From NCBI GenBank assembly GCA_038740375.1, contig JAVYLW010000002.1, positions 81,877 to 145,876 on the forward strand: a stretch of 64,000 nucleotides of DNA, in the 5' to 3' direction. A program made the translations under genes and the position numbers. Of this stretch, positions 1 to 64,000 are shown piece by piece; positions within the stretch are counted from its first letter, which is position 1; each line of letters begins with the position of its first letter. The notes under the pieces were generated by a model that saw nothing but the letters and a program-made list of their open reading frames with translations, was not told the origin of the DNA and did no database searches. The stretch is from Candidatus Pacearchaeota archaeon (GTDB taxonomy: Archaea > Nanobdellota > Nanobdellia > Pacearchaeales > GW2011-AR1).

Positions 1-49
1 CTATAAGATAAATAGTATTTTTAAAATATTTATAATTTAATAACTAACA

Positions 50-538
50 TTAAATTTTTTCATATTCAAGAACCCTTAAAGATTTTGGATAAATTAAAAT
101 CATTTTGTTTTCTTTTATGTTTCCAAAAACTTTATCATAAATAATTTCCTTTTCTTGTTCGTAATCGTAAAATATTATTTTATCATTCTCAACTCTATAA
201 TATCCTTCTTCAAATATTCCACCACCATTAAAAGAATAATATTTTCCATTTTCTTTAAACTCTATCGTAGAATTTTCTACATATTCAGATTTAACACTTT
301 TAATTTCTTCCATAACAACTCTCCATTTTCCCAAAACAGCTTCTTTAGAAATATTTCCAATAAATCTTTCGCTATTCATAATCCTGCTATTTGCTAAATC
401 TTCATCTAAAGTATAAGGATTTTCCCCAGATAATCTAGGAACACGTTTTGAAGAATTTATTTTAGAAAAATAAAAAAATATAAATAAAAATAATGCCATA
501 ATTATAATGATTAAAAAAAATTTAAATATATTTCTCAT
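50..538 (-). CDS. Small membrane-anchored protein with a lipocalin-like beta domain (hypothetical)
   Basis: 162-aa ORF. N-terminal hydrophobic helix (FFLIIIIMALFLFIFFYF), then a GKWRVV...TIEFKENGKYY...GYYRVENDKIIF pattern reminiscent of small lipocalin-like domains. Lies 60 nt downstream of the giant ORF on the same strand. Family call by eye only. Confidence 0.45.
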   Translation of the reverse strand: MRNIFKFFLIIIIMALFLFIFFYFSKINSSKRVPRLSGENPYTLDEDLANSRIMNSERFIGNISKEAVLGKWRVVMEEIKSVKSEYVENSTIEFKENGKYYSFNGGGIFEEGYYRVENDKIIFYDYEQEKEIIYDKVFGNIKENKMILIYPKSLRVLEYEKI

Positions 539-598
539 CTTCTATTTTTCCTTCCTTTATATCCTTATATTCTTAAATTTATATATTTATCTTAACAA

Positions 599-3500
599 TT
601 AAGATTTTTCTTTATTTTCAATAATTAGATTAGGAGAACCTTTTCTAACCCATGAGAGCCATTCTTTACTTAATTGATTTAAATCCATATCATAATATTT
701 TTTTAAAGCAGAATTATAATCGTTTGTGTTTAAAAATTCTTCCATAAAATCGAATAATCTTTTTTTTCCATTACAAGGTTCTTTTATTTCTCCTAATTGA
801 TACAAATAATCTACAATACTATATCCCTGTGCATATAAAGGAAGAATGTCTGAAGGATAATCATACATCTCAAAAAGACGGGAAACAGTAATTCCTCTAT
901 TAGTTCTTAAAAAAGTATGAAGCATTAAATATAACTCGCTTTTTCTAGAAGTAGATTCAACATGTGATGAAACTCCTTCATTAAACCATATAGGAATTTG
1001 TTTTCCAAAATAAATTGCTGTAATAATATGTTGAACTTCGTGAGGTATAGTATCTTTAATTAATCCTTCATAACCTCCTTCAAGCGACATCTTAAACATA
1101 ATAGGGCCTTCTTTTTTATCTATTAAAAAACTTGTAGAACCACCGCTGCTTACTTTATTACCTAAATTATTTCTTAAAATAACTTCTACAGGACATAGTT
1201 TTTCAAATTTTGGATACTCTCTTCCAATAAGCTCAACAGCAAAAAAACATTTCCAATATTCCAAATGCCATGCAAATAAGCAAGCATTATCACTATTATC
1301 TTTTACAATAAAATTAGGTGTCTTATAAACATTAGTTCTCTCACATTCATTAACTTTATCTATATATTTTTTACAAATTTGAGCTGCATTCTCAAAACAA
1401 TCAACATTTTTTTTAGAAGAAACTTCTAAACATTCTCCACAAATTCCTTCTCCTGTATTTTTATCTTCATAACAACAACCATCAAATAATAAATCCTTTG
1501 AATTTTTTAAGTGACAATCTGGAAGACTATCTTTTAAGTCCTTACATTCTTGAACATTTTTAAGTATATAATCTCTAATAAAAATTTCAAGTTCATTTAA
1601 ATTAGTAGGATTTGATATTTTATTTCCAAATTTATCAACAACTAATACTGTAGATGAATAACCTGAGATTTTATTAAGAAGCATATTATCATAATAATAA
1701 TTAATTAAAGGTTGATTTAAAGGATTTTCTTGATTTTTTATATTTATATTAAATAGTAGAACATTGTAAGTATTTGCAATTTTTACTAATCTACTGTATA
1801 CTGGATTTACATTTTGATAAAAATGTAAAATAGCTATACATGAACGATAATTCTTTTCAGGAAATTTTTGAAGGTTATATTTAATAGTTTCTTCCATAAA
1901 TTTTTTACCTTTTTCTAAATTATCTTCATTAGAAGAAGTTACTTCATTTACGTCAAGATAATTACTAAAACCTAAATTCTGTTTACACCATTTCTCTCCA
2001 AATGTCTCGATCGCAAAATCTTTTAATTTATCATCTATAATACTGTTCAATTTATTAAGAGCATCTTCTCTTGGATTTTTACTTCCTAATCTTCTTAATT
2101 GAGCTTCTTCTGCATCAATAGCTCTTTTCAAAGCAAAAACAAGATAGCTTCTGAATATTGAACCACTTTCGCTGTTCCAATAATTGCAATCATAGGTTTT
2201 AATTGCTTTTGCAAGAGCAAGGGAATAAACCACAAAATCACAAAGACGCAGAGATATAACCTCAGATTTTAGACTAATACTATTTTCTAAATTACTAACA
2301 TAAATAGCTCCGTTTGTATATGCATTTAACTCATCAAGAATAAAAAAAGGATCATCATACCAATTATTAAAGAATCCTACCTTTTCTAAACCTCCTCTAG
2401 TAAACGAATAAGTAATTAAATTTGGTTTAATATAAACGTCATAAGAACTTGAACGTGAAGCTGAAATCTTCATTTTATCTGGAATAAACTCGTCAACATT
2501 CTTTACATTTAAATTAGAAGGTTTATTAATCAAAACAAATTTTCCACCAAAAAGATAAAAAGCACTAACTTTTTTATTACCTCTACTGAATTGATTTCTC
2601 AGTTTAGAATTAATTGCATGAGTAGTTTCATGAACAGTACTCCTCTCATCTGAATATTTATAACCTAAATTTACTTCATAATTTTCTTTATCTTGAAACG
2701 TTGCTAAATAATTTTTATAATAATATCTAACATCTTCAATTTCAGTTAAAAGTTTATTAGGATCCTGCCCAAAAGATGATATTTGAAAAGATTTAACAGA
2801 ATCTCTCGATACTGGAATGCACTTTTTATTATCTGTTAGAGAGTTTTGTTGAGGAATAACTGAAATCACTGAATCTTTTTTATTTTCGCTGTCACTACTA
2901 ATATCTGAATTAGGAATTTTTGAATTCTGAATTTCAAGAAGGTAACTTTTTTTATAAACACAAATTCCTCCAGTATCAAAAGAGTGTGGTAATGTTAAAC
3001 ATTCGTTACATTCATCACATTTACCACAGTCTACTTCTTCAGCATCTTGAGAAGAACTAAATTTCCATTTTCCACATAAATTATAATCAGTTTTTTTAAT
3101 AACATCCAATCTATGAAGAGTTCTTAAAGTTTCTTTTTTAAAATTATCATCACAATATTTTTTGGAAGATTCTATTTTTTCAGAACAGATGGATGCAGGA
3201 TTAGTTCTTGTATCAACAGAACCTGGAGGCATAGGAGAACACTGCTCTAAAGAAATTTTTTTAGAGCATTTCTCTCCTTTATCGTTAAGACATCTTGCAT
3301 CTCCGTTATTATCTTTTTTACAACTACAAGGAGGATTATAATTATTAAAACAGTCATCAATCTCTTCTTTATATATAGATTTACATTCTTTAGAGATAGC
3401 ATCACAAATTTCAACTATCTTTAAAACTTTAGATCCATCTTCTGAACAATAATTTCCTTTATTATTTTGTTCTTCTAAATACTGATTAGTCTTACTAGTA

Positions 3501-5863
3501 TCAGGCTCAACAGGAACAAGTTTACCTAGAGGAATAGGAGATTGATTAGGACTAGGATTAAGTGGTTCAACAGGAACAAGTTTACCTAGAGGAATAGGAG
3601 ATTGATTAGGACTAGGATTAAGTGGTTCAACAGGAACAAGTTTACCTAGAGGAATAGGAGATTGATTAGGACTAGGATTAAGCGGTTCAACAGGTTTAGT
3701 AGTTTCTTTTTTTTCAACACATCTTGAATCTGAATTAGCTTGATTAATCGCAGATTTTAACATTTGTTCTAATATAGCATAAGTAGTTGCTCCAACAACT
3801 TTATTTATATACCACTTCCGGCTTCCTTGCGGAATATCAAGCGGTAATCTAGTCTTAACATCTTGAACAATTGAAATAAAAGTCGGAACTGCACTCACTC
3901 CCCATTGATTTACAAAATTCTTATCAACGTCAAAATTAAATTTTACAACTTTATACCCTTTTTGAGCAAGCTCATCAACAATAGGTGTCATTTTCTTACA
4001 AGGTCCGCACCAATCAGCAGAAAAATATAAGAGAACACCTCTACAAATCGACTGTTGATCATTAGATAAAGGATTAACTTGAGCAAGTTCTGTTGATTCT
4101 TCATCAAATTCACTTATACTTTTTCCATAAGGCATATTAATAAAATTATCTTCATCTCTAAATTCAAAAACACTAAAAAATCTTTTAATAAACTCTTTTA
4201 TTCTTTCAAAGAGACTATAATTTAATTTATCTGAATCACTTTTATCTTCAGAAACAGGAGTTTCAATAATTTCATAAAAAGGCATATAACAAATCGGACA
4301 TTCTCGAATATTATATAAAGTTAGAATCTCTTGAAATTTTATATAAAATTGTCTTGGAACACATTTCCCTGTTTTTCCATTACTTTCATTTATAATAAGA
4401 CCATTTTCACTTAAACAAATTTCCTCACCATCGCACTCACAAAAAATTTCTTCATCTTTTCCATCTTTATCCTTGCAATCAGTTTTATAATTACCGCATA
4501 ATGCCTTATCATTTTCTCTTATGTTATTACAATTCTTTTTATAACAAATAGTATTTTCAGAGTCTACAGTAGTAAACTTTCTAACACAAGAACTATAATC
4601 AAATTTACATTCTTTCGTACATTTTAATATTCCGTTAATCAGATTAAATGAAGAACAACTTTTACCATCTAAATCATTTCCATCACATTCCTCATTTTCT
4701 TCTTTAATATTATTTCCACATACAGAATAACAATCAATATCATAAATGTCAGTTAAACCATCACAATCATTATCTTTATTATCATTACATGTTATCTCTC
4801 TAATCTTTTCATAGTCATTTCCATAATTACATTCACTCCATATTCCATTTAAACATTTCTGTAAAGCTCCTTTGCAAACACCTTTATCTAAAGGACAATT
4901 TATTTCTTCTTTTTCATTATAAGAACAAGGGCATCCTTCATCAATACTTCCATCACAATCATTATCAAACTCATCACATATTTCATCTAAACTAGGATTA
5001 ATATTCTCATCATAATCATTGCAATCAAAATTGTTATAAGAATATCCAAAAGGAAAAAATATTCCTGCACATATATTTGTTTCTTCTCCTGCTCCATAAC
5101 CATCGTTATCTAAATCTTCATACAGATTATACCATAAAGAAAATCTATTTTTATCATTATCATTACAATCTTTATTATTTAAAACATAACCTCTAGGTCT
5201 TTTACAGGCTTTGATATAATCTTCAGGATTTCCAAATCCATCACCATCATTATCTTTAAAATAAATAATTCCTTCAATACATTTCCCAAAACAACATAGT
5301 CCATCATAACAATCTGATTCATCAGGAACATTTGAATATATACATCCACTATTAGGATCACATGAATCATAAGTACAATCATTATAATCGTTACAATCAA
5401 TTAAAGTTCCAGAACATATTCCATTATTACACTTATCATCTTTGGTACAGAGATTATTATCGTCGCAGGTATTTGAATCTTCATCTATTAAACATATTCC
5501 ATTTCCATAGCCTGTTCCATAACCACTAGAATCAGAACATTTTAAACATTGTTTACAGTTATCTTTTCCGTTAACAACATAACAAGGTTCTCCAAATTCT
5601 TTATTTTCTTTAAAGTTAATGTAAATTTTTTCTTTTAATCCAAAAAATTCATAGAAAGCTCTAATTGGAGTAAGAAATAAATTATAAATTTCTCCATTAA
5701 CTTCTTTTTTTTCATCAAAAATTCCATCATCTTTTAAATAAAAAAATAAAATAAAAGATAAAAAAAGATAAGTGATAAAAAATAAAATTAAAACAAAAAA
5801 TATATAAAAATATAACTTTTTATTATTCATATATCTTAAGATTGTTTTATTCCTCTTTTTCAT
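599..5863 (-). CDS. Giant (1754 aa) membrane-anchored multidomain surface protein: Cys/Asp-rich repeats + thioredoxin domain + Pro-rich tandem linker + two HExxH (zincin-like) modules
   Basis: Uninterrupted 5265-nt ORF with an N-terminal TM helix (YFYIFFVLILFFITYLFLSFILFFYL). Residues ~90-520 contain MopE-type repeats (CNDYDENINPSLDEICDEFDNDCDGSIDEGC; CNDNKDNDCDGLTD) and a myxococcal-type Cys repeat (VCGNNIKEENEECDGNDLDGKSC). Thioredoxin motif LLYFSADWCGPCKKM...VPTF, with WCGPC at nt 3998-4012. Three copies of VEPLNPSPNQSPIPLGKLVP. VHETTHAI (HExxH, nt 2618-2632). C-terminal PHEVQHIITAIYFGKQIPIWFNEGVSSHVES (nt 1028-1042) matches the peptidase-MA-like pattern HExxH...WxxEG. Confidence 0.8.
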   Translation of the reverse strand: MKKRNKTILRYMNNKKLYFYIFFVLILFFITYLFLSFILFFYLKDDGIFDEKKEVNGEIYNLFLTPIRAFYEFFGLKEKIYINFKENKEFGEPCYVVNGKDNCKQCLKCSDSSGYGTGYGNGICLIDEDSNTCDDNNLCTKDDKCNNGICSGTLIDCNDYNDCTYDSCDPNSGCIYSNVPDESDCYDGLCCFGKCIEGIIYFKDNDGDGFGNPEDYIKACKRPRGYVLNNKDCNDNDKNRFSLWYNLYEDLDNDGYGAGEETNICAGIFFPFGYSYNNFDCNDYDENINPSLDEICDEFDNDCDGSIDEGCPCSYNEKEEINCPLDKGVCKGALQKCLNGIWSECNYGNDYEKIREITCNDNKDNDCDGLTDIYDIDCYSVCGNNIKEENEECDGNDLDGKSCSSFNLINGILKCTKECKFDYSSCVRKFTTVDSENTICYKKNCNNIRENDKALCGNYKTDCKDKDGKDEEIFCECDGEEICLSENGLIINESNGKTGKCVPRQFYIKFQEILTLYNIRECPICYMPFYEIIETPVSEDKSDSDKLNYSLFERIKEFIKRFFSVFEFRDEDNFINMPYGKSISEFDEESTELAQVNPLSNDQQSICRGVLLYFSADWCGPCKKMTPIVDELAQKGYKVVKFNFDVDKNFVNQWGVSAVPTFISIVQDVKTRLPLDIPQGSRKWYINKVVGATTYAILEQMLKSAINQANSDSRCVEKKETTKPVEPLNPSPNQSPIPLGKLVPVEPLNPSPNQSPIPLGKLVPVEPLNPSPNQSPIPLGKLVPVEPDTSKTNQYLEEQNNKGNYCSEDGSKVLKIVEICDAISKECKSIYKEEIDDCFNNYNPPCSCKKDNNGDARCLNDKGEKCSKKISLEQCSPMPPGSVDTRTNPASICSEKIESSKKYCDDNFKKETLRTLHRLDVIKKTDYNLCGKWKFSSSQDAEEVDCGKCDECNECLTLPHSFDTGGICVYKKSYLLEIQNSKIPNSDISSDSENKKDSVISVIPQQNSLTDNKKCIPVSRDSVKSFQISSFGQDPNKLLTEIEDVRYYYKNYLATFQDKENYEVNLGYKYSDERSTVHETTHAINSKLRNQFSRGNKKVSAFYLFGGKFVLINKPSNLNVKNVDEFIPDKMKISASRSSSYDVYIKPNLITYSFTRGGLEKVGFFNNWYDDPFFILDELNAYTNGAIYVSNLENSISLKSEVISLRLCDFVVYSLALAKAIKTYDCNYWNSESGSIFRSYLVFALKRAIDAEEAQLRRLGSKNPREDALNKLNSIIDDKLKDFAIETFGEKWCKQNLGFSNYLDVNEVTSSNEDNLEKGKKFMEETIKYNLQKFPEKNYRSCIAILHFYQNVNPVYSRLVKIANTYNVLLFNINIKNQENPLNQPLINYYYDNMLLNKISGYSSTVLVVDKFGNKISNPTNLNELEIFIRDYILKNVQECKDLKDSLPDCHLKNSKDLLFDGCCYEDKNTGEGICGECLEVSSKKNVDCFENAAQICKKYIDKVNECERTNVYKTPNFIVKDNSDNACLFAWHLEYWKCFFAVELIGREYPKFEKLCPVEVILRNNLGNKVSSGGSTSFLIDKKEGPIMFKMSLEGGYEGLIKDTIPHEVQHIITAIYFGKQIPIWFNEGVSSHVESTSRKSELYLMLHTFLRTNRGITVSRLFEMYDYPSDILPLYAQGYSIVDYLYQLGEIKEPCNGKKRLFDFMEEFLNTNDYNSALKKYYDMDLNQLSKEWLSWVRKGSPNLIIENKEKS
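3505..3694 (-). repeat. Near-perfect 60-bp tandem repeat (about 3.2 copies) inside the giant ORF, encoding a 20-aa Pro-rich unit
   Basis: The unit caacaggaacaagtttacctagaggaataggagattgattaggactaggattaag[t/c]ggtt is visible directly in three consecutive sequence lines (3541, 3601, 3661). Only about 2 substitutions occur, at the array edges. Confidence 0.95.
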
Positions 5864-6124
5864 AAATATAATAGATTAAAATAATATAGATAATAGAAAA
5901 AAGTACTATATAAAGCTTTTTTTCAAGAAGATAATTAATAAAAAATTTAAGTTAATTTTATCGTTTTTTAAATAGAATTTAATTAATATATTATTATTTA
6001 GATTAGATATAAATATAAGTAAATCCTGTTCTCAAATATTAAACATTTAAAAAAATCAAATTTCTTATTTATGAATTTCTTATTATAAAAATAATTATAA
6101 AGATAAGATAATGTTTATTTTTTT

Positions 6125-7264
6125 ATGAAAAAAGAGAAATCTCTTGAATTAAGTATAATTTTACCTTGTAGAAATGAAGAAAAAGCTCTTTCAAAGTGTT
6201 TAAGTTCTATTAAAGAAGTAATTGCTAAAAATAATATCAACGCAGAAATAATAGTTTCTGATTCATCAACTGATAGAAGCCCACAGATAGCAAAAAAGCA
6301 CGGAGTAATACTAGTTAAACATAATAAGATAGGATACGGAACAGCAATTCTAGAAGGACTTAAAGTAGCAAAAGGAAATTACATATTAATTTCAGATTCT
6401 GATGGAACTTATGACTTTAATGAAATTCCTAATTTTTTAAAATATCTAAGAGAAGGTTATGATTTTGTTATAGGAAATAGATTTGCTTATTCATTAGATA
6501 AAGACTCTATGCCATGGCTGCATAAATATATAGGCAATCCTTTATTATCAGGAATATTAAGATTTTTTTTTAGAACAAATATAAAAGATTCACATTGTGG
6601 AATGAGAGCTATATCAAAAGAAGCATTAAATAAATTAAACTTAAAAACAACAGGTATGGAATTTGCGTCTGAAATGGTTGTAAAGGTTGTTCAAAATAAA
6701 CTAAAAACAAAAGAAATTCCGATAAAATACTATCCAAGATTAGGAGAATCAAAATTAAATAGCTTCAAAGATGGATGGCGCCATCTAAAATTTATGTTAA
6801 TTTATAGTCCTTTATTTTTATTTTTCATTCCAGGACTGATATTTTTTTTAATAGGAATAGAAACAATGGCATGGCTTTATTTCAGCTCTCCATCAATACT
6901 AGGGATAAAGCTTTATTATCATCCTATGTTTATATCATCAATATTAACAATATTAGGATATCAGCTTATAATTTTTTCATTTTTTTCAAAAATATATTCA
7001 ATAATTCATTTAAATGAAAAAAATGAATTTTTTGAGAGAATAATTAAAAAAATAACATTAGAAAAATCAATCTTAATTGGAACAATAATTTTTATTTTAG
7101 GATTTTTTATATATTTATACATATTTATAAAATGGATAAAAAGTGGATTTGGTTCTTTAAATGAAATTAAAAATTCTATTGTTTCCTTGACTTTAATAAC
7201 ATTAGGAATTCAAACAATATTTTCTTCATTTATGATAAGTATATTATCAATTAAAGAAAAATAA
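6125..7264 (+). CDS. GT2-family glycosyltransferase with C-terminal multi-TM region
   Basis: LSIILPCRNEE...IIVSDSSTDRS...ILISDSDGTYD (GT-A fold with DxD). The C-terminal third has about 4 hydrophobic helices. Confidence 0.75.
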   Translation: MKKEKSLELSIILPCRNEEKALSKCLSSIKEVIAKNNINAEIIVSDSSTDRSPQIAKKHGVILVKHNKIGYGTAILEGLKVAKGNYILISDSDGTYDFNEIPNFLKYLREGYDFVIGNRFAYSLDKDSMPWLHKYIGNPLLSGILRFFFRTNIKDSHCGMRAISKEALNKLNLKTTGMEFASEMVVKVVQNKLKTKEIPIKYYPRLGESKLNSFKDGWRHLKFMLIYSPLFLFFIPGLIFFLIGIETMAWLYFSSPSILGIKLYYHPMFISSILTILGYQLIIFSFFSKIYSIIHLNEKNEFFERIIKKITLEKSILIGTIIFILGFFIYLYIFIKWIKSGFGSLNEIKNSIVSLTLITLGIQTIFSSFMISILSIKEK

Positions 7265-7265
7265 A

Positions 7266-8375
7266 ATGAAAATAGCAATTTTTCATGACTTTTTTGATTC
7301 AATAGGAGGAGGAGAAAAAGTAGCAATAACTCTTGCAAAAGGTTTAAATGCAGACATAATAACCTGCAATTTAAATAAAGAAACAATTTATAAATTAAAA
7401 TGTGAAAAAATTAGATTCTTAAATCTAGTAAATACGCTAAATATACCTCCAGTAAAACAAATACAAGCATCATTATGTTACTCAAAATGTAACTTTTCTA
7501 AAAAATATGATTTTTTTATTTTTTCAGGAAATTGGGCTCCATTTGCAGCAAAAAAACATAAACCAAATTTATATTACTGTCACACTCCTACAAGAGTTTT
7601 TTATGACTATTACAAAAATCAAATGAAACAGCTTAATCTTTATCAAAAACCTCTTTTTTATTTATATGCAAAAATGCATAAATTCTGGACAGAAAAAAAT
7701 TTAAAATACATTGAAAAATTTATAGCAAATAGTGCAAATGTAAAAAAAAGAATCAAAGAATATTTTAAAAAAGATTCTTTAATAATCTTTCCACCAATAG
7801 ATACAAATAAATATTCTTATAAAAAAAGTGAAAACTATTGGCTTTCAGTAAACAGATTATATCCTCATAAAAGAATAGAACTTCAAATTCAAGCATTTAA
7901 AAAATTACCTAAAGAAAAATTAATAATCGTAGGATGGATAGCAAAAGGAGAAGGATGTGAAAAATATTTAAAAAAAATTCTTAAAAATTTGCCAAAGAAT
8001 ATAGAAATAAAAGGAAAAATAGATGAAACAAATCTCTTAGAACTTTATTCTAAATGCAAAGGTCTTATAACCACTTCAAAAGATGAAGATTTTGGAATGA
8101 CTCCAATAGAAGCAATGGCTTCAGGAAAACCTGTGATAGCTCCAAATGAAGGAGGTTATAAAGAAACTATAATAAATGGAAAAACAGGAATATTAATTGA
8201 TAATATTAACGAAGACAAAATAATTGAAGCAATTAAAAGAATAAATCGAGAATTAAATGAAAATCCAAAAAAATACAAGGATAATTGCATTAAACAATCA
8301 AAAAAATTTGATTCAAAAATATTTTTAAAAAAAATAAAAAATGAGATATATAACAGAATAAATAAAGATATTTAA
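7266..8375 (+). CDS. GT4 (GT-B fold, group 1) glycosyltransferase
   Basis: C-terminal signature EDFGMTPIEAMASGKPVIAPNEGGYKETIINGKTGIL. Starts 2 nt after the preceding gene. Confidence 0.75.
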   Translation: MKIAIFHDFFDSIGGGEKVAITLAKGLNADIITCNLNKETIYKLKCEKIRFLNLVNTLNIPPVKQIQASLCYSKCNFSKKYDFFIFSGNWAPFAAKKHKPNLYYCHTPTRVFYDYYKNQMKQLNLYQKPLFYLYAKMHKFWTEKNLKYIEKFIANSANVKKRIKEYFKKDSLIIFPPIDTNKYSYKKSENYWLSVNRLYPHKRIELQIQAFKKLPKEKLIIVGWIAKGEGCEKYLKKILKNLPKNIEIKGKIDETNLLELYSKCKGLITTSKDEDFGMTPIEAMASGKPVIAPNEGGYKETIINGKTGILIDNINEDKIIEAIKRINRELNENPKKYKDNCIKQSKKFDSKIFLKKIKNEIYNRINKDI

Positions 8376-8397
8376 TATATAAATATTTTATAAAAAA

Positions 8398-9552
8398 ATG
8401 AAAATATCTTTTGCAACACCTTATTATATATCAGGAATGGGTATAGAAAATAGAATAACAGAATTAGCAAAGAATCTGCCGAAAGATATTGAAAAAAATA
8501 TTCTATGTCTAGACTATAAAAGAATGCCAAAAAGAGATATTGAACTAAAAAGAATGATTTTACCTTTTAGATTTTTTTCAGCCCATAATCTAACAAAATA
8601 TAATTTTATAAGCAAATATATAACAAAAAAATATTTTTCATTAATATCAAAATCTGATTTGATTGATTGTCAATATTTTCCAATGACCTTATTAAAAGCT
8701 CCAAAAAAAATAATTACATGGCATTCAGTCACGTTTCCTGAATATGCTTTAAATGAAAAAGAAGGAAGAAGATGGAATAAAGAATTCAAGGCAATGATAA
8801 AAGACATGCATAAAACTGATTTAATAGTGCCTGTTAGTAAGTGGGCAGAACAAGAAGTAAAAGAGCATATCCCAAATGCAAAAACAGAAGTAATTTATAA
8901 TGGAGTTGATTTAGACAAATTTAGATTTAAACCTCTTGAATTAAGAAAAAAAAATATACTTGTTGTAGGAAGGTTCACTCCTCATAAAGGATATGAAGAA
9001 GCTATATCAATATATAACGAAGTTATAAAAGAACTTAAAGATCCTGAAATAAATTTGATTATGGCAGGCAGAAATGACAACTTAGATTATTACAATAAAT
9101 TAAAAATTTTTTCGAAAAAATTAGTGGAAAAACAAAAAAATCAGGAAAAGGAAATTTTAAAAAATAAATCAGGAAAAATAAAAAAAAATAAAGAAAATAA
9201 AATAATTTTTTTTGATAATCTTACAGACACTCAAATTATGGCTATTTATCAAAATGCAGATATATTTGTAAGTTGTAGTCATTGGGAAGGATTTGGAATG
9301 CCTTTAATTGAAGCTCAATCTTGCGGACTACCTAGCTTTGCCTATAATATATGTTCACATCCAGAAGTAATAGCAAATAAAAATAATCTTGCTAATGAAA
9401 ATGATATTTGGGATATAGCTGAAAAAATAAAAATTTTATTAACTGATAAGAAAAAGTATAACTTAGAATCTATAAAAGCAAGAAAATTTGCTGAAAATTT
9501 TGATTGGAAGTTGATAACTCAAAAATATCTTTCAACAATTCAAAAGATATAA
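8398..9552 (+). CDS. GT4 (group 1) glycosyltransferase
   Basis: VGRFTPHKG...SHWEGFGMPLIEAQSCGLPSFAY (E-x7-E type motif). Carries a Lys-rich low-complexity insert (KNKSGKIKKNKENK). Confidence 0.7.
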   Translation: MKISFATPYYISGMGIENRITELAKNLPKDIEKNILCLDYKRMPKRDIELKRMILPFRFFSAHNLTKYNFISKYITKKYFSLISKSDLIDCQYFPMTLLKAPKKIITWHSVTFPEYALNEKEGRRWNKEFKAMIKDMHKTDLIVPVSKWAEQEVKEHIPNAKTEVIYNGVDLDKFRFKPLELRKKNILVVGRFTPHKGYEEAISIYNEVIKELKDPEINLIMAGRNDNLDYYNKLKIFSKKLVEKQKNQEKEILKNKSGKIKKNKENKIIFFDNLTDTQIMAIYQNADIFVSCSHWEGFGMPLIEAQSCGLPSFAYNICSHPEVIANKNNLANENDIWDIAEKIKILLTDKKKYNLESIKARKFAENFDWKLITQKYLSTIQKI

Positions 9553-9828
9553 AGAGTATTACTATAAATTAAAATGTAATAATATTCTATGTCTACTAAA
9601 GTGGACAGCTGTCCTTAGTAGCTTAAAATAGGATTGTGGTGTATTTCTTGATTTTCTATATACTTTAGTAAGTTAACCTTTAAATAATTAACACTAACTA
9701 ACCTCTCATAATAAAAACTAGATAAATAATTAGCGAAAAATCCACAGCGAAAAATCCGCACAATTTATCTTCCCCTTAAAGGGACTAAATTTCTTGCTAA
9801 AGATTTAATAATTGTCTTAAAAAATTAT

Positions 9829-11373
9829 TTACACAAGAATATTCATAATAAAATATTTAGAGTAAAATAAAACTCCTATGATAAATCCTATCAAAAAATA
9901 AATAATTTTTAAATAAATTGGTTTTTCAGAAATTCCTATCATTAAAAAAATAGGAAAAGATATTATAATTTGTCTATATATACATTCAGTAGAACCAAAA
10001 GTAGGTGTAAATGCTATGAAAGAAAAACCATAAAGAGTATATAAAAAATTTAATTTTCTTGTGTAAAATAAAAAAATTCCAAATACTATAAATAATAAAA
10101 TCAAAAACTCAGGATTTAAAATTTTTTTTGTAAATAAAAAAATTCCTAAAAAAAATGTTTTTACTAAAGGTGTTACAAAAAAAGTTAAATAATGTCCTTT
10201 TCCAAGAAATCTTTGTGCATCTATAAAAAGAAAAAAATTGCCAAACTTAATAAAATAAAAAAAGAAAAATGCAAATAAAAAAGCAATTGGAATTACAAAT
10301 AAAGTTAAATTTTTTATTTTTAAAAAATTTTTTAAAAAATCTTTAAAAGATTTAATTTGATTATTTTTTAAAAAATAATAAAATTTTGCTATATAAATTA
10401 ATATTCCAGAAGGATAAGTAATAATTAAGAATCCTTCGAGAATAGAAGAAATATAAAATCTATTTTTTCTTAATAATAAAAATATAGACAGAGACAAAAA
10501 CAAAAATAAAGAATAAGGAAAACCTGTTAAAAAATAAAAACTAGTAGGAAAAGAAAATAAAGCTATTATAGATAAATAAGCGATTTTTTTTGAAAAATCT
10601 TTTAAGATAAGACAAAATAAAAGAATAATAGAAAACAAAAAACAAATCCATGAAATTAGAACCATAACTAAAGTTGGATTAAAATTAAAAAAATGTATAA
10701 AAAAACTTCCAATAATAGGATAAAAAGGAAACCATGCAACATTTCCATATATTATACCTTTATCATCAGTATGAAATCTATAACCTTTTTCTGCTATACT
10801 TCTATAATGAAATCCGTCCCATTTTATAAAAATTTCTTCAAAAAAATCTATAAGATTATATTTTTTCTTAAATTTTATGTACTTTATAATAACATCAGAA
10901 TTTGAAAAATAATAAATTCTTATCTCTATTTCTTTTCCAAGATTTCCATCATGCTCAAATTCTGCATAGACATTATATGTATTATTAGAATCAAGTTCTG
11001 AAGAATATATCTCTTTTAAAAAAATCGAGTTTTTTCCATTATATATTTCAAAATTTACTAAATGAGAATTATTTGAGTAATTCTCAAAGTATAAAGAAGA
11101 AGAAACGCTGTAATTACCTTTCTGAATTTTTAAATAAGGTCCAAATACGATATAACCTTCTTTATTATATATTTTTTTTGCAGAAGCAACAAAAGAACTA
11201 TCGTTTAAAACAGCATTGATATTTGTCTGAAACCTGGAACCTTTAAGATTAAAGTAATTATATTGATGAATACTAAGTATTAGAATCCAAAAAAATAAAA
11301 AAATAAAAAATAATATTATTAAAATGTATATATCTTTTTTACTAATTGAATTATTTCTAGATAAATTATTCAT
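9829..11373 (-). CDS. Polytopic GT-C-like membrane glycosyltransferase, PIG-V/mannosyltransferase-2-like
   Basis: 514 aa. N-terminal TM, an ~170-aa soluble domain, then at least 8 hydrophobic helices. The motif KWDGFHYRSIAEKGY...VAWFPFYPII resembles the WD..wY..IA..GY / aFfPlyP signature of the PIG-V family. Confidence 0.55.
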   Translation of the reverse strand: MNNLSRNNSISKKDIYILIILFFIFLFFWILILSIHQYNYFNLKGSRFQTNINAVLNDSSFVASAKKIYNKEGYIVFGPYLKIQKGNYSVSSSLYFENYSNNSHLVNFEIYNGKNSIFLKEIYSSELDSNNTYNVYAEFEHDGNLGKEIEIRIYYFSNSDVIIKYIKFKKKYNLIDFFEEIFIKWDGFHYRSIAEKGYRFHTDDKGIIYGNVAWFPFYPIIGSFFIHFFNFNPTLVMVLISWICFLFSIILLFCLILKDFSKKIAYLSIIALFSFPTSFYFLTGFPYSLFLFLSLSIFLLLRKNRFYISSILEGFLIITYPSGILIYIAKFYYFLKNNQIKSFKDFLKNFLKIKNLTLFVIPIAFLFAFFFFYFIKFGNFFLFIDAQRFLGKGHYLTFFVTPLVKTFFLGIFLFTKKILNPEFLILLFIVFGIFLFYTRKLNFLYTLYGFSFIAFTPTFGSTECIYRQIIISFPIFLMIGISEKPIYLKIIYFLIGFIIGVLFYSKYFIMNILV

Positions 11374-11430
11374 AATTATAGAATAATATTACAAGAAACT
11401 TTTTAAAATTTACATCCTATTAGTTTTAAA

Positions 11431-12192
11431 ATGTTTTCAAAGAAAGATATTGAAATAATAAATAAATTAACTTGGACAGACTTTAAGTTAAGATATAGCT
11501 CTTCAATATTAGGTTTTTTATGGTCTTTATTAAATCCTTTATTAATGTTAACTGTACTTTACATAGTTTTTTCTGTATTAATGAAAAGTGAAATAGAACA
11601 TTACCCTATATATCTCTTAATTGGAATAATACTATGGAATTATTTTTATGACTCTACATTAAATGGAATGTCAAGTATAATTAATAAATCAGATTTAATT
11701 AAAAAAATTTATTTTAAAAGAGAAATAATTATAATATCTTCTTGCTTGACATCTTTTATTAGTTTGATATTAAATTTAATAGTGTTACTGATTTTTATAA
11801 TAATTTTTAAAGTAAAATTAAATTTTTTATTCTTTTATTTTATTCCATTGCTAATCATACTTTTTTTAATATCTTTAGGATTAAGTTTTTTTTTAAGTTC
11901 GTTATATTCAAAATTTAGAGATTTGCATCACATATGGCAAGTATTGTTACAGATTGGATTTTTTATAACACCTATTTTTTATCCTTTAAGCATAATACCT
12001 GAGAAAATATTAAGAGTATATTTATTAAATCCATTAACTTTAATTATAAATCAATCAAGAGACGTATTAATTTTCAATAAGAATATTAATATTAATAACC
12101 TTATTTATTTGACTTTTTTTAGTCTTACACTATTACTGCTTGGATATTATATATTTAAATTAAGAGAAAAAAAATTTCCTGAAGAAATATGA
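11431..12192 (+). CDS. ABC-2 type polysaccharide/teichoic-acid-type exporter permease (Wzm/TagG-like)
   Basis: 253 aa with about 6 TM helices. The N-terminal FKLRYSSSILGFLWSLLNPLL motif is typical of ABC-2 permeases. Overlaps the ATPase gene by 4 nt. Confidence 0.75.
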   Translation: MFSKKDIEIINKLTWTDFKLRYSSSILGFLWSLLNPLLMLTVLYIVFSVLMKSEIEHYPIYLLIGIILWNYFYDSTLNGMSSIINKSDLIKKIYFKREIIIISSCLTSFISLILNLIVLLIFIIIFKVKLNFLFFYFIPLLIILFLISLGLSFFLSSLYSKFRDLHHIWQVLLQIGFFITPIFYPLSIIPEKILRVYLLNPLTLIINQSRDVLIFNKNININNLIYLTFFSLTLLLLGYYIFKLREKKFPEEI

Positions 12193-12914
12193 TAGAATTA
12201 TTAGAAGTTACAAAAAAATATAAGATTCCTCATGAAAAAAGAAACTCATTATTTGAAACATTAAAAGGATTTATACTTATGAGTCCTTTAAGATACACTG
12301 AGTTAAAAGCACTTGATAATATAAATTTGCATATTAATAAAGGAGAATTTATTGGGATAATAGGAAAAAACGGCTCTGGAAAATCTACATTATTAAAAAT
12401 AATGGCAAACATAATAAAACCAGACTCTGGAAAAGTCATTATAAACGGAAAAGTTGTTCCTTTCTTAGAACTCGGACTTGGTTATGTTGGTGATCTTTCT
12501 GCAAAGGAAAATGTTTATATAAATGGAGCTTTATTAGGAATACCTCAAAATGAAATAAAAAAAAGATTCAATACTATTATAGATTTTGCTGGACTAAATG
12601 AATTTATTGACACCAAACTAAAAAATTTTTCTGCTGGAATGCAAATGAGACTTGCATTTAGCACTGCTATAAATGCTGAAGGAGACATCTTTATCATAGA
12701 TGAGCTACTTGCAGTTGGAGATATAGAATTTCAGAAAAAATGTATAAATGTGTTTGAAGAATTTAAAAAAAATCAAAAGACAATAATATTTGCAAGTCAT
12801 GATTTAGAATTGATAAAAAAATTTTGTAATAGAGTTATATGGCTTGAAAATGGAAAAATTAAAATGTCTGGAAATGCAGAAGATGTAGTAAAAGAATATG
12901 AGCTGTGTAAATAA
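12189..12914 (+). CDS. ABC exporter ATP-binding protein (Wzt/TagH-like)
   Basis: Walker A GKNGSGKST, signature FSAGMQMRL, Walker B IFIIDELLAVGD. Confidence 0.85.
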   Translation: MIELLEVTKKYKIPHEKRNSLFETLKGFILMSPLRYTELKALDNINLHINKGEFIGIIGKNGSGKSTLLKIMANIIKPDSGKVIINGKVVPFLELGLGYVGDLSAKENVYINGALLGIPQNEIKKRFNTIIDFAGLNEFIDTKLKNFSAGMQMRLAFSTAINAEGDIFIIDELLAVGDIEFQKKCINVFEEFKKNQKTIIFASHDLELIKKFCNRVIWLENGKIKMSGNAEDVVKEYELCK

Positions 12915-12932
12915 ACTTATTTAAAATAAAAA

Positions 12933-13637
12933 TTATTTTAAAAATCTGTATTTAAACAAAGTCAAAATAGCAATAAATCCATCTTTAAATTTTATCTTCT
13001 TTCCTTCATCAACAGCTCTTGGTTTATAAGATATAGGAACCTCTATATATCTCAAGTTCTTTTGTTTTAACAATTTTATAGTAATTTCAGGTTCCCACTC
13101 AAAACCATTTCCATCTATCTTTATATTTTTTATTATATCAGATTTAAAAGCTTTATAACATGTGGGTTCGTCTGTAATTTTTCTAAATACTAAAATGCTT
13201 GATAAAAAACTTATAAATCTTCCTCCAAAATAAAAAAAGATACTACTTTTTTTATTTTCTTTTTTTAAAATTCTAGAACCATACACAACTTCAGCCTTAT
13301 TATCTAAAATGGGTTTAATAACTTGAACATATTCATTAGGATCATATTCTAAATCAGCATCCTGTATAATTATTATATCTCCAGTTGAATGTCTTATTCC
13401 TGTTTTTACAGCAGCACCCTTGCCTTGATTTTTTTTGTGAGTTATTAATTTAATTCCTTTAATTTTTTTAATAATTTTTAAAGAATTATCCTTGCTACAA
13501 TCATCAACAACAATAATTTCTTTATCAATAGGAAGCTTAACTTTTTTTACTAAAAAAATCAGTTCTTTAATAGTTTTTTCTTCATTATAAACAGGGATTA
13601 TAATAGATAATTTCATAAAATTAATCTTTTTTATCAT
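12933..13637 (-). CDS. GT2-family glycosyltransferase (dolichyl-phosphate glycosyltransferase-like)
   Basis: LSIIIPVYNEE...IIVVDDCSKDNS...NQGKGAAV...IIIQDADLEYDP. The true start is probably the internal Met of MKLSIIIP. Confidence 0.75.
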   Translation of the reverse strand: MIKKINFMKLSIIIPVYNEEKTIKELIFLVKKVKLPIDKEIIVVDDCSKDNSLKIIKKIKGIKLITHKKNQGKGAAVKTGIRHSTGDIIIIQDADLEYDPNEYVQVIKPILDNKAEVVYGSRILKKENKKSSIFFYFGGRFISFLSSILVFRKITDEPTCYKAFKSDIIKNIKIDGNGFEWEPEITIKLLKQKNLRYIEVPISYKPRAVDEGKKIKFKDGFIAILTLFKYRFLK

Positions 13638-13718
13638 TAAATTTTAAACAGTAACCTTTAAAAACATTCTTTTTTAATATTTTAAATATTAAAATAATAA
13701 AAAATCTAAAAAAATAAA

Positions 13719-14027
13719 ATGTCAAAAGTAAGAATAAAACTTAAAACAATGGATATAAATGAACTTAACAAAATATGTTCTCAAATAAAAGAAATAGCAA
13801 GTAAAGCTGGAATACCAATTTCAGGGCCAATTCCTCTTCCAACTAAAAAACTAAAAATTACAACAAGAAAATCTCCGTGTGGAAATGGAACTGCTACATT
13901 TGATAATTTTGAAATGAGAATACATTCAAGAGTAATAGATATTCCAGCAGATGACAGAGTTCTTCATGCAATAATGCGTTTATATATACCAAGAAACGTG
14001 ACTATTAAAATTGAGATGAAAGAATAA
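13719..14027 (+). CDS. rps10: 30S ribosomal protein S10 (uS10), archaeal type
   Basis: 102 aa. VRIKLKT...GPIPLPTKKLKITTRKSPCGNGTATFDNFEMRIHSRVIDI matches the archaeal uS10 pattern. Confidence 0.9.
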   Translation: MSKVRIKLKTMDINELNKICSQIKEIASKAGIPISGPIPLPTKKLKITTRKSPCGNGTATFDNFEMRIHSRVIDIPADDRVLHAIMRLYIPRNVTIKIEMKE

Positions 14028-14077
14028 ATTTATATTTACAAATAAAAATTCTCCTAACATATACTAAAAGTTACAAT

Positions 14078-14446
14078 CTATCTATTCTCTTTATTTTGTT
14101 CCTCAACACCATAAATATTTCCTGTTTTCATAAGATTTTTAATAATTTCTATATTTTCTGGAATCTCTTTTTTCTGCATAACTAAAACTTCTCTTGCATA
14201 AATAAAAGCGCTACATAATTTTATTCCAATAGGACATTTTTTTTCACAAGCCTTACATAAAGTGCAGTCATAAACAATTTTTTCAAAATTTGAATTATTA
14301 ATTATAAAAGACTTTCCTCTTGGAGAATAATGTTCTTCTCTTTCAACTCTTAAAACAGGACAAAGTTCTCTACATAAACCACATTTAAAGCACTCCTTTA
14401 CAATTTCAATTGCTGCCTGCTTTGCATTATCAATTTCAACTCCCAT
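14078..14446 (-). CDS. 2x[4Fe-4S] ferredoxin-domain protein (GlcF N-terminal half equivalent)
   Basis: Two Cys clusters, CFKCGLCRELCP and CTLCKACEKKCP. Overlaps the upstream FAD-oxidase gene by 11 nt. Confidence 0.7.
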   Translation of the reverse strand: MGVEIDNAKQAAIEIVKECFKCGLCRELCPVLRVEREEHYSPRGKSFIINNSNFEKIVYDCTLCKACEKKCPIGIKLCSAFIYAREVLVMQKKEIPENIEIIKNLMKTGNIYGVEEQNKENR

Positions 14447-16058
14447 TTTTATTCTCGTTTTTATTACTCATGATTCTATCGATTAATTCTTTATCAACAT
14501 TAGTTTCATCAGATTTTCTGTCAAGATTATCGCTAATAGTCACTTTTCCCTGACCATTAACACTACTACTTTTTGAAAAATCCCTATATTTTCCAGTCAT
14601 TATATCTTGTATACTTCTATAATTTATATTTTCTTTTTTTACAATTTCTCTTGGAACATTTTCAACAATACCCTTCTCAGCACTTCCTTTATCTTTATCT
14701 TTCGTTAATTCCGACTTAAAAGTAACATCATATTCTGCAAGTTTGTTTTTAACTTCATCGCGAGTTAATTTATTACTATCAAATTTTATCTCTTCTTTTA
14801 AATTATTACTTTTTTCATTTTTAATATCCATATCTTTTATAACTTCCTTAGCAGTTAGTTTTTCACCATAATTTTCAACATGTTCTTTATTTTCAAAATT
14901 TTCTTTATGCTTATAATTATAAATATAAGATTCACTTATATCAACAACTTTTCCTTTGTTTAATTTTAACATAGGATCGCGTCTTAATTTTACTCTTTGA
15001 ATAATTTTAGCCTGAAAAGGGTCTATAAATGATTTTCTCATAATTCCTATTCCAAATTTACCAGGAGTTCCTTTTAGTTTCTTAATAAAATCAATAGTAG
15101 TTTCTCTCAAATTTTTCTCATTATCTCTAAAATAAGCTATTATAATATTTGCTCCAATATGCCCAACATAAGGAATGCGATTATCGTCTAAAAAAACTAT
15201 AAATTCTTTTATTTTATCAAAGAATAACTTCGGATCCTCTCTATTATAATAACCTTCTTTGAATAAAACAGAATTTACATTTTTTCTTAAATCCTGAAGT
15301 TCATCATAATCTTTTCCTTTTATTTTTCCTCTGTTTTCAGAATTAAATTCTATTATGAGATTATATTTTTCTTCTAATCCCAAAAATCTTGAAACAATTG
15401 GAGAAAGTAATTCTAAAATAACTACATCCTTCTCTGATTTTAATCTTCGAGAAATACTTAATAATTCATCTAAATCATTTGTTTGAAATGCTGAAGCACT
15501 TCTCCTTATTATAGGAGAAAGTCTCAATGTAGCTGAAACAATTATTCCTGTAATTCCTTCCATACCGCAAACATCTGTTATATCCGCTTTACTTGTTTTA
15601 ATTATATCTCCTCTTCCATCAATATAGATAATTTCCTCAATCCAGTCTCTAATAGTTCCATATCTCATACTTCTATCTCCAGAAGCATTTGTAGCAATCA
15701 TACCACCTATAGTAGAAATGCCACCATTAGAAACATCTATTGGAAACTCAAGACCATAAGGTTCTAATTTCTCATTTAACTCTTTTAAAGTAATACCTGC
15801 CTCAACATGAACAATTTTCTTTGACAATGAAAAATTAGTAACTTTATTTAACCTTGAAAGATCTATAACAATAGAGTTATTAGGAACAGCTCCTCCGACA
15901 ACTCCGGTTCCAGAACCTCTTGGACAAATATCAATATTTGAAGATTTAATTATTGATTTGATTTCATCAACACTATTTGGAGCAATAACTTTTTCAAATT
16001 TGCCAATTAATCTTGAAGCATCAGTTTCATAACAGACCAATTCTTTTTTATTAACCAT
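14436..16058 (-). CDS. FAD-linked oxidase (GlcD / D-lactate dehydrogenase family) with a long low-complexity C-terminal tail
   Basis: FAD-binding PCMH-type region (PRGSGTGVVGGAVP...IGGMIATNASG). The catalytic part appears to end near RRDPMLKLNKGKV (~aa 370). It is followed by ~170 aa of K/E/N-rich sequence. Confidence 0.75.
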   Translation of the reverse strand: MVNKKELVCYETDASRLIGKFEKVIAPNSVDEIKSIIKSSNIDICPRGSGTGVVGGAVPNNSIVIDLSRLNKVTNFSLSKKIVHVEAGITLKELNEKLEPYGLEFPIDVSNGGISTIGGMIATNASGDRSMRYGTIRDWIEEIIYIDGRGDIIKTSKADITDVCGMEGITGIIVSATLRLSPIIRRSASAFQTNDLDELLSISRRLKSEKDVVILELLSPIVSRFLGLEEKYNLIIEFNSENRGKIKGKDYDELQDLRKNVNSVLFKEGYYNREDPKLFFDKIKEFIVFLDDNRIPYVGHIGANIIIAYFRDNEKNLRETTIDFIKKLKGTPGKFGIGIMRKSFIDPFQAKIIQRVKLRRDPMLKLNKGKVVDISESYIYNYKHKENFENKEHVENYGEKLTAKEVIKDMDIKNEKSNNLKEEIKFDSNKLTRDEVKNKLAEYDVTFKSELTKDKDKGSAEKGIVENVPREIVKKENINYRSIQDIMTGKYRDFSKSSSVNGQGKVTISDNLDRKSDETNVDKELIDRIMSNKNENKNGS

Positions 16059-16846
16059 TATTCATCAACCTCTTCGATTTCAACAGGAATTTCTCTATTT
16101 TCTAATTTTTTAATTCCTAAAGAATCTGCTAAGATTTCTGAAAATTCAAAAATTTTTATATTAGAATTTTTTGAGTTTCTTTTTAAAAGTTTATAATCTT
16201 CTAAAGAAAAAACTATAATCTTATTAACATTAATTCTTTTTGCTTGAATTAAAATTTCTTTAGCACATTTATCAGCAAGTTCTATATTTGTTATAGAAAG
16301 ACCTCCACAACCACCTGTGCAAAATGCATTTTCCTTATTGTTTTTCATTTCTTTTATATCATAACCAAATAACTCTAAAATTAATCTAGGTTCATTATAT
16401 ATATCGCAGTATCTACCTAAATAACAAGAATCCTGAACAGTTACAACATCATCAACCTTATTTTTTATTAAAAAGGGTTTTTCTTCTATTTTCTTAAGAA
16501 TTTCTCCCCATATATTAAAAACTTTAATATTCCATTCAGGCAAAAACTCAGAATACTGTTGAAGAAACATTTTATAACAAGCAGGACAAGGAGTTATAAT
16601 TTCTGATATATTTTCTTCTTTAAAAATTTCAAAATTTCTTCTGGCTAATTTTCTAGCTTCTTGCTCATAACCTGCTTCATATGCAGGAAGACCGCAACAT
16701 ATTTTTTTATCAATAATTTTAAAATCAATAGAAAGCTTTTCAAAAATCTTTTTATAAAGTTCAAATTGCTCTGGAAATTTAAAAAATCCTCTGCAACCTG
16801 GATAATAAACGCGATTACTTTTTTTAAAAAAGGAAAATAAACCCAT
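16058..16846 (-). CDS. CCG-domain Fe-S oxidoreductase (GlcF C-terminal half / HdrB/LutA-like)
   Basis: Two Cys-rich CCG-type segments (YYPGCRG...CCGLP; VQDSCYLGR...FCTGGCGG). Its stop overlaps the GlcD-like start in a TAATG junction at 16056-16060. Confidence 0.7.
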   Translation of the reverse strand: MGLFSFFKKSNRVYYPGCRGFFKFPEQFELYKKIFEKLSIDFKIIDKKICCGLPAYEAGYEQEARKLARRNFEIFKEENISEIITPCPACYKMFLQQYSEFLPEWNIKVFNIWGEILKKIEEKPFLIKNKVDDVVTVQDSCYLGRYCDIYNEPRLILELFGYDIKEMKNNKENAFCTGGCGGLSITNIELADKCAKEILIQAKRINVNKIIVFSLEDYKLLKRNSKNSNIKIFEFSEILADSLGIKKLENREIPVEIEEVDE

Positions 16847-17039
16847 ATTAAACTTACCTCTTAAGATAAAATAATTAATTTAACTTTTAAGCATATATAT
16901 ATTTTTATAATTATATTAGAAAATATAATTAATTTTTTCTAGAATCATACTAATGTATAATAATCTAAACTCTATAGATTTTCAAAACAATATTTTTAGT
17001 TATAAAAATTGTTATAAACCTTTACAAAATATTTCTCTC

Positions 17040-17834
17040 ATGAAAAAAAGAAAAAAAATAATAGTTATAATCTCTCTCTTAACTTTTTTAATTTTAGTAA
17101 TTCCAATAATAAACTCATCATTAAATGAAGATAAAGAAATAAAAGATTGCAAAAATTATTGTTTCTTAAATAAAAAGAAAGGAATTGCTGAAATAAACTC
17201 AAATTATAAAGAGTGTTGTAAATCTTGTGACGGAAAAGAAAAACAAAAATGCATGTTTTCTTGCAAAGATAAACAAAGCTATCTTTTAAAAAAATTAGAA
17301 TTTATATATGAAAATTGTGAAAAAAATTGTTTATATAAAATTAAAAATTCAAATTTAACCTGTATGAATGGAACTTATAAATTAGGAGAAATATTTTTAG
17401 ACGATTGCAATATATGCAGATGTGAAATTGACTCTAAAATAAAATGTAGAAAAACACCTTTTTGCAACTTTGAAGATATTACGATAAATAAAACGATTTG
17501 CGAAAAAAACAACGGTTTATTTCAACAGCTCTGCAACGGACCTTATTTTGATATAGTTTGTAGTAAATATAATTTTTGTTTATGTGACGGTAATAACAAC
17601 TACAGTTGTCCAGAGAATTATACATGTATTAAAAACTTTACTTTGTCTATAACAAGAAAAGGAAACACTATACTAGGATGGAAAACGCTTTTAGGAAAAA
17701 ACTTAGGTGATATAGGAATTTGTGCAAAAAATCCAGAATTAAAGAAATGCGGTAATAATATCTGTGAAAATAAAATATCTCGTTATAATGATATTAGTGA
17801 AACAAATTTAAATTGTCCAATTGATTGTAAATAA
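17040..17834 (+). CDS. Secreted/anchored Cys-rich protein (hypothetical)
   Basis: The ORF track starts at 16953. The internal ATG at 17040 gives MKKRKKIIVIISLLTFLILVIP (signal/anchor). About 40 Cys follow, and the C-terminus CGNNICENK...ETNLNCPIDC resembles the CG.G.C...E....CP.DC motif common in archaeal surface proteins. Confidence 0.55.
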   Translation: MKKRKKIIVIISLLTFLILVIPIINSSLNEDKEIKDCKNYCFLNKKKGIAEINSNYKECCKSCDGKEKQKCMFSCKDKQSYLLKKLEFIYENCEKNCLYKIKNSNLTCMNGTYKLGEIFLDDCNICRCEIDSKIKCRKTPFCNFEDITINKTICEKNNGLFQQLCNGPYFDIVCSKYNFCLCDGNNNYSCPENYTCIKNFTLSITRKGNTILGWKTLLGKNLGDIGICAKNPELKKCGNNICENKISRYNDISETNLNCPIDCK

Positions 17835-18197
17835 AAAAATATGTCTATGAATTTAACGATTTTAAATGATTTCTAAAAATATAAACTTCTCATTTTAATT
17901 TAAAAAATAAAGTTAATAAATAATTTTTGATTCTTAAGAAATTTATTATCTTGATATTAATAATAAAATATCTTTTATTATAAATAGAGTAAGAATTAGA
18001 GTCGATTTTTATAATCATAAAATAAAAGGAGATTGAATTTCAAATTAGACAATTTTAAGATGTATATCTTTACCACCTGAAAAAGACAAACAAAAAAATC
18101 GACAAATTTATAAATCTAAAGCTCTGTGTATATATGTTTGTCTAAACTAAATCAAAATTTATTGATAATATCTTATCTAAAAAATATAAAAACAAAT

Positions 18198-20501
18198 ATG
18201 AAAAAAGAGAGCGATGAATCCGCAGAGGATTTATTAAATCCAAAAACATGTTTTTTTTCTAACTTCCCTCCAAAAGAGTGTGGAATAGCTACTTTTTGTA
18301 AGAATTTAGCAACTGCTATGGATAAAAGATTTAATCCAAAATTAAAATCAAAAGTAATAGCTATAAACGAAGAAGGTAGTATTTATAATTATTCTAATAA
18401 AGTTATACTTGAAGTAAATAAAAATGATATTGAAACATACATTGAAATAGCAAAAAAAGTAAATGAATCTGAAAATATAAAAATTGTCTGTGTTCAGCAT
18501 GAATTTGGAATTTTCGGCGGTGAATACGGAAATTATATCATTCCATTTTTAGAAACTTTAAAAAAACCTGTTGTAGTAACATTTCATTCAGTTTTACCAA
18601 ATCCTGACGACAAAAGGAAAAGAGTTGTATGTGCTATTGCAAAAAGAGCATCAGCAATAATTGTTATGGCAAAAGCAGGAGTTGAAATACTAAATAGAGA
18701 TTATGGTATTGAAAAAAATAAAATATTTGTTGTTCATCACGGAATTCCAAATGTTCCTTTTTGTTCTGATAATACTTTAATGAAAAAAAAACTCAAATTA
18801 GATGGAAAAATTGTATTATCAACTTTTGGGTTATTATCAAGAGGCAAAGGTATTGAGTATGTAATAAAAGCACTTCCTCCTTTAGTTAAAAAATATCCTA
18901 ATCTACTTTACATAATAATTGGAGAAACTCATCCTGCAATAAGAAAAATAGAAGGTGAAGCTTATAGAAATGAATTAATAAACTTAGTAAAAAAATTAAA
19001 ATTACAAAATCATGTCAAATTCTATAACAAATATTTATCTTATTCAGAAATAATAGAATATGTTATAGCATCTGATATTTATTTAGCAACTAATTTAGAA
19101 AAAAATCAAATAACAAGTGGAACTCTAATAGAAGCAATGGGTTATGGAGGAAAAGCAATAGTTTCTACAGCAAGTATTTATGCACAAGAGGTATTAGCTG
19201 ATGGAAGAGGAATAACTGTTGAAATAAGAAACGAAAATGCTTATACTGAAGCTATAGATAAAATTTTAAGTAATCCTGAATTAAAAAAGGAAATGGAGAG
19301 ACTTGCATATGCTTACTCAAGAAAAGCTATTTGGTCAAATGTTGCTTACCAATATCTCAATATTTTTAACAAAATAGTTAAATTAAGAGAAGAAACAATT
19401 GAAAAATTCCCTAAGATTAAATTGAATCACATCAGTAATTTAACAGATGATTATGGAATAATACAGTTTTCAAAACACTCAACTCCTGATAAATCTTCAG
19501 GTTATACATTAGACGATAACTCAAGAGCATTAATTTTCTCAATACTTCATAATAAACTTTTTGATAAAGAAAAAACTGGAGAAATAAGCAAAAATTTAGC
19601 AAAGATTTATTTAAATTTTATTGAAAGATCTCAAGAAGAAGACGGAAATTTTAAAAATAATCATAAAAATGAAGAAGAAATATTAAATTCACATAGTGAA
19701 GATTCTTTTGGAAGGGCGATTTGGTCTTTAGGATTTACAATAAATAAATCTATTGATCCTTTATTAGTAGATAAAGCAAAAAAAATATTTGAAAAATCAT
19801 TTAATTATATAGATAAAATTAACTCTCCAAGAGCAAAAGCATTTACGATATTAGGACTATATTATCATTATAAAAGTTCTGAAAATGAAAAAATTTTATC
19901 CAAATTAAAAAAAATTGCAAATGATTTATTAGAACATTATAAAAAAGAATCTTCAGAAGATTGGCAATGGTTTGAATCATATTTAACTTATTCAAATGCA
20001 AAACTGCCTGAAGCAATGTTTCTAGCATATGATGCTTCTGGAGAAATAGAATATTTAAATGTAGCTAAAAAAACTCTGGATTTCTTAACAAATTTAATGT
20101 TTATAGAAGGAGAATTCTCTCCTATAGGTCAAAATGGATGGTATAAAAGAAATGGAGAAAGAGCATTCTTTGATCAACAACCATTGGACGTTAGTTCAAT
20201 GGTAACTGCATATTTAACAGCTTGTAACATAACAAAAAATAAAGAATATTACAAAAATGCAGTTCTTGCTTTTAATTGGTTTTTGGGTAAAAATCATCTC
20301 AAGCAGATGATATATGATGAAACAACAGGTGGATGTTATGATGGATTAGGTAAACATTCTGTTAATCTAAATCAAGGTGCTGAATCAACAATTTCATATC
20401 TAATTGCAAGAATATTTTTAGAGGAACATAAAAGGAACAATAAAAAAGATGTATCTCACAAGAATAATAATCTTAAAAAATCTGAAATTCTAGCAGTATA
20501 A
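18198..20501 (+). CDS. GT4 glycosyltransferase fused to a C-terminal (alpha/alpha)-toroid-like domain
   Basis: The track start at 18126 is a GTG; the ATG at 18198 (MKKESDE) is more plausible. The N-terminal ~400 aa are GT-B like (FPPKECGIATFCKNL...FGLLSRGKG...TSGTLIEAMGYGGKAIVS). The C-terminal ~370 aa have helical-repeat character (DDNSRALI...FGRAIWSLG...WFESYLTYSNAKLPEA). Confidence 0.6.
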   Translation: MKKESDESAEDLLNPKTCFFSNFPPKECGIATFCKNLATAMDKRFNPKLKSKVIAINEEGSIYNYSNKVILEVNKNDIETYIEIAKKVNESENIKIVCVQHEFGIFGGEYGNYIIPFLETLKKPVVVTFHSVLPNPDDKRKRVVCAIAKRASAIIVMAKAGVEILNRDYGIEKNKIFVVHHGIPNVPFCSDNTLMKKKLKLDGKIVLSTFGLLSRGKGIEYVIKALPPLVKKYPNLLYIIIGETHPAIRKIEGEAYRNELINLVKKLKLQNHVKFYNKYLSYSEIIEYVIASDIYLATNLEKNQITSGTLIEAMGYGGKAIVSTASIYAQEVLADGRGITVEIRNENAYTEAIDKILSNPELKKEMERLAYAYSRKAIWSNVAYQYLNIFNKIVKLREETIEKFPKIKLNHISNLTDDYGIIQFSKHSTPDKSSGYTLDDNSRALIFSILHNKLFDKEKTGEISKNLAKIYLNFIERSQEEDGNFKNNHKNEEEILNSHSEDSFGRAIWSLGFTINKSIDPLLVDKAKKIFEKSFNYIDKINSPRAKAFTILGLYYHYKSSENEKILSKLKKIANDLLEHYKKESSEDWQWFESYLTYSNAKLPEAMFLAYDASGEIEYLNVAKKTLDFLTNLMFIEGEFSPIGQNGWYKRNGERAFFDQQPLDVSSMVTAYLTACNITKNKEYYKNAVLAFNWFLGKNHLKQMIYDETTGGCYDGLGKHSVNLNQGAESTISYLIARIFLEEHKRNNKKDVSHKNNNLKKSEILAV

Positions 20502-20575
20502 AAAGTATAAATTGAATAATAAACTTTATCTCGTTAAAAATATCTCAATAAAAATATTTAAAGACTAAAGTAAAA

Positions 20576-21430
20576 TTATTTCATCCAAGTCAAACCTTCA
20601 AAATCAAACTTAAAAGGTATAACTCTTTTGCCAAAAAATTTTTTAAGTTTTTTTGGATTTTCTGCATAAAAAAGCACGCTTCCTCCTCCGCCACTACCAC
20701 ATATTTTTGCAGATACAGCTCCATTTCTTTTTCCAGAATCGATAATATTTTGAAGCTGAGGTGAAACTGTTATTTTAGATAATTTTCTTCTATATTCTGT
20801 TTCTTTATTTATTAAATGTGCAAAACCATATAAATCACCTTTTAATAAAAGATTTTTCATATCAATTGCAATCTGCTTTATAGCAAGCAATTCTTTATCA
20901 TTTTTACCTTTTAACAAATTATCTATTATAACTTTATTAGATTTTCCAGAAAAATGAGTTTTTCCAGAATAAACAATTACTAAATGTTCTTCAAGTTCCT
21001 TTATAACTCTAGGTTTAAGTTTTAATCTTTGAATTTTTACTTCATCTCCACAAAACTCCATAAAATTTATTCCTCCTAATGAAGCTGCATACATATCTTG
21101 TTTTCCGTTTACCTTAGATTCAGAAATAGATTGTTCAATTTTAAAAACAGATTCAGCAATTTTTTCTTTATCAGTTATAGAAGTTATAAGTGCAACCCAA
21201 ACATCATTCATAGCAGAAGATGTTCCAAGACCTGAACTTGTAGGAATATTTGCATAATATTCAAGTTTAGTAAATCTTTCAGTTGCAATTAAAGTTCCAT
21301 AAACATAACGGTCAATTGCAGCATTAAGAACAGCTCCGCCATATTTGTGTGTAAAGGGTTTAATATCAGTAGTCCCTCCTGCAAAATCAATTCTAACAGG
21401 TGCACGAACTTTTTTTATTATTTTTTTCAT
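20576..21430 (-). CDS. GHMP-family sugar kinase (HddA/fucokinase-like)
   Basis: RAPVRIDFAGGTTD, the GHMP motif PTSSGLGTSSAM, and the C-terminal CGSGGGGSVLF. Confidence 0.7.
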   Translation of the reverse strand: MKKIIKKVRAPVRIDFAGGTTDIKPFTHKYGGAVLNAAIDRYVYGTLIATERFTKLEYYANIPTSSGLGTSSAMNDVWVALITSITDKEKIAESVFKIEQSISESKVNGKQDMYAASLGGINFMEFCGDEVKIQRLKLKPRVIKELEEHLVIVYSGKTHFSGKSNKVIIDNLLKGKNDKELLAIKQIAIDMKNLLLKGDLYGFAHLINKETEYRRKLSKITVSPQLQNIIDSGKRNGAVSAKICGSGGGGSVLFYAENPKKLKKFFGKRVIPFKFDFEGLTWMK

Positions 21431-21431
21431 A

Positions 21432-21593
21432 ATTATCCTCTTTTTTCATAATCTGTTAATATTTAAGAAAAGTTAGTTTATAAATTTTTATAATAAATCT
21501 AAAAATTAAAATATTATCCTCTTTTTTCATAATCTGTTAATATTTAAGAAAAGTTAGTTTATAAATTTTTATAATAAATCTAAAAATTAAAAT
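21432..21593. repeat. Exact 81-bp tandem duplication (2 copies) of the region immediately upstream of the GHMP kinase start
   Basis: 21432-21512 and 21513-21593 are identical when read base by base. On the minus strand each copy contains a tttataaa TATA-like box and gaggataat (SD-like) in front of an atg. Confidence 0.95.
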
Positions 21594-21871
21594 GTGACAT
21601 CCTCCTACACCTAAAGATGTAGGTTTCCGTGATGCTTTTTTTTAGAGTTCTCACATAGGTTCTTACAACTTCTTCTTGAACAAATCAATTAATTATAAGA
21701 AAGTTCTAACTACATTGAAGTATTCAATAAGTTAAAATCAATCTCATTTTTTATAATAAATTTAAGTTAAATTAACAAAACTATAAAGATATTTTTCTTA
21801 TTTTTAAAAAAATTTTACAGAAATAAATAACAATGTCAACACTTAAAAAATTTTAAAATAAATATATAAAT

Positions 21872-22747
21872 TTATACAATATTTTTTAATCCTATTTTTT
21901 TAGCATATAAAATAACTTCATTAAATTCTTTATAACTAATATTTCTATTTATTTCAGGAAATTTATAAGCATTAAAACACGGCCTATATTGATTCATTAT
22001 ATTAACTCTAATATTTTCACCTAGATTATCAAAAATCCACTTTAAAATAGGTTTTGCACAACATTCTATATGATTAGGTAAAATTAAAACTCTTATTAAT
22101 AATTCTCCATTTTTACTTGCAATTAATAAATTTCTCTTAGCAACTTCTGGATAATTTCTAATTTCACTTAGTTTAAAAGCACAATCTTCATTAAAATATC
22201 TAAAATCAAGAAGATATACATCAACAATATCTTTTATCAATTTAGCAGTTATTTCTGAATAATAAGAGGAACTATTCCATACAATTGGAATAGGAATATT
22301 TATTCTATTTAATAATTTTAAAATATTATAAACATAGCAATCAGGAGTAACAAAATTAATATTTTTGCATTTTTTCATTTGATTTATCCATTCAATAACT
22401 TTCCTATAACTCCAATCATTTCCTTTTTCAGGCTCAATAGAATAAGGAGCATTTTGACAATAACAGCATCTTAGAGGACATCCCGCTAAAAATAAAGTAG
22501 CGCTTGGAACAAGTTCTTTTTCTTCTCCAGTATGTTCATAAGCTCCAAAAATTTTCCATTTATCTAAAACTTTACAAAAACCGCTTTCTTTAAATCTATT
22601 AACACCACATTTTCTTTCACAAAATTCACAATTTTCCATAATTTTTTTAGCAACTTTGATATTTTTAAAAAGAATATTTTTTTCTTTTGCTAAAATAAAA
22701 TTAGGTTTTTCCTTATATTTTAATATAGAAAAATATCTGTTTAACAT
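21872..22747 (-). CDS. Radical SAM protein, PflX-like (COG1313-type)
   Basis: N-terminal Cys cluster CEFCERKCGVNR...GFC and the radical-SAM motif CPLRCCYCQN. Confidence 0.7.
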   Translation of the reverse strand: MLNRYFSILKYKEKPNFILAKEKNILFKNIKVAKKIMENCEFCERKCGVNRFKESGFCKVLDKWKIFGAYEHTGEEKELVPSATLFLAGCPLRCCYCQNAPYSIEPEKGNDWSYRKVIEWINQMKKCKNINFVTPDCYVYNILKLLNRINIPIPIVWNSSSYYSEITAKLIKDIVDVYLLDFRYFNEDCAFKLSEIRNYPEVAKRNLLIASKNGELLIRVLILPNHIECCAKPILKWIFDNLGENIRVNIMNQYRPCFNAYKFPEINRNISYKEFNEVILYAKKIGLKNIV

Positions 22748-22769
22748 ATAATTTAAATAAGTATAAGAT

Positions 22770-23210
22770 TCACTTTAAATGCATAATATATTCTTTTAAT
22801 CTCGGATCTAAACTTGTTGTAACCATTTTTATTAATTCATTAGGAGTAACCCATTTTAACTCAGTAAAATCAGAACCTGGCTTCTCTTTTCCAGATACAA
22901 CCTCGCATAAATAATACAAAAGTAAAAATTTACGATTTTCTTTAGGAATTCTTGAAAATATATTACCTAAACTTTTTACTTTAAGTCCTGTTTTTTTTAA
23001 AATTTTTCTTTCAAGGGACTTTTCTAAATCTTCGTTATAACTAGGAACTCCTCCAGGAAAACTCCAAGTCAATTTTGGAACTAAATCATCTTTAACTCTT
23101 TTACCAATTAAAATTTTTCTTGTTTTTGTATCAAATATTATTCCAAGTAGATTAACATAAAATATTCCTTTTTTCTGTTCTTTTATATTAAACCTTTCTT
23201 TTATTCTCAT
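22770..23210 (-). CDS. NUDIX-fold protein with a degenerate Nudix box
   Basis: The Nudix box position reads GGVPSYNEDLEKSLERKILKKTGL. The REUxEE glutamates are replaced (RKILKK). Confidence 0.6.
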   Translation of the reverse strand: MRIKERFNIKEQKKGIFYVNLLGIIFDTKTRKILIGKRVKDDLVPKLTWSFPGGVPSYNEDLEKSLERKILKKTGLKVKSLGNIFSRIPKENRKFLLLYYLCEVVSGKEKPGSDFTELKWVTPNELIKMVTTSLDPRLKEYIMHLK

Positions 23211-23435
23211 TCTTAATTACCTCAATGTACTTTAAAAATAGCTAGCGTTTAATAAAAACACTACTTTTTAATAAAATCAATCAGATATTTAAAATTAACT
23301 CTTTTAAAAATTTGTCTAAAATAATACAACAAAAAATATTAAAATAAGAACTAGCTATTTATCATCTCATAATTTCAATTTTATACCTATGTTTAAAAAA
23401 GTAATTTTTTCTTAAAAAGTATAAAAATATAAAAA

Positions 23436-24254
23436 TTATGATAACAATAACGCAGCACCTAAAGTCCCTGGATGATCTAATTTAGAAAAAACAATAGGAG
23501 TTTTATGAGGCAAAATAGAGTATTTTTTTGCACTCTCATTAATCATTTTAAGTAAAGGTTGTCCTGCTTCTTTAAATCCACCATTTATAACAATAATATC
23601 AGGATCAAAGATATTAATAAAAGAACCTATTCCCATTCCTATATAATTATACATTTCTTCCAAAATCTCTTTTGCATTTCTGTTTTCCATCTTAATAAGT
23701 TCAGCAATTAAAATCTCTTTTCCAAAAATTTCTTTTGTTTTTTTTCTTGTTTCCTGCCACAATACCTCAAAAAATTTACCATCTTTTAAAATTATATGTC
23801 CTAGTTCTCCTGCAAAATTTCTTCCAGTGTATAATTTACCATCAATTATAATACCTCCTCCAATTCCAGTTCCAAATGCAATAACAATAAAATTTCTCTT
23901 TTTTATACCAAGTTTAGATTCTGCTAAAGCAACACATTTAACATCGTTCTCTACAACAACTCTTTTTTTAAATTTATTTTGTAAATATTCTTTAAGATTA
24001 AAATTTCTAAAAGGTAAATTTGGAGGATTTTTTATAACTCCATTTTCAAGTGGTCCTGGAGAACCAACACCTATTCCGTAAATATCATTACTAATAAGAC
24101 TAGAAATACAATCGCACATAACTTTCAAAAGTTCTTTTTTAGTCTTTGGTGTATCATTCTTTATATATTTTACAATTTTATTATTTTTCACTAAACTAAC
24201 TCTAAGATTGGTTCCTCCAAGATCGACTGCAATAACTTTTTTATTTTTTTTCAT
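23436..24254 (-). CDS. ROK-family sugar kinase (glucokinase-like)
   Basis: VIAVDLGGTNLRV, AFGTGIGGGIIIDGKLYTG and AGELGHI. The usual CxCGxxGC zinc motif is not apparent. Confidence 0.75.
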   Translation of the reverse strand: MKKNKKVIAVDLGGTNLRVSLVKNNKIVKYIKNDTPKTKKELLKVMCDCISSLISNDIYGIGVGSPGPLENGVIKNPPNLPFRNFNLKEYLQNKFKKRVVVENDVKCVALAESKLGIKKRNFIVIAFGTGIGGGIIIDGKLYTGRNFAGELGHIILKDGKFFEVLWQETRKKTKEIFGKEILIAELIKMENRNAKEILEEMYNYIGMGIGSFINIFDPDIIVINGGFKEAGQPLLKMINESAKKYSILPHKTPIVFSKLDHPGTLGAALLLS

Positions 24255-24269
24255 ATTTTCTATATTAAA

Positions 24270-24641
24270 TTATGCTCTGTTTTTAATTCTTCCATAAATA
24301 TCTTCAATTCTTGTTATATCATTTTCATCAAACCTTCCAAAAGATATCTCAAGAACCTTAACTTCTTTATTCTTAGAAAAAAGTCTATGCAAAGTCCCTC
24401 TCTTTATATTAATTATAGAATCTTTCTTAACTTTTTTTTTCTTTCTTCCAATTTGAACATATCCATCTGTAATAAAATACCATAATTCATCTCTTTTACG
24501 ATGAAATTGTAAAGACAAAATAGAATTTGGTTTAACTGTTAGTATCTTAACAGTTGATTTTTCATTAAAAGTAAATTGCTTAAAATTTCCCCAAGGCCTC
24601 TTTTCAATGTAAACTTTATTCATATTAATATTTTGATGCAT
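24270..24641 (-). CDS. Cupin-domain protein, type II phosphomannose isomerase C-terminal-like
   Basis: EKRPWGNFKQF...VKILTVKPNSILSLQFHRKRDELWYFITDG matches the RPWG...K.i.v.PG..lSlQ.H..R.E.W pattern. Confidence 0.7.
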   Translation of the reverse strand: MHQNINMNKVYIEKRPWGNFKQFTFNEKSTVKILTVKPNSILSLQFHRKRDELWYFITDGYVQIGRKKKKVKKDSIINIKRGTLHRLFSKNKEVKVLEISFGRFDENDITRIEDIYGRIKNRA

Positions 24642-24912
24642 AATTATTAAAATAAAGATTTTTAATTTAAAAACTTTTAGTATGAATTAATTTGTTTTCA
24701 ATATCTTATAAAAATTATTAATAAAAAATACTTTTTTAACTTTTTCTTAACTTTTTCAAATATAGAAAAATAAATTACGTTTACTTTTACTAGTATAACA
24801 AAACAAGATAACTTTGTATAATATTTTGTAAGTGAATTAAATTATTTTAATTGTTAATAAACAATAATTTTATTAATACTCATTTTTTAATAGTTTTATA
24901 AAGAGGTTATAA

Positions 24913-25890
24913 ATGAAGATTATGCAAAAAATTCTTCCAAAATCCAAATTAAAAGAATTTATAGAATCTTTAATGAATAGCTATGAAATTATAGCTCCTG
25001 TAAACAAAGATATAACAAAATTTGATATTATTAAAAATCCAAATGAAATATATTTAAAACAAATAACAAAAGTTCCATTAAAAAAATTTTTTATCCCTGA
25101 AAATGAGATTATTTTAGAATATGAAAATGAAATAATAAAAGAAAAAAAAGATAAAACAAAAGAAAGAGTTATTTTTGGTTTAAGAAAATGTGACATTAAT
25201 GCTTTAGAAATTTTAGATAAAGTAATGACTGATAAGTTTTACTTAAATAAAAGAAAAAAATCTATATTAATAGGTTATTTTTGTGAAAATCCTGACAAAT
25301 ATTGCTTCTGCAACTCAATGCAATTAAGTGATAAGGGCTTTGATTTATTTTTTTATCCAAAAGATAACTTTTATTTTATATCAATAGGCACTGAAAAAGG
25401 AAAAGAATTAGTTAAAAATTTGAAAACAGCAAAAAAGGAAATTAAATTAGAATATTATAATAGAAAATACTTAAAAGAAACAGACTTAAATAAACATTAT
25501 AAAGATAAAATATGGGAAGAAAACGCTAATCAATGTCTTTCATGTTCAGCATGTACGATTTACTGTCCTACATGTAATTGTTTTGACATAAATGACATTC
25601 TTAGTTTAAATTTAAAAGATGGAAAAAGAATAAGGCAGGAAACATCTTGTCATTTAAAATCATTTACAGAAGTTGCAGGAGAAAAATATTTCAGAGAAAG
25701 TAGACTAGCAAGATTTAAGCATTTTGTATATCATAAGATAGTTTATTATAAAAAAAAGAAAGGTAGATACATGTGCGTAGGTTGTGGTAGATGTTTAAGA
25801 GTCTGTCCAACAAAAATAGATTGGGTTAAAACAATAAATTTATTAGAATCAATAAAACATCCAATAGAAGCAAAAGAAAAAATCATATAA
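24913..25890 (+). CDS. hydB: Sulfhydrogenase beta subunit-like (HydB/AsrA-like 4Fe-4S protein)
   Basis: CLSCSACTIYCPTCNC and CVGCGRCLRVCP clusters. First gene in a B-G-(X)-D-A order. Confidence 0.7.
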   Translation: MKIMQKILPKSKLKEFIESLMNSYEIIAPVNKDITKFDIIKNPNEIYLKQITKVPLKKFFIPENEIILEYENEIIKEKKDKTKERVIFGLRKCDINALEILDKVMTDKFYLNKRKKSILIGYFCENPDKYCFCNSMQLSDKGFDLFFYPKDNFYFISIGTEKGKELVKNLKTAKKEIKLEYYNRKYLKETDLNKHYKDKIWEENANQCLSCSACTIYCPTCNCFDINDILSLNLKDGKRIRQETSCHLKSFTEVAGEKYFRESRLARFKHFVYHKIVYYKKKKGRYMCVGCGRCLRVCPTKIDWVKTINLLESIKHPIEAKEKII

Positions 25891-25924
25891 ATAAAATTAA
25901 AATCTTAAAAATTTGTAAAATAAA

Positions 25925-26752
25925 ATGAATCAATATATTCCAAAACCATATATCATAGAAGAAATCGTTGATTTTACAGAAGATGTAAAGTTATTCAAAA
26001 TTAAATCAAACCTAAATCCAAAACCAGGACAATTTATTGAAGTATCTATCCCAGGTTATGGAGAATGTCCCTTAGCATCTTGCTCTAATGACGAAAACTA
26101 TATTCATATGTTAACAAGAAATGTAGGAAACTTAACAACAATGATGTTTAAATTAAAAAAAGGTGATAAAATATTCATAAGAGGGCCATATGGAAAAGGT
26201 TTTCCTATTAAAAATTTAAAAAATAAAAATATCCTTTTAATTGCAGGAGGAACAGGAATAGCTCCAGTAACATCCTTGTTACATTATATAGAGAAACATA
26301 GAAATGATTTCAAAGAAGTCTACGCTTATTTTGGTTTTAGAAATGAAAGATATATTTTATTAAAAGACAAAATAAAAGACTGGCAAAAAAAATTTAAGAT
26401 TGTGATATGTTTAGATAAAAAAGAAAATAACGAGTGTGAATTAAAATGTGAAATTGGATTTATACACGATGTTATGGATAAAATTAAACCCCTTATTGAT
26501 AATACAATCGCAGTTTTATGCGGTCCTGAAATAATGATGGATTGTGTAACTGAAAAACTTAAAAAACAAGGAATGAAAGAAAATAGAATATTTTGGAGTT
26601 TAGAAAGAAGAATGGAATGTGGGTTTGGAAACTGTAATAGATGTCTTATACAGGATTTATATGTGTGCAAAGATGGTCCGGTATTTAGATATGATATTAT
26701 CAAAACTAGAATAGATAATGAAGAATATAGCAATAAAATTAAAACAAATTAA
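25925..26752 (+). CDS. hydG: Sulfhydrogenase gamma subunit-like (FAD/NAD(P)-binding, C-terminal 2Fe-2S; HydG/AsrB-like)
   Basis: FNR-like fold (PGQFIEVSIPG...LIAGGTGIAP) and the C-terminal CGFGNCNRCL...C cluster. Confidence 0.75.
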   Translation: MNQYIPKPYIIEEIVDFTEDVKLFKIKSNLNPKPGQFIEVSIPGYGECPLASCSNDENYIHMLTRNVGNLTTMMFKLKKGDKIFIRGPYGKGFPIKNLKNKNILLIAGGTGIAPVTSLLHYIEKHRNDFKEVYAYFGFRNERYILLKDKIKDWQKKFKIVICLDKKENNECELKCEIGFIHDVMDKIKPLIDNTIAVLCGPEIMMDCVTEKLKKQGMKENRIFWSLERRMECGFGNCNRCLIQDLYVCKDGPVFRYDIIKTRIDNEEYSNKIKTN

Positions 26753-26753
26753 A

Positions 26754-27494
26754 ATGAAAATTTCAAATAAAGAAATAAATAAAGATATAAGAAAATTTAT
26801 AAAAATAGCTGAGATAAGAAAACAAGATATTATTTTAAATATACCCTTCGGAGATATAGCTGTAGCAAAAAGATTATCAAAAAAAAAGAAAATCAGTCTT
26901 CACATATTAGAAGAAGAAAAATTTCAAGTAAAAAATGCAAAAAAATTCATTAAAAAAGCAGAATTTTACATATCTTCCTCAGTATTAAAAACTCCATTTA
27001 AGAATGATTTTTTTGATAAAATATTTATAAGAAATGGTATTTACCAAATATTAAAAAATAAACAATTAATTTTATTCAAAGAAATTTACAGAATTCTAAA
27101 AACAAAAGGAAAATTCATTAACTGGACTATAGCTTTAAATAACAAAAATAAAAAATTTTTCAACAAATTATCGAGCAAAAAAAATGAAATATCAGGATTT
27201 TCGAAAAATATTTTTCAAAAAAAATATTTTGCAAGTAAAGAAGAAATCATATCATGGTTAAAAAAAGCAGGTTTTAGAAAAATAAAAATTTATGATTTAA
27301 AAATTTTTTATTTATTATCAACAGACATTTGGTTTAAAATTGATTTTAAAAAAGATTTAATTAAATCAAAAGAGTGGAACAATTATATTAAATCTTTAAT
27401 ATTCAAATATGAAATATCTGATATTCAAATAAAATATATAAAAAATAATTTTCAATTAAAAATACCTGCATTAATATCTATTGCTGAAAAATAA
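26754..27494 (+). CDS. Class-I methyltransferase-fold-like protein with degenerate SAM motif I, embedded in the hydrogenase operon
   Basis: The track start at 26718 overlaps hydG. The ATG at 26754 sits 1 nt after the hydG stop. DIILNIPFGDIAV occupies the usual LDxGxGxG position. TPFKNDFFDKIFIRNG...LFKEIYRILKTKGKFI resembles the Methyltransf_11 motifs (lPf.d.sFD.v...; Ei.RvLKpgG). Confidence 0.45.
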   Translation: MKISNKEINKDIRKFIKIAEIRKQDIILNIPFGDIAVAKRLSKKKKISLHILEEEKFQVKNAKKFIKKAEFYISSSVLKTPFKNDFFDKIFIRNGIYQILKNKQLILFKEIYRILKTKGKFINWTIALNNKNKKFFNKLSSKKNEISGFSKNIFQKKYFASKEEIISWLKKAGFRKIKIYDLKIFYLLSTDIWFKIDFKKDLIKSKEWNNYIKSLIFKYEISDIQIKYIKNNFQLKIPALISIAEK

Positions 27495-27495
27495 A

Positions 27496-28263
27496 ATGGA
27501 AATTAATCAAAAAAAACCAACTGTAGGATTTTATGGAATATCTGGATGTGCAGGATGCCTTTTAACAGTTTTATTTGAAAATTCTTTTAAAGAATTAACA
27601 GAGCTTGTAAATATAAAAGCATTTCCGCTAATAAAAGAAGATAGCTACAAAGGTTATTTTGATATAGTTTTTATTGAAGGAACAGTATGTTTTGACGAAG
27701 ATATTTTAATAATAAACAAGTTAAGAAAAAGAGCTAAAGTTATTGTGGCTTTGGGATCATGCAGCCACGTAGGAGGAGTTCCCTCAATAAAAAATTTTAA
27801 AGATAAAGAAAAAATAATGAAATTTGTTTATCCTAGAATAAATCATTTAAAAGAAGAAAATCCTACACCTATTGAAAATCACATAAAAGTAGATTATTAT
27901 ATTCCTCAATGCCCTCCTAACAAATCAGAAATAATAGAGTTTATTAAGATTTTTTTAACAGAAAGAAAATGGAAAAATTATAATGAGCCTGTTTGTTTTG
28001 AATGCAGAAAAAAAGCAAATCCCTGCGTATTAGAAAAAGGGGAAATTTGTTTAGGTCCCATAACAAACGGAGGTTGTGGAGCACTATGCCCTTCAAACAA
28101 AACAGAGTGTTATGGATGCAGAGGTCCTACTGATGATGCAAATATAAGGTCATTTAAAGAAATGTTAAAAAATATGGGCTATAAAGAAGAAGATATATTT
28201 GATAAAATGGAAACTTTTGCAGGATTACAATTCAAAAATAAAGAAGAAAAAGATGAAATATAA
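27496..28263 (+). CDS. hydD: [NiFe] hydrogenase small (delta) subunit, group 3-like
   Basis: VGFYGISGCAGC at the N-terminus, plus GSCSHVGG and distal Cys clusters (CFECRK...C; GGCGALCPS...CYGCRGP). The ATG at 27496 lies 1 nt after the preceding stop. Confidence 0.8.
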   Translation: MEINQKKPTVGFYGISGCAGCLLTVLFENSFKELTELVNIKAFPLIKEDSYKGYFDIVFIEGTVCFDEDILIINKLRKRAKVIVALGSCSHVGGVPSIKNFKDKEKIMKFVYPRINHLKEENPTPIENHIKVDYYIPQCPPNKSEIIEFIKIFLTERKWKNYNEPVCFECRKKANPCVLEKGEICLGPITNGGCGALCPSNKTECYGCRGPTDDANIRSFKEMLKNMGYKEEDIFDKMETFAGLQFKNKEEKDEI

Positions 28264-28281
28264 ATTATCTTTTTTTATAAC

Positions 28282-29568
28282 ATGAAAGAAGAAATAAACC
28301 TAAACCACATATGTAAAATAGAAGGTCATGCACATTTATCACTAAAAATAGAGAATAACAAAGTTACTAAATGTGAACTTAAGGCAAGCGAAGGAGCAAG
28401 ATTTTTTGAAGGTCTTGTTTTAAATAAAAATATAAGAGATATACAAGAGATAGTTTCAAGAATATGTGGAATCTGTTCAGGAGCTCATAGTGTTTGTTCA
28501 ATACAAGGTTTAGAAAATGCTCTTAAAATTAGACCTTCAGAACAGCAAAAAAAAATACGAGAAATGTTAATGATTGGTGAAAGAATAAGAAGTCACACAA
28601 CTCATTTATATTTTCTTGCATTACCTGATTATTTCAATAAAGAATCAATTTTACAAATGATGCCCGAACATAAAGAAAAAATCAATGATGCACTTTCTTT
28701 AATTTCTCTTGGAAACAAGATAGTTGAAATCGTTGGCGGAAGAGAAATGCACCCTTTTTTAAAAATTAAAAAAGAGTTTCCAGAAAATGACTTAAAGGAA
28801 ATAAAAAATAAACTTGAAAAAACTAAACCCATTATTTATAAAACTATAAATCTTTTTTCTGGATTAGAATATCCTAAATTAGAAAGAGAAGCTAATTACT
28901 TAAGCTTAAATGAAGAAAATAATTATGCATCTATATCAGGCAATATAAAATCAAGTTTAAACGAATTTGAAACAAAAGATTATAAAAATTTTTTAAAAGA
29001 ATCAATAAAAGAATATTCAACATCTAAATTTGTTTTAATGAAAGATAAACCTTATATGTTAGGAAGCATTTCAAGAGTAAATAATAACTATAATAAGCTC
29101 GATTTTGAAACCAAAGAAATTTTAACTTCATTATTAAAAAATCTTAATATTAAACTGCCATTTAATAATCCTTATCATAACCTTATTTGTCAATCTATAG
29201 AATTATTAGAGTCTGTTAATAAAGCAATATCTTTAATAGAAAATATTGTAAAGATTAAATATGAAAATCAAGATTTTAAAATAAAACAAGGTCATGGAAT
29301 ATCTTGCGTTGAGGCTCCAAGAGGTATTTTATTTCATGAATACAAAATAGATAGATTTGGCAAAATAATTTATTGCAACATAATAACTCCAACAGCTCAA
29401 AATTTAAACATGATGGAAAACGATATAACTTTATTAGTCAATAAATTACTATCTGAAAATAAAACAAAAGATGAAATAGTTAAAGAAGTTGAAAAACTTA
29501 TTAGAGCTTATGATCCTTGTTTTTCATGCTCAACTCATTTTCTAAAGATAAATTGGGAAAAAACCTGA
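28282..29568 (+). CDS. hydA: [NiFe] hydrogenase large (alpha) subunit, group 3-like
   Basis: N-terminal RICGICSGAHS (RxCGxCxxxH) and C-terminal DPCFSCSTH (DPCxxCxxH). A 9-aa tail (FLKINWEKT) follows, consistent with endopeptidase processing. Confidence 0.9.
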   Translation: MKEEINLNHICKIEGHAHLSLKIENNKVTKCELKASEGARFFEGLVLNKNIRDIQEIVSRICGICSGAHSVCSIQGLENALKIRPSEQQKKIREMLMIGERIRSHTTHLYFLALPDYFNKESILQMMPEHKEKINDALSLISLGNKIVEIVGGREMHPFLKIKKEFPENDLKEIKNKLEKTKPIIYKTINLFSGLEYPKLEREANYLSLNEENNYASISGNIKSSLNEFETKDYKNFLKESIKEYSTSKFVLMKDKPYMLGSISRVNNNYNKLDFETKEILTSLLKNLNIKLPFNNPYHNLICQSIELLESVNKAISLIENIVKIKYENQDFKIKQGHGISCVEAPRGILFHEYKIDRFGKIIYCNIITPTAQNLNMMENDITLLVNKLLSENKTKDEIVKEVEKLIRAYDPCFSCSTHFLKINWEKT

Positions 29569-29687
29569 TAAAATAAAAAGAGCTATTATATCTCATTTGA
29601 AAATAAAATTTCTGAAAAATTTACGAGTTTTGAAGGTTCTATAGGTGAAGTAATAAATAGATTAAAGAAGTGGTTTTAAAAATTCTT

Positions 29688-29795
29688 ATGAAAAAAGTAA
29701 TAATTATTGATGAAAATATTTCAACAGGAAATAAAATAAGTTTATTATATAATCTTATTAGAAAGATCTCTAAATCTAAAGATATAAAAAAGTAG
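29688..29795 (+). pseudogene. Possible remnant of a type I phosphoribosyltransferase (35-aa ORF)
   Basis: MKKVIIIDENISTGNKISLLYNLIRK resembles the PRPP-binding loop (V.lvDDv.sTG.T) but stops after 35 aa. No intact upstream N-terminal part in frame. Confidence 0.25.
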
Positions 29796-29840
29796 CACTA
29801 ATAATCTATATTATCTTATAAAAAATAACGTTTAAAAAAA

Positions 29841-30236
29841 ATGAGAGGAATATATATTCTAATAATCAGAGTTAAAAAACCTTTAAAGATTAAAATAGGA
29901 AAGTTAGGAATTATTAATTTCACAAAAGGAAATTATGCATATATAGGAAGTGCACAGAACAATTTGGAAAAAAGAATAATGAGACATAAATCGAAATCTA
30001 AAAAGAAAAAGCTTCATTGGCACATTGATTATTTATTAAATAATAAAAATTCAAAAATAATAAAAATTTTTTATAAAAAAAAATCAAAAAAATATGAATG
30101 TATTATAGCAAAAAAATTATCAAAAAAAAGAAATATAATAAATAAATTCGGATGTTCAGATTGCACTTGCAAGAGTCATTTAATTAAATTGGAAAATCAA
30201 GATTTAAAGTTTTCTTCGGTTTTTCTGGAATTTTAA
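29841..30236 (+). CDS. GIY-YIG superfamily protein of the DUF123 (Uri-like endonuclease) type
   Basis: GIYILIIRV...GKLG...[11 protein letters not shown]...RHKSK...HWHIDYLL...ECIIAKKL...[12 protein letters not shown] matches my recollection of the DUF123 consensus. Confidence 0.7.
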
Positions 30237-30531
30237 ATGTATCAGATAAAATATCAGATAAATTTCTTGTGTCTTTTGTAATATCATCAAATCTTATTAT
30301 TCTAGTACGCCCAACAGTTTTAGAAACATGTTCAAAAAATAATCCAAATTTCTTGCATAATTCAGAAGTTAAAAGAATAGCTTTTTCATCTTCTTTTAAC
30401 TCATTTTGAATTTCAACACAATCTTTTAAATTAACAGGTCTTCCAATTATATAATAGTTTCCCTTTATATCTCTATATAGTCTTGTATCACAAACATTAT
30501 ATTCTTCCATTAAATTTAAACTTAATAACAA
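30184..30531 (-). CDS. Hypothetical protein (115 aa)
   Basis: ORF only, with no recognisable motif. Its 3' end overlaps the convergent DUF123 ORF by 53 nt. Confidence 0.4.
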
Positions 30532-30544
30532 TATTTAAAATTTT

Positions 30545-31768
30545 TCAATCTCCAATTAGATGTTGTTTTCCTATAATATTAAAAAGTTCATTCATTAGTG
30601 TTATTCCTCTAAAATGTCCGAGCCCTCCTTCTTGACAAGCCCTCTCGCCAAAATTTTCTACTTTATCTCTTAAAATCATCTCTTTTGGACCCCATATTAA
30701 AGCAGGAACAGGATCTCCAGTATGCATTTTAAGTTTAGAGGAAGTAGAATGATCTCCTGAAAAAAATACAACAGTATCTTCTAATTTTAACAAAGGAGAT
30801 AAAGAAACATCTATTCTTTCAATAAATTTTTTCTTTCCTTCAAAATCTCCTATTTCTGCTAAAGAATCTGCAAATTTCATATGAACAAAAATAAAATCAT
30901 AAGAATCTAGTCTTCTAATTGCTTCATTTATCTTTGCATTTAAATTTGTATCAATTCTTCCATTTGCTCCCTCAACATTTATAACATCCATTCCAAGATA
31001 TTTTGCAATACCTTTATATAAATCTGCACCAGAAATGCAACATGCCTTTAACCCATATTTCTCTAAAAAACTTGGTGCTTCTTTATATTCTCCAGGACCT
31101 CGAAGATTCAAAAAATTAGCATAAGATAATCCTTGCTTTTTCCTCTTTATATTTTCAGGATTTTTAGAAAGATAATCGTGCATATAATCCATAAATTTAT
31201 TTAATATTATTTCAGTTCTTCTTGAAGAAATACTTTTATTTTTAGCAATTTTTCTATTTGGAGTTACTCCTTCTTCATGAGGATCTATGTCGTATATATC
31301 TGAAGTAAGATTTTTTCCTCTCATTACTACTCCTACCCTATGCAAAACACTAGGCTCTAAAAAAAATGTAACATCTTCAATATTAACTTTCATACGTTTA
31401 GGAATTAAAAGCGAAGATTCTATTCTTCCAGCTCTTCTATCTATAATAACACCTCTATCATCAATAGTAGCAAGATTTCCTCTAAATGCAATATCTCCTT
31501 TTTTTAGCTCCATAGGAATTCCTAAAACTTCAAAAACTCCTCTTCCTGGATAGTATTTTTGATAATCATAACCAAATAAAGAAAGATGAGCAATATCAGA
31601 ACCTGGCCTTATTCCTCTGTCAACAGTATGCATAAGTCCAGTAATACCTTCTTTTGCAAGATTATCCAAATTAGGAGTATTTGCAACTTCAAGAGGTGTC
31701 TTAAAAGAAAATTCTTTAATAGGTCTATCACCTAAGCCATCAGCAATAACAAATATTATTTTAGTCAT
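30545..31768 (-). CDS. apgM: 2,3-bisphosphoglycerate-independent phosphoglycerate mutase, archaeal type
   Basis: KIIFVIADGLGDRP...TPNLDNLA...GSDIAHLSLFGYD...SGDHSTS. The track start at 31816 is probably too long; the ATG at 31768 (MTKIIFV) is preferred. Confidence 0.85.
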   Translation of the reverse strand: MTKIIFVIADGLGDRPIKEFSFKTPLEVANTPNLDNLAKEGITGLMHTVDRGIRPGSDIAHLSLFGYDYQKYYPGRGVFEVLGIPMELKKGDIAFRGNLATIDDRGVIIDRRAGRIESSLLIPKRMKVNIEDVTFFLEPSVLHRVGVVMRGKNLTSDIYDIDPHEEGVTPNRKIAKNKSISSRRTEIILNKFMDYMHDYLSKNPENIKRKKQGLSYANFLNLRGPGEYKEAPSFLEKYGLKACCISGADLYKGIAKYLGMDVINVEGANGRIDTNLNAKINEAIRRLDSYDFIFVHMKFADSLAEIGDFEGKKKFIERIDVSLSPLLKLEDTVVFFSGDHSTSSKLKMHTGDPVPALIWGPKEMILRDKVENFGERACQEGGLGHFRGITLMNELFNIIGKQHLIGD

Positions 31769-31883
31769 ATTAAAAAAATAATCAAACAAATATAAAAGTA
31801 TTTTGGTATGAATCATTTTAATAAAAAATCAAAATAAAAAATCGACAATTTTTGTTATAGACTAGTTTATGAAATGTTTAAAT

Positions 31884-33167
31884 TTATCTTTTCCAATTAG
31901 CAAATTTCGCATTATTACCAAGTTCTTCTTCAATTCTCAATAATTGATTATATTTAGCTAATCTTTCACTTCTACAAGGAGCTCCTGTTTTTATTTGTCC
32001 AACTCCAAGACCAACAACAAGATCAGCAATAAAATTATCTTCAGTCTCTCCACTTCTATGAGAAACCATAACTGACCAACCTGCATCAATAGCTATTTTA
32101 GCAGCTTTTATAGATTCTGTTATAGTTCCAATCTGATTAATTTTTAAAAGAAGTGCATTAACTGCTTTTTTTTCAATACCTTCTTTTATTCTTTTAACAT
32201 TTGTAACAAGAAGATCATCACCAACAATCTGAATTTTAGAACCAATAAGAGAATTTAACTTTCTATAGTTTTCCCAATCATCTTGGTCAAAAGGATCTTC
32301 AATAGATATTAATTTATATTCTTCAACAAATTTCTTGTATATTTCTATCATCTCATCACCTGATTTTAAATCAGGATTATCTGATTTAAAATTAAGATCA
32401 TACATTCCATCTTTAAAAAATTCAGAAGCAGCAACATCTATTCCAATTTCAACTTTTCCATCATAACCTGCGCTTGAAATAGCTTCCTTTAATAAATCAA
32501 GTGCTTCTTTATTATCTTGAATATTTGGAGCAAAACCTCCTTCATCTCCAACATTAGTTGCGTCTTGTCCATATTTATTTTTTATTATTTTTTTAAGATG
32601 ATGATATATTTCTGAACCATAACGAAGCGCTTCATGAAAATTTGGTGCTTCAGTTGGAAGTATCATAAATTCCTGTATAGCAAGTTTATTTCCAGCATGT
32701 TTTCCGCCATTGATAACATTAAAACTTGGAATAGGTAATAAAAGTTCTGAATTTTCAGCTAAATTTGCAATATATTGATATAAAGGAATCTTCTTATGAA
32801 AAGCCCCTGCTTTGCAAATAGCCATAGAAACAGCAAGTATAGCATTAGCACCTAACTTGCTTTTATTATCTGTCCCATCAATTTCAATCATTATTTTATC
32901 AATTTGTGTTTGCTTAGTAGGATTCATTCCAAAAAGAGCAGGCGCAATTATATTATTAATATTATCAATAGCTTTTAAAACCCCTTTTCCATTATATCTA
33001 TTGCTATCATTATCTCTAAGTTCAACAGCTTCATAAACTCCTGTTGATGCTCCTGAAGGAACTGCTGCTCTAAAAAGACCTTTGTTTGTAATAAGATCAA
33101 CTTCTATTGTAGGATTACCCCTAGAATCTAATATTTCTCTTGCTTTAATAGATTGAATTTTAGACAT
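31884..33167 (-). CDS. eno: Enolase
   Basis: [18 protein letters not shown]...SGASTG..EA.ELRD...[11 protein letters not shown]...SHRSGETED. Confidence 0.95.
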
Positions 33168-33409
33168 TTTTAAAATTCTTTTTTATTTCAATTTAGTTGA
33201 AAAAATAAAAGATGAATTATTCTTGAAAATAATTCGTAAAATTTATTTTTTCTCTTTTATATTAATATTAAAATTTATATTTTATTTATAAATCTTTTTA
33301 CAATTAAAAGATTTTATTAAAACATAATTTAATCATAAATATCTCTATAAAAACTTATTTCATTAAAATTATTAAATAAATAAAAAATAAAAAATAAAAA
33401 ATAAAAAAA

Positions 33410-33781
33410 TTAATTTTTTGCTAAAGTCCAGACATTTTTTATTGCAACAATTATAGTAGCTGGAACAAATATTAGCATCAAAGATTTAAGAACATTAACA
33501 AGCGGAGGAATTACGTCCATTGAATTTCCAGCTGCATAAATTGCTAAAATCAAAACAATTCCAGACATCAAAAAAGGCGTTGTTTCTCTCTCAGTAATAT
33601 TTAAAAAACCTACTATTAACCCTATTATAACTAAAGCTACAGTTAAAGTGCTAGAAACAGAATCTGTTAAATAAGAACTTAAAAGACCTATTAACAAAGC
33701 GACAATTACACCTCCTAAAAATGCCCAACTTCCAATTCTACTTTTATGTCTATCCAAATCTTTAATCATATTTTTTACCAT
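33410..33781 (-). CDS. Small integral membrane protein (about 4 TM), hypothetical
   Basis: 123 aa, four hydrophobic segments, no recognised family. Confidence 0.5.
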   Translation of the reverse strand: MVKNMIKDLDRHKSRIGSWAFLGGVIVALLIGLLSSYLTDSVSSTLTVALVIIGLIVGFLNITERETTPFLMSGIVLILAIYAAGNSMDVIPPLVNVLKSLMLIFVPATIIVAIKNVWTLAKN

Positions 33782-33876
33782 ATCAAAAATTTATAAACCT
33801 CCTTTCACTAATTAATAAAAATTAATATATAAAATAAGAATTATATATTTATAAATCTATATGTTAACAGATATTT

Positions 33877-34233
33877 TCAAAAGAATCTTTTTACATATTC
33901 TAAAGAATCATTTACATCAAAATTCATAGGAATTCCTATTATCTTAATTTTTTTTTCATTCTCAAAAAGTTTTATAATAAAACTTGCATCAAAATCATGA
34001 CAAGTTAGTATATTACTATTGTTTAATTCAGAAATTTTGATTATTCTAGGAAAATCAAGATTTTTAACTACATCAATAATAATAAAGTCTTCTTCAGAAT
34101 TTAACTCTTCAATTAACTCAAAAGAATCCCTAATGTTTATTATATCATAACCTTGTTTTATTAACTTCTCAGCTAATTTTTTACCTAAACTATCCTCTTT
34201 AATAAATTCATTACCTAAAGAAAGTATTTTCAT
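33877..34233 (-). CDS. Hydrogenase maturation endopeptidase (HycI/HybD-like), unusually short
   Basis: 118 aa. MKILSLGNEFIKEDSLG (GN...DD.G-like), IIIDVV and LTCHDFD supply candidate Asp/Asp/His Ni ligands. Adjacent to hypC. Confidence 0.6.
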   Translation of the reverse strand: MKILSLGNEFIKEDSLGKKLAEKLIKQGYDIINIRDSFELIEELNSEEDFIIIDVVKNLDFPRIIKISELNNSNILTCHDFDASFIIKLFENEKKIKIIGIPMNFDVNDSLEYVKRFF

Positions 34234-34234
34234 T

Positions 34235-34726
34235 TCATTTTTTTATTTTTTTTACAATAGCCTTATTATGAGTTATTACTCTATCTCCAACTTTAACATC
34301 TCTAAAAAATTTTCCAACAGCTATATCTTCATGAGATTTATATTTTATTCTATAGACTGGATAAGGTATTTCTTTAAAATTTTCAATCTTAACAACATCT
34401 CCTATTAAAACCTTACAAGATTCGCATAAAATATCTGGCATATTTGCATATTCTCCTTCTTTTTTATCAATAATAGAATTATGTTGTTCTAAAAAATATC
34501 TCTCAACTGCTTCAGGTGTTTTTTCAGTTATTTTTTCATCAGCAAATGGAAGTATCTTTGAAATAAATTCTGATGAAGGTGTTTTACCTTTATTCCAGTA
34601 GTCCATTGCTTTATCGTAATCTTCCTTTCTTATTTTTCCCCTATAAAGTCTGTTTTCTAAACAGGTAATACCATAAGTAAAAAGCATTCCCTCATAGGTA
34701 TCTTCCATCTTATTTTCTAACATCAT
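34235..34726 (-). CDS. Unknown N-terminal domain fused to a HypC-like C-terminal domain
   Basis: The C-terminal 60 aa (CKVLIGDVVKIEN...YRIKY...VKVGDRVITHNKAIVKKI) parallel the neighbouring HypC (CLNIPGKFVKVKK...IIDY...LKIGDYVIVSNKIIVKII). Overlaps hypC by 17 nt. Confidence 0.4.
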   Translation of the reverse strand: MMLENKMEDTYEGMLFTYGITCLENRLYRGKIRKEDYDKAMDYWNKGKTPSSEFISKILPFADEKITEKTPEAVERYFLEQHNSIIDKKEGEYANMPDILCESCKVLIGDVVKIENFKEIPYPVYRIKYKSHEDIAVGKFFRDVKVGDRVITHNKAIVKKIKK

Positions 34727-34922
34727 TTATTAAATTCAAATATTTTATTGCTTCTTTTTTAGGAATAATCTTCACTATTATTTTATTTGAAACAATAACA
34801 TAATCACCTATCTTCAAATTTTCAACAACACTTAGTATAGCTTCTCTTTTTTTTCCATTATAATCAATTATAAATTTATTTTTTTTTACTTTTACAAATT
34901 TTCCAGGAATATTTAAACACAT
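34710..34922 (-). CDS. hypC: Hydrogenase assembly chaperone HypC
   Basis: 70 aa. N-terminal MCLNIPGK (MCL.IPg signature) and GDYVIV. Confidence 0.8.
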   Translation of the reverse strand: MCLNIPGKFVKVKKNKFIIDYNGKKREAILSVVENLKIGDYVIVSNKIIVKIIPKKEAIKYLNLINDVRK

Positions 34923-35115
34923 TAAATCATATTAATAAAAAGAATTTATATAATTTATGAATTTTAAATAAAGTTATTTTTATTAATAAAAAATAAAACA
35001 GAATAAACAAATAAATTAAATTGACAGAGTATAATGATAATTTCAAAAGAATAGCAAAAGATATAAACACAAGAGATACGATCTTAAAGAATAATTTCAA
35101 TTAATTCTATTTATA

Positions 35116-35439
35116 TTATTTATCATAAGTAACTCTTAATATTTTTATTTCATTACCCTCTAAAACTAAAGGCTCTCCTCCGCATAAAGGACAATCAAAA
35201 ATAACAAAATCATGTAATCTTTGAATAATTCTTGGCTCTCCAATATAACCGCAATTGCATTTTACCTTTGATTTTTTCAAAAAAACAGAAACATTCCAAG
35301 AGGTTTCATCAAAAAGATGTTCTTTTAAATGATGTGAATCAATTCCTACAAGTTCGCCTAATTCAATATCTATAGAAATAACTTTATCTTTATTAGGAAC
35401 TTGATTAATTATATTTTGAATAAAATGATGTTCATGCAT
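35116..35439 (-). CDS. hypA: Hydrogenase nickel-insertion protein HypA
   Basis: 107 aa. N-terminal MHEHH, with zinc-site CNCGY...CPLCGG. Confidence 0.8.
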   Translation of the reverse strand: MHEHHFIQNIINQVPNKDKVISIDIELGELVGIDSHHLKEHLFDETSWNVSVFLKKSKVKCNCGYIGEPRIIQRLHDFVIFDCPLCGGEPLVLEGNEIKILRVTYDK

Positions 35440-35542
35440 AAATCATATTTTTTTAAAAACTTTATAAATCTTATCAAAAAAAAATAAAAGATTTTTTATA
35501 TATAATATTAATTATAAATATATAATATTAATTATAATTATT

Positions 35543-36394
35543 ATGAAAATAATAAAAAAGAATATTTTAAAAAAATTTTATAAAAAAAAAGATTTGAAAG
35601 TTCACAAAGGAATGTTTGGAAAACTTGTTGTTATAGGAGGAAGTGAAAAATACTCAGGTTCTCCAAATTTAAACGCTCTTGGAGCAATAGCTGCATTAAA
35701 ATCAGGTGTAGATACTGTAGAAATAATAGCTCCTTTAAGAGCAGCAAACATAATAGCATCTTATTCTCCTAATTTAATTACAATACCATTAAAAGGAAAT
35801 AATCTAGAACCAAAACACTTAAAAACAATTCTAAAAGAATCTAACGATAAATCTGCATTTGTTATAGGAGGTGGAATTCTACAAACAAAAAATTCAATAA
35901 AATTAATAATTAATTTTTTAAAATCAATTAATATTTCAGGTGTTATTGATGCAGGAGCAATATTACCTATAAAAATGTATAAAACTAACCTCGAAAATTT
36001 TGTTTTTACTCCTCATGCAAAAGAATTTGAAAGATTAGCATCAGTCAAATTATCAAATAATCTAAATGAAAAGATAAAACAAATTGAGAAAATAACAAAA
36101 AAATATAATACTACTATATTATTAAAAGGTTATATAGATATAATCTCAGATGGTAAAAAAACAGCAATAGTTAAAGGAGGAACAGCTTATATGACAAAAG
36201 CAGGAACAGGAGACGTATTAGCAGGAATTTTAGGAGCTTTAATAGCCCAAAAACCAGATAAAGAAAATATCTTTGATGCAGCATGTGCAGCTTCTTATAT
36301 AAATAAAAAAGCAGGAGAGATGTCAAAAAAGAAATCAAGCTTGTTAGCAACTGATTTAATAGAAAAAATCGGAGAAGTTGTAGATAATTTTTAG
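35543..36394 (+). CDS. nnrD: ADP/ATP-dependent NAD(P)H-hydrate dehydratase (YjeF C-terminal domain type)
   Basis: HKGMFGKLVVIGGSEKYSGSP, TPHAKEFERL and GTGDVLAGILGALIAQ. Confidence 0.8.
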   Translation: MKIIKKNILKKFYKKKDLKVHKGMFGKLVVIGGSEKYSGSPNLNALGAIAALKSGVDTVEIIAPLRAANIIASYSPNLITIPLKGNNLEPKHLKTILKESNDKSAFVIGGGILQTKNSIKLIINFLKSINISGVIDAGAILPIKMYKTNLENFVFTPHAKEFERLASVKLSNNLNEKIKQIEKITKKYNTTILLKGYIDIISDGKKTAIVKGGTAYMTKAGTGDVLAGILGALIAQKPDKENIFDAACAASYINKKAGEMSKKKSSLLATDLIEKIGEVVDNF

Positions 36395-36445
36395 GAAACA
36401 AAAATACTAATTATCTATATTTTTAAAATAATATTTGATAAAAAA

Positions 36446-36973
36446 TCACATATCTCCTTTTTGTTTTAAAATTTCAATTAACCTGTTAATAAACTCTAGT
36501 TGAACAGAATTTATTTTTAATTTTGCTTCGTTAATTTCAAAATACCTTCCTATGTCTATCTCTGGAAATCTTTGTCTCTTACCATAAACTTCAATTTCAA
36601 AATAACTATTACAATTGAATTTAACATCAAAAACACCCTTAAAAGCCCATGCATAAACTATTTTGTTGTTTTTTTGTTTTATTTTTCCAAGAAAAATATA
36701 TTCTGAAATATTTTCTGGAGGAATAATAGAAGTTTCCTCAATCATCTCACGTTTAGCAACATTAAATAAATCTTCATTAGGATTATCAACCTCGCCTTTT
36801 GGAATGCTCCAAAAACCATTATCTTTATTTTTAAAAAAAGGTCCTCCGTTATGAACAAGAAAAACATATAGCTTATTATCTTTAAATGAAAACATTAATA
36901 ATCCTGCACTTACCTTTACCATACAAAATTTTAGTAAAAAGAAATTAATAAATTTTTTTAAAATAATTTTCAT
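36446..36973 (-). CDS. NUDIX hydrolase
   Basis: Nudix box PKGEVDNPNEDLFNVAKREMIEETSI with REMIEE intact. The true start is likely the internal Met at 36922 (MVKVSAGLLMF). Confidence 0.7.
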   Translation of the reverse strand: MKIILKKFINFFLLKFCMVKVSAGLLMFSFKDNKLYVFLVHNGGPFFKNKDNGFWSIPKGEVDNPNEDLFNVAKREMIEETSIIPPENISEYIFLGKIKQKNNKIVYAWAFKGVFDVKFNCNSYFEIEVYGKRQRFPEIDIGRYFEINEAKLKINSVQLEFINRLIEILKQKGDM

Positions 36974-37074
36974 TTAACAATTTTAATTTAATAATGAATT
37001 AATTAAATTCTATTTTTACAACAGCATTAAATCAAGACTTTTTACTATTAAACACACAATAACAAAATTTATAA

Positions 37075-37710
37075 TCAAAATTTTCCTAAAAGTTCTTTTA
37101 AAACACTCTTTGGATCTTTAGCAATAGTAATTGCAGAACTAATAGCAATACCATAAGAACCTAATTCTATTGATTTTAAAACATCTTTATGAGTTCTTAT
37201 CCCAGCTCCTACAAGAACAGGTATTTTAGAAGTTTTACAAATTTTTGATATCACCTCTGGTTTTGCACTAGAAACAGAGATTTCTCCTGCAACAAGTTCA
37301 GGAGGTTCGTAAATTAAATAATCAGGAGAGAATTCTTCAATTTTTTTTGCTTGTTCAAACGAATTTGCAAAAACTGCAGTCTTAAGGCCCACTTCTTTAC
37401 AGCGGATAATAGTTTTCTTGATTTCATCAATAGAAAGTGAATGTTCAGAGTGATTTAAAAAACTTCCAACACCTCCATTCTTTTGAACAGATTCAGGAAG
37501 TATAAATCCAGTGTTTCTTCCAGGTTTCATATAATCAACATGCTGACAATAACAAGACAGCCTTGTTGAACTAGAAACTCTGTAAATATCTGTTGCCTGA
37601 AGACCTACAATAATATCTCTATCAACACTTTCAATAATATTAGCAAGCTCTAAAGTCTCCCAACCCTGTTTATAAGTCTTAAAATTTACAATAACAATAG
37701 GTTTTTTCAT
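37075..37710 (-). CDS. tpiA: Triosephosphate isomerase, short archaeal type
   Basis: 211 aa. IVNFKTY...LNHSEH...YEPPELVAG...GAGI. The short length is typical of archaeal TIM. Confidence 0.85.
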   Translation of the reverse strand: MKKPIVIVNFKTYKQGWETLELANIIESVDRDIIVGLQATDIYRVSSSTRLSCYCQHVDYMKPGRNTGFILPESVQKNGGVGSFLNHSEHSLSIDEIKKTIIRCKEVGLKTAVFANSFEQAKKIEEFSPDYLIYEPPELVAGEISVSSAKPEVISKICKTSKIPVLVGAGIRTHKDVLKSIELGSYGIAISSAITIAKDPKSVLKELLGKF

Positions 37711-37814
37711 AGAATCATAAACAATGTCGTTATTTTAAAGTTTTCTAGAATAATAAAAAATTATAAAATTTAGCCCTTTATTCTTTAAGTTACAAAAAAA
37801 TAAGAAATTTTATA

Positions 37815-38303
37815 TTAGAATTTAATATTTTTTATTTCTTCAGTGAATTTTTTAATTTTATCAATATAACTATTATCTTTTACCTCTTTTGATCTTATAG
37901 CAATTGTATGAATCGGTTTTTTTCCGATTAGTTTTTCCATTTGAATAAAAATTTTTTTAGAATTATTTCCTCCCATAGTGCAGAAAAAAACAACTTTTTT
38001 TTCAAATAAGATCTGTTTTTGTTGCATTAAGTAAGTTCTAATAGCTGGAGATAAAGTTCCTGCCCAAACAGGACTTCCAACAATAATTAAATCATAATCA
38101 ATAGGAAGTTTTTTTATGTTATCTATTTCAGTAAATTTTTTTCTAATAGCATCAAAAATACTTTTTATAAATCCCATTACTCCTTTTCTATTTACTTTAT
38201 CAATGATTTCTTCTATATCTGAAGATAATTGTCGAGCTATTTCTTCAGCTACTTTTTTTGTTGTTCCGGTTCTAGTAAAGTATACAACTAAACTTTTTAC
38301 CAT
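37815..38303 (-). CDS. Flavodoxin-like protein
   Basis: SLVVYFTRTGTTKKVAEEIA at the N-terminus (FMN phosphate-binding loop type), 162 aa. Confidence 0.65.
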   Translation of the reverse strand: MVKSLVVYFTRTGTTKKVAEEIARQLSSDIEEIIDKVNRKGVMGFIKSIFDAIRKKFTEIDNIKKLPIDYDLIIVGSPVWAGTLSPAIRTYLMQQKQILFEKKVVFFCTMGGNNSKKIFIQMEKLIGKKPIHTIAIRSKEVKDNSYIDKIKKFTEEIKNIKF

Positions 38304-38579
38304 AAAATAAATAAAGAAAGATTTATTTTAAACTTTTTTATTTTCAAAGATATAAGAAATATTTCAAGTTAATAAAGAATATCTCAAAATTAATCAGAAA
38401 AAAATAGAACCCACTATAAAAAATTAATTTTCATAATAAAAATTATCTTTTTATTTAGTATATTGATAAATAATTATTTATTCAGAAATTATCATTTCTT
38501 AATTAAAAAATTAATTTAGATGTTTCTGAGTTTTTTATTGAATCTAAGAATAATCTAAATATCTTTAAAATATTTATTC

Positions 38580-39332
38580 TTATTTCCAAATAATTTTCTT
38601 AATTTTTTTAGTAATTTCTAGTGGCTTTTCAGATTGCCAGATATTTCTTCCTATAGCTAATCCAATTGCTCCTGAATCCATTATTTCTTTAACTTGTTTT
38701 AAAAGTATTTTTTCCTCTGACTTAACACCTCCTGCAATAACAATCTTCGTTTTACCTGCAGACTTAACAGCCCATTTTAAATCATCCGAATTTCCGTTGT
38801 ATTGCAACTTTATGATATCAGCTCCAATCTCAAGACCTACTCTAGCTGAATAAGCCATCAATTCACGCGAATTTTTATTTTTTACACTTTTACCTCTTGG
38901 ATATATCCACGCTATAACAGGAAGTTTAAATTTGTGAGCTTCACGTTCAATATTTTCAAATTCTTGTAGCATTATATTCTCATATTCACTTCCTATATAT
39001 ATAGTATATCCAACAGCAACAGCTCCAAGTTTAATTGCTTCATCGACAGTACAAAGTTGTCTTGACAAAGGTTCGCCATTACTTAGATTTGTTTTTCCAT
39101 TAAGTTTAACTATCAATGGAATTTTTGATTTTTTAATTTCTTGATTATATTTTTCAGAAATTCCTTTTTGAAAAATAACAGCATTATATTTCCCTTTTTT
39201 AGCAATATTAATTATATAATTAGGATCAACATTTTTATCATTAAAATCAGTTGGTCCGTGTTCAAGCCCTTGATCATAAGCTAAAAATAAAGCTTTCCCT
39301 TTTGTAGTTATTTTATCTAAATTAGTTTTCAT
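38580..39332 (-). CDS. fba: Class I fructose-bisphosphate aldolase of the archaeal DhnA/FbaB family (or the related ADH synthase)
   Basis: 250 aa TIM-barrel. LFLAYDQGLEHGP...DIIKLQY...GGVK...GLAIGRNIWQ. Confidence 0.7.
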   Translation of the reverse strand: MKTNLDKITTKGKALFLAYDQGLEHGPTDFNDKNVDPNYIINIAKKGKYNAVIFQKGISEKYNQEIKKSKIPLIVKLNGKTNLSNGEPLSRQLCTVDEAIKLGAVAVGYTIYIGSEYENIMLQEFENIEREAHKFKLPVIAWIYPRGKSVKNKNSRELMAYSARVGLEIGADIIKLQYNGNSDDLKWAVKSAGKTKIVIAGGVKSEEKILLKQVKEIMDSGAIGLAIGRNIWQSEKPLEITKKIKKIIWK

Positions 39333-39580
39333 CTCACCTTTTTCTTACAAATTATTCTATGTGAAAGGAATAATTAATTAAATTAAATTTTTCATAAATT
39401 TATAGAATAATATAAGAATTTTAGTTTATATATTTTTACAAAATAAATATTTTCAAAGTTAAAAAAACTTAAGAATCACTTATATTTTTAAAATTTTAAA
39501 CATACTTTAAAATGATTTTCAAGATATTCAATTTCTAAATAAAAATCTAATCTTAAATTGAAAAACGATATTTATATAGT

Positions 39581-40522
39581 TTAAATTTTATTTAAATGCT
39601 GTCTTTTAATATTCATTTTAATAAGATTATTTTTAGCTCCTGGAAATTGAATAACGCTTTCAGATTCCTTAAGTCCAAGTTCAAGACATCTTTTTATAGG
39701 CCATCCTAACAAACATCCTGCAATAAATCCTGAAGCAAAAGCATCACCTGCTCCTGTTCTTTCAACAACTCTTATATTTTTATGAGGTTTTACGGAGTAT
39801 TTTCTTATTCCGTCAAAACAAATTGCAGGATTATCTTTATCTGTTACCACAACAATTTTTACACCAAGCTCATGTAATTCTTCTAATATATTCTCACAAG
39901 GTTTTTTATATTTTTTACAAAGAGATTCTGCTTCTTCTTTATTTAATATGATAACATAAGTTATCTTTAACAAATCTGAAATATCAAGATTATTTATAAT
40001 ATAACTACTTGGATTAAAAGCAATTTTCGTCCCTTTTTTTAATAATCTAAAAGCTAATATTTTCTGTGTATTAAAACTTTTTCCTAAAAGTGCAGAGTAA
40101 TAAAGCCATTTGGTATTAAACTTTTTAGAACTAATATCTTTAAATGAAATATCATTGTTAACTCCTTTATAGGTTAAAATTGTTCTTTCACCTCCTGTGC
40201 TGTCAAGTATAACAGAATATCCTGTCATACCTTTTTTATCAATTTTTCCTAAAAAATCAACCTTTTCTTTCTTCAATAATTCGACTATTCTCCTTCCATT
40301 TTCGTCATTACCAACATTAGTTATACATCCTGTTTTAAAGCCAAGTCTTGAAAAAGCAACAGCAGTATTTGTTCCTCCACCGCCAACGTCAAACATCAAT
40401 TTTTTTATAAGAAGTTTTCCTCCAACAGGATAACACATTTCCTTACCTTTTTCATGACAATCTGTATGAACAAACACGTCAATAACAGCACTTCCAAACG
40501 TCACGATATCAAAATTTTTCAT
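39581..40522 (-). CDS. PfkB-family carbohydrate/nucleoside kinase
   Basis: DVGGGGTNTAVAF near the N-terminus and the C-terminal TGAGDAFASGFIAG. Confidence 0.8.
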   Translation of the reverse strand: MKNFDIVTFGSAVIDVFVHTDCHEKGKEMCYPVGGKLLIKKLMFDVGGGGTNTAVAFSRLGFKTGCITNVGNDENGRRIVELLKKEKVDFLGKIDKKGMTGYSVILDSTGGERTILTYKGVNNDISFKDISSKKFNTKWLYYSALLGKSFNTQKILAFRLLKKGTKIAFNPSSYIINNLDISDLLKITYVIILNKEEAESLCKKYKKPCENILEELHELGVKIVVVTDKDNPAICFDGIRKYSVKPHKNIRVVERTGAGDAFASGFIAGCLLGWPIKRCLELGLKESESVIQFPGAKNNLIKMNIKRQHLNKI

Positions 40523-40698
40523 AACTCACCAGTTTTACTTTAATTTAAAGAAAGTATAAGTTAAAAACTTTTTTATTTTCAGCATCTTAACAAATTCTTA
40601 AAAAAATATATAAAAAATAATCTTCAAAAATGATAATTTCAAAGAATTTTAAATTTTTATACAAAAATTTTAAATATATAATTTTTTTTTTTCTTGAA

Positions 40699-41340
40699 AT
40701 GAATAAAAAAAAAGTCTTAATTATTGTGGCCCATCCAGATGATGAAACTATTTTTATGGGAGGAACGATTTATAAAAATACATTAAAAGAAAACAATTGG
40801 GATCTTACAATATTTTCTCTCTGTAGAAAAAATGATCCCGATAGAGCTCCTAAATTTCAAAAAGTTTGTGAATATTACAATGCAAAATGTTTGATGTCAG
40901 ATATTGAAGATGAAACTTTAGAACCTGTAGATATAAATGAAATGATCAAAAAAATAACTGAACTTGCTAATAAAGAATATGACGAAATTTACACTCATGG
41001 AAAAGAAGGAGAATATGGTCATATAAGACACAAAGAAGTTTATAAAGCAGTTAGAAAAATTATTAGAAAAAAATTAATAAAAGCAAAAGAGATTTTCTTT
41101 TTTTCATATCAAATCAGAGAAGCAATTGGAACTGATACTGGGTTTGATACATATGCATACCAAAATGCAGATAAATTTATAAATTTGAATGAAATTGAAT
41201 TTTTAGCTAAAAAAAATATTATAACAAATTTATACGGATTTTCGAAAGGCAGTTTCGAGGAAAGAAACTGCAGAGAATTCGAATCATTTGATACTCGAAA
41301 GTCATTAAGAGTAAGACTTTTAAACATCATAAAAAAATGA
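40699..41340 (+). CDS. PIG-L/LmbE-family N-acetylglucosaminyl deacetylase
   Basis: VLIIVAHPDDETIFMGGTI...HIRHKEV. The track start at 40630 is probably too long; ATG at 40699. Confidence 0.75.
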   Translation: MNKKKVLIIVAHPDDETIFMGGTIYKNTLKENNWDLTIFSLCRKNDPDRAPKFQKVCEYYNAKCLMSDIEDETLEPVDINEMIKKITELANKEYDEIYTHGKEGEYGHIRHKEVYKAVRKIIRKKLIKAKEIFFFSYQIREAIGTDTGFDTYAYQNADKFINLNEIEFLAKKNIITNLYGFSKGSFEERNCREFESFDTRKSLRVRLLNIIKK

Positions 41341-42479
41341 GATGCTTAGTAATGTATCCTTATCCTCCAGAATCTGATGGACAAAGTCTTCAAGGAGATT
41401 TACTTTACCGAGGACTTTTATATCATAAAATAGATGCAATTCCATGTCATTTTAAAGACGGAATTCAAAAAGAATTTTATTTAAGACATTTAAAACCGAA
41501 AGTAGCTTTTGGAGTAGGTTTTTGGGGAAATGTTCCAGAAGTCATTCGTGAACCATTAAAATTTGGAGTTACACCTGTTCCATGGTTTAATGCAGATGGA
41601 TGGGTAGCTAACTACAAAGAAGAATTTGACAAACTAAAACTAATGTTCACAACAAGCAATTGGGTAAAAAGTATTTATGAGAGAGATGGAATTAATGTTT
41701 CTAAAATAATACCAATGCATATTGGAATAGATACTGATTTATTTAAGCCTAATAATGACAAAGAAATGAATCTTGCTGTAAGAAGAATGTGTGGAGTTAG
41801 AGATAATGAAAAAATGATTTTAACAATAGGTGGTGATGTAACTTCAAAAGGAGCTCAGGAAATGTTCAAGGCTTTAGCAAGTATAGACAATGAATTCAAA
41901 AATTGGAAATATGTTTGTAAAGCATGGCCAAGTGAATGTGCAAGTAGTTGGAGAGAAAAAGAAGAAAGATTAGTTGAAGAACTAAAAATACAAGACAAAG
42001 TAATTTTTATTGATGATGTTTTTTCTCAAGAATTTATGGCAAATATATTAAATGCTTGCGATATTTACGCTGCACCTTCTAGAATTGAAGGTTTTGGAAT
42101 GATACAAGTAGAAGCTATGGCATGTGGAAAACCGGTAATATCAATAAATGCAGGAGGACCTGCTGAAACAATAATTCATAACAAAACAGGATTTCTAGCA
42201 AAAGTAGCAGAGGAAATTAAATTATCTGAGGAATGGGCTTATCCCTCAATGGGATTTTCAACAAAACAAATAATAAAATTTGACAAACCAAAAACTTTTG
42301 GATATAGAGCAGACATTGAAGATTTAAAAAATTATACATTAAAACTTTTATCTGATGAAACACTTTGCGAAAAAATGGGAAAAGCTGCAAGAGAGCATGT
42401 ATTAAAGAATTTTGACTACAGAATAACATCAAAAAAGATGTGGGACATAACAGTTGAAAAACTGGAATTAAAAGAATAA
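41337..42479 (+). CDS. GT4 (group 1) glycosyltransferase
   Basis: SRIEGFGMIQVEAMACGKPVISINAGGPAETIIHNKTGFL. ATGA overlap with the preceding deacetylase gene. Confidence 0.75.
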   Translation: MRCLVMYPYPPESDGQSLQGDLLYRGLLYHKIDAIPCHFKDGIQKEFYLRHLKPKVAFGVGFWGNVPEVIREPLKFGVTPVPWFNADGWVANYKEEFDKLKLMFTTSNWVKSIYERDGINVSKIIPMHIGIDTDLFKPNNDKEMNLAVRRMCGVRDNEKMILTIGGDVTSKGAQEMFKALASIDNEFKNWKYVCKAWPSECASSWREKEERLVEELKIQDKVIFIDDVFSQEFMANILNACDIYAAPSRIEGFGMIQVEAMACGKPVISINAGGPAETIIHNKTGFLAKVAEEIKLSEEWAYPSMGFSTKQIIKFDKPKTFGYRADIEDLKNYTLKLLSDETLCEKMGKAAREHVLKNFDYRITSKKMWDITVEKLELKE

Positions 42480-42613
42480 TTTTAACTCAACTCTAATATT
42501 TATTAAAACATTCAAAATTCAAATTTTAATAAATCAAGTTTAAAAATCATTAAAACAATTTATAGCTCATTGATGTAAGAGAATTTATTAAAAAATTTAA
42601 AAATAATTATTAA

Positions 42614-43807
42614 TCAATTAACTTTAACCAAATTTCTTAATATCTCATTTATTTCTACTTTTTTTACTGTAGTAATTCTATCACCAGCTCCAGAGTATAT
42701 CAATAGATCTTTATTATTTCTATCAATAATAGCTCCTGTAGGAAATATAACTCTTTTTTGTTCAAAAGTTCCTTGTTCATGCGGTTGAACAGGTGTTATT
42801 AAAAAATCCTTAGATTTAGCTATAACTTTTTCAGGATTATTTAAATCAAATAAAACTCCTCCAACTGAATATAGAGTAACTTTTTTTATTAAATCCTCTC
42901 TTAAACTAGACAACTTCTTATAAATATCGTCTTTAGATCTTAGAATTTTTCTAATCTTTCTCATTATCTCTTTATCTTGATCTTCTTCTTTAAACTCCGT
43001 AACTGCATGATATAATAATAACCAACCTTTCTTTGTTTTTATAGGAGGTGGTCCTGCACCATTTCTTGGACAAAAGCCATCTTCTTCATATATGCAAGGT
43101 ATAGGTTTTAAGTCACCCCAAGATTTTAAATCATTAGAATAAGCTATCCAAATATGCGGTTGACTAAACTGAAAGTTTCCTTCAGGTCTATCAAAAGCAA
43201 CATATTTGCCGTTTATTTTTTCAGGAAATATTACAACGTCTTTATCCTGCTCTCCAAAAACAATACCTTTTCGTTTCCAATTTATACAATCATCAGACAC
43301 TGCTAATGCAGTAGATATATTGTGCTCTCTTGATAAACTAACATAAGTCATAATATATTTATCACCTATTTTAGTTATTCTAGGATCCTCAACACCAAGC
43401 TCGCCATCACTAGAAATTCCATAAAAGCTAGGTTTTTTATCAATTGAAAGTATCTTAAAACCACTTTTATCTAATAAAACTCTTCTAAAATGAGAAATAA
43501 ACTTTAGTCTCTTTGTACGATTCTTAAACAAAATATCAAGGTCTGTATTATCTTCAATTTCATCTTTATAAAATCTGTCAATTTCCACCTTGAATTCCTT
43601 CTTACCAACCATCCTTGGAGAATAAACATACTTATCATCTTCATTTTTAATCAATTTTTCAATTACTCTAACATACATCATAATATTACCATCATCGAGT
43701 CTAACCACGCCAGGATTTAAAACTCCAAGAACTTCAAACTTTCTAGAACTAGGTTTAATATCTTCTGGTCTTAGTAATATTTCCTCTTTTTTAATCTTAA
43801 TAGCCAT
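42614..43807 (-). CDS. GH130-family glycoside phosphorylase/hydrolase (beta-mannoside phosphorylase-like)
   Basis: VLNPGVV...GVEDPRITKIGDKYIMTYV...KDVVIFPEKINGKY...RNGAGPPPIKT..GWLLLYH...IYSGAGD. Confidence 0.75.
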   Translation of the reverse strand: MAIKIKKEEILLRPEDIKPSSRKFEVLGVLNPGVVRLDDGNIMMYVRVIEKLIKNEDDKYVYSPRMVGKKEFKVEIDRFYKDEIEDNTDLDILFKNRTKRLKFISHFRRVLLDKSGFKILSIDKKPSFYGISSDGELGVEDPRITKIGDKYIMTYVSLSREHNISTALAVSDDCINWKRKGIVFGEQDKDVVIFPEKINGKYVAFDRPEGNFQFSQPHIWIAYSNDLKSWGDLKPIPCIYEEDGFCPRNGAGPPPIKTKKGWLLLYHAVTEFKEEDQDKEIMRKIRKILRSKDDIYKKLSSLREDLIKKVTLYSVGGVLFDLNNPEKVIAKSKDFLITPVQPHEQGTFEQKRVIFPTGAIIDRNNKDLLIYSGAGDRITTVKKVEINEILRNLVKVN

Positions 43808-44014
43808 CTTTATGAATTTTCACAAAAATTTTATTTTCTTAAAATTTAAAGGAAAAAAAGATTTATAAACCTTTATAAGAATTTCTCATTTTTTAAAGAT
43901 TAATTCTAAAATTTAATAATTTTTTTTATAAATCTTTTTTTAATTTTTACAGATAACTTTTTAATAAAGATGATTGGGAGTGACATAGTTTATTAAAACA
44001 ATTATTTTTCTATT

Positions 44015-45124
44015 TTACAATAAAACTTTTTCTTCATCTAAAGATTCATAAGCCAAAATATACATACCAGCTTCCCAAGCTTGAAGTAAACCATAGTGTT
44101 TTCTTGTTTTTGGATGAGTCCATTCTGGAAAATTCCCACTAAGATTTCTTTCAGCTAGTTTATACAAAGAACTCTCCGCATCTCTTAATCTATTGCATTT
44201 TATCAATGATAGAATATAAAATCCTCCAATATAACCCCAAATTCCACCATTTAAATAACTGTTCGGTTTTCCTGCCTCACAATCCATATAATAATCTTTC
44301 CAGTCTCTATGTTTTCTAGTAATTGGTGGAAATATTGCTCTTACTGGATAAGGCGTATCTATTTTTTTAGATTTTACATAAGATAATATCTTATTTGCAT
44401 GTTCTTTATCAGCTAAATCATAAACAATAGCAAGAAAATTTCCTAAACTATCAAACCAATCTCCTATCTCTTGATATTTGTTATGATTTTTCCATCTATA
44501 AGGAACATAATAATTTCCATTCCATAAAGATTTATCTTCATCTTCATTTACAGTTTTCTTCAATTTTATAGCAGAATCTTCATCCCATATAAGGTTTAAA
44601 ACTTTATAAAAAAGTGCTTGTGTATTTATAGTATATCCATATTTATGTGGAAAAGCATCCTGCCAGTCAGTTGTGGGAAGTTGTGCAAGCATATTATTTT
44701 CTCCGATATCCTGACATCTAAGCCAATAAATAGCTTTTTCAATATTAGACTTATATTTTTTCATTAAGCTATCATCATTATACCTATCTCTATAAACATA
44801 ATTTCCAATTATAAACCATAGAGTAGAATCTATTGTCTGAAAATCAACATGAGGTTTTCTATCTTCCCACTTATCAACGCAATTTGCAATTTGTCCTGTC
44901 TTTCCTTGATTTTCAGCAAGGGTAATTATACTATTTTTAAAAACTTCTTTAAAAAAAGAATTATTACAAACACTTGCTCCAATCATAGAAATCATCGAGT
45001 CACGAGCCCAAACAGCATTATATCCTTTTGGACCTGCAGATGCATAAAGACCATTAGGAGTTGAGCATAACTCAATTACTTTTATAGCTTTTTCATAACA
45101 TTTCTTCAAAATATCTTTTTCCAT
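44015..45124 (-). CDS. (alpha/alpha)6-barrel glycoside hydrolase, GDE_C / GH100 (neutral invertase)-like
   Basis: NAVWARDSMISMIGA, IDSTLWFIIG, PTTDWQDAF, NSYLNGGIWGYIGGFYI and FPEWTHP...QAWEAGMYI parallel the GH100/debranching-enzyme C-terminal motifs. Confidence 0.6.
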   Translation of the reverse strand: MEKDILKKCYEKAIKVIELCSTPNGLYASAGPKGYNAVWARDSMISMIGASVCNNSFFKEVFKNSIITLAENQGKTGQIANCVDKWEDRKPHVDFQTIDSTLWFIIGNYVYRDRYNDDSLMKKYKSNIEKAIYWLRCQDIGENNMLAQLPTTDWQDAFPHKYGYTINTQALFYKVLNLIWDEDSAIKLKKTVNEDEDKSLWNGNYYVPYRWKNHNKYQEIGDWFDSLGNFLAIVYDLADKEHANKILSYVKSKKIDTPYPVRAIFPPITRKHRDWKDYYMDCEAGKPNSYLNGGIWGYIGGFYILSLIKCNRLRDAESSLYKLAERNLSGNFPEWTHPKTRKHYGLLQAWEAGMYILAYESLDEEKVLL

Positions 45125-45282
45125 TATTCACCAATTTTACATAATTACAAAATAATTTTAGATTATAAACTTAACTTTTATAAAAATATATAAAGTTATA
45201 AGTATAAAATAAGTTTTAGCTATCTAATGTATCTTCTATTAAAATAAAAAGATTAGATTAAATAATTAATATAAAAATTTAT

Positions 45283-46245
45283 TTATTGTTTTTTAATTTC
45301 ATCACTAATAGGAGTCTCTCCCATCTTAGTTCCTTTAATTTTAGAAAGATAATAACCTAAAAAATCTGCAAAATAAATGAATAAAAACATTCTTTCTTCT
45401 CTATGATAATGATAAAATTCAAATTCAAAATAATTATTCATCTTCTGTCTAAAAAAAGCAATTTGTTTTACAAACTCTAAACTTTCTTCTTTATCCAAAA
45501 TAATTATCGGATAAAATCTACTTACAGGAAAAGCTTCAAGTTCATTATGAAAAAGTTCAGTTATTCTATTTGAATGAGCTATTATTTTAGCATCTTCTTC
45601 TAATGAAGTCTGCATTCTATAACAAGCAGGATAAAAATAGTTTGTTCCATATATTAAAGGATTTCTAAATCTAAATTTTTTTGATAAATCTCTAGCATCT
45701 ATTTCAATATTTTTTTTATTTTTATTTAAAACTTTTATTATATCGATAACAATATTTTCTTTTCTTTCTTCTAAAAAAGAAATATCAAATAATTTTAAAA
45801 GAGGGAAAAAAACATAAGGAAAAGTAAATCTTTGATGCAAATCTGATTTTATTTCAATTAAGTGTGTCTTGTTTTCTTTAGCAAGAAAAAGAAGCTCTCC
45901 TCCTGATGTTACTATAACTATATTGCCTTTTATTTTTTTAGATAAAAGTGTATTATAAAAATTCAATACTTCTTTTGTATTACCAGAATAGCTAACTAGT
46001 ATAATTAAAGTATCTCTTTTTAATGAATTTATTCTTCCAGAATAACCAGGACAAACTTCCATAGGAATTTTAAGTTCGTCACGTAGCATTTCTTTCAAAA
46101 CAAGTCCTGCAATATAACATCCACCCATTCCAACAAAAATAATTTTTTTTGGTTTTTTCTCTATTTTAATAACTTTCGTTTTCCAAGCTTCTCTAATTCT
46201 ATCAGGAAATTTATTAATTATATTATATACTATTTTTTCAGCCAT
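45283..46245 (-). CDS. Bifunctional phosphoglucose/phosphomannose isomerase (archaeal SIS-domain PGI/PMI)
   Basis: IIFVGMGGCYIAG, VSYSGNTKE and C-terminal ...GETPISDEIK. 320 aa. Confidence 0.7.
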   Translation of the reverse strand: MAEKIVYNIINKFPDRIREAWKTKVIKIEKKPKKIIFVGMGGCYIAGLVLKEMLRDELKIPMEVCPGYSGRINSLKRDTLIILVSYSGNTKEVLNFYNTLLSKKIKGNIVIVTSGGELLFLAKENKTHLIEIKSDLHQRFTFPYVFFPLLKLFDISFLEERKENIVIDIIKVLNKNKKNIEIDARDLSKKFRFRNPLIYGTNYFYPACYRMQTSLEEDAKIIAHSNRITELFHNELEAFPVSRFYPIIILDKEESLEFVKQIAFFRQKMNNYFEFEFYHYHREERMFLFIYFADFLGYYLSKIKGTKMGETPISDEIKKQ

Positions 46246-46332
46246 GAAATATTTTAAAATTTTTTTCTCTTTTTTAATCTAAATAAAAGTATAGTTAATT
46301 TATAAATTTTACAATACAACCAAATTTTTATT

Positions 46333-47397
46333 TTATTTAACTTTTTCTAAACTTCTTAATATATCTGAAATTTTTATTTTTCTTAAAGTTATATACTTAT
46401 CTGCAGAACCAGAATAAATTAAAACAGATTTTTTATCTAAATCTTCAACTATTCCTGTTGGAAAAGAAACATTATTAACAAAACCTTTTTTATCATAGAA
46501 ATTTGAAGGAGAAAAAAGAGGTTTTTCAATAGGTGTTTGAGCAATTATTTTTTCAGGATTTTTCAAATCTAATAAAACAGCACCAGCACTATAAACTCTA
46601 TTATTAACGCCGTGGTAAATCTCAAGCCATCCACTACTTGTTTTTAAAGGAGGACAACCAGCTCCAATTCTGATATTATCCCAAGAAGAATCTCTTCTTG
46701 GATGAAGTATACATCTTGACTTGCCCCAATAAATCAAATTTTTAGAATAACTAATCCAAATAGAAGGATTATTAAAATTAAAAGTTCCAACAGGTCTATG
46801 TAAAGCTACAAATTCTTTATTAATTTTTTCAGGAAATAATGTAACATCTTTATTCTCATGATTAAATATTATCCCTTTTCTTTCCCATTTTACAAGATTT
46901 TTTGAAACAGCTAAAGAAGTTGTTATACCATCTCTAATAGAAACAGAAACATATGTCATATAATACTTATCATTAATTTTAACAATTCTAGGATCCTCCA
47001 CTCCACATTCTTCATATTCCTCACAAGGAAAAAAAACAGGTTCTTTTTCAATTTTAATTATTTTCTCTCCAGATTTATCTAAAACTACTTTTCTAAAATG
47101 TGAAATATTAGATAATCTAACAGTATTATTTCTTAAAAAAATAACATTACCTTCTTTTCTTAAAAAAATATCATCATCAACCTTCTCTATCTTATATTTT
47201 CCTTTTCTTTCAGGAATTATTACAGGATATTCATATTTTGATTTAGACAAAAATCTCTCTGCAACTCTAACAAACAAAATAACTCTGTTTTCCTTATCCC
47301 TTATAGCACCAGGATTAAAAACTCCTTCAATTTTCCAATTTTTAAAATATGGCTTAAAATCATTCGGTCTAAGCAAAAGTTTTTCTTTTACCTTCAT
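46333..47397 (-). CDS. GH130-family glycoside phosphorylase/hydrolase (second paralog)
   Basis: VFNPGAI...GVEDPRIVKINDKYYMTYV...KDVTLFPEKINKEF...IGAGCPPLKT..GWLEIYHG...IYSGSAD. Confidence 0.75.
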   Translation of the reverse strand: MKVKEKLLLRPNDFKPYFKNWKIEGVFNPGAIRDKENRVILFVRVAERFLSKSKYEYPVIIPERKGKYKIEKVDDDIFLRKEGNVIFLRNNTVRLSNISHFRKVVLDKSGEKIIKIEKEPVFFPCEEYEECGVEDPRIVKINDKYYMTYVSVSIRDGITTSLAVSKNLVKWERKGIIFNHENKDVTLFPEKINKEFVALHRPVGTFNFNNPSIWISYSKNLIYWGKSRCILHPRRDSSWDNIRIGAGCPPLKTSSGWLEIYHGVNNRVYSAGAVLLDLKNPEKIIAQTPIEKPLFSPSNFYDKKGFVNNVSFPTGIVEDLDKKSVLIYSGSADKYITLRKIKISDILRSLEKVK

Positions 47398-47567
47398 AAC
47401 TTCACCACTATTAATTTATAATAACATTAATGATTAATAAAACTATTTATTATATAAAAATTATAAAGAACATACTCTAAAAAATATTAATCAACTATAT
47501 TAAATTTGTTATCTTAATAATTACAATTTAATTTTTGAAATGATGAGATTTTTAATTATTTTTGATT

Positions 47568-48737
47568 TTAAGAATTATTCATAATGCCAAGAGCAACAAG
47601 TCCTGGTAATTTTTCTCCTGCAATATAATTTAATAAAGCTCCACCAGAAAGACTAATATGTCCAAATTTTTTAGTAGGAATACCTGACATTTTTATTGCA
47701 TCAGATAAATGTCCGCCTCCTATTAGAGAAAAAGCTTTTGATTTAGAAATAGCTTTTAAGATTTCTATTGTTCCTTTTGCATATTTTTCTATAGAAGTAT
47801 TTCCAAAAGGACCTTTCATATAAATAGCAGAAGCTTTATTAATCTCATCTAAATAATGACTTAAAGTTTTAGCTCCAATATCTTCAATCTCATAACTAAG
47901 AGGAAATTCTTCTAATGAATATTCTCTTCTTTCTCCATTCTCATCAACTGCAAAATCAACAGGCATTTCTACATTTGTTAACTTAGTTTTTAATAATTTC
48001 AAAAATTCATTATAATCTCCTTTAATTAAAGTTGCTTTTTTTAAAAATTCATTTTGATATCCAAGATTTTTTCCAGAAGCAACTAAACAAAGTTGAGCAA
48101 AAAGTCCTCCTGAAAGAACTTTTTTTCCCTTCAAAAGTTTTATATTTTCTTCAGGTTTAGCACCTCCTAACAAATAAATACAATCGTTTATTGAAATTTT
48201 CTCAAGAGCTTTAAGTTCTTTTTCAAGAATTCTTCCGACACAAGAGAATGGAACAGACTTAGGAAGTTCAACAATTGAAGAATGTGCCCTATGACATACT
48301 GAAAATGCATCATTTACATATATATCAAATAATTTTCCAAGAGCTTTAATTCTATTTGGTGTCTTTGAAGGATCTATCTCTTCTTCTAAGTTTCTAATAT
48401 TATCAAGAAGCAAAGCTTCTCCTGCTTTTAAGCTCTTTATAGATCTGATTGCTTTCTCCCCAACAATATCATCAATAAATTTTATTCTTACAAATTCATT
48501 TAATAATTTAGCATGTTGTGAGAGATTAATAAAATCATCTTTTCCAGGATTTCCCTGATGAGCAATAACTACAACCTTAGCTTTTTTATTTAAAAGTTCT
48601 AATATTGTTTTTGAAGACTCTATAATCCTTTCATTCATCTTTATCTTTCCAGAAACAACATCAGAATTAATATCAGCTCTAACAATAACAAATTTATTTT
48701 TAAAATCAAAATTATCAAGAGTTTTAAAATTCATCAT
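47568..48737 (-). CDS. pgk: Phosphoglycerate kinase
   Basis: VIVRADINS...AHQG.PG...NDAFS.CHRAHSS...GGA...SLSGGALL. Confidence 0.9.
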   Translation of the reverse strand: MMNFKTLDNFDFKNKFVIVRADINSDVVSGKIKMNERIIESSKTILELLNKKAKVVVIAHQGNPGKDDFINLSQHAKLLNEFVRIKFIDDIVGEKAIRSIKSLKAGEALLLDNIRNLEEEIDPSKTPNRIKALGKLFDIYVNDAFSVCHRAHSSIVELPKSVPFSCVGRILEKELKALEKISINDCIYLLGGAKPEENIKLLKGKKVLSGGLFAQLCLVASGKNLGYQNEFLKKATLIKGDYNEFLKLLKTKLTNVEMPVDFAVDENGERREYSLEEFPLSYEIEDIGAKTLSHYLDEINKASAIYMKGPFGNTSIEKYAKGTIEILKAISKSKAFSLIGGGHLSDAIKMSGIPTKKFGHISLSGGALLNYIAGEKLPGLVALGIMNNS

Positions 48738-49089
48738 TTTACTTTTTTGTTAATAACTAAAAAGAGTTAATTTATTATTTAAATTTAACTAAAAATACAA
48801 AGAAAAAGAATAATTATATAAATTAATAGTAAAATCGTTTTTATAAAGGAATTATAATACAAAATTATATTATTAAAAAGAGATAATTAAAGTATACTCT
48901 CTATAAAAATTTATATTATTATAATACATAAAGCTCAAAAATTTCTTAACAAGAAATACATTACAAATATAATTAAAATTAAAATAATAATTGCTGTTAA
49001 TCCAACAATTAACCATTTTTTTTTCATATAAAATTAAATAAATAATATTATTTAAATCTTTTTTTAGCAAACATATATAAATCTTAGTT

Positions 49090-50025
49090 TCACCTATTAA
49101 TCCTAGTTTTAATCCTGTCTATATAATTAAAACATGCTAACGCAGCTTTAGCACCTTCTCCTGCTGCAATTATTATTTGCTTTGATGGAACATCTGTAAC
49201 ATCTCCAGCAGCAAATATTCCTTTCACAGATGTCATATTTTCTTCAAAAGACTTAGTAGTTCTCTTTATTTTAATTTCATTATTCTTATTTTTTTCAATA
49301 ATTTTTGCAAAACTAACATTTGGAATTAATCCAATTTCAATAAAAACTCCTTGAACTGAAATATCTATATATTTTTTATTCTTAAGAAATTTAATCCCAT
49401 TTACGTTTTTATCTCCAAAAATTTCAACAATCCTAACTTCAGAAATGTAAGTAACTTTTTTATCATTAAGAACTTTATCTCTTAAAAAAGGTTCTCCAGA
49501 AAGTTTTTTAGCTTCATCTAACAAATAAATTTTCCGTGCATATTTTGACAAAATAAGGCAAGCATCAAAAGCAGAGTTTCTTCCGCCAATAACAGCAACA
49601 TCTTTATCTTTAAAAAAAATTGCATCACAAATAGCACAATAACTAACACCTCTTCCTAAAAACTTGTCTTCTCCAGGAACATTTAACTTCTTTGAACTCT
49701 TTCCAGAAGCAATAATTACAGAATAAGTCTCATAAAAATTTTCAGAAGTCTTAACAATAAACATCTTATTTTTTTTAACTATATCAATAACTTCTTCAAA
49801 TTTTACATTAATATTATAATCTCTCATATTTTGCTTAAATTTCTGAGTTAAATCTACTCCAGAAATAAAATGAAAACCTGGATAGTTTTCAACATCAGAA
49901 CTATAACTCATTTGTCCACCAATATTTTTAGAAATTATCAAAAAATTAATTTTTCTTCTAGCTGCATATATTCCTGCAGTAATTCCAGCAGGTCCAGCTC
50001 CTATAATTATCAAATCATAAATCAT
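49090..50025 (-). CDS. trxB: Thioredoxin-disulfide reductase
   Basis: DLIIIGAGPAGITAGIYAAR, redox-active CAICDA, GGRNSA and AAGDV. Confidence 0.85.
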   Translation of the reverse strand: MIYDLIIIGAGPAGITAGIYAARRKINFLIISKNIGGQMSYSSDVENYPGFHFISGVDLTQKFKQNMRDYNINVKFEEVIDIVKKNKMFIVKTSENFYETYSVIIASGKSSKKLNVPGEDKFLGRGVSYCAICDAIFFKDKDVAVIGGRNSAFDACLILSKYARKIYLLDEAKKLSGEPFLRDKVLNDKKVTYISEVRIVEIFGDKNVNGIKFLKNKKYIDISVQGVFIEIGLIPNVSFAKIIEKNKNNEIKIKRTTKSFEENMTSVKGIFAAGDVTDVPSKQIIIAAGEGAKAALACFNYIDRIKTRINR

Positions 50026-50178
50026 ATTTAACTAATATTTTTAATAAAAAGAAATAAAATTTTTTAAACTTAACTAAAATTAAATCAAACAGATTAAAAA
50101 AAATTCTAAAAAATTTTATATACTTTTATGAGGTTTATTATAATATAATTTAAAAAGTGTATTATTCTTTAATTTAAT

Positions 50179-50634
50179 ATGCTAGAAAATAAAGTTATTC
50201 CATTAAGAGAGAGGCCTAGAAACAGAAAATTAATAACACCAAGTGAAATTCTTTCAGCAGCAGTTTATTATTCTTACGATATTTTAAATTCCATTGCTTA
50301 TTTTAAATTTAATAATTTTGAGCTATATAGACATTTTGAAAAAACCTTAACAGAAAATCTTGAATATGGAATGAAAATTAAAAGAGGATTTGATGAAATT
50401 TTAATGGATGAAATAAACTATATTCTTGATAAAGAATCTTGTTTACTAATACCTCAAAAATCACAAAATGGAATTATCTATAAATCAAGAAAAAACATTG
50501 GAATGTTTTATGACTCATTGTTTGTCCTAACAAAAGCTGTTGCATTAGAATTAGGTATAGAATTTTTTATGGAATTTGGATGTGATAAACATGGAATTTT
50601 AGGAGAAAATACGCCTATTTCTATTTGTATATGA
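50179..50634 (+). CDS. Hypothetical protein (151 aa)
   Basis: ORF only, no recognised motif. Confidence 0.4.
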   Translation: MLENKVIPLRERPRNRKLITPSEILSAAVYYSYDILNSIAYFKFNNFELYRHFEKTLTENLEYGMKIKRGFDEILMDEINYILDKESCLLIPQKSQNGIIYKSRKNIGMFYDSLFVLTKAVALELGIEFFMEFGCDKHGILGENTPISICI

Positions 50635-50760
50635 TTTTAAAATTTCACAAGAAAGATTACAAATAAAGATTATTAAAAACTAAAAGAAAGCATAATCAGA
50701 AAAACTCGTTTCTTCGTATTCATCATTAAATCGATAAAATAAAACTTTATTAAAAATTTA

Positions 50761-52161
50761 TCAATATCGATAATGTGCAGGTTTATAAGGTCCTTCTTTT
50801 TTAACTCCAATATAATTTGCTTGTTTTTCTGTTAAAATTGTTAATTTAGCTCCAAGTTTTTTTAAATGCAACCTTGCAACTTCTTCATCTAATTCCTTTG
50901 GAAGCATATACACGTTTATTTCATGTTTCTTTGTCCAAAGCTCTATCTGTGCTAAAACTTGATTTGTAAAAGAATTTGACATTACAAAACTTGGATGTCC
51001 TGTCGCACAACCAAGATTTACTAATCTACCTTCAGCTAAAATAAATATTTCATGGCCATCATCAAAAATATATTTATCAACCTGAGGTTTTATATTTATT
51101 TTTTTTGCTCCCTTAAAATTATTAAGTTCATTTACTTGAATTTCATTGTCAAAATGACCTATATTACAAACAATTGATTGATCTTTCATTTTTTTCATAT
51201 GTTCTAAAGTTATTACATCACAATTTCCTGTAGCAGTTATAAAAATATCTGCTTCTGCAAGTGAATCTTCAACTGTTTTAACTTCGTAACCTTCCATTGC
51301 TGCTTGCAAAGCACATATAGGATCTATTTCAGTTACAATCACTCTTGCTCCAAAACCTCTCATTGATTGACAACATCCTTTTCCTACATCTCCATATCCA
51401 CAAACAACAACAGTTTTTCCTGCAACCATAACACCGGTTGCTCTTTTTATTCCATCTGCTAAACTTTCTCTGCAACCATATAAGTTATCAAATTTAGATT
51501 TTGTTACAGAATCATTTACGTTTATAGCAGGAAATAACAATTTTTTTTGTTCAAGCATTTGATAGAGTCTATGAACTCCAGTAGTAGTTTCTTCTGATAC
51601 TCCTTTAATATCTTTAACTCTTTTATGCCAAAATTGATTATCTTTTTGATAAATTTCTTTCAACATAAGTATTAGCTGTTTAAAATCTTCACCTTCATTT
51701 GAATAATCGTTATTTATTAGTTCAGGATTATTTTCTATTTCTATTCCTTTATGAATCATTAAAGTAGCATCACCACCATCATCAACTATTAAATTAGGAC
51801 CAAGATTATTTCCAAAATCTAATGCTCTATATGTGCACCACCAATAATCTCTAAGTGTTTCACCTTTCCAAGCAAATACAGAAGTGCCTGTTTTTGCTAT
51901 AGCAGCTGCAGCTTCGTCTTGTGTTGAAAATATGTTACAAGAACACCATCTAACCTCTGCTCCTAATATCTTTAAAGTTTCAATTAACACTGCTGTTTCA
52001 GTCGTCATATGTAAACTTCCTGTTATTCTTGCATTTTTTAAAGGTTTAGTTTTGCCATATTTTTCTCTTATTGACATTAAACCAGGCATTTCTTTTTCAG
52101 ATATTTCTATTTCTTTTCTGCCTAAATCAGCTAAACTAATATCTTTCACCTTATATTCCAT
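50761..52161 (-). CDS. ahcY: Adenosylhomocysteinase (long form with internal insertion)
   Basis: [16 protein letters not shown]...EMPGLM...DDGGDAT...GYGDVGKG...IGHFDNEI...YRY. 466 aa. Confidence 0.95.
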
Positions 52162-52401
52162 TTTTATAAAAATGATTTAAATTTTCATGTTAATAAATTT
52201 TGTGTATTATTTACGTCTAAGAAAATCTCTCGTATTCTTAACTAAGAATATAACATAAATACATTAACTTAGAATACTCCATAATTTGTAACCTTTAGAA
52301 ATTAAAAGCAAAAATAATTTTTATTTTACTAATTAAAATAAAAAATTTATAATTATTAACTATAAGAAAAACTTATAATATAAGTTCTCTTTATATTTTA
52401 T

Positions 52402-52719
52402 ATGCACAAAAAAACTATTTCAGAAATAGAAAGCATTTATGATTTAGAGTTAGAAAGAATAATAAAAACTATCCAAAAGGAAAAAGCAAAGAGAATTTTA
52501 TTACAATTTCCAGATGGCATGAAACCATATTCGCTAACAATTGCAAACGAAATAGAAGAAAAAACAAAAGCAAAGTGTTTTATATGGCTTGGAACATGTT
52601 TTGGTGCATGTGATATTCCTTTAGAAGTAGAAAAACAAGGAATTGACTTAATAATTCAATTTGGTCATAGCCCTTGGAATTATAAAAGTTTTAATAAAAA
52701 TTTAAAAATCCTTAAATAA
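52402..52719 (+). CDS. dph2: Dph2 (2-(3-amino-3-carboxypropyl)histidine synthase) N-terminal fragment: truncated pseudogene or split gene
   Basis: YDLELERIIKTIQKEKAKRILLQFPDGMKPYSLTIANEIE...LGTCFGACDIPLEVEKQGIDLIIQFGHS matches the N-terminal ~100 aa of archaeal Dph2. The ORF stops at 105 aa and no continuation is visible in 52720-52962. Confidence 0.6.
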   Translation: MHKKTISEIESIYDLELERIIKTIQKEKAKRILLQFPDGMKPYSLTIANEIEEKTKAKCFIWLGTCFGACDIPLEVEKQGIDLIIQFGHSPWNYKSFNKNLKILK

Positions 52720-52962
52720 TTCTCAATTTTAATATTTTTAAATTATTAACATTTATTAAAATATATAAAGCTAATAAAAATTATAATCTCCTCTCTATTT
52801 ATTTAAAACATATTATCCTTAAATTGATTAATTAAAATTTGAAAAGACCAAAGTTTCTATAATCTCTAAAATTTTTCTTTTAATATACCTGTATTATTAA
52901 ATTCAATAAAAGAAATTTACAAAAAATCAAAAATTTATAAAATTTCTTAAATAAATTAGATT

Positions 52963-53703
52963 TTAACCTATGAAAATTTTAGCGCTTATTAATAAAAGTA
53001 TTCCTAAAATAAGAGCTATTATGTTAAAAATTATTTTATCTTTATTATTTTTATTAAAAATTTCTGGAAATAAGTCCATGAAAGCTATATATAAGAATCC
53101 TCCTGCTGCTATTGGTAAAATAAATAGTGCAATATCTTTTATTCCTATAAAATAAAATCCTAATATTCCTCCTAGAATAGATGTTGTTTGAGCAAAAAAA
53201 TTATAAAATATAGCTTTAACTTTTGAAAAACCTCCATATACTAAAACTCCAAAATTTCCTATCTCTTGAGGAAGTTCATGAGATATAATTAAAAAACTTG
53301 TTAATATACCTAAAGGTATTGAAATAATAAAAGAACTTGCAATTATTAAACCATCTACAAAATTATGAATTGCATCTCCATATAACATAAGATAGGTATA
53401 AGGATGTTTTTCACATTTCTCATTTTTATGACAGTGATGCCAGTGCAACACTTTTTCTATTGAATAAAAAATTGCAAAACCTGAAATTATAAGAATTACA
53501 GTTTTAATTAATTTCAACTCTTTATAAGACTCAGGTATTAAATGAAATAACGCTCCTCCTATTAAAGCTCCTGTAGCAAATGCTACCATTATTATTAACA
53601 TCTTATTTAATGATTTTTTGGATAAGAAGAAAGAAAAAGCTCCGCAAAAAGCTAAAAGACCATTTATTAATGTCATCAATATTATCCAATATATAGTTTC
53701 CAT
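52963..53703 (-). CDS. ZIP-family divalent metal (zinc) transporter
   Basis: About 8 TM helices, a His-rich loop (HWHHCHKNEKCEKH), and HNFVDG and HELPQEIGNFGVL motifs. Confidence 0.8.
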   Translation of the reverse strand: METIYWIILMTLINGLLAFCGAFSFFLSKKSLNKMLIIMVAFATGALIGGALFHLIPESYKELKLIKTVILIISGFAIFYSIEKVLHWHHCHKNEKCEKHPYTYLMLYGDAIHNFVDGLIIASSFIISIPLGILTSFLIISHELPQEIGNFGVLVYGGFSKVKAIFYNFFAQTTSILGGILGFYFIGIKDIALFILPIAAGGFLYIAFMDLFPEIFNKNNKDKIIFNIIALILGILLLISAKIFIG

Positions 53704-54019
53704 TTGTTTAAGAAATTTTTTTCATATTTAAATTATTTTGTTGAATAATGTTATAATTTATTATAAGTTGTAAGTTATTTTTATTTTTATCTCGGTAACT
53801 TAACTATTTATAAAGCTTAATTAATATAAATATAAATTAATTATTATATAATCATTTTAAAAAAATTAAAAATAATTTATTAAACCCTATTAAAAACTTA
53901 TCAATAACTGAAAAAGCATATTTACATTATTTACGTTTATAAAATCTATTTGAAAATACGTTAATGATATAATAATTTTTTATAAGATTAAATAAATTTA
54001 TTAGTCTTTGAAAAAATTA

Positions 54020-54099
54020 CGCCCTCACTGGGAATCGAACCCAGGAGTCCAAAGGACTGCGCTCTCCAAGCGCATGCACTACCACTATGCGATGAGGGC
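54020..54099 (-). tRNA. tRNA-Ser (anticodon GGA), class II with long variable arm, no encoded CCA
   Basis: Minus-strand read: GCCCTCA TC GCAT AGTGGTA GTGC A TGCGC TTGGAGA GCGCA GTCCTTTGGACTC CTGGG TTCGATT CCCAG TGAGGGC G. It has a 7-bp acceptor, a 5-bp anticodon stem and a GGA anticodon in a 7-nt loop. It is a GC-rich island in AT-rich DNA. Confidence 0.9.
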
Positions 54100-54278
54100 T
54101 TAATGCTTATTAATTAATCCTATTAATTAAGAATAAATAGAAATAACTATAATAAAAATTTTTCGGGAAAAAAATATTTTTTCAATTTAGATAATTAAAA
54201 TAATAGTTTAATAAAAATAATTTATATTTTTTCATATCAAAACATTTATTAACTTTATTAATTTCTTATAAAGTAAAA

Positions 54279-55265
54279 ATGGTGAATAATATTGCAATAA
54301 ACGGTCTTGGAAGAATAGGAAGAGTTTTTCTTAAAATAGCCATTGAAAAAGGAATTAAAGTAATTGCTATTAATGACATTGTTGATATTCCTACGATTGT
54401 TTATTTTATGAAATATGATTCTGTTTATGGTCCTTACAAAGAAAAAATAGAAACTGGCAATGATTTTATTAAAATTAAAGGAAAAAAAATTCTTGTTTAT
54501 AATGAAAAAGATCCTGAAAAACTACCTTGGAAAAAATTAGGTATTGATGTTGTTATTGAATCAACTGGTGTTTTTACAGATAGAGAGAGTTGTATGAAAC
54601 ATATTAAAGCAGGCGCTAAAAAAGTTATTTTATCTGCTCCTGGAGATAATATGGATATTACTGTTGTTCCTGGAGTTAATATGGACTTGTTAAAAAAAGA
54701 ACATACCATCATTTCTATGGCTTCTTGCACAACAAACTGCCTTGCTCCTATTGTAAAAGTATTAAATGATAATTTTAAAATTGAAAAAGGCTACATGACA
54801 ACTTGTCATGCTTATACTAACGATCAAAGAATTGTAGATAGTCCTCACAAAAAATTAAGAAGAGGAAGAGCAGGTGCTATAAATATTATTCCAACATCAA
54901 CAGGTGCTGCAAAATCTGTCGGAGAAGTAATACCCTCTTTAAAAGGAAAATTAGACGGGCTTTCTCTTCGAGTTCCAACTTCTTGCGGTAGTATAGTTGA
55001 TTTTGTTTGTATTGTTAGTAAACCTACTACAAAAGAAGAAGTAAATGAAGTAATTAAAAAAGCATCTTTAAATGAATTAAAAGGAATTCTAGAGTATACT
55101 GAAGATGAAATTGTTTCAACAGACATAATAGGAAATTCAAGCTCTTCTGTTTTTGATTCAAAATTAACTCAAGTTAATGGAAATATGATAAAAGTTCTTT
55201 CATGGTATGATAATGAATATGGATATTCTAATAGATTAGTAGACTTAGTTAAAACTATAAGATAA
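54279..55265 (+). CDS. gap: Glyceraldehyde-3-phosphate dehydrogenase, class I (bacterial/eukaryal type)
   Basis: IAINGLGRIGR, active site SCTTNCLAP, and WYDNEYGYSNR. Confidence 0.9.
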   Translation: MVNNIAINGLGRIGRVFLKIAIEKGIKVIAINDIVDIPTIVYFMKYDSVYGPYKEKIETGNDFIKIKGKKILVYNEKDPEKLPWKKLGIDVVIESTGVFTDRESCMKHIKAGAKKVILSAPGDNMDITVVPGVNMDLLKKEHTIISMASCTTNCLAPIVKVLNDNFKIEKGYMTTCHAYTNDQRIVDSPHKKLRRGRAGAINIIPTSTGAAKSVGEVIPSLKGKLDGLSLRVPTSCGSIVDFVCIVSKPTTKEEVNEVIKKASLNELKGILEYTEDEIVSTDIIGNSSSSVFDSKLTQVNGNMIKVLSWYDNEYGYSNRLVDLVKTIR

Positions 55266-55479
55266 TTATTGAAAAATAAAAAAATTAAATTAAGTTTAAT
55301 GAATATATCCAATTTTTAGAATAAAACAATATTTTAATAAATAAGATTCAAAAATCTTAGAAAAAAATTATATGATATATCTTAAAAATTCAATTTTTGA
55401 TTATTACTTTTTTAAAAATTTTAATTTTAGATTTCAAAAATTTTAAAAATAAGTTTATCTATTTAAAAAGAAAAATAAA

Positions 55480-56547
55480 ATGGATTTAAGCATAGTTATT
55501 CCAACATATAACGAAAAAGAAAATATTAAAGAGATTATCTCAAAGATTGAAAATGAGTTTAATAAAAATGATATAATTGGTGAAATAATTGTTGTAGACG
55601 ATAACTCTCCTGATGGAACCGGAGAAATTCTTGAAGAGTTAAAAAAAAATAAAAATAATTTAAAAGTTATTCATAGAAAAGGAAAATTAGGACTTTCATC
55701 AGCAGTATTAGAAGGATGGAAAATTGCAAAAGGAAAAGTAATAGGAGTGATAGATGCTGATTTAAGTCACCCTCCTGAAAAAATTAAAGAATTATTTTTT
55801 CCAATTAAAAATAATCAAGCAGATTTTACAATAGGAAGTAGATATATCCAAGGTGGAAAAATAGAAGGATGGAATTTTAAAAGAAAATTAATGTCTAAGA
55901 TTGCTACAATTTTAGCAAGAATATACACTAAAATTAAAGATCCTATGTCAGGTTTTTTTTTAATAAAAAAAGAGTGTATTGAAAATGTTCAACTTGATTC
56001 AAAGGGATTTAAAATACTTCTTGAGGTAATAATTAAAGGAAAATATTCTAGGATTAAAGAAATTCCAATTACCTTTGTTAACAGAACTAAAGGAAAAAGT
56101 AAAGCAGGAACAAAAGAAATAGTTTGGTATTTACAAAATTTAATAAGCTATTTGCCTTATAAAAAAAATATCATTTACGAATTTTTTAAATTTGCATTCA
56201 TTGGAGGAATTGGAACTTTAATTAATATATCAATATTATATTATTTAACAGAAAAATTTAAAATTTATTATTTATTAGCTGCAATATTTTCATTTTTTAT
56301 TGCAATGACTTTTAATTTCTTCTTGAATAAAATATGGACTTTTAAAGAAAAAATAAAATCAAACATCAAAAAAAAATATATTAAATTTTTTGCAGTTAGT
56401 ATAACTGCTTTATTAGTAAATCTTTTTTTTCTTTATATTTTTACAGAATTAATGAAAATTTATTATATAATTTCGCAAATTATGGCTATTGGAATAGCAT
56501 TAATAATAAATTTCTTGGGAAATAAATTATGGACATTTTCAGAATAA
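55480..56547 (+). CDS. Dolichyl-phosphate mannosyl/glycosyltransferase (GT2, Dpm1-like) fused to a GtrA-like membrane domain
   Basis: LSIVIPTYNEKENI...IIVVDDNSPDGT...VIDADLSHPP. The C-terminal 4-TM region has FAFIGGIGTLIN...NFFLNKIWTF (GtrA pattern). Confidence 0.8.
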   Translation: MDLSIVIPTYNEKENIKEIISKIENEFNKNDIIGEIIVVDDNSPDGTGEILEELKKNKNNLKVIHRKGKLGLSSAVLEGWKIAKGKVIGVIDADLSHPPEKIKELFFPIKNNQADFTIGSRYIQGGKIEGWNFKRKLMSKIATILARIYTKIKDPMSGFFLIKKECIENVQLDSKGFKILLEVIIKGKYSRIKEIPITFVNRTKGKSKAGTKEIVWYLQNLISYLPYKKNIIYEFFKFAFIGGIGTLINISILYYLTEKFKIYYLLAAIFSFFIAMTFNFFLNKIWTFKEKIKSNIKKKYIKFFAVSITALLVNLFFLYIFTELMKIYYIISQIMAIGIALIINFLGNKLWTFSE

Positions 56548-57344
56548 AAAGATTATTAAAATTGTTTCTTTTTGGATTAGTGATAGTATTTTTAGTATTG
56601 CATATCTTAACAACATTCTTTTTTTATTTTAATTTAAATAAAAATATAGAAAATAAAGATAAAGAAAATAAAGAAGAAGAAATTTCAAAAAATAAAGGAA
56701 TTATAAGTTTAGTGTTTGATGATGGATTAGAATCTCAATATAGTATTGCTTTTCAAAAGATGCGACATTATGAATTCAATGGAACTTTATTTTTACTTGC
56801 AAATCAAACAGGGTTTCTTGAAGGAAGAAAATTAATGAATTTTGAAAAAGCTAAAGAAATGCAAGACCACGGATGGGAAATTGGAAATCACGGATTAAAA
56901 CATGAACCAATTAAAGAGTCAAATCTTTTTGAACAATTAATTATTTCAAAAAAAATTTTAGAATCAAAAGGATTTTTTATAAATACTTTCGCATGTCCTA
57001 CGGGATGTAATGAATCTATTAAATCTTTAAGAGAAATCGGCAATAAAAATTATCTAACAGTAAGATCTTTAGATTGGGGAGAAAATAATTTATCTAGCTA
57101 TTCTCGGCAAAAACTAAATTCAAAATGGGTTAATAAAAAAAATAATGGAGAAGAAATTTGTAAATGGATAATAGACGCCTCAAAAAGAAATAATTGGCTG
57201 ATTCTAATCTTTCATGGAATCGAAGAGAAAAAACCCCGTCACCTGTATGATATATCAGAAGATGATTTTAATAAAATATTAGATTGCATAAACGAAAACA
57301 AAATTAAAACAAAAACAATAAGCGAAGTTTTAAAAAATGAATAA
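56529..57344 (+). CDS. Polysaccharide deacetylase (CE4/NodB-like), membrane anchored
   Basis: N-terminal TM, then ISLVFDDGLESQY (TFDDG-type motif) and HGWEIGNHG. Overlaps both neighbours. Confidence 0.7.
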   Translation: MDIFRIKRLLKLFLFGLVIVFLVLHILTTFFFYFNLNKNIENKDKENKEEEISKNKGIISLVFDDGLESQYSIAFQKMRHYEFNGTLFLLANQTGFLEGRKLMNFEKAKEMQDHGWEIGNHGLKHEPIKESNLFEQLIISKKILESKGFFINTFACPTGCNESIKSLREIGNKNYLTVRSLDWGENNLSSYSRQKLNSKWVNKKNNGEEICKWIIDASKRNNWLILIFHGIEEKKPRHLYDISEDDFNKILDCINENKIKTKTISEVLKNE

Positions 57345-59241
57345 AAAAAATATTTTTACAAATTTAATATGTGTTTTTTTAATACTTTCAATATCTATAA
57401 TTCTCTATCACAAACCTCTTTTTTCAAATAAACCTTTAGGATTAGATACGCTTGGACATCTCAGCAAAATTGCTTATTTAAAAGAGTTTGGATTAACAGT
57501 TCAATGGGATTTATCCTGGTATAATGGAGCACCTTTTCTTGCTTATTACTCTCCTCTTTATTATTTTCTTGTTTATTTCTTTGATAATATAATATTTGGA
57601 GCAAATTTATTATGTTGTATTAGTATATTTCTAACTTCATTAGGCATATTTCTTCTTATTAATTATTACTCTAAAAATAAATTTTATTCTTTAATATTTT
57701 CATTATTTTTTCTTTCTATTCTTTGTACTTCTTATTATTACATTTGTGTTGGAAATCTTCCATACATTTTCTCGATTTTTACAGTTCCCTTTACATTATT
57801 ATTTTTAGAAAAATCTATATCAAACAAAAAATATAGTTTTTTTGTTTACTCATTATTTTTTGTTTTAGCTTATTTATCACACATATTTGCAGCATTAACC
57901 TTATTTTTATTAGTAGTTTTAAGAATAAATATAAATTATATTCTTAAAAAAAATAAAAAGAATACGATTAAAAATTTAATAAAAGAAAATTTTATTTATC
58001 TATTAATTCCTATGCTCATATCATCATTTTGGTTTTTACCATTTCTCTTTAAATCTAAAAGTTTTATTGGAGATGAGAAAGGATATATTCCTACAATAAT
58101 TAACTTGTTTGGTTTTGGAAATTATATTATTTGGGGAAAATCTGCTGGAGAAATCGGAATCTTATTTAGTTTATTCATAATATCTCTCTTTTTTATAAAA
58201 AAATATCTTAAAGAAAAAAATGAGAAAATTATTTTTTTAATTGCAAGTTCAATTTTATTTTTTCTTTTATTAGAAGGTATTTTGGGAAAATTTTATCCAA
58301 CTGGAGTTGGTGCTATAAGATTTATCCTCCCATTTTCTATATTAATATGCATAGTGCCAGGAATAATATTCTCTGAAAAATTTAAAAATAACAAAAAGGT
58401 TATGTTATTTTTAATTTTCTTATTGATTTTAGGACTTTTTATAAATTATAAAGTAATAAAAGAGAATTACGAAAAATACAGTTATTCATCACCATATAAC
58501 AGATATGGTTTGATTAATTATGTATATTCTTCTAAAGATTTTCCGCTAAGAAATAATTACTCTAATTACAGATTTGGAACCTCAAAATATATATTCTCTG
58601 AAACTTTAAATTACAAATTTCCGTGGCAAAGTCAAACTTGGGGATATTTTGATCAAGGAATACTATATCCTGAGGAGTTAAATAAATTCAAAGAAGCCGT
58701 ATGGAGTTCAAAAGATATAAATGAAACTATTCTCTATCTAGATAAATTCGCAATAAAATACTTTGAAATAGGAGGTGAAAATCTAATATTTGATGGAAAA
58801 TTTAACAAAAGTGATGAATTTTATCTAATAATGAAAATAAACTTCTTTGATTATCCGTTTAAAATTTATGAATACAAAAAAGCAAAACCCATAATATCAG
58901 TGTTATTTAATAATTTTTCTTATGAATTCGAAAATAATTATAAAGTTATAAGAAATAATCCTGATAAGGTAATATTAAATTATAATTTTTCAGGAAACGA
59001 GATAATATATTTTAAAGAATCATTTCATAGATCTTGGAAAGCGTTTGACAAAAAAAATAAAAAAAATATTACTATAAAAAAAACAAAAGAAGGATTTATG
59101 ATGTTAACTCCGGAAAAAGGAGCAAATGAAGTAATTATTATTAAAACTAGAGCAATTGAAAAAAAAATAGGGATAATCTTATCAATAATAGGAATTCTAT
59201 TAATGATATATTATAGTTTTATCGGATTTAAAAAAGATTAA
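57337..59241 (+). CDS. Large polytopic membrane protein, GT-C-like (COG5617 / PTPS-related membrane protein-like)
   Basis: 634 aa with about 12 TM helices, a ~250-aa soluble domain and a terminal TM. The N-terminal GLDTLGHLSKIAYLKEFG...WYNGAPFLAYYSPLYY pattern suggests the family. The assignment is tentative. Confidence 0.4.
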   Translation: MNKKNIFTNLICVFLILSISIILYHKPLFSNKPLGLDTLGHLSKIAYLKEFGLTVQWDLSWYNGAPFLAYYSPLYYFLVYFFDNIIFGANLLCCISIFLTSLGIFLLINYYSKNKFYSLIFSLFFLSILCTSYYYICVGNLPYIFSIFTVPFTLLFLEKSISNKKYSFFVYSLFFVLAYLSHIFAALTLFLLVVLRININYILKKNKKNTIKNLIKENFIYLLIPMLISSFWFLPFLFKSKSFIGDEKGYIPTIINLFGFGNYIIWGKSAGEIGILFSLFIISLFFIKKYLKEKNEKIIFLIASSILFFLLLEGILGKFYPTGVGAIRFILPFSILICIVPGIIFSEKFKNNKKVMLFLIFLLILGLFINYKVIKENYEKYSYSSPYNRYGLINYVYSSKDFPLRNNYSNYRFGTSKYIFSETLNYKFPWQSQTWGYFDQGILYPEELNKFKEAVWSSKDINETILYLDKFAIKYFEIGGENLIFDGKFNKSDEFYLIMKINFFDYPFKIYEYKKAKPIISVLFNNFSYEFENNYKVIRNNPDKVILNYNFSGNEIIYFKESFHRSWKAFDKKNKKNITIKKTKEGFMMLTPEKGANEVIIIKTRAIEKKIGIILSIIGILLMIYYSFIGFKKD

Positions 59242-59464
59242 TTATTATATTAATTAAACTTTAATTTTTTTCATGACTAAAAACTACGTTTTTAGTTTTA
59301 TAATTTTTCTAAAAATAATTTTAATCTCTTGATTTTATTTTTTATTAATATTTATAATCAATATTTTATAATAATCTAATTTTTAAAATTTATTAATATA
59401 TTAATAAAATCTTATATATTTTTATTTAGATTAACTTTATAAGCACTTTTTTCATTCATTTTTT

Positions 59465-61204
59465 ATGACAAATCAGATTAAACAACCAATTGTTACAGTA
59501 GCAGGTCATGTTGATCATGGAAAAACAAGTATATTGGACAATATAAGAAAAACAGGAGTTGCAGAAACAGAGCCTGGAGGAATAACACAAAAAATATCAT
59601 TTACTTTAGTACCTCTTGAAAATATAAAAAAAAGATGTCCTTTAATAGAAACAAAAAAAATCAAATTAGATTTTCCAGGATTTTTGTTCATAGATACTCC
59701 AGGACATGCAGCATTTTCTCATTTAAGAAAAAGAGGAGGAAGCTTGGCTGACCTTGCAGTATTAGTAATGGACATAAATGAAGGTATAATGCCTCAAACT
59801 AAAGAAGTGATTGAATTATTAAGATTGAATAAAACACCTTTTATTATAGCATTAAACAAAATAGATAACATTTCAGGATGGAAAAAATTGAGTAATGATT
59901 TAAAAGAATCAATTGAAAATCAATCACAAAATGTAAAATTACAATTTAATGAAAAAGTCTTTACTATAATAGGTTCTCTTCATCATCACGGATTCAAAGC
60001 AAGGTTATATTATGAAATATCTGATTTTACAAAAGAACTTGCACTTATACCGTGTTCAGCAAGAACAGGAGAAGGAATCAATGAATTAATTTTGATGTTA
60101 TGTGGACTATCTCAAAAATTTTTAAAAGAAAATCTAAAACTTGGAAAAATAGGAAGAGGTGTAATATTGGAAATAAAAAAAGAGAGATCTATACAATATA
60201 TTGAATCAATACTTTATGATGGAACCTTGACAAATGAAGATGAAATAGCGATTGCAAGTTTTGATGAGCCAATAATTACAAAAATAAGAATATTAGAAGA
60301 AATTCAAGCAGTATCTTCAAAATTTAAAGCATCAAAAAAAGTAACAGCTTCTACAGGAATAAGAATGCAACTTGTTAATTCAGAAGGAATACTTCCAGGA
60401 ATGCCCTTTATCGTAATAAAAGACAATATAAATGAAATAAAAAAAGAATTCAAAAATGAAATAGAAATAAATATTAAAACTGACAAAAACGGAATAGTCA
60501 TAAAAGCAGATTCTTTAGGAAGTCTTGAAGCATTGATAACTTTATTAAAAGAAAAAAATATAAACATAATTTCAGCAGGTATTGGAAAAATCACAAAAAA
60601 AGATATTTTAATAGCTAAAGCAAATTTAGAAAGTGATCCTATTAATGCTATAATTCTTGGTTTTAATACAGAAGAAGATGAAGAAGCAAAAAATACTGAA
60701 AAAGGAAAAGTTTTGATATTAAAAAATGAAGTTATATATAAACTCATTGAAGATTTATTAAAAATTCAAGAACAAAAAAGAAATGAGATTAAAAAAGAAA
60801 GACTTATGCAACTAGCAACAATATCAAAAATAAGAATTCTCCACAACTTTGTTTTTAGAAATTCTAATCCTGCAATTTTCGGAGTAAGAGTTGAAGCAGG
60901 AAAAATTAAACCAAATATTCCTTTAATGAATGAAAATGGAGAACAAATTGCTCATATAAAAGGAATTCAAGAAAATCAAAAACAATTAGAAGAAGCTCTT
61001 CAAAATCAAGAAGTAGCTATATCACTACCAGGTGTTAATTTTGAACGCCAGCTTAAAGATGTTGAATATTTGTATTCAGATATGTCTGAACAACAATTTA
61101 GAAAATTCAAAGAAAATAAAGACATTCTTTCAAATGAAGAGATTCAAGTTCTTCAAAAGATTGCAGAAATAAAAAGGAAAAAAAATATTTCTTGGGGAAT
61201 ATGA
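59465..61204 (+). CDS. infB: Translation initiation factor aIF5B (archaeal IF-2)
   Basis: PIVTVAGHVDHGKTSILD...GGITQ...PGFLFIDTPGHAAFSHLRKRGGSLADLAVLVMDINEGIMPQT...KTPFIIALNKIDNISGW matches the archaeal/eukaryal IF5B pattern rather than bacterial IF2. Confidence 0.9.
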   Translation: MTNQIKQPIVTVAGHVDHGKTSILDNIRKTGVAETEPGGITQKISFTLVPLENIKKRCPLIETKKIKLDFPGFLFIDTPGHAAFSHLRKRGGSLADLAVLVMDINEGIMPQTKEVIELLRLNKTPFIIALNKIDNISGWKKLSNDLKESIENQSQNVKLQFNEKVFTIIGSLHHHGFKARLYYEISDFTKELALIPCSARTGEGINELILMLCGLSQKFLKENLKLGKIGRGVILEIKKERSIQYIESILYDGTLTNEDEIAIASFDEPIITKIRILEEIQAVSSKFKASKKVTASTGIRMQLVNSEGILPGMPFIVIKDNINEIKKEFKNEIEINIKTDKNGIVIKADSLGSLEALITLLKEKNINIISAGIGKITKKDILIAKANLESDPINAIILGFNTEEDEEAKNTEKGKVLILKNEVIYKLIEDLLKIQEQKRNEIKKERLMQLATISKIRILHNFVFRNSNPAIFGVRVEAGKIKPNIPLMNENGEQIAHIKGIQENQKQLEEALQNQEVAISLPGVNFERQLKDVEYLYSDMSEQQFRKFKENKDILSNEEIQVLQKIAEIKRKKNISWGI

Positions 61205-61309
61205 TAAAATAACAAATAAAAATTATTAAAAGTATTTTAGAATAATTCTAAATAACTATATTATTATTCAAATAATAAATAGTCATTTAATAATTCATAA
61301 AAAAGTTCA

Positions 61310-61837
61310 TTATTTTTTACTAAAATTTTTTTTTGAGAATAATAAATTTTCTATTTTTCTTAATTCTTCATCTGTTGGCTCTAATTCATCAAAATCTTTT
61401 TCTTGAAATAAACTCTCTTCTAATTCTAATCTAGATTCTATTGATTTTTTTATTAATTTTTTGTTAATTCTTGAAACTTTATTGTATAATATTTCATATT
61501 TTCTTTGTAGTTTCTTAATACTCTCTACTTCTTCTTTAGTTTTATTTTCTTTTTTTATTAAATTATTTAGATATTTTTGATACCTTTCATCAACAGTGTT
61601 GAATATAGGATCATAAACCTCATATTTATATTCTCCATTCTCATAACCTTTTATAATACTAATCATAATAAAAAGACACCCTTTAGCACTATTTATTCTC
61701 TCTCCATAGATTTCCTTTATATCAGATAATTTAGCAGGCCTGCCATAATTTTTTTCATTTCTCTGTTTATAATACTTTCTTCTAAGTTCTTCAAGTTTTC
61801 TTACTTTGTCCAAATATTTATCCATGTTAAAATTCAT
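61310..61837 (-). CDS. Hypothetical charged/coiled-coil protein (175 aa)
   Basis: ORF only. K/E-rich with heptad-like stretches, no recognised motif. Confidence 0.4.
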   Translation of the reverse strand: MNFNMDKYLDKVRKLEELRRKYYKQRNEKNYGRPAKLSDIKEIYGERINSAKGCLFIMISIIKGYENGEYKYEVYDPIFNTVDERYQKYLNNLIKKENKTKEEVESIKKLQRKYEILYNKVSRINKKLIKKSIESRLELEESLFQEKDFDELEPTDEELRKIENLLFSKKNFSKK

Positions 61838-62022
61838 TTTTTTAAACTTAAAAATAAAAATATTCTGTAAAATATATATTAAAAAAAATGAATCGTATTA
61901 TATTGACTTTTATTAAAAAAATTAATAGTTGTAAGTATAGTCTTACTCACTTTAGAACAATGTAATAAGTAACCTATTTAAAAAGAAAAAATTAATTCTT
62001 AAAATTGAATGGATAATAATTA

Positions 62023-62784
62023 TCACACAAATTCCTTAATTAAATTATTTTCTAATAAAAATTTAAACCTGTTCCTAAAACTATTTCTTTCTAAAGCAAG
62101 AGTAACTGCAGACCTATTACAACAATCAATATACTCATCTGTAATTTTTATGTATGGAAAAGGAATTCTTTTGTAAAAACAAATATGTCTTGGATGCTGA
62201 GTTTGTATAACTAAATCCCAGTCCTCTAAATAACCAACATATCCTAAACAAATCATAAGATTAATACAATCTGGAATAAAATTCTTACTTTTATCTAATG
62301 TAAATAAACCTCCAATTTCATAGATTTTATTAGAATTTTCATAAATACTCAAAAATTTCTTTAAATTTTCCTTATCTTTTTGCCTAATTGTTGATTCGCT
62401 CCATGGATTATCATGACACCCCCCTGCAATCCTAACTGCTAAATCCCTCAATTTATAATGATTCATTAAATTTAGTTCAGTAGGTAATATTCCATAAGGA
62501 TTATCTTTATTAATGACTTTCAAAGCACAAACAATTCCATCATCAGAATCTAAAACAAAAAATCTAGCAAAACTATCAAAAGGATCAACTCCTCCAATTT
62601 TAGACTCTTTAATCCCTCTTTTATTATAATACAGTGACCTTAGCGAGATTAACATATTTTTTTCAAAAGAATCTTTTACCTCTCTAAAGAAAAAATTTTG
62701 TTTTTTTAATTTACTTTCAAGGTTATTAAAAAGTTTATTATTTATAACACTCCTATTTTCTTCATAAAATATATTTGTCGTCAT
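62023..62784 (-). CDS. Hypothetical protein, possibly a GNAT-fold N-acyl synthase of the FeeM/LuxI-like type
   Basis: LRSLYYNKRGI...GGVDPFDSFARFFVLDSDDGIVCALKVINKDNPYGILPTE resembles the (R.rvF..gw...E.D.fD..a.hlv....g.vvG..Rl....lp.e) core. The C-terminal HPRHICFYKRIPFPYI resembles the ...h..fY.r.GF... segment. Pattern-level only. Confidence 0.3.
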   Translation of the reverse strand: MTTNIFYEENRSVINNKLFNNLESKLKKQNFFFREVKDSFEKNMLISLRSLYYNKRGIKESKIGGVDPFDSFARFFVLDSDDGIVCALKVINKDNPYGILPTELNLMNHYKLRDLAVRIAGGCHDNPWSESTIRQKDKENLKKFLSIYENSNKIYEIGGLFTLDKSKNFIPDCINLMICLGYVGYLEDWDLVIQTQHPRHICFYKRIPFPYIKITDEYIDCCNRSAVTLALERNSFRNRFKFLLENNLIKEFV

Positions 62785-62798
62785 TATACTACACTACA

Positions 62799-62882
62799 AT
62801 TTTTATAAAATATTAAAATTTAATTTTTAAATACTTAACTATTTTTATAAAATATTAAAATTTAATTTTTAAATATTTAACT
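62799..62882. repeat. 42-bp tandem duplication (2 copies, 1 mismatch) in a divergent intergenic region; contains a TATA-box-like tttttataaaat
   Basis: 62799-62840 reads atttttataaaatattaaaatttaatttttaaatacttaact. 62841-62882 is identical except for a c>t change. Confidence 0.9.
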
Positions 62883-63063
62883 AAATGGATGAATATAAAC
62901 TAAAATAGATAATACAAGATATATAATAAACAATAAAAATAAAATATATAAATGAAAATTATTGCTAAAAATTAAATTAAGTAAGAAAAAATAATAAAAA
63001 AATAAAAACAAGAGATTAAAATTATTTTTAGAAAAATTATTTACGAGAAGTTTAAGAATAAAA

Positions 63064-64000
63064 ATGATAACAACAAAAATAATAAAACCTAAAAAAACTT
63101 TAGAAAAAAAATTTAAAAGTTTAAAAAAATATGACGGATTTTCTTCTGAAATATTTAATGAAACAGAAATAAATAAAAGATATTTAAAAAAAAGAAATAA
63201 AGAATTAGGAAAAATTATTCAAAAATATATAAATGAAAGTGAAGAATTCAAGAAAGAGCATTATGAAGAATATATGCAAGCAAGATATGAATTAGCAGAA
63301 ATTAACGATCCTTATGCTTTGTATATTGTTAAAAAAAGATATGATTATTTAAAAGCAACTAATCAAGAAAAAATTCAAGCAGCAAGATTAGGAATATTTA
63401 GAGCAACAAAAGACTATAATCCCAAATACAATTTTTCAGTGTACGCTAATAATAAAATAAGAGCTCAAATGAGTATTCTTGCTCAAGAAATATCAGATTC
63501 CAAAAATGCAGTTCATATTCCGTTAAACTCTAAATCAAAAATATTCAAGTTAGAATTTATTGAAAATAAACTAAAAGAAAAATTAAAAAGAGAGCCTACA
63601 ACTGAAGAATTATCCGATGAATATAATGATATATTTAAAAAAAATAAAATTTCAATAAAAAAATCTGAAATTGAAATAATTAAAAAATTTATAAAAGAAA
63701 AAGAAACATATTCAATAGAAAGAGATTTATATGATTACATAAATAAAAAAATAAATACTCAAACAAAGAGCCCTTTAGAAATTTTAATTTGTAATGAAGA
63801 AAATGAATCTATTAAAAACATATGTAATAAATTTTTACAAAATCTAAATTCTCTTGAAAGAGAAATATTTTATTTAAAATTTGGTGAACTTAAAAATAAA
63901 AAAGAAATAATAAAAACTATAAAAGAAAAAAGAAATGTCAAATGCTCAAAAAAAAGTCTTGAAAAAACTATATCAGAAATTAGTGAAAAATTTATAGAAA
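63064..64000 (+). CDS. Sigma-70 family RNA polymerase sigma factor-like protein (3'-partial; runs off the window)
   Basis: Not in the supplied ORF track. My manual translation from ATG 63064 is open for 312 codons. [87 protein letters not shown] aligns with RpoD regions 2.2-3.0 ([37 protein letters not shown]...IRIPVH...[10 protein letters not shown]). [15 protein letters not shown] resembles region 4 (L..rE..vl.lRfG). Confidence 0.65.
   Translation, partial: [312 protein letters not shown]

Follow-up and report, generated by a model that had tools for sequence, protein, structure and literature searches.

A predicted surface protein of 1754 residues from a DPANN archaeon, carrying a thioredoxin domain and two HExxH modules on a Cys-rich stalk

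The stretch of DNA analysed here (the window; 64,000 nucleotides from a Candidatus Pacearchaeota archaeon) contains near one end a very large gene, followed directly by a small one. The large ORF, which is the longest within the first 9 kb of the window, had been singled out in an earlier note made from the sequence and its translated reading frames, and when the sequence was read again the coordinates and motif positions given there for this ORF proved to be exact. The features to which the discussion below refers are the following.

599..5863, minus strand: whole gene, 1754 aa, ATG start, stop codon included in the range (ORF list)
5732..5815, minus strand: N-terminal signal-anchor or transmembrane (TM) segment, aa 17-44, the only TM-like segment (hydropathy scan)
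4289..5584, minus strand: Cys/Asp-rich repeat stalk, aa 94-525, with 48 Cys and 88 Asp + Glu
4937-5026, minus strand: MopE-type repeat within the stalk, aa 280-309 (PF11617)
3728..4081, minus strand: thioredoxin domain, aa 595-712 (PF00085), with WCGPC at nt 3998-4012
3507..3694, minus strand: Pro-rich spacer, 20-aa unit VPVEPLNPSPNQSPIPLGKL (60 nt) repeated 3.1 times, 99% identical DNA (TRF)
2807..3493, minus strand: second Cys-rich region, aa 791-1019, with 18 Cys
1964..2788, minus strand: orphan HETTH module, aa ~1026-1300 (relatives P0155, P0249, P0124 and 51 more)
2618-2632, minus strand: HExxH of the HETTH module, in the motif H1078-E-x-T-H1082..N1085...R1089 (invariant columns)
2312-2335, minus strand: D1177-E1178...Y1182.N1184 of the HETTH module (invariant columns)
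1547..1963, minus strand: segment aa 1301-1439, without homologs, AF2 pLDDT mostly 35-62
1331..1546, minus strand: Cys cluster before the peptidase, aa 1440-1511, with 9 Cys
623..1330, minus strand: predicted gluzincin metallopeptidase module, aa 1512-1747 (PF13485, AF2, Foldseek, invariant columns)
1028-1042, minus strand: H1608-E-V-Q-H1612 of the gluzincin, then WFNEGVSSHVE
956-982, minus strand: N-E1629-G...E1636 of the gluzincin (invariant columns)
833-835, minus strand: Y1677 of the gluzincin, invariant, as is Y1669-P in the same module
539..598, minus strand: intergenic gap of 60 nt between the two genes, without an oligo-T run of five or more
50..538, minus strand: partner gene directly downstream, 162 aa, TM-anchored, weakly lipocalin-like

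The remaining proteins of the window are singletons without names; an aIF-2 equivalog scoring above its cutoff is encoded by the same organism, i.e. an archaeon, whose composition and nearest relatives point to DPANN.

For an ORF of this size it must be asked whether separate genes might have been fused by an artefact of assembly or gene calling, and two observations would fit such a view: a near-perfect 60-nt tandem repeat, of a kind prone to mis-assembly, occupies a central position in the ORF, and the protein forms a singleton cluster known from one contig. However, the frame runs uninterrupted from its ATG for 5.3 kb in a genome of 24% GC, where stop codons are frequent, and GC3 is native and uniform through all the modules (0.03-0.20 per module, against a background of 0.124). 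In addition, single ORFs from independent assemblies show the order thioredoxin, linker, Cys cluster, gluzincin (P0121) and the order HETTH, gluzincin (P0124), while a collapsed repeat would alter only the length of the spacer. We consider an artefact extremely improbable and take the ORF, which had been described as a single one of 1754 residues, to be a genuine and undivided gene from an AT-rich archaeon. Nor are its two HExxH motifs readily attributed to accident: given the 11 His residues in the protein, 0.005 motifs would be expected from composition, and at least two were found in none of 20,000 shuffled sequences, so that their occurrence is far beyond chance expectation.

At the N-terminus, where a TM anchor had been proposed, a hydropathy scan finds a single hydrophobic segment (aa ~17-44); it is preceded by seven Lys or Arg residues, and by the positive-inside rule the protein would be oriented N-in, C-out. 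Every one of the 87 Cys residues lies C-terminal of this segment. In the stalk, the Cu-binding_MopE family (PF11617) passes its threshold in two stretches (32.1-34.3 bits against a gathering threshold, GA, of 27), and a search for full-length homologs returns MopE-repeat proteins by the thousand, all matching the stalk region only. The stalk had been put forward as a combination of MopE-type and myxococcal-type Cys/Asp repeats, of which the former part stands and the latter is not supported by HMM: a scan of aa 101-533 against NCBIfam at E up to 10 gave no match to the myxococcal cysteine-rich repeat (TIGR02232-type) and returned only acid_disulf_rpt, weakly (E 1e-3), so that the resemblance of aa 382-428 to the myxococcal repeat is at motif level only. 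A Dicty_CTDC match to the stalk is sub-threshold.

The thioredoxin domain scores 45.6 bits against PF00085 in the context of the whole protein and 51.2 bits as a segment, well above the GA of 23.5. Its CxxC active site is the WCGPC of aa 617-621, and its cis-Pro motif, AVPT at aa ~658-661, aligns with IPT of E. coli TrxA; the WCGPC thioredoxin recognised in the earlier note can be called, to judge from the sequence, a real one. It is not a canonical stand-alone TrxA, since the equivalog model TIGR01068 gives 47.2 bits, under its cutoff of 96.8. The position of the buried Asp26 of TrxA is occupied by Tyr, the N-terminal beta1/alpha1 elements are unmatched, and an alignment with E. coli TrxA, P0121 and P0286 places a 20-aa insertion ahead of the last strand. 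The other NCBIfam matches are weak, namely DsbE (E 2e-5) and ResA (E 5e-4), both far under their cutoffs. CGPC is the classical reducing motif, while oxidases and isomerases carry CPHC or CGHC, and a CGPC thioredoxin acting outside the cell requires an electron donor.

Between the thioredoxin domain and the C-terminal modules lies first the Pro-rich spacer, for which a triplicated linker had been claimed and for which TRF gives 3.1 copies of the 60-nt unit. The second Cys-rich region that follows has no match in Pfam, NCBIfam or PHROG, nor by phmmer among 200 family proteins and the ORFs of their loci. Further on, part of the segment without homologs (aa ~1335-1435) was considered as a redox-inactive thioredoxin-like domain, an idea that was dropped for want of Pfam support and in view of the low AF2 confidence there. 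The Cys cluster of aa 1440-1511 is common to the closest relatives (P0121, P0122 and L089), the alignment of P0121 with the protein beginning at aa 1464.

The C-terminal module is the better understood of the two that contain HExxH. Peptidase_MA_2 (PF13485) scores 39.9 bits on the whole protein and 43.1 bits on the segment, passing its GA of 32.4. Searched by word index, the C-terminal 754 aa matched nothing, and the family was therefore collected by exhaustive HMMER search, which matched 1861 representative clusters; the whole of this C-terminal query is spanned by P0001 only. There is no variation across 19 diverse members in the P-HExxH, in an E-G 16 residues further on, in a second Glu, in the YP or in the Tyr of PLYAQG, and the protein keeps every one of the invariant residues (H1608, E1609, H1612, E1629, E1636 and Y1677; alignments A1 and A4). 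The AF2 model is of high confidence (pLDDT 91.8, pTM 0.89), and Foldseek ranks Vibrio M9 collagenases first (probability 1.0, TMq 0.59) and numerous M1 aminopeptidases after them, with TMq ranging from 0.45 to 0.59 for M9 and M1 catalytic domains and identities to the solved structures of 12-14%. It falls outside the specific families: the Peptidase_M9 HMM gives no significant match (E 0.13) and the GxMEN motif of M1 is absent, the equivalent strand, which is invariant, reading GGxT in this family. Family members are probably exported, in that an N-terminal hydrophobic segment is found in 125 out of 142, with residue 24 as the median start of the module. In the AT-rich subfamily there are, besides the extra Cys cluster, Cys residues inside the catalytic domain itself. 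On this combination of profile, model and invariant ligands the module may be taken as a bona fide MA-clan gluzincin, predicted to be a peptidase with its full set of catalytic residues, much as had been proposed when it was likened to peptidase-MA.

The HETTH module is a different matter. Its family core, HExTH..N...R and DE...Y.N, is invariant and wholly retained here (the HExTH and DE being invariant in all 23 sequences of the family alignment), N-terminal hydrophobic segments occur in 39 of 49 members, and the nearest relatives are from Woesearchaeota and Nanoarchaeota MAGs. The AF2 model has a core with pLDDT mostly 84-98, in which the HExxH and the DE are each within helices, and the presence of an invariant HExxH in a predicted helix argues that the site is functional, in metal binding or in catalysis. 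However, profile searches of Pfam, NCBIfam, PHROGs and the PDB gave no match, Foldseek against the PDB and BFVD found no zincin fold (the best hits, at E 0.1-0.2, were helical-repeat proteins), and hhalign against the gluzincin module gave a probability of 2%. Remote homology to the gluzincin, to a third type of head, HEITH, on Woesearchaeota carriers and to PDB or BFVD structures was considered in turn, and nothing emerged beyond the bare motif. Since no zincin fold or homology was detected, and since the strands in the model come after the HExxH helix and not before it, the module may not be a peptidase; it represents a conserved family of which a zincin identity is unproven. Thus, of the two zincin modules originally suggested, the C-terminal one is upheld by Pfam, AF2 and Foldseek, while the HETTH one is not.

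The small gene downstream, suggested at the outset to be linked to the large one, is strongly supported in that role by conserved synteny. A purine-rich AGGAAGG stands ~12 nt ahead of its ATG. It matches the gene that follows P0122 (BLASTP E 2e-8), and a homolog begins 34 nt past the gluzincin ORF in L089 and another 4 nt past that of L091. Such a partner directly follows the gluzincin gene in four of five AT-rich loci, as against none of 90 others, a comparison confounded by phylogeny in that the positives all belong to one subfamily; the AT-rich relative without a partner gene is L087/P0141. A 190-aa gene lies 37 nt downstream of P0121. As to what kind of protein the partner is, Lipocalin_4 (PF13648) scores 21.7 bits, just under its GA of 22.4, three of the four family members match that model below GA (E about 3e-4), and the profile of the family touches BT_0846 (2m4l) at E 0.014, so that a lipocalin-like assignment is suggestive only.

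The architecture, which had not been recognised when the gene was first described, is as a whole unique so far: the best full-length match other than the protein itself covers at most 14% of the query. The combinations are less novel, as each pair of modules recurs elsewhere. P0121 consists of a signal peptide, a CGPC thioredoxin, a Pro-rich linker, the Cys cluster and the gluzincin; further thioredoxin-gluzincin fusions are P0143, P0153, P0178, P0233, P0255 and L062. Thioredoxin is fused to HETTH in P0286, the HETTH-gluzincin fusion P0124 has the same order as in the present protein, and thioredoxin genes adjoin HETTH genes in L014, L037/38 and L056. Coupling of thioredoxin to either head must nevertheless be optional, because a fused thioredoxin is present in just some 4% of the gluzincin representatives and in 2% of the relatives of the HETTH module. 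These pairwise fusions and neighbours come from uncultivated phage contigs, from Planctomycetota and Myxococcota and from DPANN MAGs, and members of the HETTH family are encoded in DPANN MAGs as well as on uncultivated phage contigs that reach about 530 kb. The phage link rests on IMG/VR contigs and their gene content, both modules being absent from 50,697 deposited phage genomes. In one such setting (L003) a 424-aa gene beside a phage HETTH gene was suspected of encoding a gluzincin, and turned out to be a phage exonuclease. In Woesearchaeota and Nanoarchaeota a common carrier ends in one or the other of the two modules as its C-terminal head, and carriers 75% identical N-terminally bear different heads inside one locus. 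Other tails, namely the thioredoxin-like CPNC tail of L007_635 and the HEITH and HEIGH tails, are not recognised by Pfam and show motif-level resemblance only. The parts of this DPANN cassette (a partner of ~250 aa, the N-terminal region of the carrier and a protein of ~205 aa) are absent from the window.

The explanation that we find best, and to which we would give a slightly better than even chance, is that of a surface-tethered, redox-assisted machine for degrading proteins, with a cognate partner. The protein would be a type-II-anchored mosaic, nearly all of it extracellular, in which a disulfide-rich, acidic stalk of the MopE type keeps three enzyme-like heads off the membrane: the CGPC thioredoxin, the orphan HExxH domain and the gluzincin endopeptidase, the last presumably braced by disulfides. 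These heads would form part of a shared toolkit, whose members are elsewhere secreted singly, fused in pairs or borne as alternative heads by DPANN carriers. The thioredoxin may reduce or shuffle disulfides in a disulfide-stabilised substrate, which one or both metallopeptidase heads would then cleave; alternatively its target could be the Cys brace of the protease itself, serving as an activation switch. The partner, encoded 60 nt downstream, would be cognate and would most probably shield the surface of the producing cell, as an inhibitor or as an immunity factor, and the target might be envelope proteins of a host or neighbour, or the purpose might be nutritional proteolysis.

Several other explanations deserve to be weighed against this one. 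If the last of these purposes were the whole story, the protein would be an exoprotease that digests environmental proteins at the surface and so feeds an auxotrophic archaeon, with the thioredoxin unfolding disulfide-rich prey proteins and no specific host involved. That the gluzincin family consists for the most part of unremarkable secreted proteins from free-living bacteria of the Planctomycetota-like type speaks for this, as do the fusions of the gluzincin with trypsin-like proteases (P0255 and L089), which resemble degradative cocktails; but it leaves the co-conserved, membrane-anchored partner of the AT-rich subfamily unexplained, and both modules also occur in uncultivated phage contigs, where nutrition is irrelevant. 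We regard it as a minority view that deserves to be taken seriously. The partner would instead be central if the Cys cluster, the gluzincin and the small anchored protein were one conserved unit, an effector directed at surface proteins of competitors or hosts and its immunity protein, with the N-terminal regions as interchangeable parts for delivery or display. Variable N-terminal regions on a conserved head are a hallmark of polymorphic toxin loci, and the unit with its partner is indeed found behind the MopE stalk, thioredoxin and HETTH module in the window, behind a trypsin-like protease in L089 and behind a short N-terminus in P0122, while heads are exchanged within one locus on the 75% identical DPANN carriers. 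Set against this polymorphic-toxin pattern, the AT-rich subfamily has the variable N-terminus, the conserved head and the small downstream gene; no known toxin-trafficking domains, neither RHS nor PT-type pre-toxin domains, were recognised, there are no arrays of orphan heads or immunity genes within the window, the protein has two heads in tandem and not a single terminal toxin, and the partner is missing from the high-GC majority of the family. On balance we think an effector-immunity pair unlikely.

The redox domain could also be understood as a built-in folding catalyst, oxidising or isomerising the ~43 potential disulfides of the protein itself in an organism without a Dsb system, and having no role towards a substrate. 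With 87 Cys predicted to be extracellular, with closest gluzincin relatives that have both the Cys cluster and subfamily-specific Cys in the catalytic domain, and with the thioredoxin placed just upstream of Cys-rich regions in P0121 and in the present protein alike, the suggestion has its attractions; yet CGPC is a reducing motif, not CPHC or CGHC, and thioredoxins are fused or adjacent also to HETTH-family proteins poor in Cys. It seems to us rather improbable. Finally, the protein might be an adhesin whose HExxH modules are degenerate, non-catalytic binding scaffolds, in keeping with the usual annotation of giant Cys-repeat proteins as adhesins and with the lack of a recognisable hydrolase fold in the HETTH module. 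However, all the invariant residues of both HExxH families are retained, and their retention by chance is implausible at 11 His in 1754 residues, so that we would give this very little credence.

Attachment to other cells is the way of life of DPANN archaea, and few of the molecules at the interface are known. The gene described here, with its modelled metalloprotease, its redox domain and its conserved partner gene, is a concrete candidate for a component of that interface at the cell surface. A part in cell-cell contact or in remodelling a host envelope, as the earlier note had proposed for a reduced and presumably host-dependent archaeon, is a conjecture, as is that way of life for this organism. 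The analysis in addition delimits a large and so far uncharacterised gluzincin family whose members are compact and secreted, an orphan HExxH family without a fold match, and a protease-partner gene pair, and if the coupling of thioredoxin to protease is functional it would constitute a simple prokaryotic route to the degradation of disulfide-stabilised surface proteins. More speculatively, and with a probability that we would place well short of even, the thioredoxin, the orphan HExTH…DE…Y.N domain, the gluzincin and the archaeal lipocalin-like partner could together be an undescribed extracellular toolkit for reducing and cleaving proteins, passed horizontally among DPANN archaea, large uncultivated phages and Planctomycetota/Myxococcota; in that case the orphan domain would add a new fold to the metallohydrolases, the partner would found a new class of cognate proteins that inhibit proteases or confer immunity to them, and the giant protein would serve the DPANN cell as a device for breaching the envelope of a host.

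A literature search on Peptidase_MA_2, on DPANN with MopE and on DPANN with thioredoxin and metalloprotease found nothing relevant, and comparison has to be made with systems that resemble the protein in part. With the M9 collagenase of Vibrio and the M1 aminopeptidases the gluzincin shares the HExxH, a Glu ligand in N/D-E-G, a downstream Tyr and a catalytic domain made of a mixed beta-sheet and helices, but the Glu follows the HExxH by 16 residues where M1 (WLNEG) has 18, and here the module is a compact, stand-alone domain of ~235 aa. The MopE-related giant surface proteins of Bacteroidota and Myxococcota likewise use acidic, Cys-rich PF11617 repeats as a long extracellular stalk; in contrast, they match 5-14% of the query, the repeats only, they are sorted via T9SS or MYXO-CTERM, sorting of a kind absent from the present protein, and none among the matches listed has the set of thioredoxin, HETTH and gluzincin. 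ResA, TlpA and DsbE/CcmG are comparable in having an N-terminally anchored extracytoplasmic thioredoxin fold with a reducing-type CxxC, whereas the thioredoxin here is internal to 1754 residues and closest to the classical TrxA type, and no cytochrome-maturation context was seen. For the gene pair, the serralysin AprA and its inhibitor AprI/Inh offer a parallel, the protease gene there being adjacent to that of a small beta-barrel inhibitor of the calycin superfamily: in both cases the gene of a (here predicted) zinc endopeptidase is followed directly by that of a small exported calycin- or lipocalin-like protein, but the partner here is TM-anchored and has no sequence relationship to Inh. The SPEARE proteins of Nanohaloarchaeota combine serine protease, laminin-G/adhesion and intracellular type III restriction-enzyme domains, mostly with a C-terminal anchor (PMC6642349). 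In Pfam and NCBIfam scans the present protein has none of these domains, and there is no sequence relationship; what the two have in common is that each is a very large, membrane-anchored and (here by prediction) mostly extracytoplasmic DPANN protein in which protease and adhesion-type modules are joined, and for SPEARE a part in the interaction with a host has been proposed (PMC6642349).

The giant protein is encoded by ORF 599..5863 on the minus strand (1754 aa in the ORF listing) and is one intact gene. The motifs described in the earlier note all lie where it had placed them (WCGPC, nt 3998-4012; HETTH, nt 2618-2632; HEVQH, nt 1028-1042, followed by WFNEGVSSHVE), and the N-terminal TM anchor (one hydrophobic segment, aa 17-44, with a K/R-rich N-terminus ahead of it) and the triplicated Pro-rich linker (3.1 copies of a 60-nt unit, 99% identical, nt 3507-3694) are likewise present. 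The Pfam HMM check that it had proposed places Thioredoxin, Peptidase_MA_2 and Cu-binding_MopE each above its gathering threshold; the thioredoxin is real, having both CxxC and cis-Pro, while of the two kinds of stalk repeat claimed, the MopE type stands and the myxococcal type is supported by no HMM.

Layout of the giant protein (residue numbers; gene on the minus strand)
aa 1-44, signal anchor
aa 94-525, Cys/Asp-rich stalk with MopE-type repeats
aa 595-712, thioredoxin
aa ~723-786, triplicated Pro-rich spacer
aa 791-1019, second Cys-rich region, without relatives
aa ~1026-1300, HETTH module
aa 1301-1439 (nt 1547-1963), unassigned segment between the HETTH module and the Cys cluster
aa 1440-1511, Cys cluster
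aa 1512-1747, gluzincin

All 87 Cys lie beyond the anchor, and of only 11 His in the whole protein four fall within the two HExxH motifs; 0.005 such motifs would be expected from its composition, and two or more occurred in none of 20,000 shuffles. GC3 is uniformly low throughout (0.03 to 0.20 for the various parts; background 0.124 ± 0.015), so that no part looks foreign or chimeric. The 139-aa segment at aa 1301-1439 has no homologs and is modelled with low confidence; a CxxC-less thioredoxin-like fold, considered for it on the basis of alternating hydrophobic strands and helices, is supported by no tool. The three copies of the 60-nt repeat differ by one mismatch, a sign that the repeat expanded very recently and that the spacer likely varies in length, and this is the sole spot where the assembly could have miscounted copies.

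Searched exhaustively with HMMER, aa 1001-1754 matched 1861 representative clusters at E<=1e-3 (979 at E<=1e-10), and among the matches listed (150 of 1861) nearly all align to aa ~1512-1747. In these listed relatives, many of them high-GC proteins, the module begins at a median of residue 24, mostly straight after a signal peptide; a hydrophobic segment near the N-terminus is present in 125 of 142. Across 19 diverse aligned members the following do not vary: P-H-E-x-x-H; E-G 16 residues past HExxH, which in the giant reads N-E1629-G; another Glu, E1636; Y-P; and Y1677, the Tyr of PLYAQG. With the Peptidase_MA_2 threshold passed, this complete active-site set and a gluzincin fold in the AF2 model (pLDDT 91.8, pTM 0.89) bear out the C-terminal peptidase-MA-like domain proposed earlier. 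Foldseek ranks catalytic domains of M9 collagenases from Vibrio best (probability 1.0, TMq 0.59), followed by many M1 aminopeptidases and other gluzincins, while a PDB profile search gave just one weak match ('neutral metalloprotease' 7bb8, E 0.007). Membership of M9 or M1 was rejected because identity is 12 to 14%, the M9 HMM is non-significant and GxMEN is absent. Retention of the invariant residues within a confidently predicted fold argues for a compact, catalytically intact gluzincin of an uncharacterised family.

A separate use of this fold may be seen in P0179, an 874-aa protein from the representative search in which an ECF-type sigma-70 (regions 2 and 4) is joined by a hydrophobic stretch to two tandem gluzincin copies, the second having lost HExxH and reading NAVTR; this suggests a sigma/anti-sigma-like signalling role in a high-GC bacterium.

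For the HETTH module, the matches listed from the exhaustive search include P0155 (from a Nanoarchaeota MAG), P0249 and P0124, to which a profile search added 51 relatives, mostly stand-alone proteins of 210-350 aa without a Pfam domain; 39 of the 49 members beginning with Met have an N-terminal hydrophobic segment. Their invariant core is H-E-x-T-H-x-x-N-x-x-x-R, then P, P, Y, then D-E-x-x-x-Y-x-N, and in the AF2 model of aa ~1069-1309 (pLDDT mostly 84-98) HExxH and DE both lie within helices. The module matched nothing in Pfam, NCBIfam or PHROGs, nor any PDB profile; its model found nothing better than E 0.1 to 0.2 in PDB and BFVD by Foldseek, and hhalign against the gluzincin aligned the motif alone (probability 2%). 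Of the putative zincin proposed here, the conserved HExxH domain holds; sequence, profile and Foldseek searches link it to no known family or fold. By these comparisons it is an orphan family, probably carrying a metal or catalytic site, for which a zincin is a reasonable guess.

The architecture, which the earlier note did not recognise, is indeed unique as a full combination among the matches listed, where only the giant has all three heads together and only the giant has the MopE stalk, but module pairs recur elsewhere. P0121 (489 aa), nearest to the C-terminal head among those matches, runs signal peptide, thioredoxin (CGPC), Pro-rich linker, Cys cluster and gluzincin, and can be read as the giant's logic in miniature. 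Thioredoxin is also fused to gluzincin in P0143, P0153, P0178, P0233, P0255 (which carries Trypsin_2 besides) and at locus L062, and to HETTH in P0286; P0124 has HETTH and then gluzincin, in the giant's order, and separate thioredoxin genes adjoin HETTH genes in L014, L037/38 and L056. The possibility that the giant is an assembly artefact has these independent fusions counting against it. At two high-GC loci (L154:2308-3495 and L160:8417-9847) a 396-477-aa protein encoded directly downstream of the gluzincin gene weakly resembles thioredoxin in a C-terminal segment (E about 1e-6), which may be a split form of the thioredoxin-gluzincin pairing.

Sixty nt downstream of the giant's gene lies a partner, ORF 50..538 (minus strand, 162 aa), whose product combines a TM segment at the N-terminus with a domain of ~100 aa. 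Lipocalin_4 matches just under threshold in three of four family members, and the family profile touches a small Bacteroides protein, BT_0846 (E 0.014). The gene directly after P0122, in an independent MAG, is homologous (BLASTP E 2e-8). Among 80 metagenome gluzincin loci just two are AT-rich (GC 0.30 to 0.31), and both have a partner homolog (E 4e-13 and 5e-18) in the same orientation, 34 nt and 4 nt behind the gluzincin ORF. Of the 95 loci with a gluzincin gene, 5 have GC below 0.40, and 4 of these carry the partner; none of the other 90 does (hypergeometric p about 2e-6). The link proposed between the two genes is upheld as co-conserved synteny in AT-rich loci; the positives form one related subfamily, implying lineage-specific co-conservation rather than independent events. 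A 190-aa gene lies 37 nt downstream of P0121. The gap between the giant's gene and the partner lacks any oligo-T run of 5 nt or longer, making transcriptional read-through plausible. In the MAG of P0122, which carries the partner gene too, a 905-aa protein about 2.6 kb downstream (L006:4048-6765) shares MopE-like Cys/Asp repeats with giant aa 155-308 (BLASTP E 1e-12), and two HEPN/nucleotidyltransferase pairs sit in the ~2.6-kb interval ahead of it.

The window has a GC content of 24% and encodes aIF-2/5B above archaeal equivalog cutoffs (TIGR00491: 571 bits vs 554.75), sulfhydrogenase-type NiFe hydrogenase subunits, glycolytic enzymes and many glycosyltransferases. Taken with the nearest relatives of the HETTH head, these features make a DPANN origin (Woesearchaeota/Nanoarchaeota-like) likely. 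The group-3 (sulf)hydrogenase-like cluster spans 24913-29568, with three ORFs between its outer subunits:

24913-25890, ShyB/HydB-like beta subunit
28282-29568, NiFe large subunit

A glycosyltransferase-like run (6125-9552, judged by eye from translations) is transcribed divergently from the giant's gene, ORF 18126-20501 has Pfam GT1/GT4 matches, and 57337-59241 encodes an EpsG-like polymerase; taken together, these genes may mark a surface-glycan locus around the giant's gene. A bifunctional phosphoglucose/phosphomannose isomerase (45283-46245) adjoins two beta-mannoside phosphorylases of GH130 type (42614-43807 and 46333-47397, cluster 42614-47397); they make up a mannoside salvage route, which seems worth noting in a genome presumed to be small.

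A search of 50,697 deposited phage genomes found neither module. HETTH occurs in 53 IMG/VR viral contigs, some of 340 to 533 kb (L008, 459 kb; L011, 436 kb; L025, 340 kb; L040, 533 kb; 49 further viral loci), and in uncultivated large or huge phage contigs it is widespread as a small protein with a signal peptide. Phage-like MAG contigs also carry it, alongside DNA polymerase A, DUF5906 primase, RNA ligase, RlaP, D12 methyltransferase and PHROG exonuclease. Among GTDB species representatives it is found in one Nanoarchaeota and two Woesearchaeota MAGs (the closest, at 35% identity), several Polyangiaceae/Myxococcales, one Muiribacteriota and two Planctomycetota. Gluzincin occurs in 13 IMG/VR contigs and 340 metagenome stretches (80 of them examined as loci). 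On two unrelated contigs, phage-like or Planctomycetia, CsrA-family genes (L001:6451-6630, L005:2942-3172) lie a few kb upstream of HETTH-bearing genes.

In DPANN the modules appear on 640-780-aa 'carrier' proteins, preceded by a conserved ~250-aa gene in two Woesearchaeota loci and in L087:

L007:2010-9995, cassette (Woesearchaeota)
L076:451-6907, cassette (Woesearchaeota)
L087:653-3771, cassette

The ~250-aa product is a TM protein, and a conserved ~205-aa protein is also present. A 635-aa paralog in L007 matches P0249 at 75% identity along some 365 residues of the N-terminal part, the similarity ending ahead of the C-terminal HETTH head of P0249; P0200 and P0141 have gluzincin as C-terminal head, and the N-terminal region of P0200 is homologous to that of HETTH-headed P0155 (E 1e-7). 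Such shared N-termini with differing ends indicate that the two HExxH modules are alternative C-terminal heads on a shared display scaffold in DPANN. Further heads bear a CPNC or an HEITH/HEIGH motif, are not recognised by Pfam and are unrelated to either module. The cassettes look like a head-swapping surface-protein system; their components are absent from the window, and the giant's stalk is of another type.

From the positive-inside rule and the 87 Cys outside, we infer an N-in/C-out topology for the giant. The stalk would hold the heads out at a distance from the membrane, the thioredoxin would reduce or shuffle disulfides, whether those of a substrate or those of the Cys brace in the protease itself, and one or both heads would cleave extracellular proteins, candidate targets being envelope proteins of a host or neighbour, or food proteins. 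The partner may be a cognate inhibitor, an immunity factor or an accessory. Rival readings of the giant are toxin-immunity logic, a nutritional protease, a thioredoxin serving as self-folding catalyst, an inert adhesin and an assembly artefact.

All this said, the giant's anatomy is solid and open to direct testing; its biology is what we infer from it. DPANN are known to have large mosaic surface proteins in which protease modules are combined with adhesion modules, the example being the SPEARE proteins (PMC6642349), none of whose domains occurs in the giant. MopE repeats, thioredoxin and clan MA gluzincin are known kinds of domain; what is new is the way they are all combined here, the orphan HExxH family, the use of shared DPANN carriers for alternative heads, and the pairing of gluzincin and partner genes.

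Follow-up and report, generated by a model that had tools for sequence, protein, structure and literature searches.

Organization of the operon and identity of the hydrogenase

Five open reading frames, all on the plus strand, span positions 24913-29568 of the analyzed window, the whole 64,000-nucleotide stretch of archaeal DNA. They run in the order B-G-(X)-D-A, with the extra gene X lying between hydG and hydD (Table 1). The same window also carries a cluster of four hydrogenase maturation genes on the opposite strand. All four maturation genes recur in identical order, with 39-57% identity, in a related locus (L091).

Table 1. Genes and sequence features of the hydrogenase locus and the maturation cluster, in window coordinates.
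Feature	Position	Strand	Description
hydB-like Fe-S subunit	24913-25890	+	325 aa; Pfam Fer4_22, E=1.9e-29
hydG-like FAD/NAD(P)-binding [2Fe-2S] subunit	25925-26752	+	275 aa; Pfam NAD_binding_1 and DHODB_Fe-S_bind
G/X junction, TAAaATG	26750-26756	+	1-nt spacer; stop 26750-26752, ATG 26754
X, class I methyltransferase-fold protein (predicted)	26754-27494	+	246 aa; degenerate member of BH2331-like family
Degenerate motif I, ILNIPFGDIAV	26832-26864	+	residues 27-37; relatives read ILDAMAGNGAI
Q98 codon, CAA	27045-27047	+	E/D in 110/110 other members
X/D junction, TAAaATG	27492-27498	+	1-nt spacer; stop 27492-27494, ATG 27496
hydD small subunit	27496-28263	+	255 aa; Oxidored_q6, E=2.3e-20
hydA large subunit	28282-29568	+	428 aa; Pfam NiFeSe_Hases; both Ni-Fe ligand motifs
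Maturation cluster, four genes	33877-35439	-	same window as operon
Protease-like gene	33877-34233	-	TIGR00072, E=3.9e-6, under its cut-off
Conserved 163-aa unknown	34235-34726	-	kept in L091
HypC-like gene	34710-34922	-	identified by MCLNIP start
HypA	35116-35439	-	Pfam, 29.1 bits

HydA carries the N-terminal Ni-Fe motif RxCGxC as RICGIC (residues 60-65, nt 28459-28476) and the C-terminal motif DPCxxCxxH as DPCFSCSTH (residues 411-419, nt 29512-29538). Against NCBIfam models it scores 278 bits for sulfhyd_HydA and 269 bits for ShyA, compared with 133 for VhuA and 122 for FrhA, while HydD scores 179 bits for sulfhyd_HydD, 100 for VhuG and 67 for FrhG. For both subunits, the resemblance to HydA/ShyA and HydD/ShyD exceeds that to the other hydrogenase groups scored. 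The best solved relatives of HydA are sulfhydrogenase I alpha subunits (9nez, 9e15 and 5yxy; E about 1e-74), with MvhA at 3.5e-46. The HydB-like protein matches sulfhyd_ShyB (181 bits), HydB (170 bits) and AsrA (154 bits), and the HydG-like protein matches AsrB (247 bits) and the hydrogenase gamma subunit (192 bits), so that an AsrA-like HydB and an AsrB-like HydG are encoded together with the hydrogenase dimer.

These features identify the locus as an ordinary, apparently functional [NiFe] hydrogenase operon of group 3b, the NAD(P)-coupled, "sulfhydrogenase"-type enzymes, in a Pacearchaeota-like DPANN archaeon. HydA and HydD of such enzymes interconvert H2 and protons, and electrons travel by way of the HydD and HydB Fe-S clusters to the flavin and [2Fe-2S] cluster of HydG, and from there to NAD(P). 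Every NCBIfam score in the operon lies far under its equivalog cut-off (for example, 278 against 880 bits), which marks it as a distant DPANN lineage of group 3b. The nearest HydD relatives are Pacearchaeota and Nanoarchaeota proteins of at most 76% identity. Group 3b enzymes have already been reported from Woesearchaeota and other DPANN genomes (PMC8421398).

Frame and junctions of X

X abuts both neighbors through the same heptamer. TAAnATG occurs 79 times in this window of 24% GC, so the two junctions are notable for their tightness and not for their sequence. A 1-nt spacing of the G/X type is also present in the ERZ1426824 contig that carries the X homologue P0002. Furthermore, the C-terminus of HydG matches that of its L093 counterpart down to the final residue, and this conservation leaves no space for a longer X N-terminus. 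Among the operon genes, only the hydB-like gene is preceded by a Shine-Dalgarno-like GAGGT; no such sequence is found at X. Co-transcription of X with hydBGDA, which the first-pass annotation had called almost certain, is likely in view of the tight same-strand embedding, and we infer from the same arrangement the translational coupling that it had added as probable.

The X reading frame is not a chance one; it is clearly still maintained, under selection. Mononucleotide shuffles of the gene contain about 27 stops each, with 0 of 2000 remaining open; the other five frames contain 11-27 stops, and 120 of the 246 codons lie one substitution away from a stop. No other gene of the operon is as poor in GC as X (18.1%) or encodes as much FYNKI (58%), and its GC3 resembles that of its neighbors.

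Fold and family of X

Profile and structure searches agree on the fold of X. Pfam Methyltransf_11 scores 27.1 bits (gathering score 21.2; E=6.5e-6), in a match that covers only residues 56-122 (profile positions 28-94) and leaves motif I outside. The AF2 model shows a Rossmann-like, seven-stranded methyltransferase fold with a pLDDT of 93.8 and a pTM of 0.91, a confidence owed in part to the family alignment given to the predictor. In Foldseek searches of the PDB, 1314 matches reach E<=1e-3, the best being 1vl5 (BH2331; TM 0.77/0.81), and the best 50 of the 1314 are all methyltransferases. On the strength of this model, X can be confidently assigned a class I methyltransferase fold.

X belongs to a BH2331-like archaeal methyltransferase family, the set defined by profiles A2 and A4, which comprises 244 cluster representatives at E<=1e-10. 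Its members are uncharacterized proteins of about 250-290 aa; the relatives keep their motifs intact, and some are fused to, or adjoin, a second methyltransferase domain. Against profile A4, X scores 241 bits in a match that runs from end to end and takes in the C-terminal sub-domain (KKDELAGF...NRYF...GF...K), while its nearest relatives score 294-305 bits. X is the longest branch within its subfamily.

Loss of cofactor and catalytic residues

Among 111 full-length family members (X and 110 others), X is the most degenerate, deviating in 13 of 32 conserved columns (rank 1 of 111; median 4). Where motif I calls for D/E-x-G-x-G-x-G, X reads N-I-P-F-G-D-I, in a loop that follows strand 26-30 of the model. 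Residue N29 (26838-26840) is D/E in 109 of the 110 other members, and I35 (26856-26858), at the last glycine of the motif, is G/A in 108 of 110. Q98 aligns with the His of the "RDAILH" segment of phosphoethanolamine N-methyltransferases (PMTs) and with the H-H of BH2331. X alone lacks a carboxylate at both position 29 (D/E to N) and position 98 (E/D to Q). Further changes specific to X are D144N (27183-27185) and R157K (27222-27224), and the N-terminal His motif is deleted, so the set that is invariant in the family (N-terminal His, D/E29, G35, E/D98, D144 and R157) is not found in X. X does keep the acidic ribose contact that closes strand 2, as E53 at the end of strand 48-53 in the model; the 110 others carry D (96) or E (14) there. 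Most structural core positions are kept too.

Judged by these residues, X has probably lost SAM binding and catalysis. An atypical motif I is found in many active methyltransferases, and X might still be one, with an unusual cofactor loop. Its placement would then reflect a metabolic link, such as methylation of a sulfhydrogenase product or of a toxic substrate that the enzyme handles (sulfide or thiols, selenide or arsenite), or co-expression with the supply of reductant. The retention of E53 and of most fold residues is consistent with this proposal, as is a fold like that of methyltransferases acting on thiols and other small molecules, GtmA among them. However, the loss of two near-invariant carboxylates, the Ile in place of a motif-I Gly and the missing N-terminal His segment are unique to X within its family and make an active enzyme unlikely.

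Alternatively, X could be decaying, as a pseudogene of very recent origin whose product is unselected and whose frame has not yet been broken. Most of its hallmark losses are of the kind that AT-biased drift by single-nucleotide changes would produce (GAT to AAT, AGA to AAA), in keeping with its extreme composition and long branch. Yet X is about 45-50% divergent from every relative without a stop or frameshift, although its composition alone would predict about 27 stops, and its core is conserved. In addition, a streamlined genome has retained the 1-nt spacers instead of deleting X. Decay is thus quite improbable.

Distribution of X and of other genes at hyd junctions

The first-pass annotation had raised the prospect of a new accessory or assembly subunit, a regulatory partner, or a pathway coupling reductant to methylation. 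Across about 90 related hydrogenase loci, a homologue of X adjoins hydD in just two others (the P0002 contig and L092), and both copies retain the residues that X has lost. The 80 GTDB hydrogenase loci all lack an X homologue. In the closest relative (L093, HydD 76% identical), hydG is followed directly by hydD, and X is likewise missing from the close relative L007, the syntenic locus L006 and the P0165 contig. Elsewhere, genes of the X family occur in unrelated contexts with no hydrogenase link. Co-occurrence of X with hydrogenase genes is therefore not conserved across related genomes, and this distribution argues against X as a dedicated hydrogenase subunit or obligatory partner.

X might instead be a neofunctionalized, non-catalytic partner restricted to this lineage. 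It would then serve in an accessory, assembly or regulatory role, for example by docking onto HydG/HydD or by sensing SAM, SAH or another small ligand. The tight fit between its neighbors, with translation probably coupled to both, and the strong maintenance of its frame although the catalytic residues are gone agree with this idea. So does the presence of X or a homologue beside hydD at three loci drawn from two subclades of HydD. Identical 1-nt spacers occur at two of the three, and the linkage has thus lasted long. Against it, the hydrogenases of the closest and syntenic relatives look complete without X, the other two hydrogenase-linked copies look like ordinary enzymes, unrelated genes fill the slot in other relatives, and the X family showed no fusion with a redox or hydrogenase domain. 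A partner of this kind is accordingly improbable.

The G/D junction behaves as a variable cargo slot in the Pacearchaeota-like clade, where 7 of 21 such junctions are interrupted by unrelated cargo; among more remote relatives the figure is 2 of 58 (p=0.001). Cargo at hyd junctions includes MNT-HepT pairs, GNAT, SET, nucleotidyltransferase, HIT, flavin reductase and DUF72 genes, together with secreted proteins, minus-strand genes and other methyltransferases. No integrase, tRNA or repeat boundary is seen at the slot.

Methyltransferases recur in this cargo. Related loci have a SET-domain gene and no fewer than five further genes for class I methyltransferases at hyd junctions (L008, twice; L009; L019; L030), so the first-pass remark that no hydrogenase operon with such an insert was known no longer stands for this clade. 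Class I methyltransferases are enriched in the cargo (4 of 34, compared with 4 of 554 among flanking ORFs; p=6e-4), a point in favor of an active role for X in methylation. Against such a role, the inserted methyltransferases belong to differing families at differing junctions, GNATs, nucleotidyltransferases and toxin-antitoxin pairs are equally frequent, and in this clade the majority of hydrogenases come without any methyltransferase. A mixture of methyltransferases, GNATs, nucleotidyltransferases and toxin-antitoxin pairs is typical of accessory gene pools.

The X family at three loci, the unrelated class I enzymes and the SET gene might together mark a real functional coupling with the group 3b hydrogenases of Pacearchaeota-like archaea, such as detoxifying methylation of sulfide, thiols or metalloids that the sulfhydrogenase produces or handles, with X now a lineage-specific non-catalytic partner or regulator. 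Such a coupling is distinctly doubtful.

Favored explanation

Overall, X is best explained as an accessory passenger gene in a cargo slot, probably catalytically dead and co-expressed with the hydrogenase without being part of its machinery (probability about 0.6). Its ancestor would have been an intact class I SAM methyltransferase of the small-molecule type, from the BH2331/YcgJ-like family, which entered the G/D junction in an ancestor; most relatives would since have lost it or taken up another gene in its place. Along the lineage of the window, X has lost its N-terminal His motif, both the carboxylate and the final glycine of motif I, and a carboxylate that all other members keep where PMTs have their catalytic His. 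The protein would probably no longer bind SAM productively or transfer a methyl group. X would be transcribed with hydBGDA and probably translated by termination-reinitiation, as the 1-nt spacers and the lack of an SD-like sequence suggest. Its frame could be kept open by a non-catalytic use of the folded protein, or because an early stop codon would break the coupled translation of the downstream hydD and hydA.

Several observations count against this passenger explanation. It does not account for the recurrence of methyltransferase cargo at hyd junctions, whose over-representation could hint at a functional link, and the linkage of X or a homologue to hydD has persisted at three loci. An intact ORF after the loss of catalytic residues also fits a neofunctionalized pseudoenzyme.

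As to the first-pass annotation, all of its sequence-level statements hold, including the gene order and coordinates, the TAAaATG junctions and the degenerate Gly-rich loop. Its group 3b assignment agrees with the Pfam, NCBIfam and PDB scores and the Ni-Fe motifs, and its methyltransferase reading of X with the profile match and the model. The roles that it proposed for X find no support, since the survey of hyd loci finds unrelated cargo at the G/D junction and no conservation of X there.

Comparison with known systems

The operon most resembles the sulfhydrogenase I/II systems of Pyrococcus furiosus and Thermococcus kodakarensis (HydBGDA/ShyBCDA; 9nez, 9e15, 5yxy). It shares with them the B-G-D-A order, both Ni-Fe motifs, an Oxidored_q6 HydD, and the AsrA/AsrB-like diaphorase pair of HydB and HydG. 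Unlike these systems, it holds an extra gene between hydG and hydD.

Among methyltransferases, the best sequence match of the X family is to BH2331 (1vl5) and YcgJ (1xxl), Methyltransf_11-type proteins of unknown function (profile E=1.1e-18). This match spans the N-terminal His and the H-E/H-H segment, and the structural match is full-length, including the C-terminal sub-domain. X differs from both in its low identity (about 16%) and in lacking the motif-I carboxylate, the glycine and the N-terminal His. Neither BH2331 nor YcgJ has a known substrate from which a function for X could be drawn.

The phosphoethanolamine N-methyltransferases (PfPMT; 3uj6-3ujd, 4iv8, 5wp4), JHAMT, GtmA and RebM share with X the fold, an N-terminal lid helix and a C-terminal cap, and the two-domain or paired members of the X family recall two-domain PMTs. 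Identity to PMTs is 15-18%, and the family has Glu98 where PMTs have His, with Gln in X itself. Family E98 aligns with the His of "RDAILH" in PMTs, and in PfPMT this His belongs to the Tyr19-His132 catalytic dyad; the PfPMT entries in the PDB name Y19F, H132A and D128A mutants in their titles.

METTL14 and DNMT3L are catalytically dead methyltransferase-fold proteins with a demonstrated partner and role. X is like them in keeping the fold and an open reading frame while its cofactor and catalytic residues have degenerated, but its distribution argues against an obligatory partner.

Finally, the slot recalls the hypervariable or flexible regions of streamlined genomes, such as the SAR11 and Prochlorococcus islands (PMC2217521). 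Both are fixed sites between conserved genes that hold differing accessory genes in close genomes. Unlike the islands, the slot is found within an operon for a four-subunit enzyme, at its cistron junctions, with cargo sometimes trimmed to 1-nt spacers.

A group 3b hydrogenase operon with an inserted cistron

The window's [NiFe] hydrogenase operon is best read, with a probability of roughly 0.6, as that of a standard group 3b hydrogenase in which X, a 246-aa methyltransferase-fold ORF between hydG and hydD, is a co-transcribed passenger, probably catalytically dead, whose frame is held by a residual role or by polarity. The sulfhydrogenase-type hydBG-X-DA gene order proposed by the first-pass annotation stands, with five plus-strand ORFs in that order and four of them identified by Pfam and NCBIfam models. 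GC is about 24% across the whole window.

All tests applied to the sequence agree in placing the enzyme in group 3b. Among NCBIfam models, the large subunit HydA scores 278 bits with sulfhyd_HydA and 269 with ShyA, against 133 with VhuA and 122 with FrhA. Its matches to the sulfhydrogenase I alpha chains 9nez, 9e15 and 5yxy have E values near 1e-74, compared with 3.5e-46 for MvhA, and its ligand motifs are RICGIC (residues 60-65) and DPCFSCSTH (residues 411-419). Because every NCBIfam score falls far under the equivalog cut-offs, the hydrogenase represents a distant lineage. The closest relatives of the small subunit HydD, at 62-76% identity, come from Pacearchaeota, Nanoarchaeota and Woesearchaeota MAGs; group 3b enzymes known from such DPANN genomes are NADPH-coupled, possibly reversible and H2-evolving (PMC8421398).

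About 4.3 kb downstream of the operon lies a maturation cluster, and since the same four genes occur in identical order in the related locus L091, the hydrogenase looks functional. One member, a 163-178-aa protein flanked by the maturation-protease-like gene and hypC, is 39% identical between the two loci; a family search with it gave no match, and its C-terminal part resembles, by eye, a HypC-like OB segment (VGDRVITHNKAIV). It could be a candidate unrecognised maturation factor. Other features of the surroundings include a DUF123/GIY-YIG-like gene directly 3' of hydA, shared with the closest syntenic relatives, and an opposite-strand radical SAM gene about 2 kb upstream, with no evident link to X. 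More distant hyd loci vary in other ways, as in the long HydD ORFs of about 350-520 aa (usually 255 aa), which suggest a small subunit extended or fused at its C-terminus.

Positions of features in the window and in loci retrieved from relatives (L-numbers)
Feature	Locus	Position	Strand	Description
1754-aa ORF	window	599-5863	-	near window start
Radical SAM protein	window	21872-22747	-	weak similarity to glycyl-radical/anaerobic RNR activases
HydB	window	24913-25890	+	AsrA/HydB-like Fe-S protein; Pfam Fer4_22, NCBIfam
HydG	window	25925-26752	+	AsrB/HydG-like FAD/NAD(P)/[2Fe-2S] protein; NAD_binding_1, DHODB_Fe-S_bind
X	window	26754-27494	+	third of five head-to-tail ORFs
HydD	window	27496-28263	+	[NiFe] small subunit; Oxidored_q6; sulfhyd_HydD 179 bits
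HydA	window	28282-29568	+	[NiFe] large subunit
DUF123/GIY-YIG-like	window	29841-30236	+	3' of hydA
DUF123/GIY-YIG-like	L006	8582-8986		3' of hydA
DUF123/GIY-YIG-like	L092	3447-3839		3' of hydA
Maturation cluster	window	33877-35439	-	protease-like, conserved 163-aa protein, HypC-like, HypA
163-178-aa protein	window	34235-34726	-	in maturation cluster
163-178-aa protein	L091	7768-8304	-	in maturation cluster
MNT-HepT pair	L004	720-1620	+	G/D junction
MNT-HepT pair	L011	1261-2200	+	G/D junction
MNT-HepT pair	L091	4098-5004	+	G/D junction; HepT gene overlaps hydD start
Recurrent cargo protein	L006	5281-5916	-	G/D junction
Recurrent cargo protein	L092	557-1114	-	G/D junction
Class I methyltransferase	L008	219-977		B/G junction; 252 aa
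Class I methyltransferase	L008	2662-3861		B/G junction; 399 aa, methyltransferase domain in C-terminal half
Class I methyltransferase	L009	8345-9145		directly before hydA; 266 aa, homologue of L008 252-aa gene
Class I methyltransferase	L019	4800-5513		G/D junction; 237 aa
SET-domain gene	L019	7196-7729		
Class I methyltransferase	L030	4120-4923		G/D junction; 267 aa, tightly embedded
Long HydD	L052	5926-7332		distant, DPANN-like
Long HydD	L056	5788-7347		distant, DPANN-like
Long HydD	L062	5983-7032		distant, DPANN-like
Long HydD	L066, L068, L070			distant, DPANN-like
hydBG, then two tandem hydD-hydA pairs	L077	5998-10093		Woesearchaeota
Second small/large subunit pair	L074, L080-L083, L085	about 1575-4000		Dehalococcoidia; ~24% identity; directly upstream of hydB
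Second methyltransferase domain, fused or adjacent	L088	5139-6936		X-family member

Fold and family of X

The methyltransferase fold ascribed to X on first reading is borne out by HMM search and structure prediction. Pfam Methyltransf_11 matches above its gathering score (27.1 bits), weakly and over residues 56-122 only. An AlphaFold2 model built from a 33-sequence family alignment reaches pLDDT 93.8 and pTM 0.91, superposes on BH2331 (1vl5) with TM scores of 0.77/0.81, and also matches YcgJ, JHAMT, GtmA, RebM and phosphoethanolamine methyltransferases (PMTs). BH2331, of unknown function, is likewise the best solved relative of the family (E=1.1e-18).

A word-indexed search with X returns just three close protein clusters, P0002-P0004, at 48-51% identity, and a HMMER scan with their profile extends the family to 244 cluster representatives at E<=1e-10, the majority of 250-300 aa and matched over their full length. 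The family is recognised by an N-terminal R-x-V-x-Y-E-x-x-H motif, a motif I of the form ILDxxxGYGAV, an aspartate closing strand 2, FDKVVIKMGLHE(I/V)PK, KKDELAGF and NRYF. Source names and cluster members give no functional lead beyond "class I SAM-dependent methyltransferase" or "UbiE". Elsewhere, X-family genes have unrelated neighbours, namely coiled-coil proteins (L001-L003), another methyltransferase with Fic (L088/L089) or a MacB/FtsX permease (L090). A PADLOC scan yields nothing for X; a match of P0002 to mad2 reflects the generic methyltransferase core and is judged uninformative, and the nucleotidyltransferase of L004 matches candidate family PDC-S09.

An open frame with lost catalytic residues

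The ORF of X is real and not a product of chance. None of 2000 shuffles matched to its mononucleotide composition stays open (about 27 stops each), the other five frames contain 11-27 stops, and 120 of the 246 codons are one substitution away from a stop. A longer start at 26718 (258 aa) was rejected, since it would extend into the conserved C-terminal end of HydG without gaining a family motif. The reported TAAaATG is found at both junctions of X, with one spacer base each. Since TAAnATG is common in this AT-rich window (79 occurrences), these junctions are remarkable only in their tightness. Among the operon genes, an SD-like GAGGT precedes hydB only, which makes termination-reinitiation at X and hydD plausible.

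The degenerate SAM loop described earlier is also present: residues 27-37 read ILNIPFGDIAV. Of the 32 columns with 70% conservation or more, X departs from the family at 13, the highest number among 111 full-length members (median 4). Relative to the 110 others, X has N at position 29 (D/E in 109), I at position 35 (G/A in 108), Q at position 98 (E/D in all 110), N at position 144 (D in 104) and K at position 157 (R in 109). In alignments, position 98 lines up with the His in the "RDAILH" segment of PMTs, the catalytic His132 of PfPMT. The family's N-terminal His segment is deleted; with HydG conserved through its very last residue, there is no space upstream in which that segment could lie. 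An acidic residue remains at the end of strand 2 (E53). Taken together, the substitutions suggest that productive SAM binding and methyl transfer have probably been lost.

X scores 241 bits with the family profile, compared with 294-305 for its nearest relatives, and forms the longest branch in its subfamily. It has the lowest GC (18.1%) and the highest F/Y/N/K/I content (58%) in the operon, with a GC3 like that of neighbouring genes, a pattern in keeping with a long-resident gene whose amino-acid constraint has relaxed. At roughly 50% amino-acid identity and a genomic GC of about 20%, synonymous sites between X and its homologues are saturated. Free decay, which would accommodate the same losses, is disfavoured by the open frame and is quite improbable. 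A methyltransferase that is still active and functionally linked to the hydrogenase would agree with the overall fold and with E53; set beside the residue losses, it is unlikely.

A variable cargo slot at the hydG-hydD junction

The first-pass annotation also offered X as a new hydrogenase subunit, and a survey of the hydG-hydD (G/D) junction goes against this: X is mostly absent, and a homologue lies beside hydD in three loci, the window included. A 3.7-kb ENA contig has the order G-X(P0002)-D-A with the same 1-nt spacers, and in L092 a partial homologue of 184 aa, with 54% identity to X residues 72-246, sits at the contig edge; a minus-strand gene for a secreted protein comes next, and then hydD-hydA. 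Both homologues retain residues that X has lost, namely YE(V/I)PK, KKDE/KEKDK and NRYF, and P0002 additionally keeps LDAMAGNG. A HydD-profile scan of 185,579 species genomes gave 80 loci, none with an X homologue; a metagenome scan with a single HydD protein, whose patterns were too specific, gave two loci only.

In L093, the closest HydD relative (76%), hydD follows hydG after 18 nt, and L007 (72-79%) also lacks the insert. The window's flanks (mannose-6-P isomerase-like, ROK and NUDIX genes upstream; DUF123 and phosphoglycerate mutase downstream) recur in L006 and in the P0165 contig, where other genes fill the slot. A tblastn search of all retrieved loci for relics of X found the partial L092 copy only, with no scars in L006, L007 or L093. 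A HydD tree places the window and the P0002 contig in separate subclades. The simplest history has the gene inserted long ago and lost or replaced repeatedly since then, with transfer by recombination between operons as an alternative. A lineage-specific, non-catalytic partner of the hydrogenase would suit the tight embedding and the lost residues; given this patchy distribution, it is rather unlikely.

If a junction counts as interrupted when hydG and hydD lie over 250 nt apart, this holds for 7 of 21 loci with a HydD of 60% or higher identity to that of the window, against 2 of 58 more distant ones (Fisher p=0.001). The hydB-hydG (B/G) and hydD-hydA (D/A) junctions are interrupted three times each. 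Cargo comprises MNT (Polbeta/NTP_transf_2)-HepT toxin-antitoxin pairs, GrpB, nucleotidyltransferases (L009, L021), GNAT acetyltransferases and a SET-domain protein (L019), HIT, flavin reductase and DUF72 (L011), and secreted and membrane proteins. This heterogeneity marks X as one among many passengers of the slot. Neither an integrase nor a tRNA gene nor a repeat boundary was observed there.

Some cargo genes lie on the minus strand (L006, L092, L049 and the P0160/P0165 contigs, the last two with G/D ORFs of 229 and 162 aa), so hydDA must be expressible alone in those genomes. In the window's sister clade, L006 and L092 share one such protein (31% identity, E ~1e-23; a signal-peptide-like hydrophobic N-terminus by eye). 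With about one third of the clade's G/D junctions interrupted, at times on the minus strand, hydBG and hydDA appear separately expressible.

Methyltransferases recur at these junctions in L008, L009, L019 and L030. They match the X profile over the Rossmann core only, were therefore rejected as X-family members and are read as independent insertions; the L008 252-aa and L009 266-aa homologues occupy different junctions. When the X-family HMM serves as a rough detector of methyltransferases and the two L008 genes are moved by hand from flank to cargo, matches are obtained for 4 of 34 cargo ORFs and for 4 of 554 ORFs in the flanks (p=6e-4), a contrast of accessory with mostly core genes. Because of this contrast, and because GNATs and nucleotidyltransferases are about as frequent in cargo, the enrichment is taken as the usual make-up of the accessory pool. 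A functional link between hydrogenase and methylation, kept mainly on this unexplained enrichment, is distinctly improbable; if true, it would give a very widespread hydrogenase class a new partner.

Origin of X and wider meaning

The X finding is real and largely explained. As a passenger, X would derive from an intact small-molecule methyltransferase and would be co-transcribed with the hydrogenase genes, its frame preserved through some residual non-catalytic role or through constraints of polarity and translational coupling on hydD and hydA. It offers a clean, naturally occurring case of a methyltransferase losing its catalytic carboxylates with the frame still open, possibly owing to polarity on the downstream hydrogenase genes. 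The case cautions that tight embedding and probable translational coupling in an enzyme operon need not mean a subunit. In streamlined DPANN genomes, cistron junctions of conserved operons can be landing sites where accessory genes borrow operon expression. A variable cargo slot within hydBGDA of one archaeal clade is of modest wider interest.

Literature searches turned up nothing specific on methyltransferases within sulfhydrogenase operons or on cargo slots in DPANN operons. The operon arrangement and the cargo slot are undescribed; the hydrogenase class and the enzyme superfamily are already known. Across the X family, the sole fusion partners detected are second methyltransferase domains. 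Such generic domains, fused or adjoining, occur in P0034 (500 aa), P0076, P0094, other members of about 450-510 aa and L088; a HemN-like reading by eye of the ~240-residue N-terminal extension of P0034 was dropped, there being no Pfam match. These two-domain members resemble two-domain enzymes that perform successive methylations.

What the first reader, a model, noticed from the sequence alone, without database searches (positions are those of the whole stretch)
63064..64000. Bacterial-type sigma-70 family gene on an otherwise archaeal contig (ORF missing from the supplied track)
From ATG 63064 the frame stays open to the window edge (312 codons by manual translation). Residues ~100-190 align residue for residue with sigma-70 regions 2.2-3.0. 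[11 protein letters not shown] matches [23 protein letters not shown] matches [19 protein letters not shown] matches TIRIPVH and [13 protein letters not shown] matches [28 protein letters not shown] resembles region 4.

Sigma factors are a hallmark of bacterial transcription, whereas archaea use TBP/TFB. Within 2-10 kb on the same contig are unambiguous archaeal genes (aIF5B at 59465-61204, a Dph2 fragment, uS10), and the ORF shares the extreme AT-rich, Lys-rich style of the host genome. The promoter-melting aromatic pair (YATWW) is replaced by YANNK, suggesting a diverged or repurposed function.

Possible explanations:
- lateral acquisition from a bacterial host or partner
- an integrated mobile or viral element
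- a sigma-fold protein co-opted as an archaeal DNA-binding regulator

I vaguely recall sigma-like ORFs being mentioned for some DPANN bins, but I cannot verify that here.
Basis: partly seen in the sequence, partly recalled or inferred. Interest (0 to 1): 0.85.

Follow-up and report, generated by a model that had tools for sequence, protein, structure and literature searches.

The report
Two-module sigma-factor-like gene in DPANN archaeon
A tiny symbiotic-type archaeon (Pacearchaeota) really does carry a gene related to bacterial sigma factors; such genes were already reported in this group, but this copy is an unusual fusion of two sigma-like modules whose role in an archaeal cell is unknown.

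Summary
The ORF from 63064 stays open to the window edge and is a true sigma-70-family homologue (RpoD_Cterm E=2e-12; SigA/RpoD structures E=3e-9; 151 bits against a family HMM, shuffles at most -2). The contig is archaeal (aIF5B, archaeal uS10, TIM, ApgM). Its closest named aIF5B relatives are Pacearchaeota/Nanoarchaeota. Codon usage matches the contig, so it is not a chimera.

The phenomenon is not new. Castelle et al. 2021 reported sigma-70 genes in DPANN archaea, and NCBI already names relatives this way.

New details:
1. The window shows only half the gene. The full protein (606 aa) is a group-1/3-like module (regions 1.2-2-3-4) fused to a second, ECF-like module (sigma2+sigma4).
2. Single-module relatives lie next to the archaeal Rpo7-Spt4-S24e-S27ae operon in at least five distinct archaeal loci.
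3. Those relatives are only 27-38% identical where neighbouring genes are 61-79% (median).
4. The window copy lies elsewhere, in a variable region. It is a singleton with degraded core-binding, DNA-melting and -35 residues.

Most likely it is a domesticated, fast-evolving sigma-fold DNA-binding regulator rather than a canonical initiation factor. The mechanism is inferred, not shown.

The parts
63064..64000 (+). First 312 codons of a 606-aa sigma-70-family protein (P0001). The gene runs off the window edge. The window holds the whole N-terminal module except the last residues of region 4.2.
   Evidence: P0001 is 100% identical over aa 1-312. Full-length TIGR02937 scores 56 bits (cutoff 42.9) with two stretches.
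63196..63228 (+). Family-specific N-terminal motif N-x-x-L-G-x-x-I-x-x-Y (aa 45-55, [11 protein letters not shown]). It derives from sigma region 1.2 and is shared with the archaeal single-module family but not with the bacterial sigmas retrieved.
   Evidence: Motif scan, alignment A1, and the alignment to SigA region 1.2.
63277..63477 (+). Sigma2 domain (regions 2.1-2.4, aa 72-138). Region 2.2 reads [14 protein letters not shown] where the canonical sequence is DLIQEGNxGLxKA. The family signature DYNP is present. Region 2.3 reads [12 protein letters not shown], so the WW dyad has become NK.
   Evidence: Local sigma2 HMM E=5.9e-14; residue table; AlphaFold pLDDT about 90-96.
63508..63663 (+). 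Sigma3 domain (regions 3.0-3.1, aa 149-200: AVHIPLN ... [13 protein letters not shown]).
   Evidence: Pfam Sigma70_r3 at aa 162-186, E=0.036, weak. Aligned in RpoD_Cterm and PDB hits. pLDDT 83-90.
63838..64000 (+). Sigma4 of the N-terminal module (aa 259-312+). Region 4.1 is [15 protein letters not shown]. Region 4.2 has a 6-residue insertion in the HTH turn, and the -35 recognition helix is changed from TRERVRQIE to [10 protein letters not shown].
   Evidence: Alignment A1; residue table; RpoD_Cterm matched to profile position 209-211 of 238; pLDDT 67-80.
62785..63063 (.). 279-bp divergent intergenic region, very AT-rich, between the sigma-like gene and the ORFan at 62023-62784 (-). It contains a 42-bp unit repeated twice in tandem (62799-62883; 97% matches over the array, with a 35-bp core identical in both copies). 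Presumed promoter region.
   Evidence: 2 copies in the window and none in shuffles.
61310..62784 (-). Two ORFans (175 aa and 253 aa) between aIF5B and the sigma-like gene. They have no family, viral or defence match. Together with the sigma gene they occupy a position that is variable in close relatives.
   Evidence: Relatives L014 and L015 hold other genes here.
59465..61204 (+). aIF5B, the archaeal marker that anchors the contig's identity and taxonomy (context, not part of the system).
   Evidence: the closest named relatives are about 75% identical (Pacearchaeota / Nanoarchaeota), and it sits on the same 173,028-bp contig as P0001.

Best explanation
The gene encodes a resident, selected member of the sigma-70-like protein family already known from DPANN archaea (Pacearchaeota/Woesearchaeota). 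The family descends from a bacterial group-1/2/3-type sigma factor acquired long ago.

This copy is a divergent paralogue with an unusual architecture:
- An N-terminal module with regions 1.2-2-3-4 (aa ~40-320). The window shows only this part.
- A fused second, ECF-like sigma2+sigma4 module (aa ~410-580).

Shown:
- Homology and fold.
- The archaeal host.
- Host-like codon usage.
- The two-module architecture.
- Conserved placement of single-module relatives beside the archaeal Rpo7-Spt4 operon.
- Very fast sequence evolution of those relatives.

Inferred: the window protein has lost the canonical core-binding residues (EGN to AAR), the DNA-melting tryptophan dyad (WW to NK) and the -35-reading residues. 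No bacterial RNA polymerase is expected in this organism. It therefore most likely does not act as a classical promoter-melting initiation factor. Instead it probably acts as a sigma-fold DNA-binding transcription regulator with two helix-turn-helix domains. It may dock on the archaeal RNA polymerase clamp, the surface used by Spt4/5 and TFE, as suggested by the Rpo7/Spt4 linkage of its relatives.
For: Homology:
- NCBIfam RpoD_Cterm E=2.3e-12.
- PDB SigA/RpoD E=3e-9.
- Family HMM 151 bits, against shuffles of at most -2.
- AlphaFold model with pLDDT about 90 in sigma2 and sigma3. The top 50 PDB fold matches are all sigmaA/sigmaS, probability 1.00.

Second module:
- TIGR02937 E=1.8e-10 on the C-half alone, and 56 bits (cutoff 42.9) with two stretches on the full length.
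- SigZ, SigM and Sig70_bacteroi1 models also match.
- Pfam Sigma70_r4_2 at aa 526-577, E=8.5e-5.
- Fold matches of the C-half are all ECF sigmas.

Archaeal host and residency:
- Archaeal marker genes; aIF5B relatives are Pacearchaeota.
- Uniform GC.
- Codon-usage correlation r=0.89 and GC3 of 0.087, like the other genes.
- An open frame of 606 codons has chance P about 1e-24.

Family membership:
- Shares the NxxLGxxIxxY and DYNP signatures.
- The NJ sister group is all-family, including the Pacearchaeota protein MEM0465604.1, in 61 of 100 bootstraps.

Link to archaeal RNAP:
- Relatives lie divergently next to Rpo7-Spt4-S24e-S27ae in L004, L005, L006-8, L010-11 and L012-13.

Prior report: Castelle et al. 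2021, PMC8204110.

No bacterial-type promoter enrichment: 151 sites against 148 +/- 12 in shuffles.
Against: - No experiment or interaction prediction supports binding to archaeal RNAP, and none could be run here.
- The window copy is not at the Rpo7 locus, so the linkage argument is indirect for this gene.
- It is a singleton with no relative above 32% identity among 1.8 billion representatives.
- It sits in a variable region flanked by ORFans, which would also fit a mobile or recently decaying gene.
- The C-terminal module rests on a database protein whose DNA lies outside the window. Its Pfam and fold support is sub-threshold or low-confidence.
- Phylogenetic placement within the archaeal family is only moderately supported.
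- Other family members keep near-canonical bacterial core-binding and -35 residues. A purely archaeal regulator model does not obviously require that.
Confidence: 0.55

Rival explanations
1. The gene belongs to an integrated mobile element or virus (or a defence island) inserted downstream of aIF5B. The sigma-like protein serves the element, for example by redirecting transcription, as phage sigma factors do.
For: - The region downstream of aIF5B differs in close relatives. L014 holds HEPN plus an N6/N4 methyltransferase, and L015 holds an NTP-transferase plus unknowns.
- The two neighbouring genes are ORFans.
- P0001 is a singleton.
- A defence-associated sigma (MzaA) is among the profile hits of the family.
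Against: - No PHROGs hit for the sigma gene or its neighbours at the 0.01 reporting threshold, apart from one marginal match of the 175-aa ORFan (61310-61837) to an unknown-function family (phrog_12157, E=0.0015).
- No PADLOC hit for them.
- Viral fold matches are weaker than cellular ones.
- No integrase, flanking tRNA or flanking repeat is seen in the 10 kb before the gene.
- Codon usage and GC3 are indistinguishable from the host.
- MzaA similarity covers only the generic sigma part and is far below cutoff.
- The element's right side lies outside the window, so this rival cannot be excluded.
Confidence: 0.2
2. The protein is a true sigma factor aimed at a bacterial RNA polymerase. It would be an effector that the DPANN cell delivers to a bacterial partner or host to reprogramme its transcription. 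Fast evolution of the family would reflect an arms race or host switching.
For: - Several archaeal family members keep near-canonical bacterial determinants: DLIQEGN in region 2.2, FSTYAxxWI in region 2.3, and TRERVRQIE in region 4.2.
- They keep these despite 27-38% overall identity between close relatives whose neighbouring genes are 61-79% identical. This is the pattern expected for conflict genes.
- No anti-sigma factor is known in these genomes (Castelle 2021).
Against: - The window protein itself has lost exactly those determinants.
- No secretion signal or delivery system is linked to it. This was not specifically tested.
- Known DPANN hosts are archaea (general knowledge).
- The conserved position beside Rpo7/Spt4 points to the cell's own transcription machinery.
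Confidence: 0.08
3. The gene is a functionless relic: a duplicated, fused sigma-like paralogue drifting towards loss.
For: - Degraded functional motifs.
- Sub-threshold Pfam domain scores.
- Singleton status and a variable location.
- Extreme Lys/Ile/Asn/Glu composition driven by 20% GC.
Against: - A 606-codon open frame where 8.7% of random codons are stops has P about 1e-24.
- The sigma2 and sigma3 folds are predicted with high confidence.
- Family signatures are retained.
Confidence: 0.12
4. It is an assembly or binning artefact: bacterial DNA wrongly joined to an archaeal contig.
For: None beyond the a priori oddity of a sigma factor in an archaeon.
Against: - GC is 20-30% throughout the window, with no break.
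- Codon usage correlates at r=0.89 and GC3 is 0.087, as for the archaeal genes.
- P0001 and aIF5B are each recorded on a contig of 173,028 bp.
- Related sigma-like genes lie between unmistakably archaeal genes in independent assemblies from NCBI, JGI, ENA and Logan.
- Castelle et al. excluded mis-binning for the family.
Confidence: 0.02

Closest known systems
Sigma-70-like proteins of DPANN archaea (fam00359 of Castelle et al. 2021; for example NCBI MEM0465604.1, 'sigma-70 family RNA polymerase sigma factor [Candidatus Pacearchaeota archaeon]')
   Same: - The same kind of host (Pacearchaeota/Nanoarchaeota).
- The same region 1.2-2-3-4 layout in the N-terminal module.
- The shared NxxLGxxIxxY and DYNP signatures.
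- Grouped together in the NJ tree.
   Different: - Relatives are single-module proteins of 280-350 aa, some up to 443 aa.
- In every locus fetched they sit beside Rpo7-Spt4.
- The window protein is 606 aa with an added ECF-like module, lies at another locus, and has at most 32% identity to any of them.
- It has more degraded functional residues.
Bacterial group 1-3 sigma factors (RpoD/SigA, RpoS, SigB/F/G)
   Same: Homologous sigma2, sigma3 and sigma4 domains and a region 1.2 remnant. These are the best profile, sequence and fold matches.
   Different: - Scores are far below every equivalog cutoff (47 bits against 354 for RpoD_Cterm).
- E407/G408/N409 have become A/A/R and W433/W434 have become N/K.
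- The -35 helix is altered and carries a 6-aa insertion (E. coli numbering from my own knowledge).
- The host is an archaeon with no bacterial RNAP core gene among the window ORFs that were scanned.
ECF (group 4) sigma factors such as SigH, SigE/AlgU, SigW, SigZ
   Same: The C-terminal module (aa ~410-580) matches sigma2+sigma4-only models (TIGR02937, SigZ, SigM). Its fold hits are all ECF sigmas.
   Different: - It is not a free-standing protein but the C-terminal half of a larger sigma-like protein.
- The score is just under the cutoff when taken alone (40.7 against 42.9).
- No anti-sigma gene is recognisable nearby.
Sigma-family proteins with extra modules (P0106 with two sigma4 domains; MzaA of the MZA anti-phage system)
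   Same: Precedent for sigma-family proteins that carry additional domains or a duplicated sigma4.
   Different: P0106 duplicates only sigma4. MzaA has a long non-sigma N-terminal part. Neither has a full second sigma2+sigma4 unit. My searches found no paper describing a tandem sigma-sigma fusion.

Membership tests
Sigma-70 family (superfamily level) | Significant match to a sigma-70 superfamily profile at or above the curated cutoff | tested here: met
   Full-length P0001 scores 56.0 bits on TIGR02937 (cutoff 42.9). The window fragment alone scores 24.5 bits, below cutoff, but E=1.8e-5, and RpoD_Cterm gives E=2.3e-12.
Sigma-70 family (superfamily level) | Sigma2 domain (regions 2.1-2.4) present | tested here: met
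   Local sigma2 HMM E=5.9e-14 over aa 72-138; pLDDT 90-96; fold matches to sigmaA. The Pfam Sigma70_r2 model itself gives no hit.
Sigma-70 family (superfamily level) | Sigma4 helix-turn-helix domain present | tested here: inconclusive
   N-module: region 4.1-4.2 aligns in family and RpoD profiles but carries a 6-aa insertion, and no Pfam r4 hit is found. C-module: Sigma70_r4_2 E=8.5e-5, 22.6 bits, below the 25.7 cutoff.
Functional bacterial-type initiation sigma factor | Conserved region 2.2 residues that bind the beta-prime clamp helices (DLIQEGN) | tested here: not met
   P0001 reads EKIQAAR. Only the Q is kept. Other archaeal family members, such as P0011 with DDLIQEGN, do keep it.
Functional bacterial-type initiation sigma factor | Aromatic residues of region 2.3 used for -10 melting (F, Y, W, W in FSTYATWW) | tested here: not met
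   P0001 reads FSVYANNK. F and Y are kept, and both W are lost.
Functional bacterial-type initiation sigma factor | Region 4.2 recognition helix (TRERVRQIE in primary sigmas) | tested here: not met
   P0001 N-module reads [10 protein letters not shown] after a 6-aa insertion. The C-module helix ISLEASWQRISRIRKRL is ECF-like.
Functional bacterial-type initiation sigma factor | A bacterial RNAP core (alpha2-beta-beta') in the same cell | not testable with these tools
   No bacterial RNAP gene appears among the window ORFs scanned. Several ORFs, such as 7266-8375, were never scanned, and the rest of the genome is not available. Castelle et al. report only archaeal TBP/TFB/TFE in these genomes.
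Functional bacterial-type initiation sigma factor | Use of -35/-10 promoters in the genome | tested here: not met
   Sigma-70-type promoter-like sites: 151 found against 148.3 +/- 12.2 in shuffles. This is a crude test in 76% A+T DNA.
DPANN archaeal sigma-like family (Castelle fam00359; operationally the motif-bearing clade found here) | Family signatures NxxLGxxIxxY (N-terminus) and (D/N)(Y/F)NP in place of the bacterial KF(D/E)Y | tested here: met
   [11 protein letters not shown] at aa 45-55 and KDYNP at aa 116-120. I could not check membership in fam00359 itself, because the supplementary files held do not list it.
DPANN archaeal sigma-like family | Position beside the Rpo7-Spt4-S24e-S27ae operon and a PIN_9 gene | tested here: not met
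   Window ORFs show no similarity to those neighbours. The gene lies 1.9 kb downstream of aIF5B instead. What lies downstream of the gene is outside the window.
DPANN archaeal sigma-like family | Phylogenetic grouping with family members rather than bacterial sigmas | tested here: inconclusive
   The NJ sister group is P0007, P0013, P0010 and P0002, all family members. An all-family sister group appears in 61 of 100 bootstraps, but no clean family bipartition is recovered.
ECF sigma factors (C-terminal module) | Sigma2+sigma4 only, matching ECF profiles above cutoff | tested here: inconclusive
   TIGR02937 on the C-half alone scores 40.7 bits against a cutoff of 42.9, E=1.8e-10. SigZ gives E=4.6e-6 and SigM E=5.9e-4. 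Fold hits are all ECF sigmas, but at E about 1e-2 from a model with pLDDT 51.

The most novel reading that the evidence does not exclude
DPANN sigma-like proteins may be fast-evolving conflict or specificity factors that plug a bacterial-style promoter-recognition module into the archaeal transcription machinery, or into a bacterial partner's polymerase.

In the single-module relatives, the sigma-like gene and the unknown gene next to it evolve far faster than the adjacent Rpo7, Spt4 and PIN genes. Yet they keep bacterial core-binding and -35-reading residues. The window protein, with two complete sigma modules in one chain, would be a new architecture: a 'double sigma' able to read two DNA elements or bridge two partners.
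Probability: 0.15. Interest if true: 0.85.

Novelty: new variant of a known kind. Interest (0 to 1): 0.55.

Why it matters
Sigma factors define bacterial transcription initiation, while archaea use TBP/TFB/TFE. A sigma-fold protein kept under selection in archaea asks whether the two initiation systems can be mixed.

The presence of such genes in DPANN archaea is already published, so the bare finding is a confirmation. My literature searches found no description of the following:
- A fused two-module sigma.
- The fixed position of the single-module relatives beside the archaeal RNA polymerase stalk and Spt4 genes.
- Their very fast evolution together with a neighbouring unknown gene.

These points turn a curiosity into testable hypotheses:
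- Does the protein bind the archaeal clamp coiled-coil in competition with Spt4/5 or TFE?
- Is the fast-evolving neighbour the missing anti-sigma-like partner?

If so, this would be a rare case of a bacterial basal factor re-used in archaeal transcription.

Tried and rejected
1. Pfam domain HMMs on the window fragment gave only Sigma70_r3 at E=0.036. They are not sensitive enough for this divergent, AT-biased protein; full-length NCBIfam profiles and PDB sequences were.
2. The word-indexed protein search with the fragment found nothing. With the family alignment it returned mostly bacterial primary sigmas.
3. Extending the contig failed. Exact look-ups of the 253-aa neighbour and of P0001 were not on record. 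The genome and metagenome scans found only bacterial sigmas, L001-L003.
4. Testing the C-half as an internal duplicate of the N-half: BLASTP gave E=1e-4 at best and the family HMM gave E=0.08, with negative bit scores. It is not a recent tandem duplication. The hhalign run was a trivial self-match and was discarded.
5. phmmer of the C-half against PDB found no sigma. Only profiles and fold search did.
6. dN/dS from contigs encoding identical family proteins gave no information, because the DNA copies are identical.
7. Viral origin: PHROGs gave nothing for the sigma gene or the 253-aa ORFan, only a marginal unknown-function hit (phrog_12157, E=0.0015) for the 175-aa ORFan. BFVD gave only generic phage sigmas, weaker than cellular ones.
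8. Defence island: PADLOC gave no hit for the gene or its neighbours.
9. Bacterial-type promoters are not enriched.
10. The supplement of Castelle 2021 was searched for fam00359 and 'sigma', and neither was found in the files held.
11. Similarity of the window's neighbouring ORFs to the conserved neighbours of the canonical locus, or to L014/L015: none.
Full report
**1. The observation.**
- Translation from ATG 63064 gives 312 codons with no stop up to the window edge. In this base composition (39% A, 36% T) 8.7% of random codons are stops, so an open run of 312 codons has a chance of about 5e-13.
- The fragment matches sigma-70-family profiles over most of its length. RpoD_Cterm (TIGR02393) gives E=2.3e-12 over aa 91-293. 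The cyanobacterial RpoD, SigB and SigB/F/G models give E=1e-9 to 1e-10.
- Solved SigA/RpoD chains match at E=3e-9 over aa 45-286.
- The protein is 19% Lys, 13% Glu and 12.5% Ile, so I ran a composition control. An HMM built from the closest relatives, without this protein, scores it at 151.3 bits. A thousand shuffles give -14.5 +/- 3.5, maximum -2.2.
- Pfam's separate domain models almost miss it on the fragment: only Sigma70_r3 appears, at E=0.036.

**2. The host.**
- The contig is archaeal.
  - The IF2-like gene at 59465-61204 passes the archaeal aIF5B equivalog (571 bits, cutoff 554.75) and fails bacterial IF-2 (184 bits, cutoff 424).
  - uS10 fits the archaeal/eukaryotic model (135 bits) better than the bacterial one (78 bits).
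  - TIM is the short archaeal type, and ApgM and an archaeal class I aldolase are present.
- The closest named aIF5B relatives, about 75% identical, are Candidatus Pacearchaeota and Nanoarchaeota MAGs.
- GC is 20-30% across the window, with no break.
- The sigma ORF's codon usage correlates with the other genes at r=0.89 (their range is 0.85-0.96). Its GC3 is 0.087.
- Both the sigma-like protein and aIF5B are recorded on a contig of 173,028 bp.
- A chimeric join or recent transfer is therefore very unlikely.

**3. The whole protein.**
- A filter-free HMMER search of 1.8 billion representatives found one protein, P0001, that is 100% identical over aa 1-312 and 606 aa long. The next best hit is only 32% identical, E=2e-16.
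- The extra 294 residues are not junk.
  - On their own they match the sigma-70/ECF superfamily model TIGR02937 (E=1.8e-10, 40.7 bits), plus the SigZ, SigM and Bacteroidetes ECF-type models, over sigma2 and sigma4.
  - The full-length protein scores 56 bits (cutoff 42.9) with two separate stretches.
  - Pfam finds Sigma70_r4_2 at aa 526-577, E=8.5e-5, just under cutoff.
- An AlphaFold model of the full protein is all-helical. It is confident in the N-terminal sigma2 and sigma3 domains (pLDDT 83-96) and moderate in sigma4 and in aa 410-490 (67-81).
- Its best 50 PDB fold matches are all sigmaA/sigmaS chains, probability 1.00.
- A separate single-sequence model of the C-half is poor (pLDDT 51). 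Even so, its top fold matches are all ECF sigmas (SigH, AlgU, SigE, SigK, SigW, CnrH), aligned over about 180 columns at E about 1e-2.
- The C-half is not a recent copy of the N-half.
- So the protein is a fusion of a group-1/3-like sigma (regions 1.2-2-3-4) with an ECF-like sigma (sigma2-sigma4).
- I could not read the DNA beyond base 64000. This part rests on the database protein.

**4. Relatives and their context.**
- The closest relatives form a subfamily of 280-443-aa proteins. Most are single-module, though P0106 carries a second sigma4. They share an N-terminal motif N-x-x-L-G-x-x-I-x-x-Y, derived from region 1.2. They also have (D/N)(Y/F)NP where bacterial sigmas have KF(D/E)Y. The window protein has both signatures.
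- These relatives are clear sigma factors by Pfam, with r2, r3 and r4 above cutoff in most of those scanned (P0010 is sub-threshold).
- One of them is NCBI MEM0465604.1, 'sigma-70 family RNA polymerase sigma factor [Candidatus Pacearchaeota archaeon]'.
- For six of them I could fetch the encoding contigs, and all are archaeal.
  - In five distinct loci (L004, L005, L006-8, L010-11, L012-13) the gene lies divergently next to Rpo7 (RpoE), followed by Spt4, S24e and S27ae.
  - On the other side come a small unknown gene and a PIN_9 gene, then DUF3368, BacA, DUF357 and an amino-acid kinase.
  - The sixth locus (L009) is too short on the upstream side but has the same downstream genes.
- The window copy is not at this locus. 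None of its ORFs resemble those neighbours.
- In the two closest relatives of the organism (aIF5B 78-80% identical), the space downstream of aIF5B holds other genes: HEPN plus a DNA methyltransferase, or an NTP-transferase plus unknowns. No sigma is present there.
- An NJ tree places the window's N-module with family members P0007, P0013, P0010 and P0002. An all-family sister group appears in 61 of 100 bootstraps, which is moderate support.

**5. Rate of evolution.**
- Across the five syntenic loci, Rpo7 is 81-91% identical, Spt4 64-90% and PIN 58-75%. The median of all shared neighbours is 61-79%.
- The sigma-like gene is only 27-38% identical, at or near the bottom in every pair.
- The gene immediately downstream of it is also fast-evolving. 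One type is 30-34% identical among L004, L006 and L012. A second type is 41% identical between L005 and L009.
- This looks like either rapid diversification of a gene pair or repeated replacement at a fixed site.
- A dN/dS test was not possible, because the available DNA copies are identical.

**6. Functional residues** (E. coli numbering from my own knowledge; the residues themselves).
- Some family members keep near-canonical determinants: DDLIQEGN in region 2.2, which binds the beta-prime clamp helices; FSTYATRWI or FTTYAEKWIRQAI in regions 2.3/2.4; and TRERVRQIE in region 4.2.
- The window protein reads EKIQAAR, so E407/G408/N409 are lost. It reads [12 protein letters not shown], so W433/W434 are lost. 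After a 6-residue insertion in the helix-turn-helix it reads [10 protein letters not shown].
- It therefore fails the residue-level tests for a classical promoter-melting sigma.
- Sigma-70-type promoter-like sites are not enriched on the contig: 151 against 148 +/- 12 in shuffles.

**7. What is known.**
- Castelle et al. 2021 (PMC8204110) reported sigma-70 genes (fam00359) in DPANN genomes, especially Woesearchaeota. They excluded mis-binning, found no anti-sigma factors, and left the mechanism open.
- My other literature searches found nothing on the Rpo7/Spt4 linkage, on fast evolution, or on tandem sigma fusions.
- The library covers open-access papers and bioRxiv only, so absence there is not proof of novelty.

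**8. Interpretation.**
- *Shown:* a sigma-70-family gene is resident in a Pacearchaeota-type genome. It is kept open by selection, and it encodes two sigma modules.
- *Inferred:* it acts as a sigma-fold DNA-binding regulator rather than a canonical initiation factor. The family as a whole may work with the archaeal RNA polymerase, perhaps at the clamp coiled-coil shared with Spt4/5 and TFE. This inference rests on the conserved neighbourhood of the relatives and on established homology between the bacterial beta-prime and archaeal Rpo1 clamp helices.
- *Rivals:* a gene carried by a mobile element in a variable region (about 0.2), a decaying relic (about 0.12), an effector aimed at a bacterial polymerase (about 0.08), and an artefact (about 0.02).

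**9. Verdict.**
- The finding is real and correctly interpreted, but the headline is already published.
- The specific gene is a new architectural variant (a double sigma) of a known kind.
- The context analysis gives concrete hypotheses for a still unexplained phenomenon.
- Interest 0.55.

Noticed in passing
window 62799-62883: A 42-bp AT-rich unit (ATTTTTATAAAATATTAAAATTTAATTTTTAAATACTTAACT) is repeated twice in tandem in the divergent intergenic region between the sigma-like gene and the ORFan at 62023-62784. The array is 97% matching, and a 35-bp core is identical in both copies. It occurs nowhere else in the window and never in shuffles. It may be a duplicated promoter or operator.
   Followed up: partly
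L004 3927-4715, L006 2029-2610, L012 3949-4542; L005 7645-8034, L009 1067-1462: The unknown gene immediately downstream of the single-module archaeal sigma-like genes comes in two unrelated types. It evolves about as fast as the sigma gene (30-34% and 41% identity where flanking genes are 60-90%). It is a candidate co-evolving partner, possibly the 'missing' anti-sigma-like factor.
   Followed up: partly
related proteins P0002, P0006, P0010, P0011, P0013, P0106 (also P0059): Six of about 15 archaeal sigma-like family members end in the dipeptide Ala-Ala. That is far more than chance, and it resembles C-terminal degradation tags. It could mean control by proteolysis. The window protein ends in ...VKENK instead.
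   Followed up: no
L004 2837-2844, L010 2440-2454, L005 6527-6552: The divergent start codons of Rpo7 and the sigma-like gene are only 8, 15 and 26 bp apart in three loci. The two promoters must therefore overlap the coding regions or each other.
   Followed up: no
P0106 (L010 2455-3786), aa 310-361 and 379-428: This archaeal family member beside Rpo7 carries a second sigma4 helix-turn-helix at its C-terminus (E=1e-6 with a local sigma4 HMM). P0149 and P0039 also have two sigma4 domains. Extra sigma modules therefore recur in this protein neighbourhood.
   Followed up: partly
window 54279-55265: The GAPDH is the type I enzyme (TIGR01534, 426 bits, above cutoff). By general knowledge this is the bacterial/eukaryotic type rather than the archaeal type II. 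Together with a bacterial-type PGI C-terminal domain (45283-46245) and a ROK glucokinase (23436-24254), it suggests further bacterial-derived genes on this archaeal contig.
   Followed up: no
window 24913-29568 and 35116-35439: A cluster encodes a 4Fe-4S protein, an NAD-binding/FeS subunit, a small subunit (Oxidored_q6) and a NiFe hydrogenase large subunit. A methyltransferase-like ORF (26718-27494) sits among them, and HypA lies nearby. It looks like a cytoplasmic group-3-type [NiFe] hydrogenase in a small DPANN genome.
   Followed up: no
window 599-5863 (-): A 1754-aa ORF whose only recognisable part is a thioredoxin-like domain around aa 608-670. It appears to be a giant protein of unknown function.
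   Followed up: no
L014 11786-13459 and L015 5966-9184: In the closest relatives, the position downstream of aIF5B holds a HEPN protein plus an N6/N4 DNA methyltransferase, or an NTP-transferase plus ORFans. This site seems to be a hotspot for variable, possibly defence-related, genes.
   Followed up: partly
window 42614-47397: Two GH130 (mannoside phosphorylase-like) genes, a GDE_C/invertase-like glycosidase and a PGI lie together, near several glycosyltransferases. They may form a carbohydrate-scavenging island next to a complete lower glycolysis: PGK, GAPDH, enolase, ApgM, TIM and FBA.
   Followed up: no
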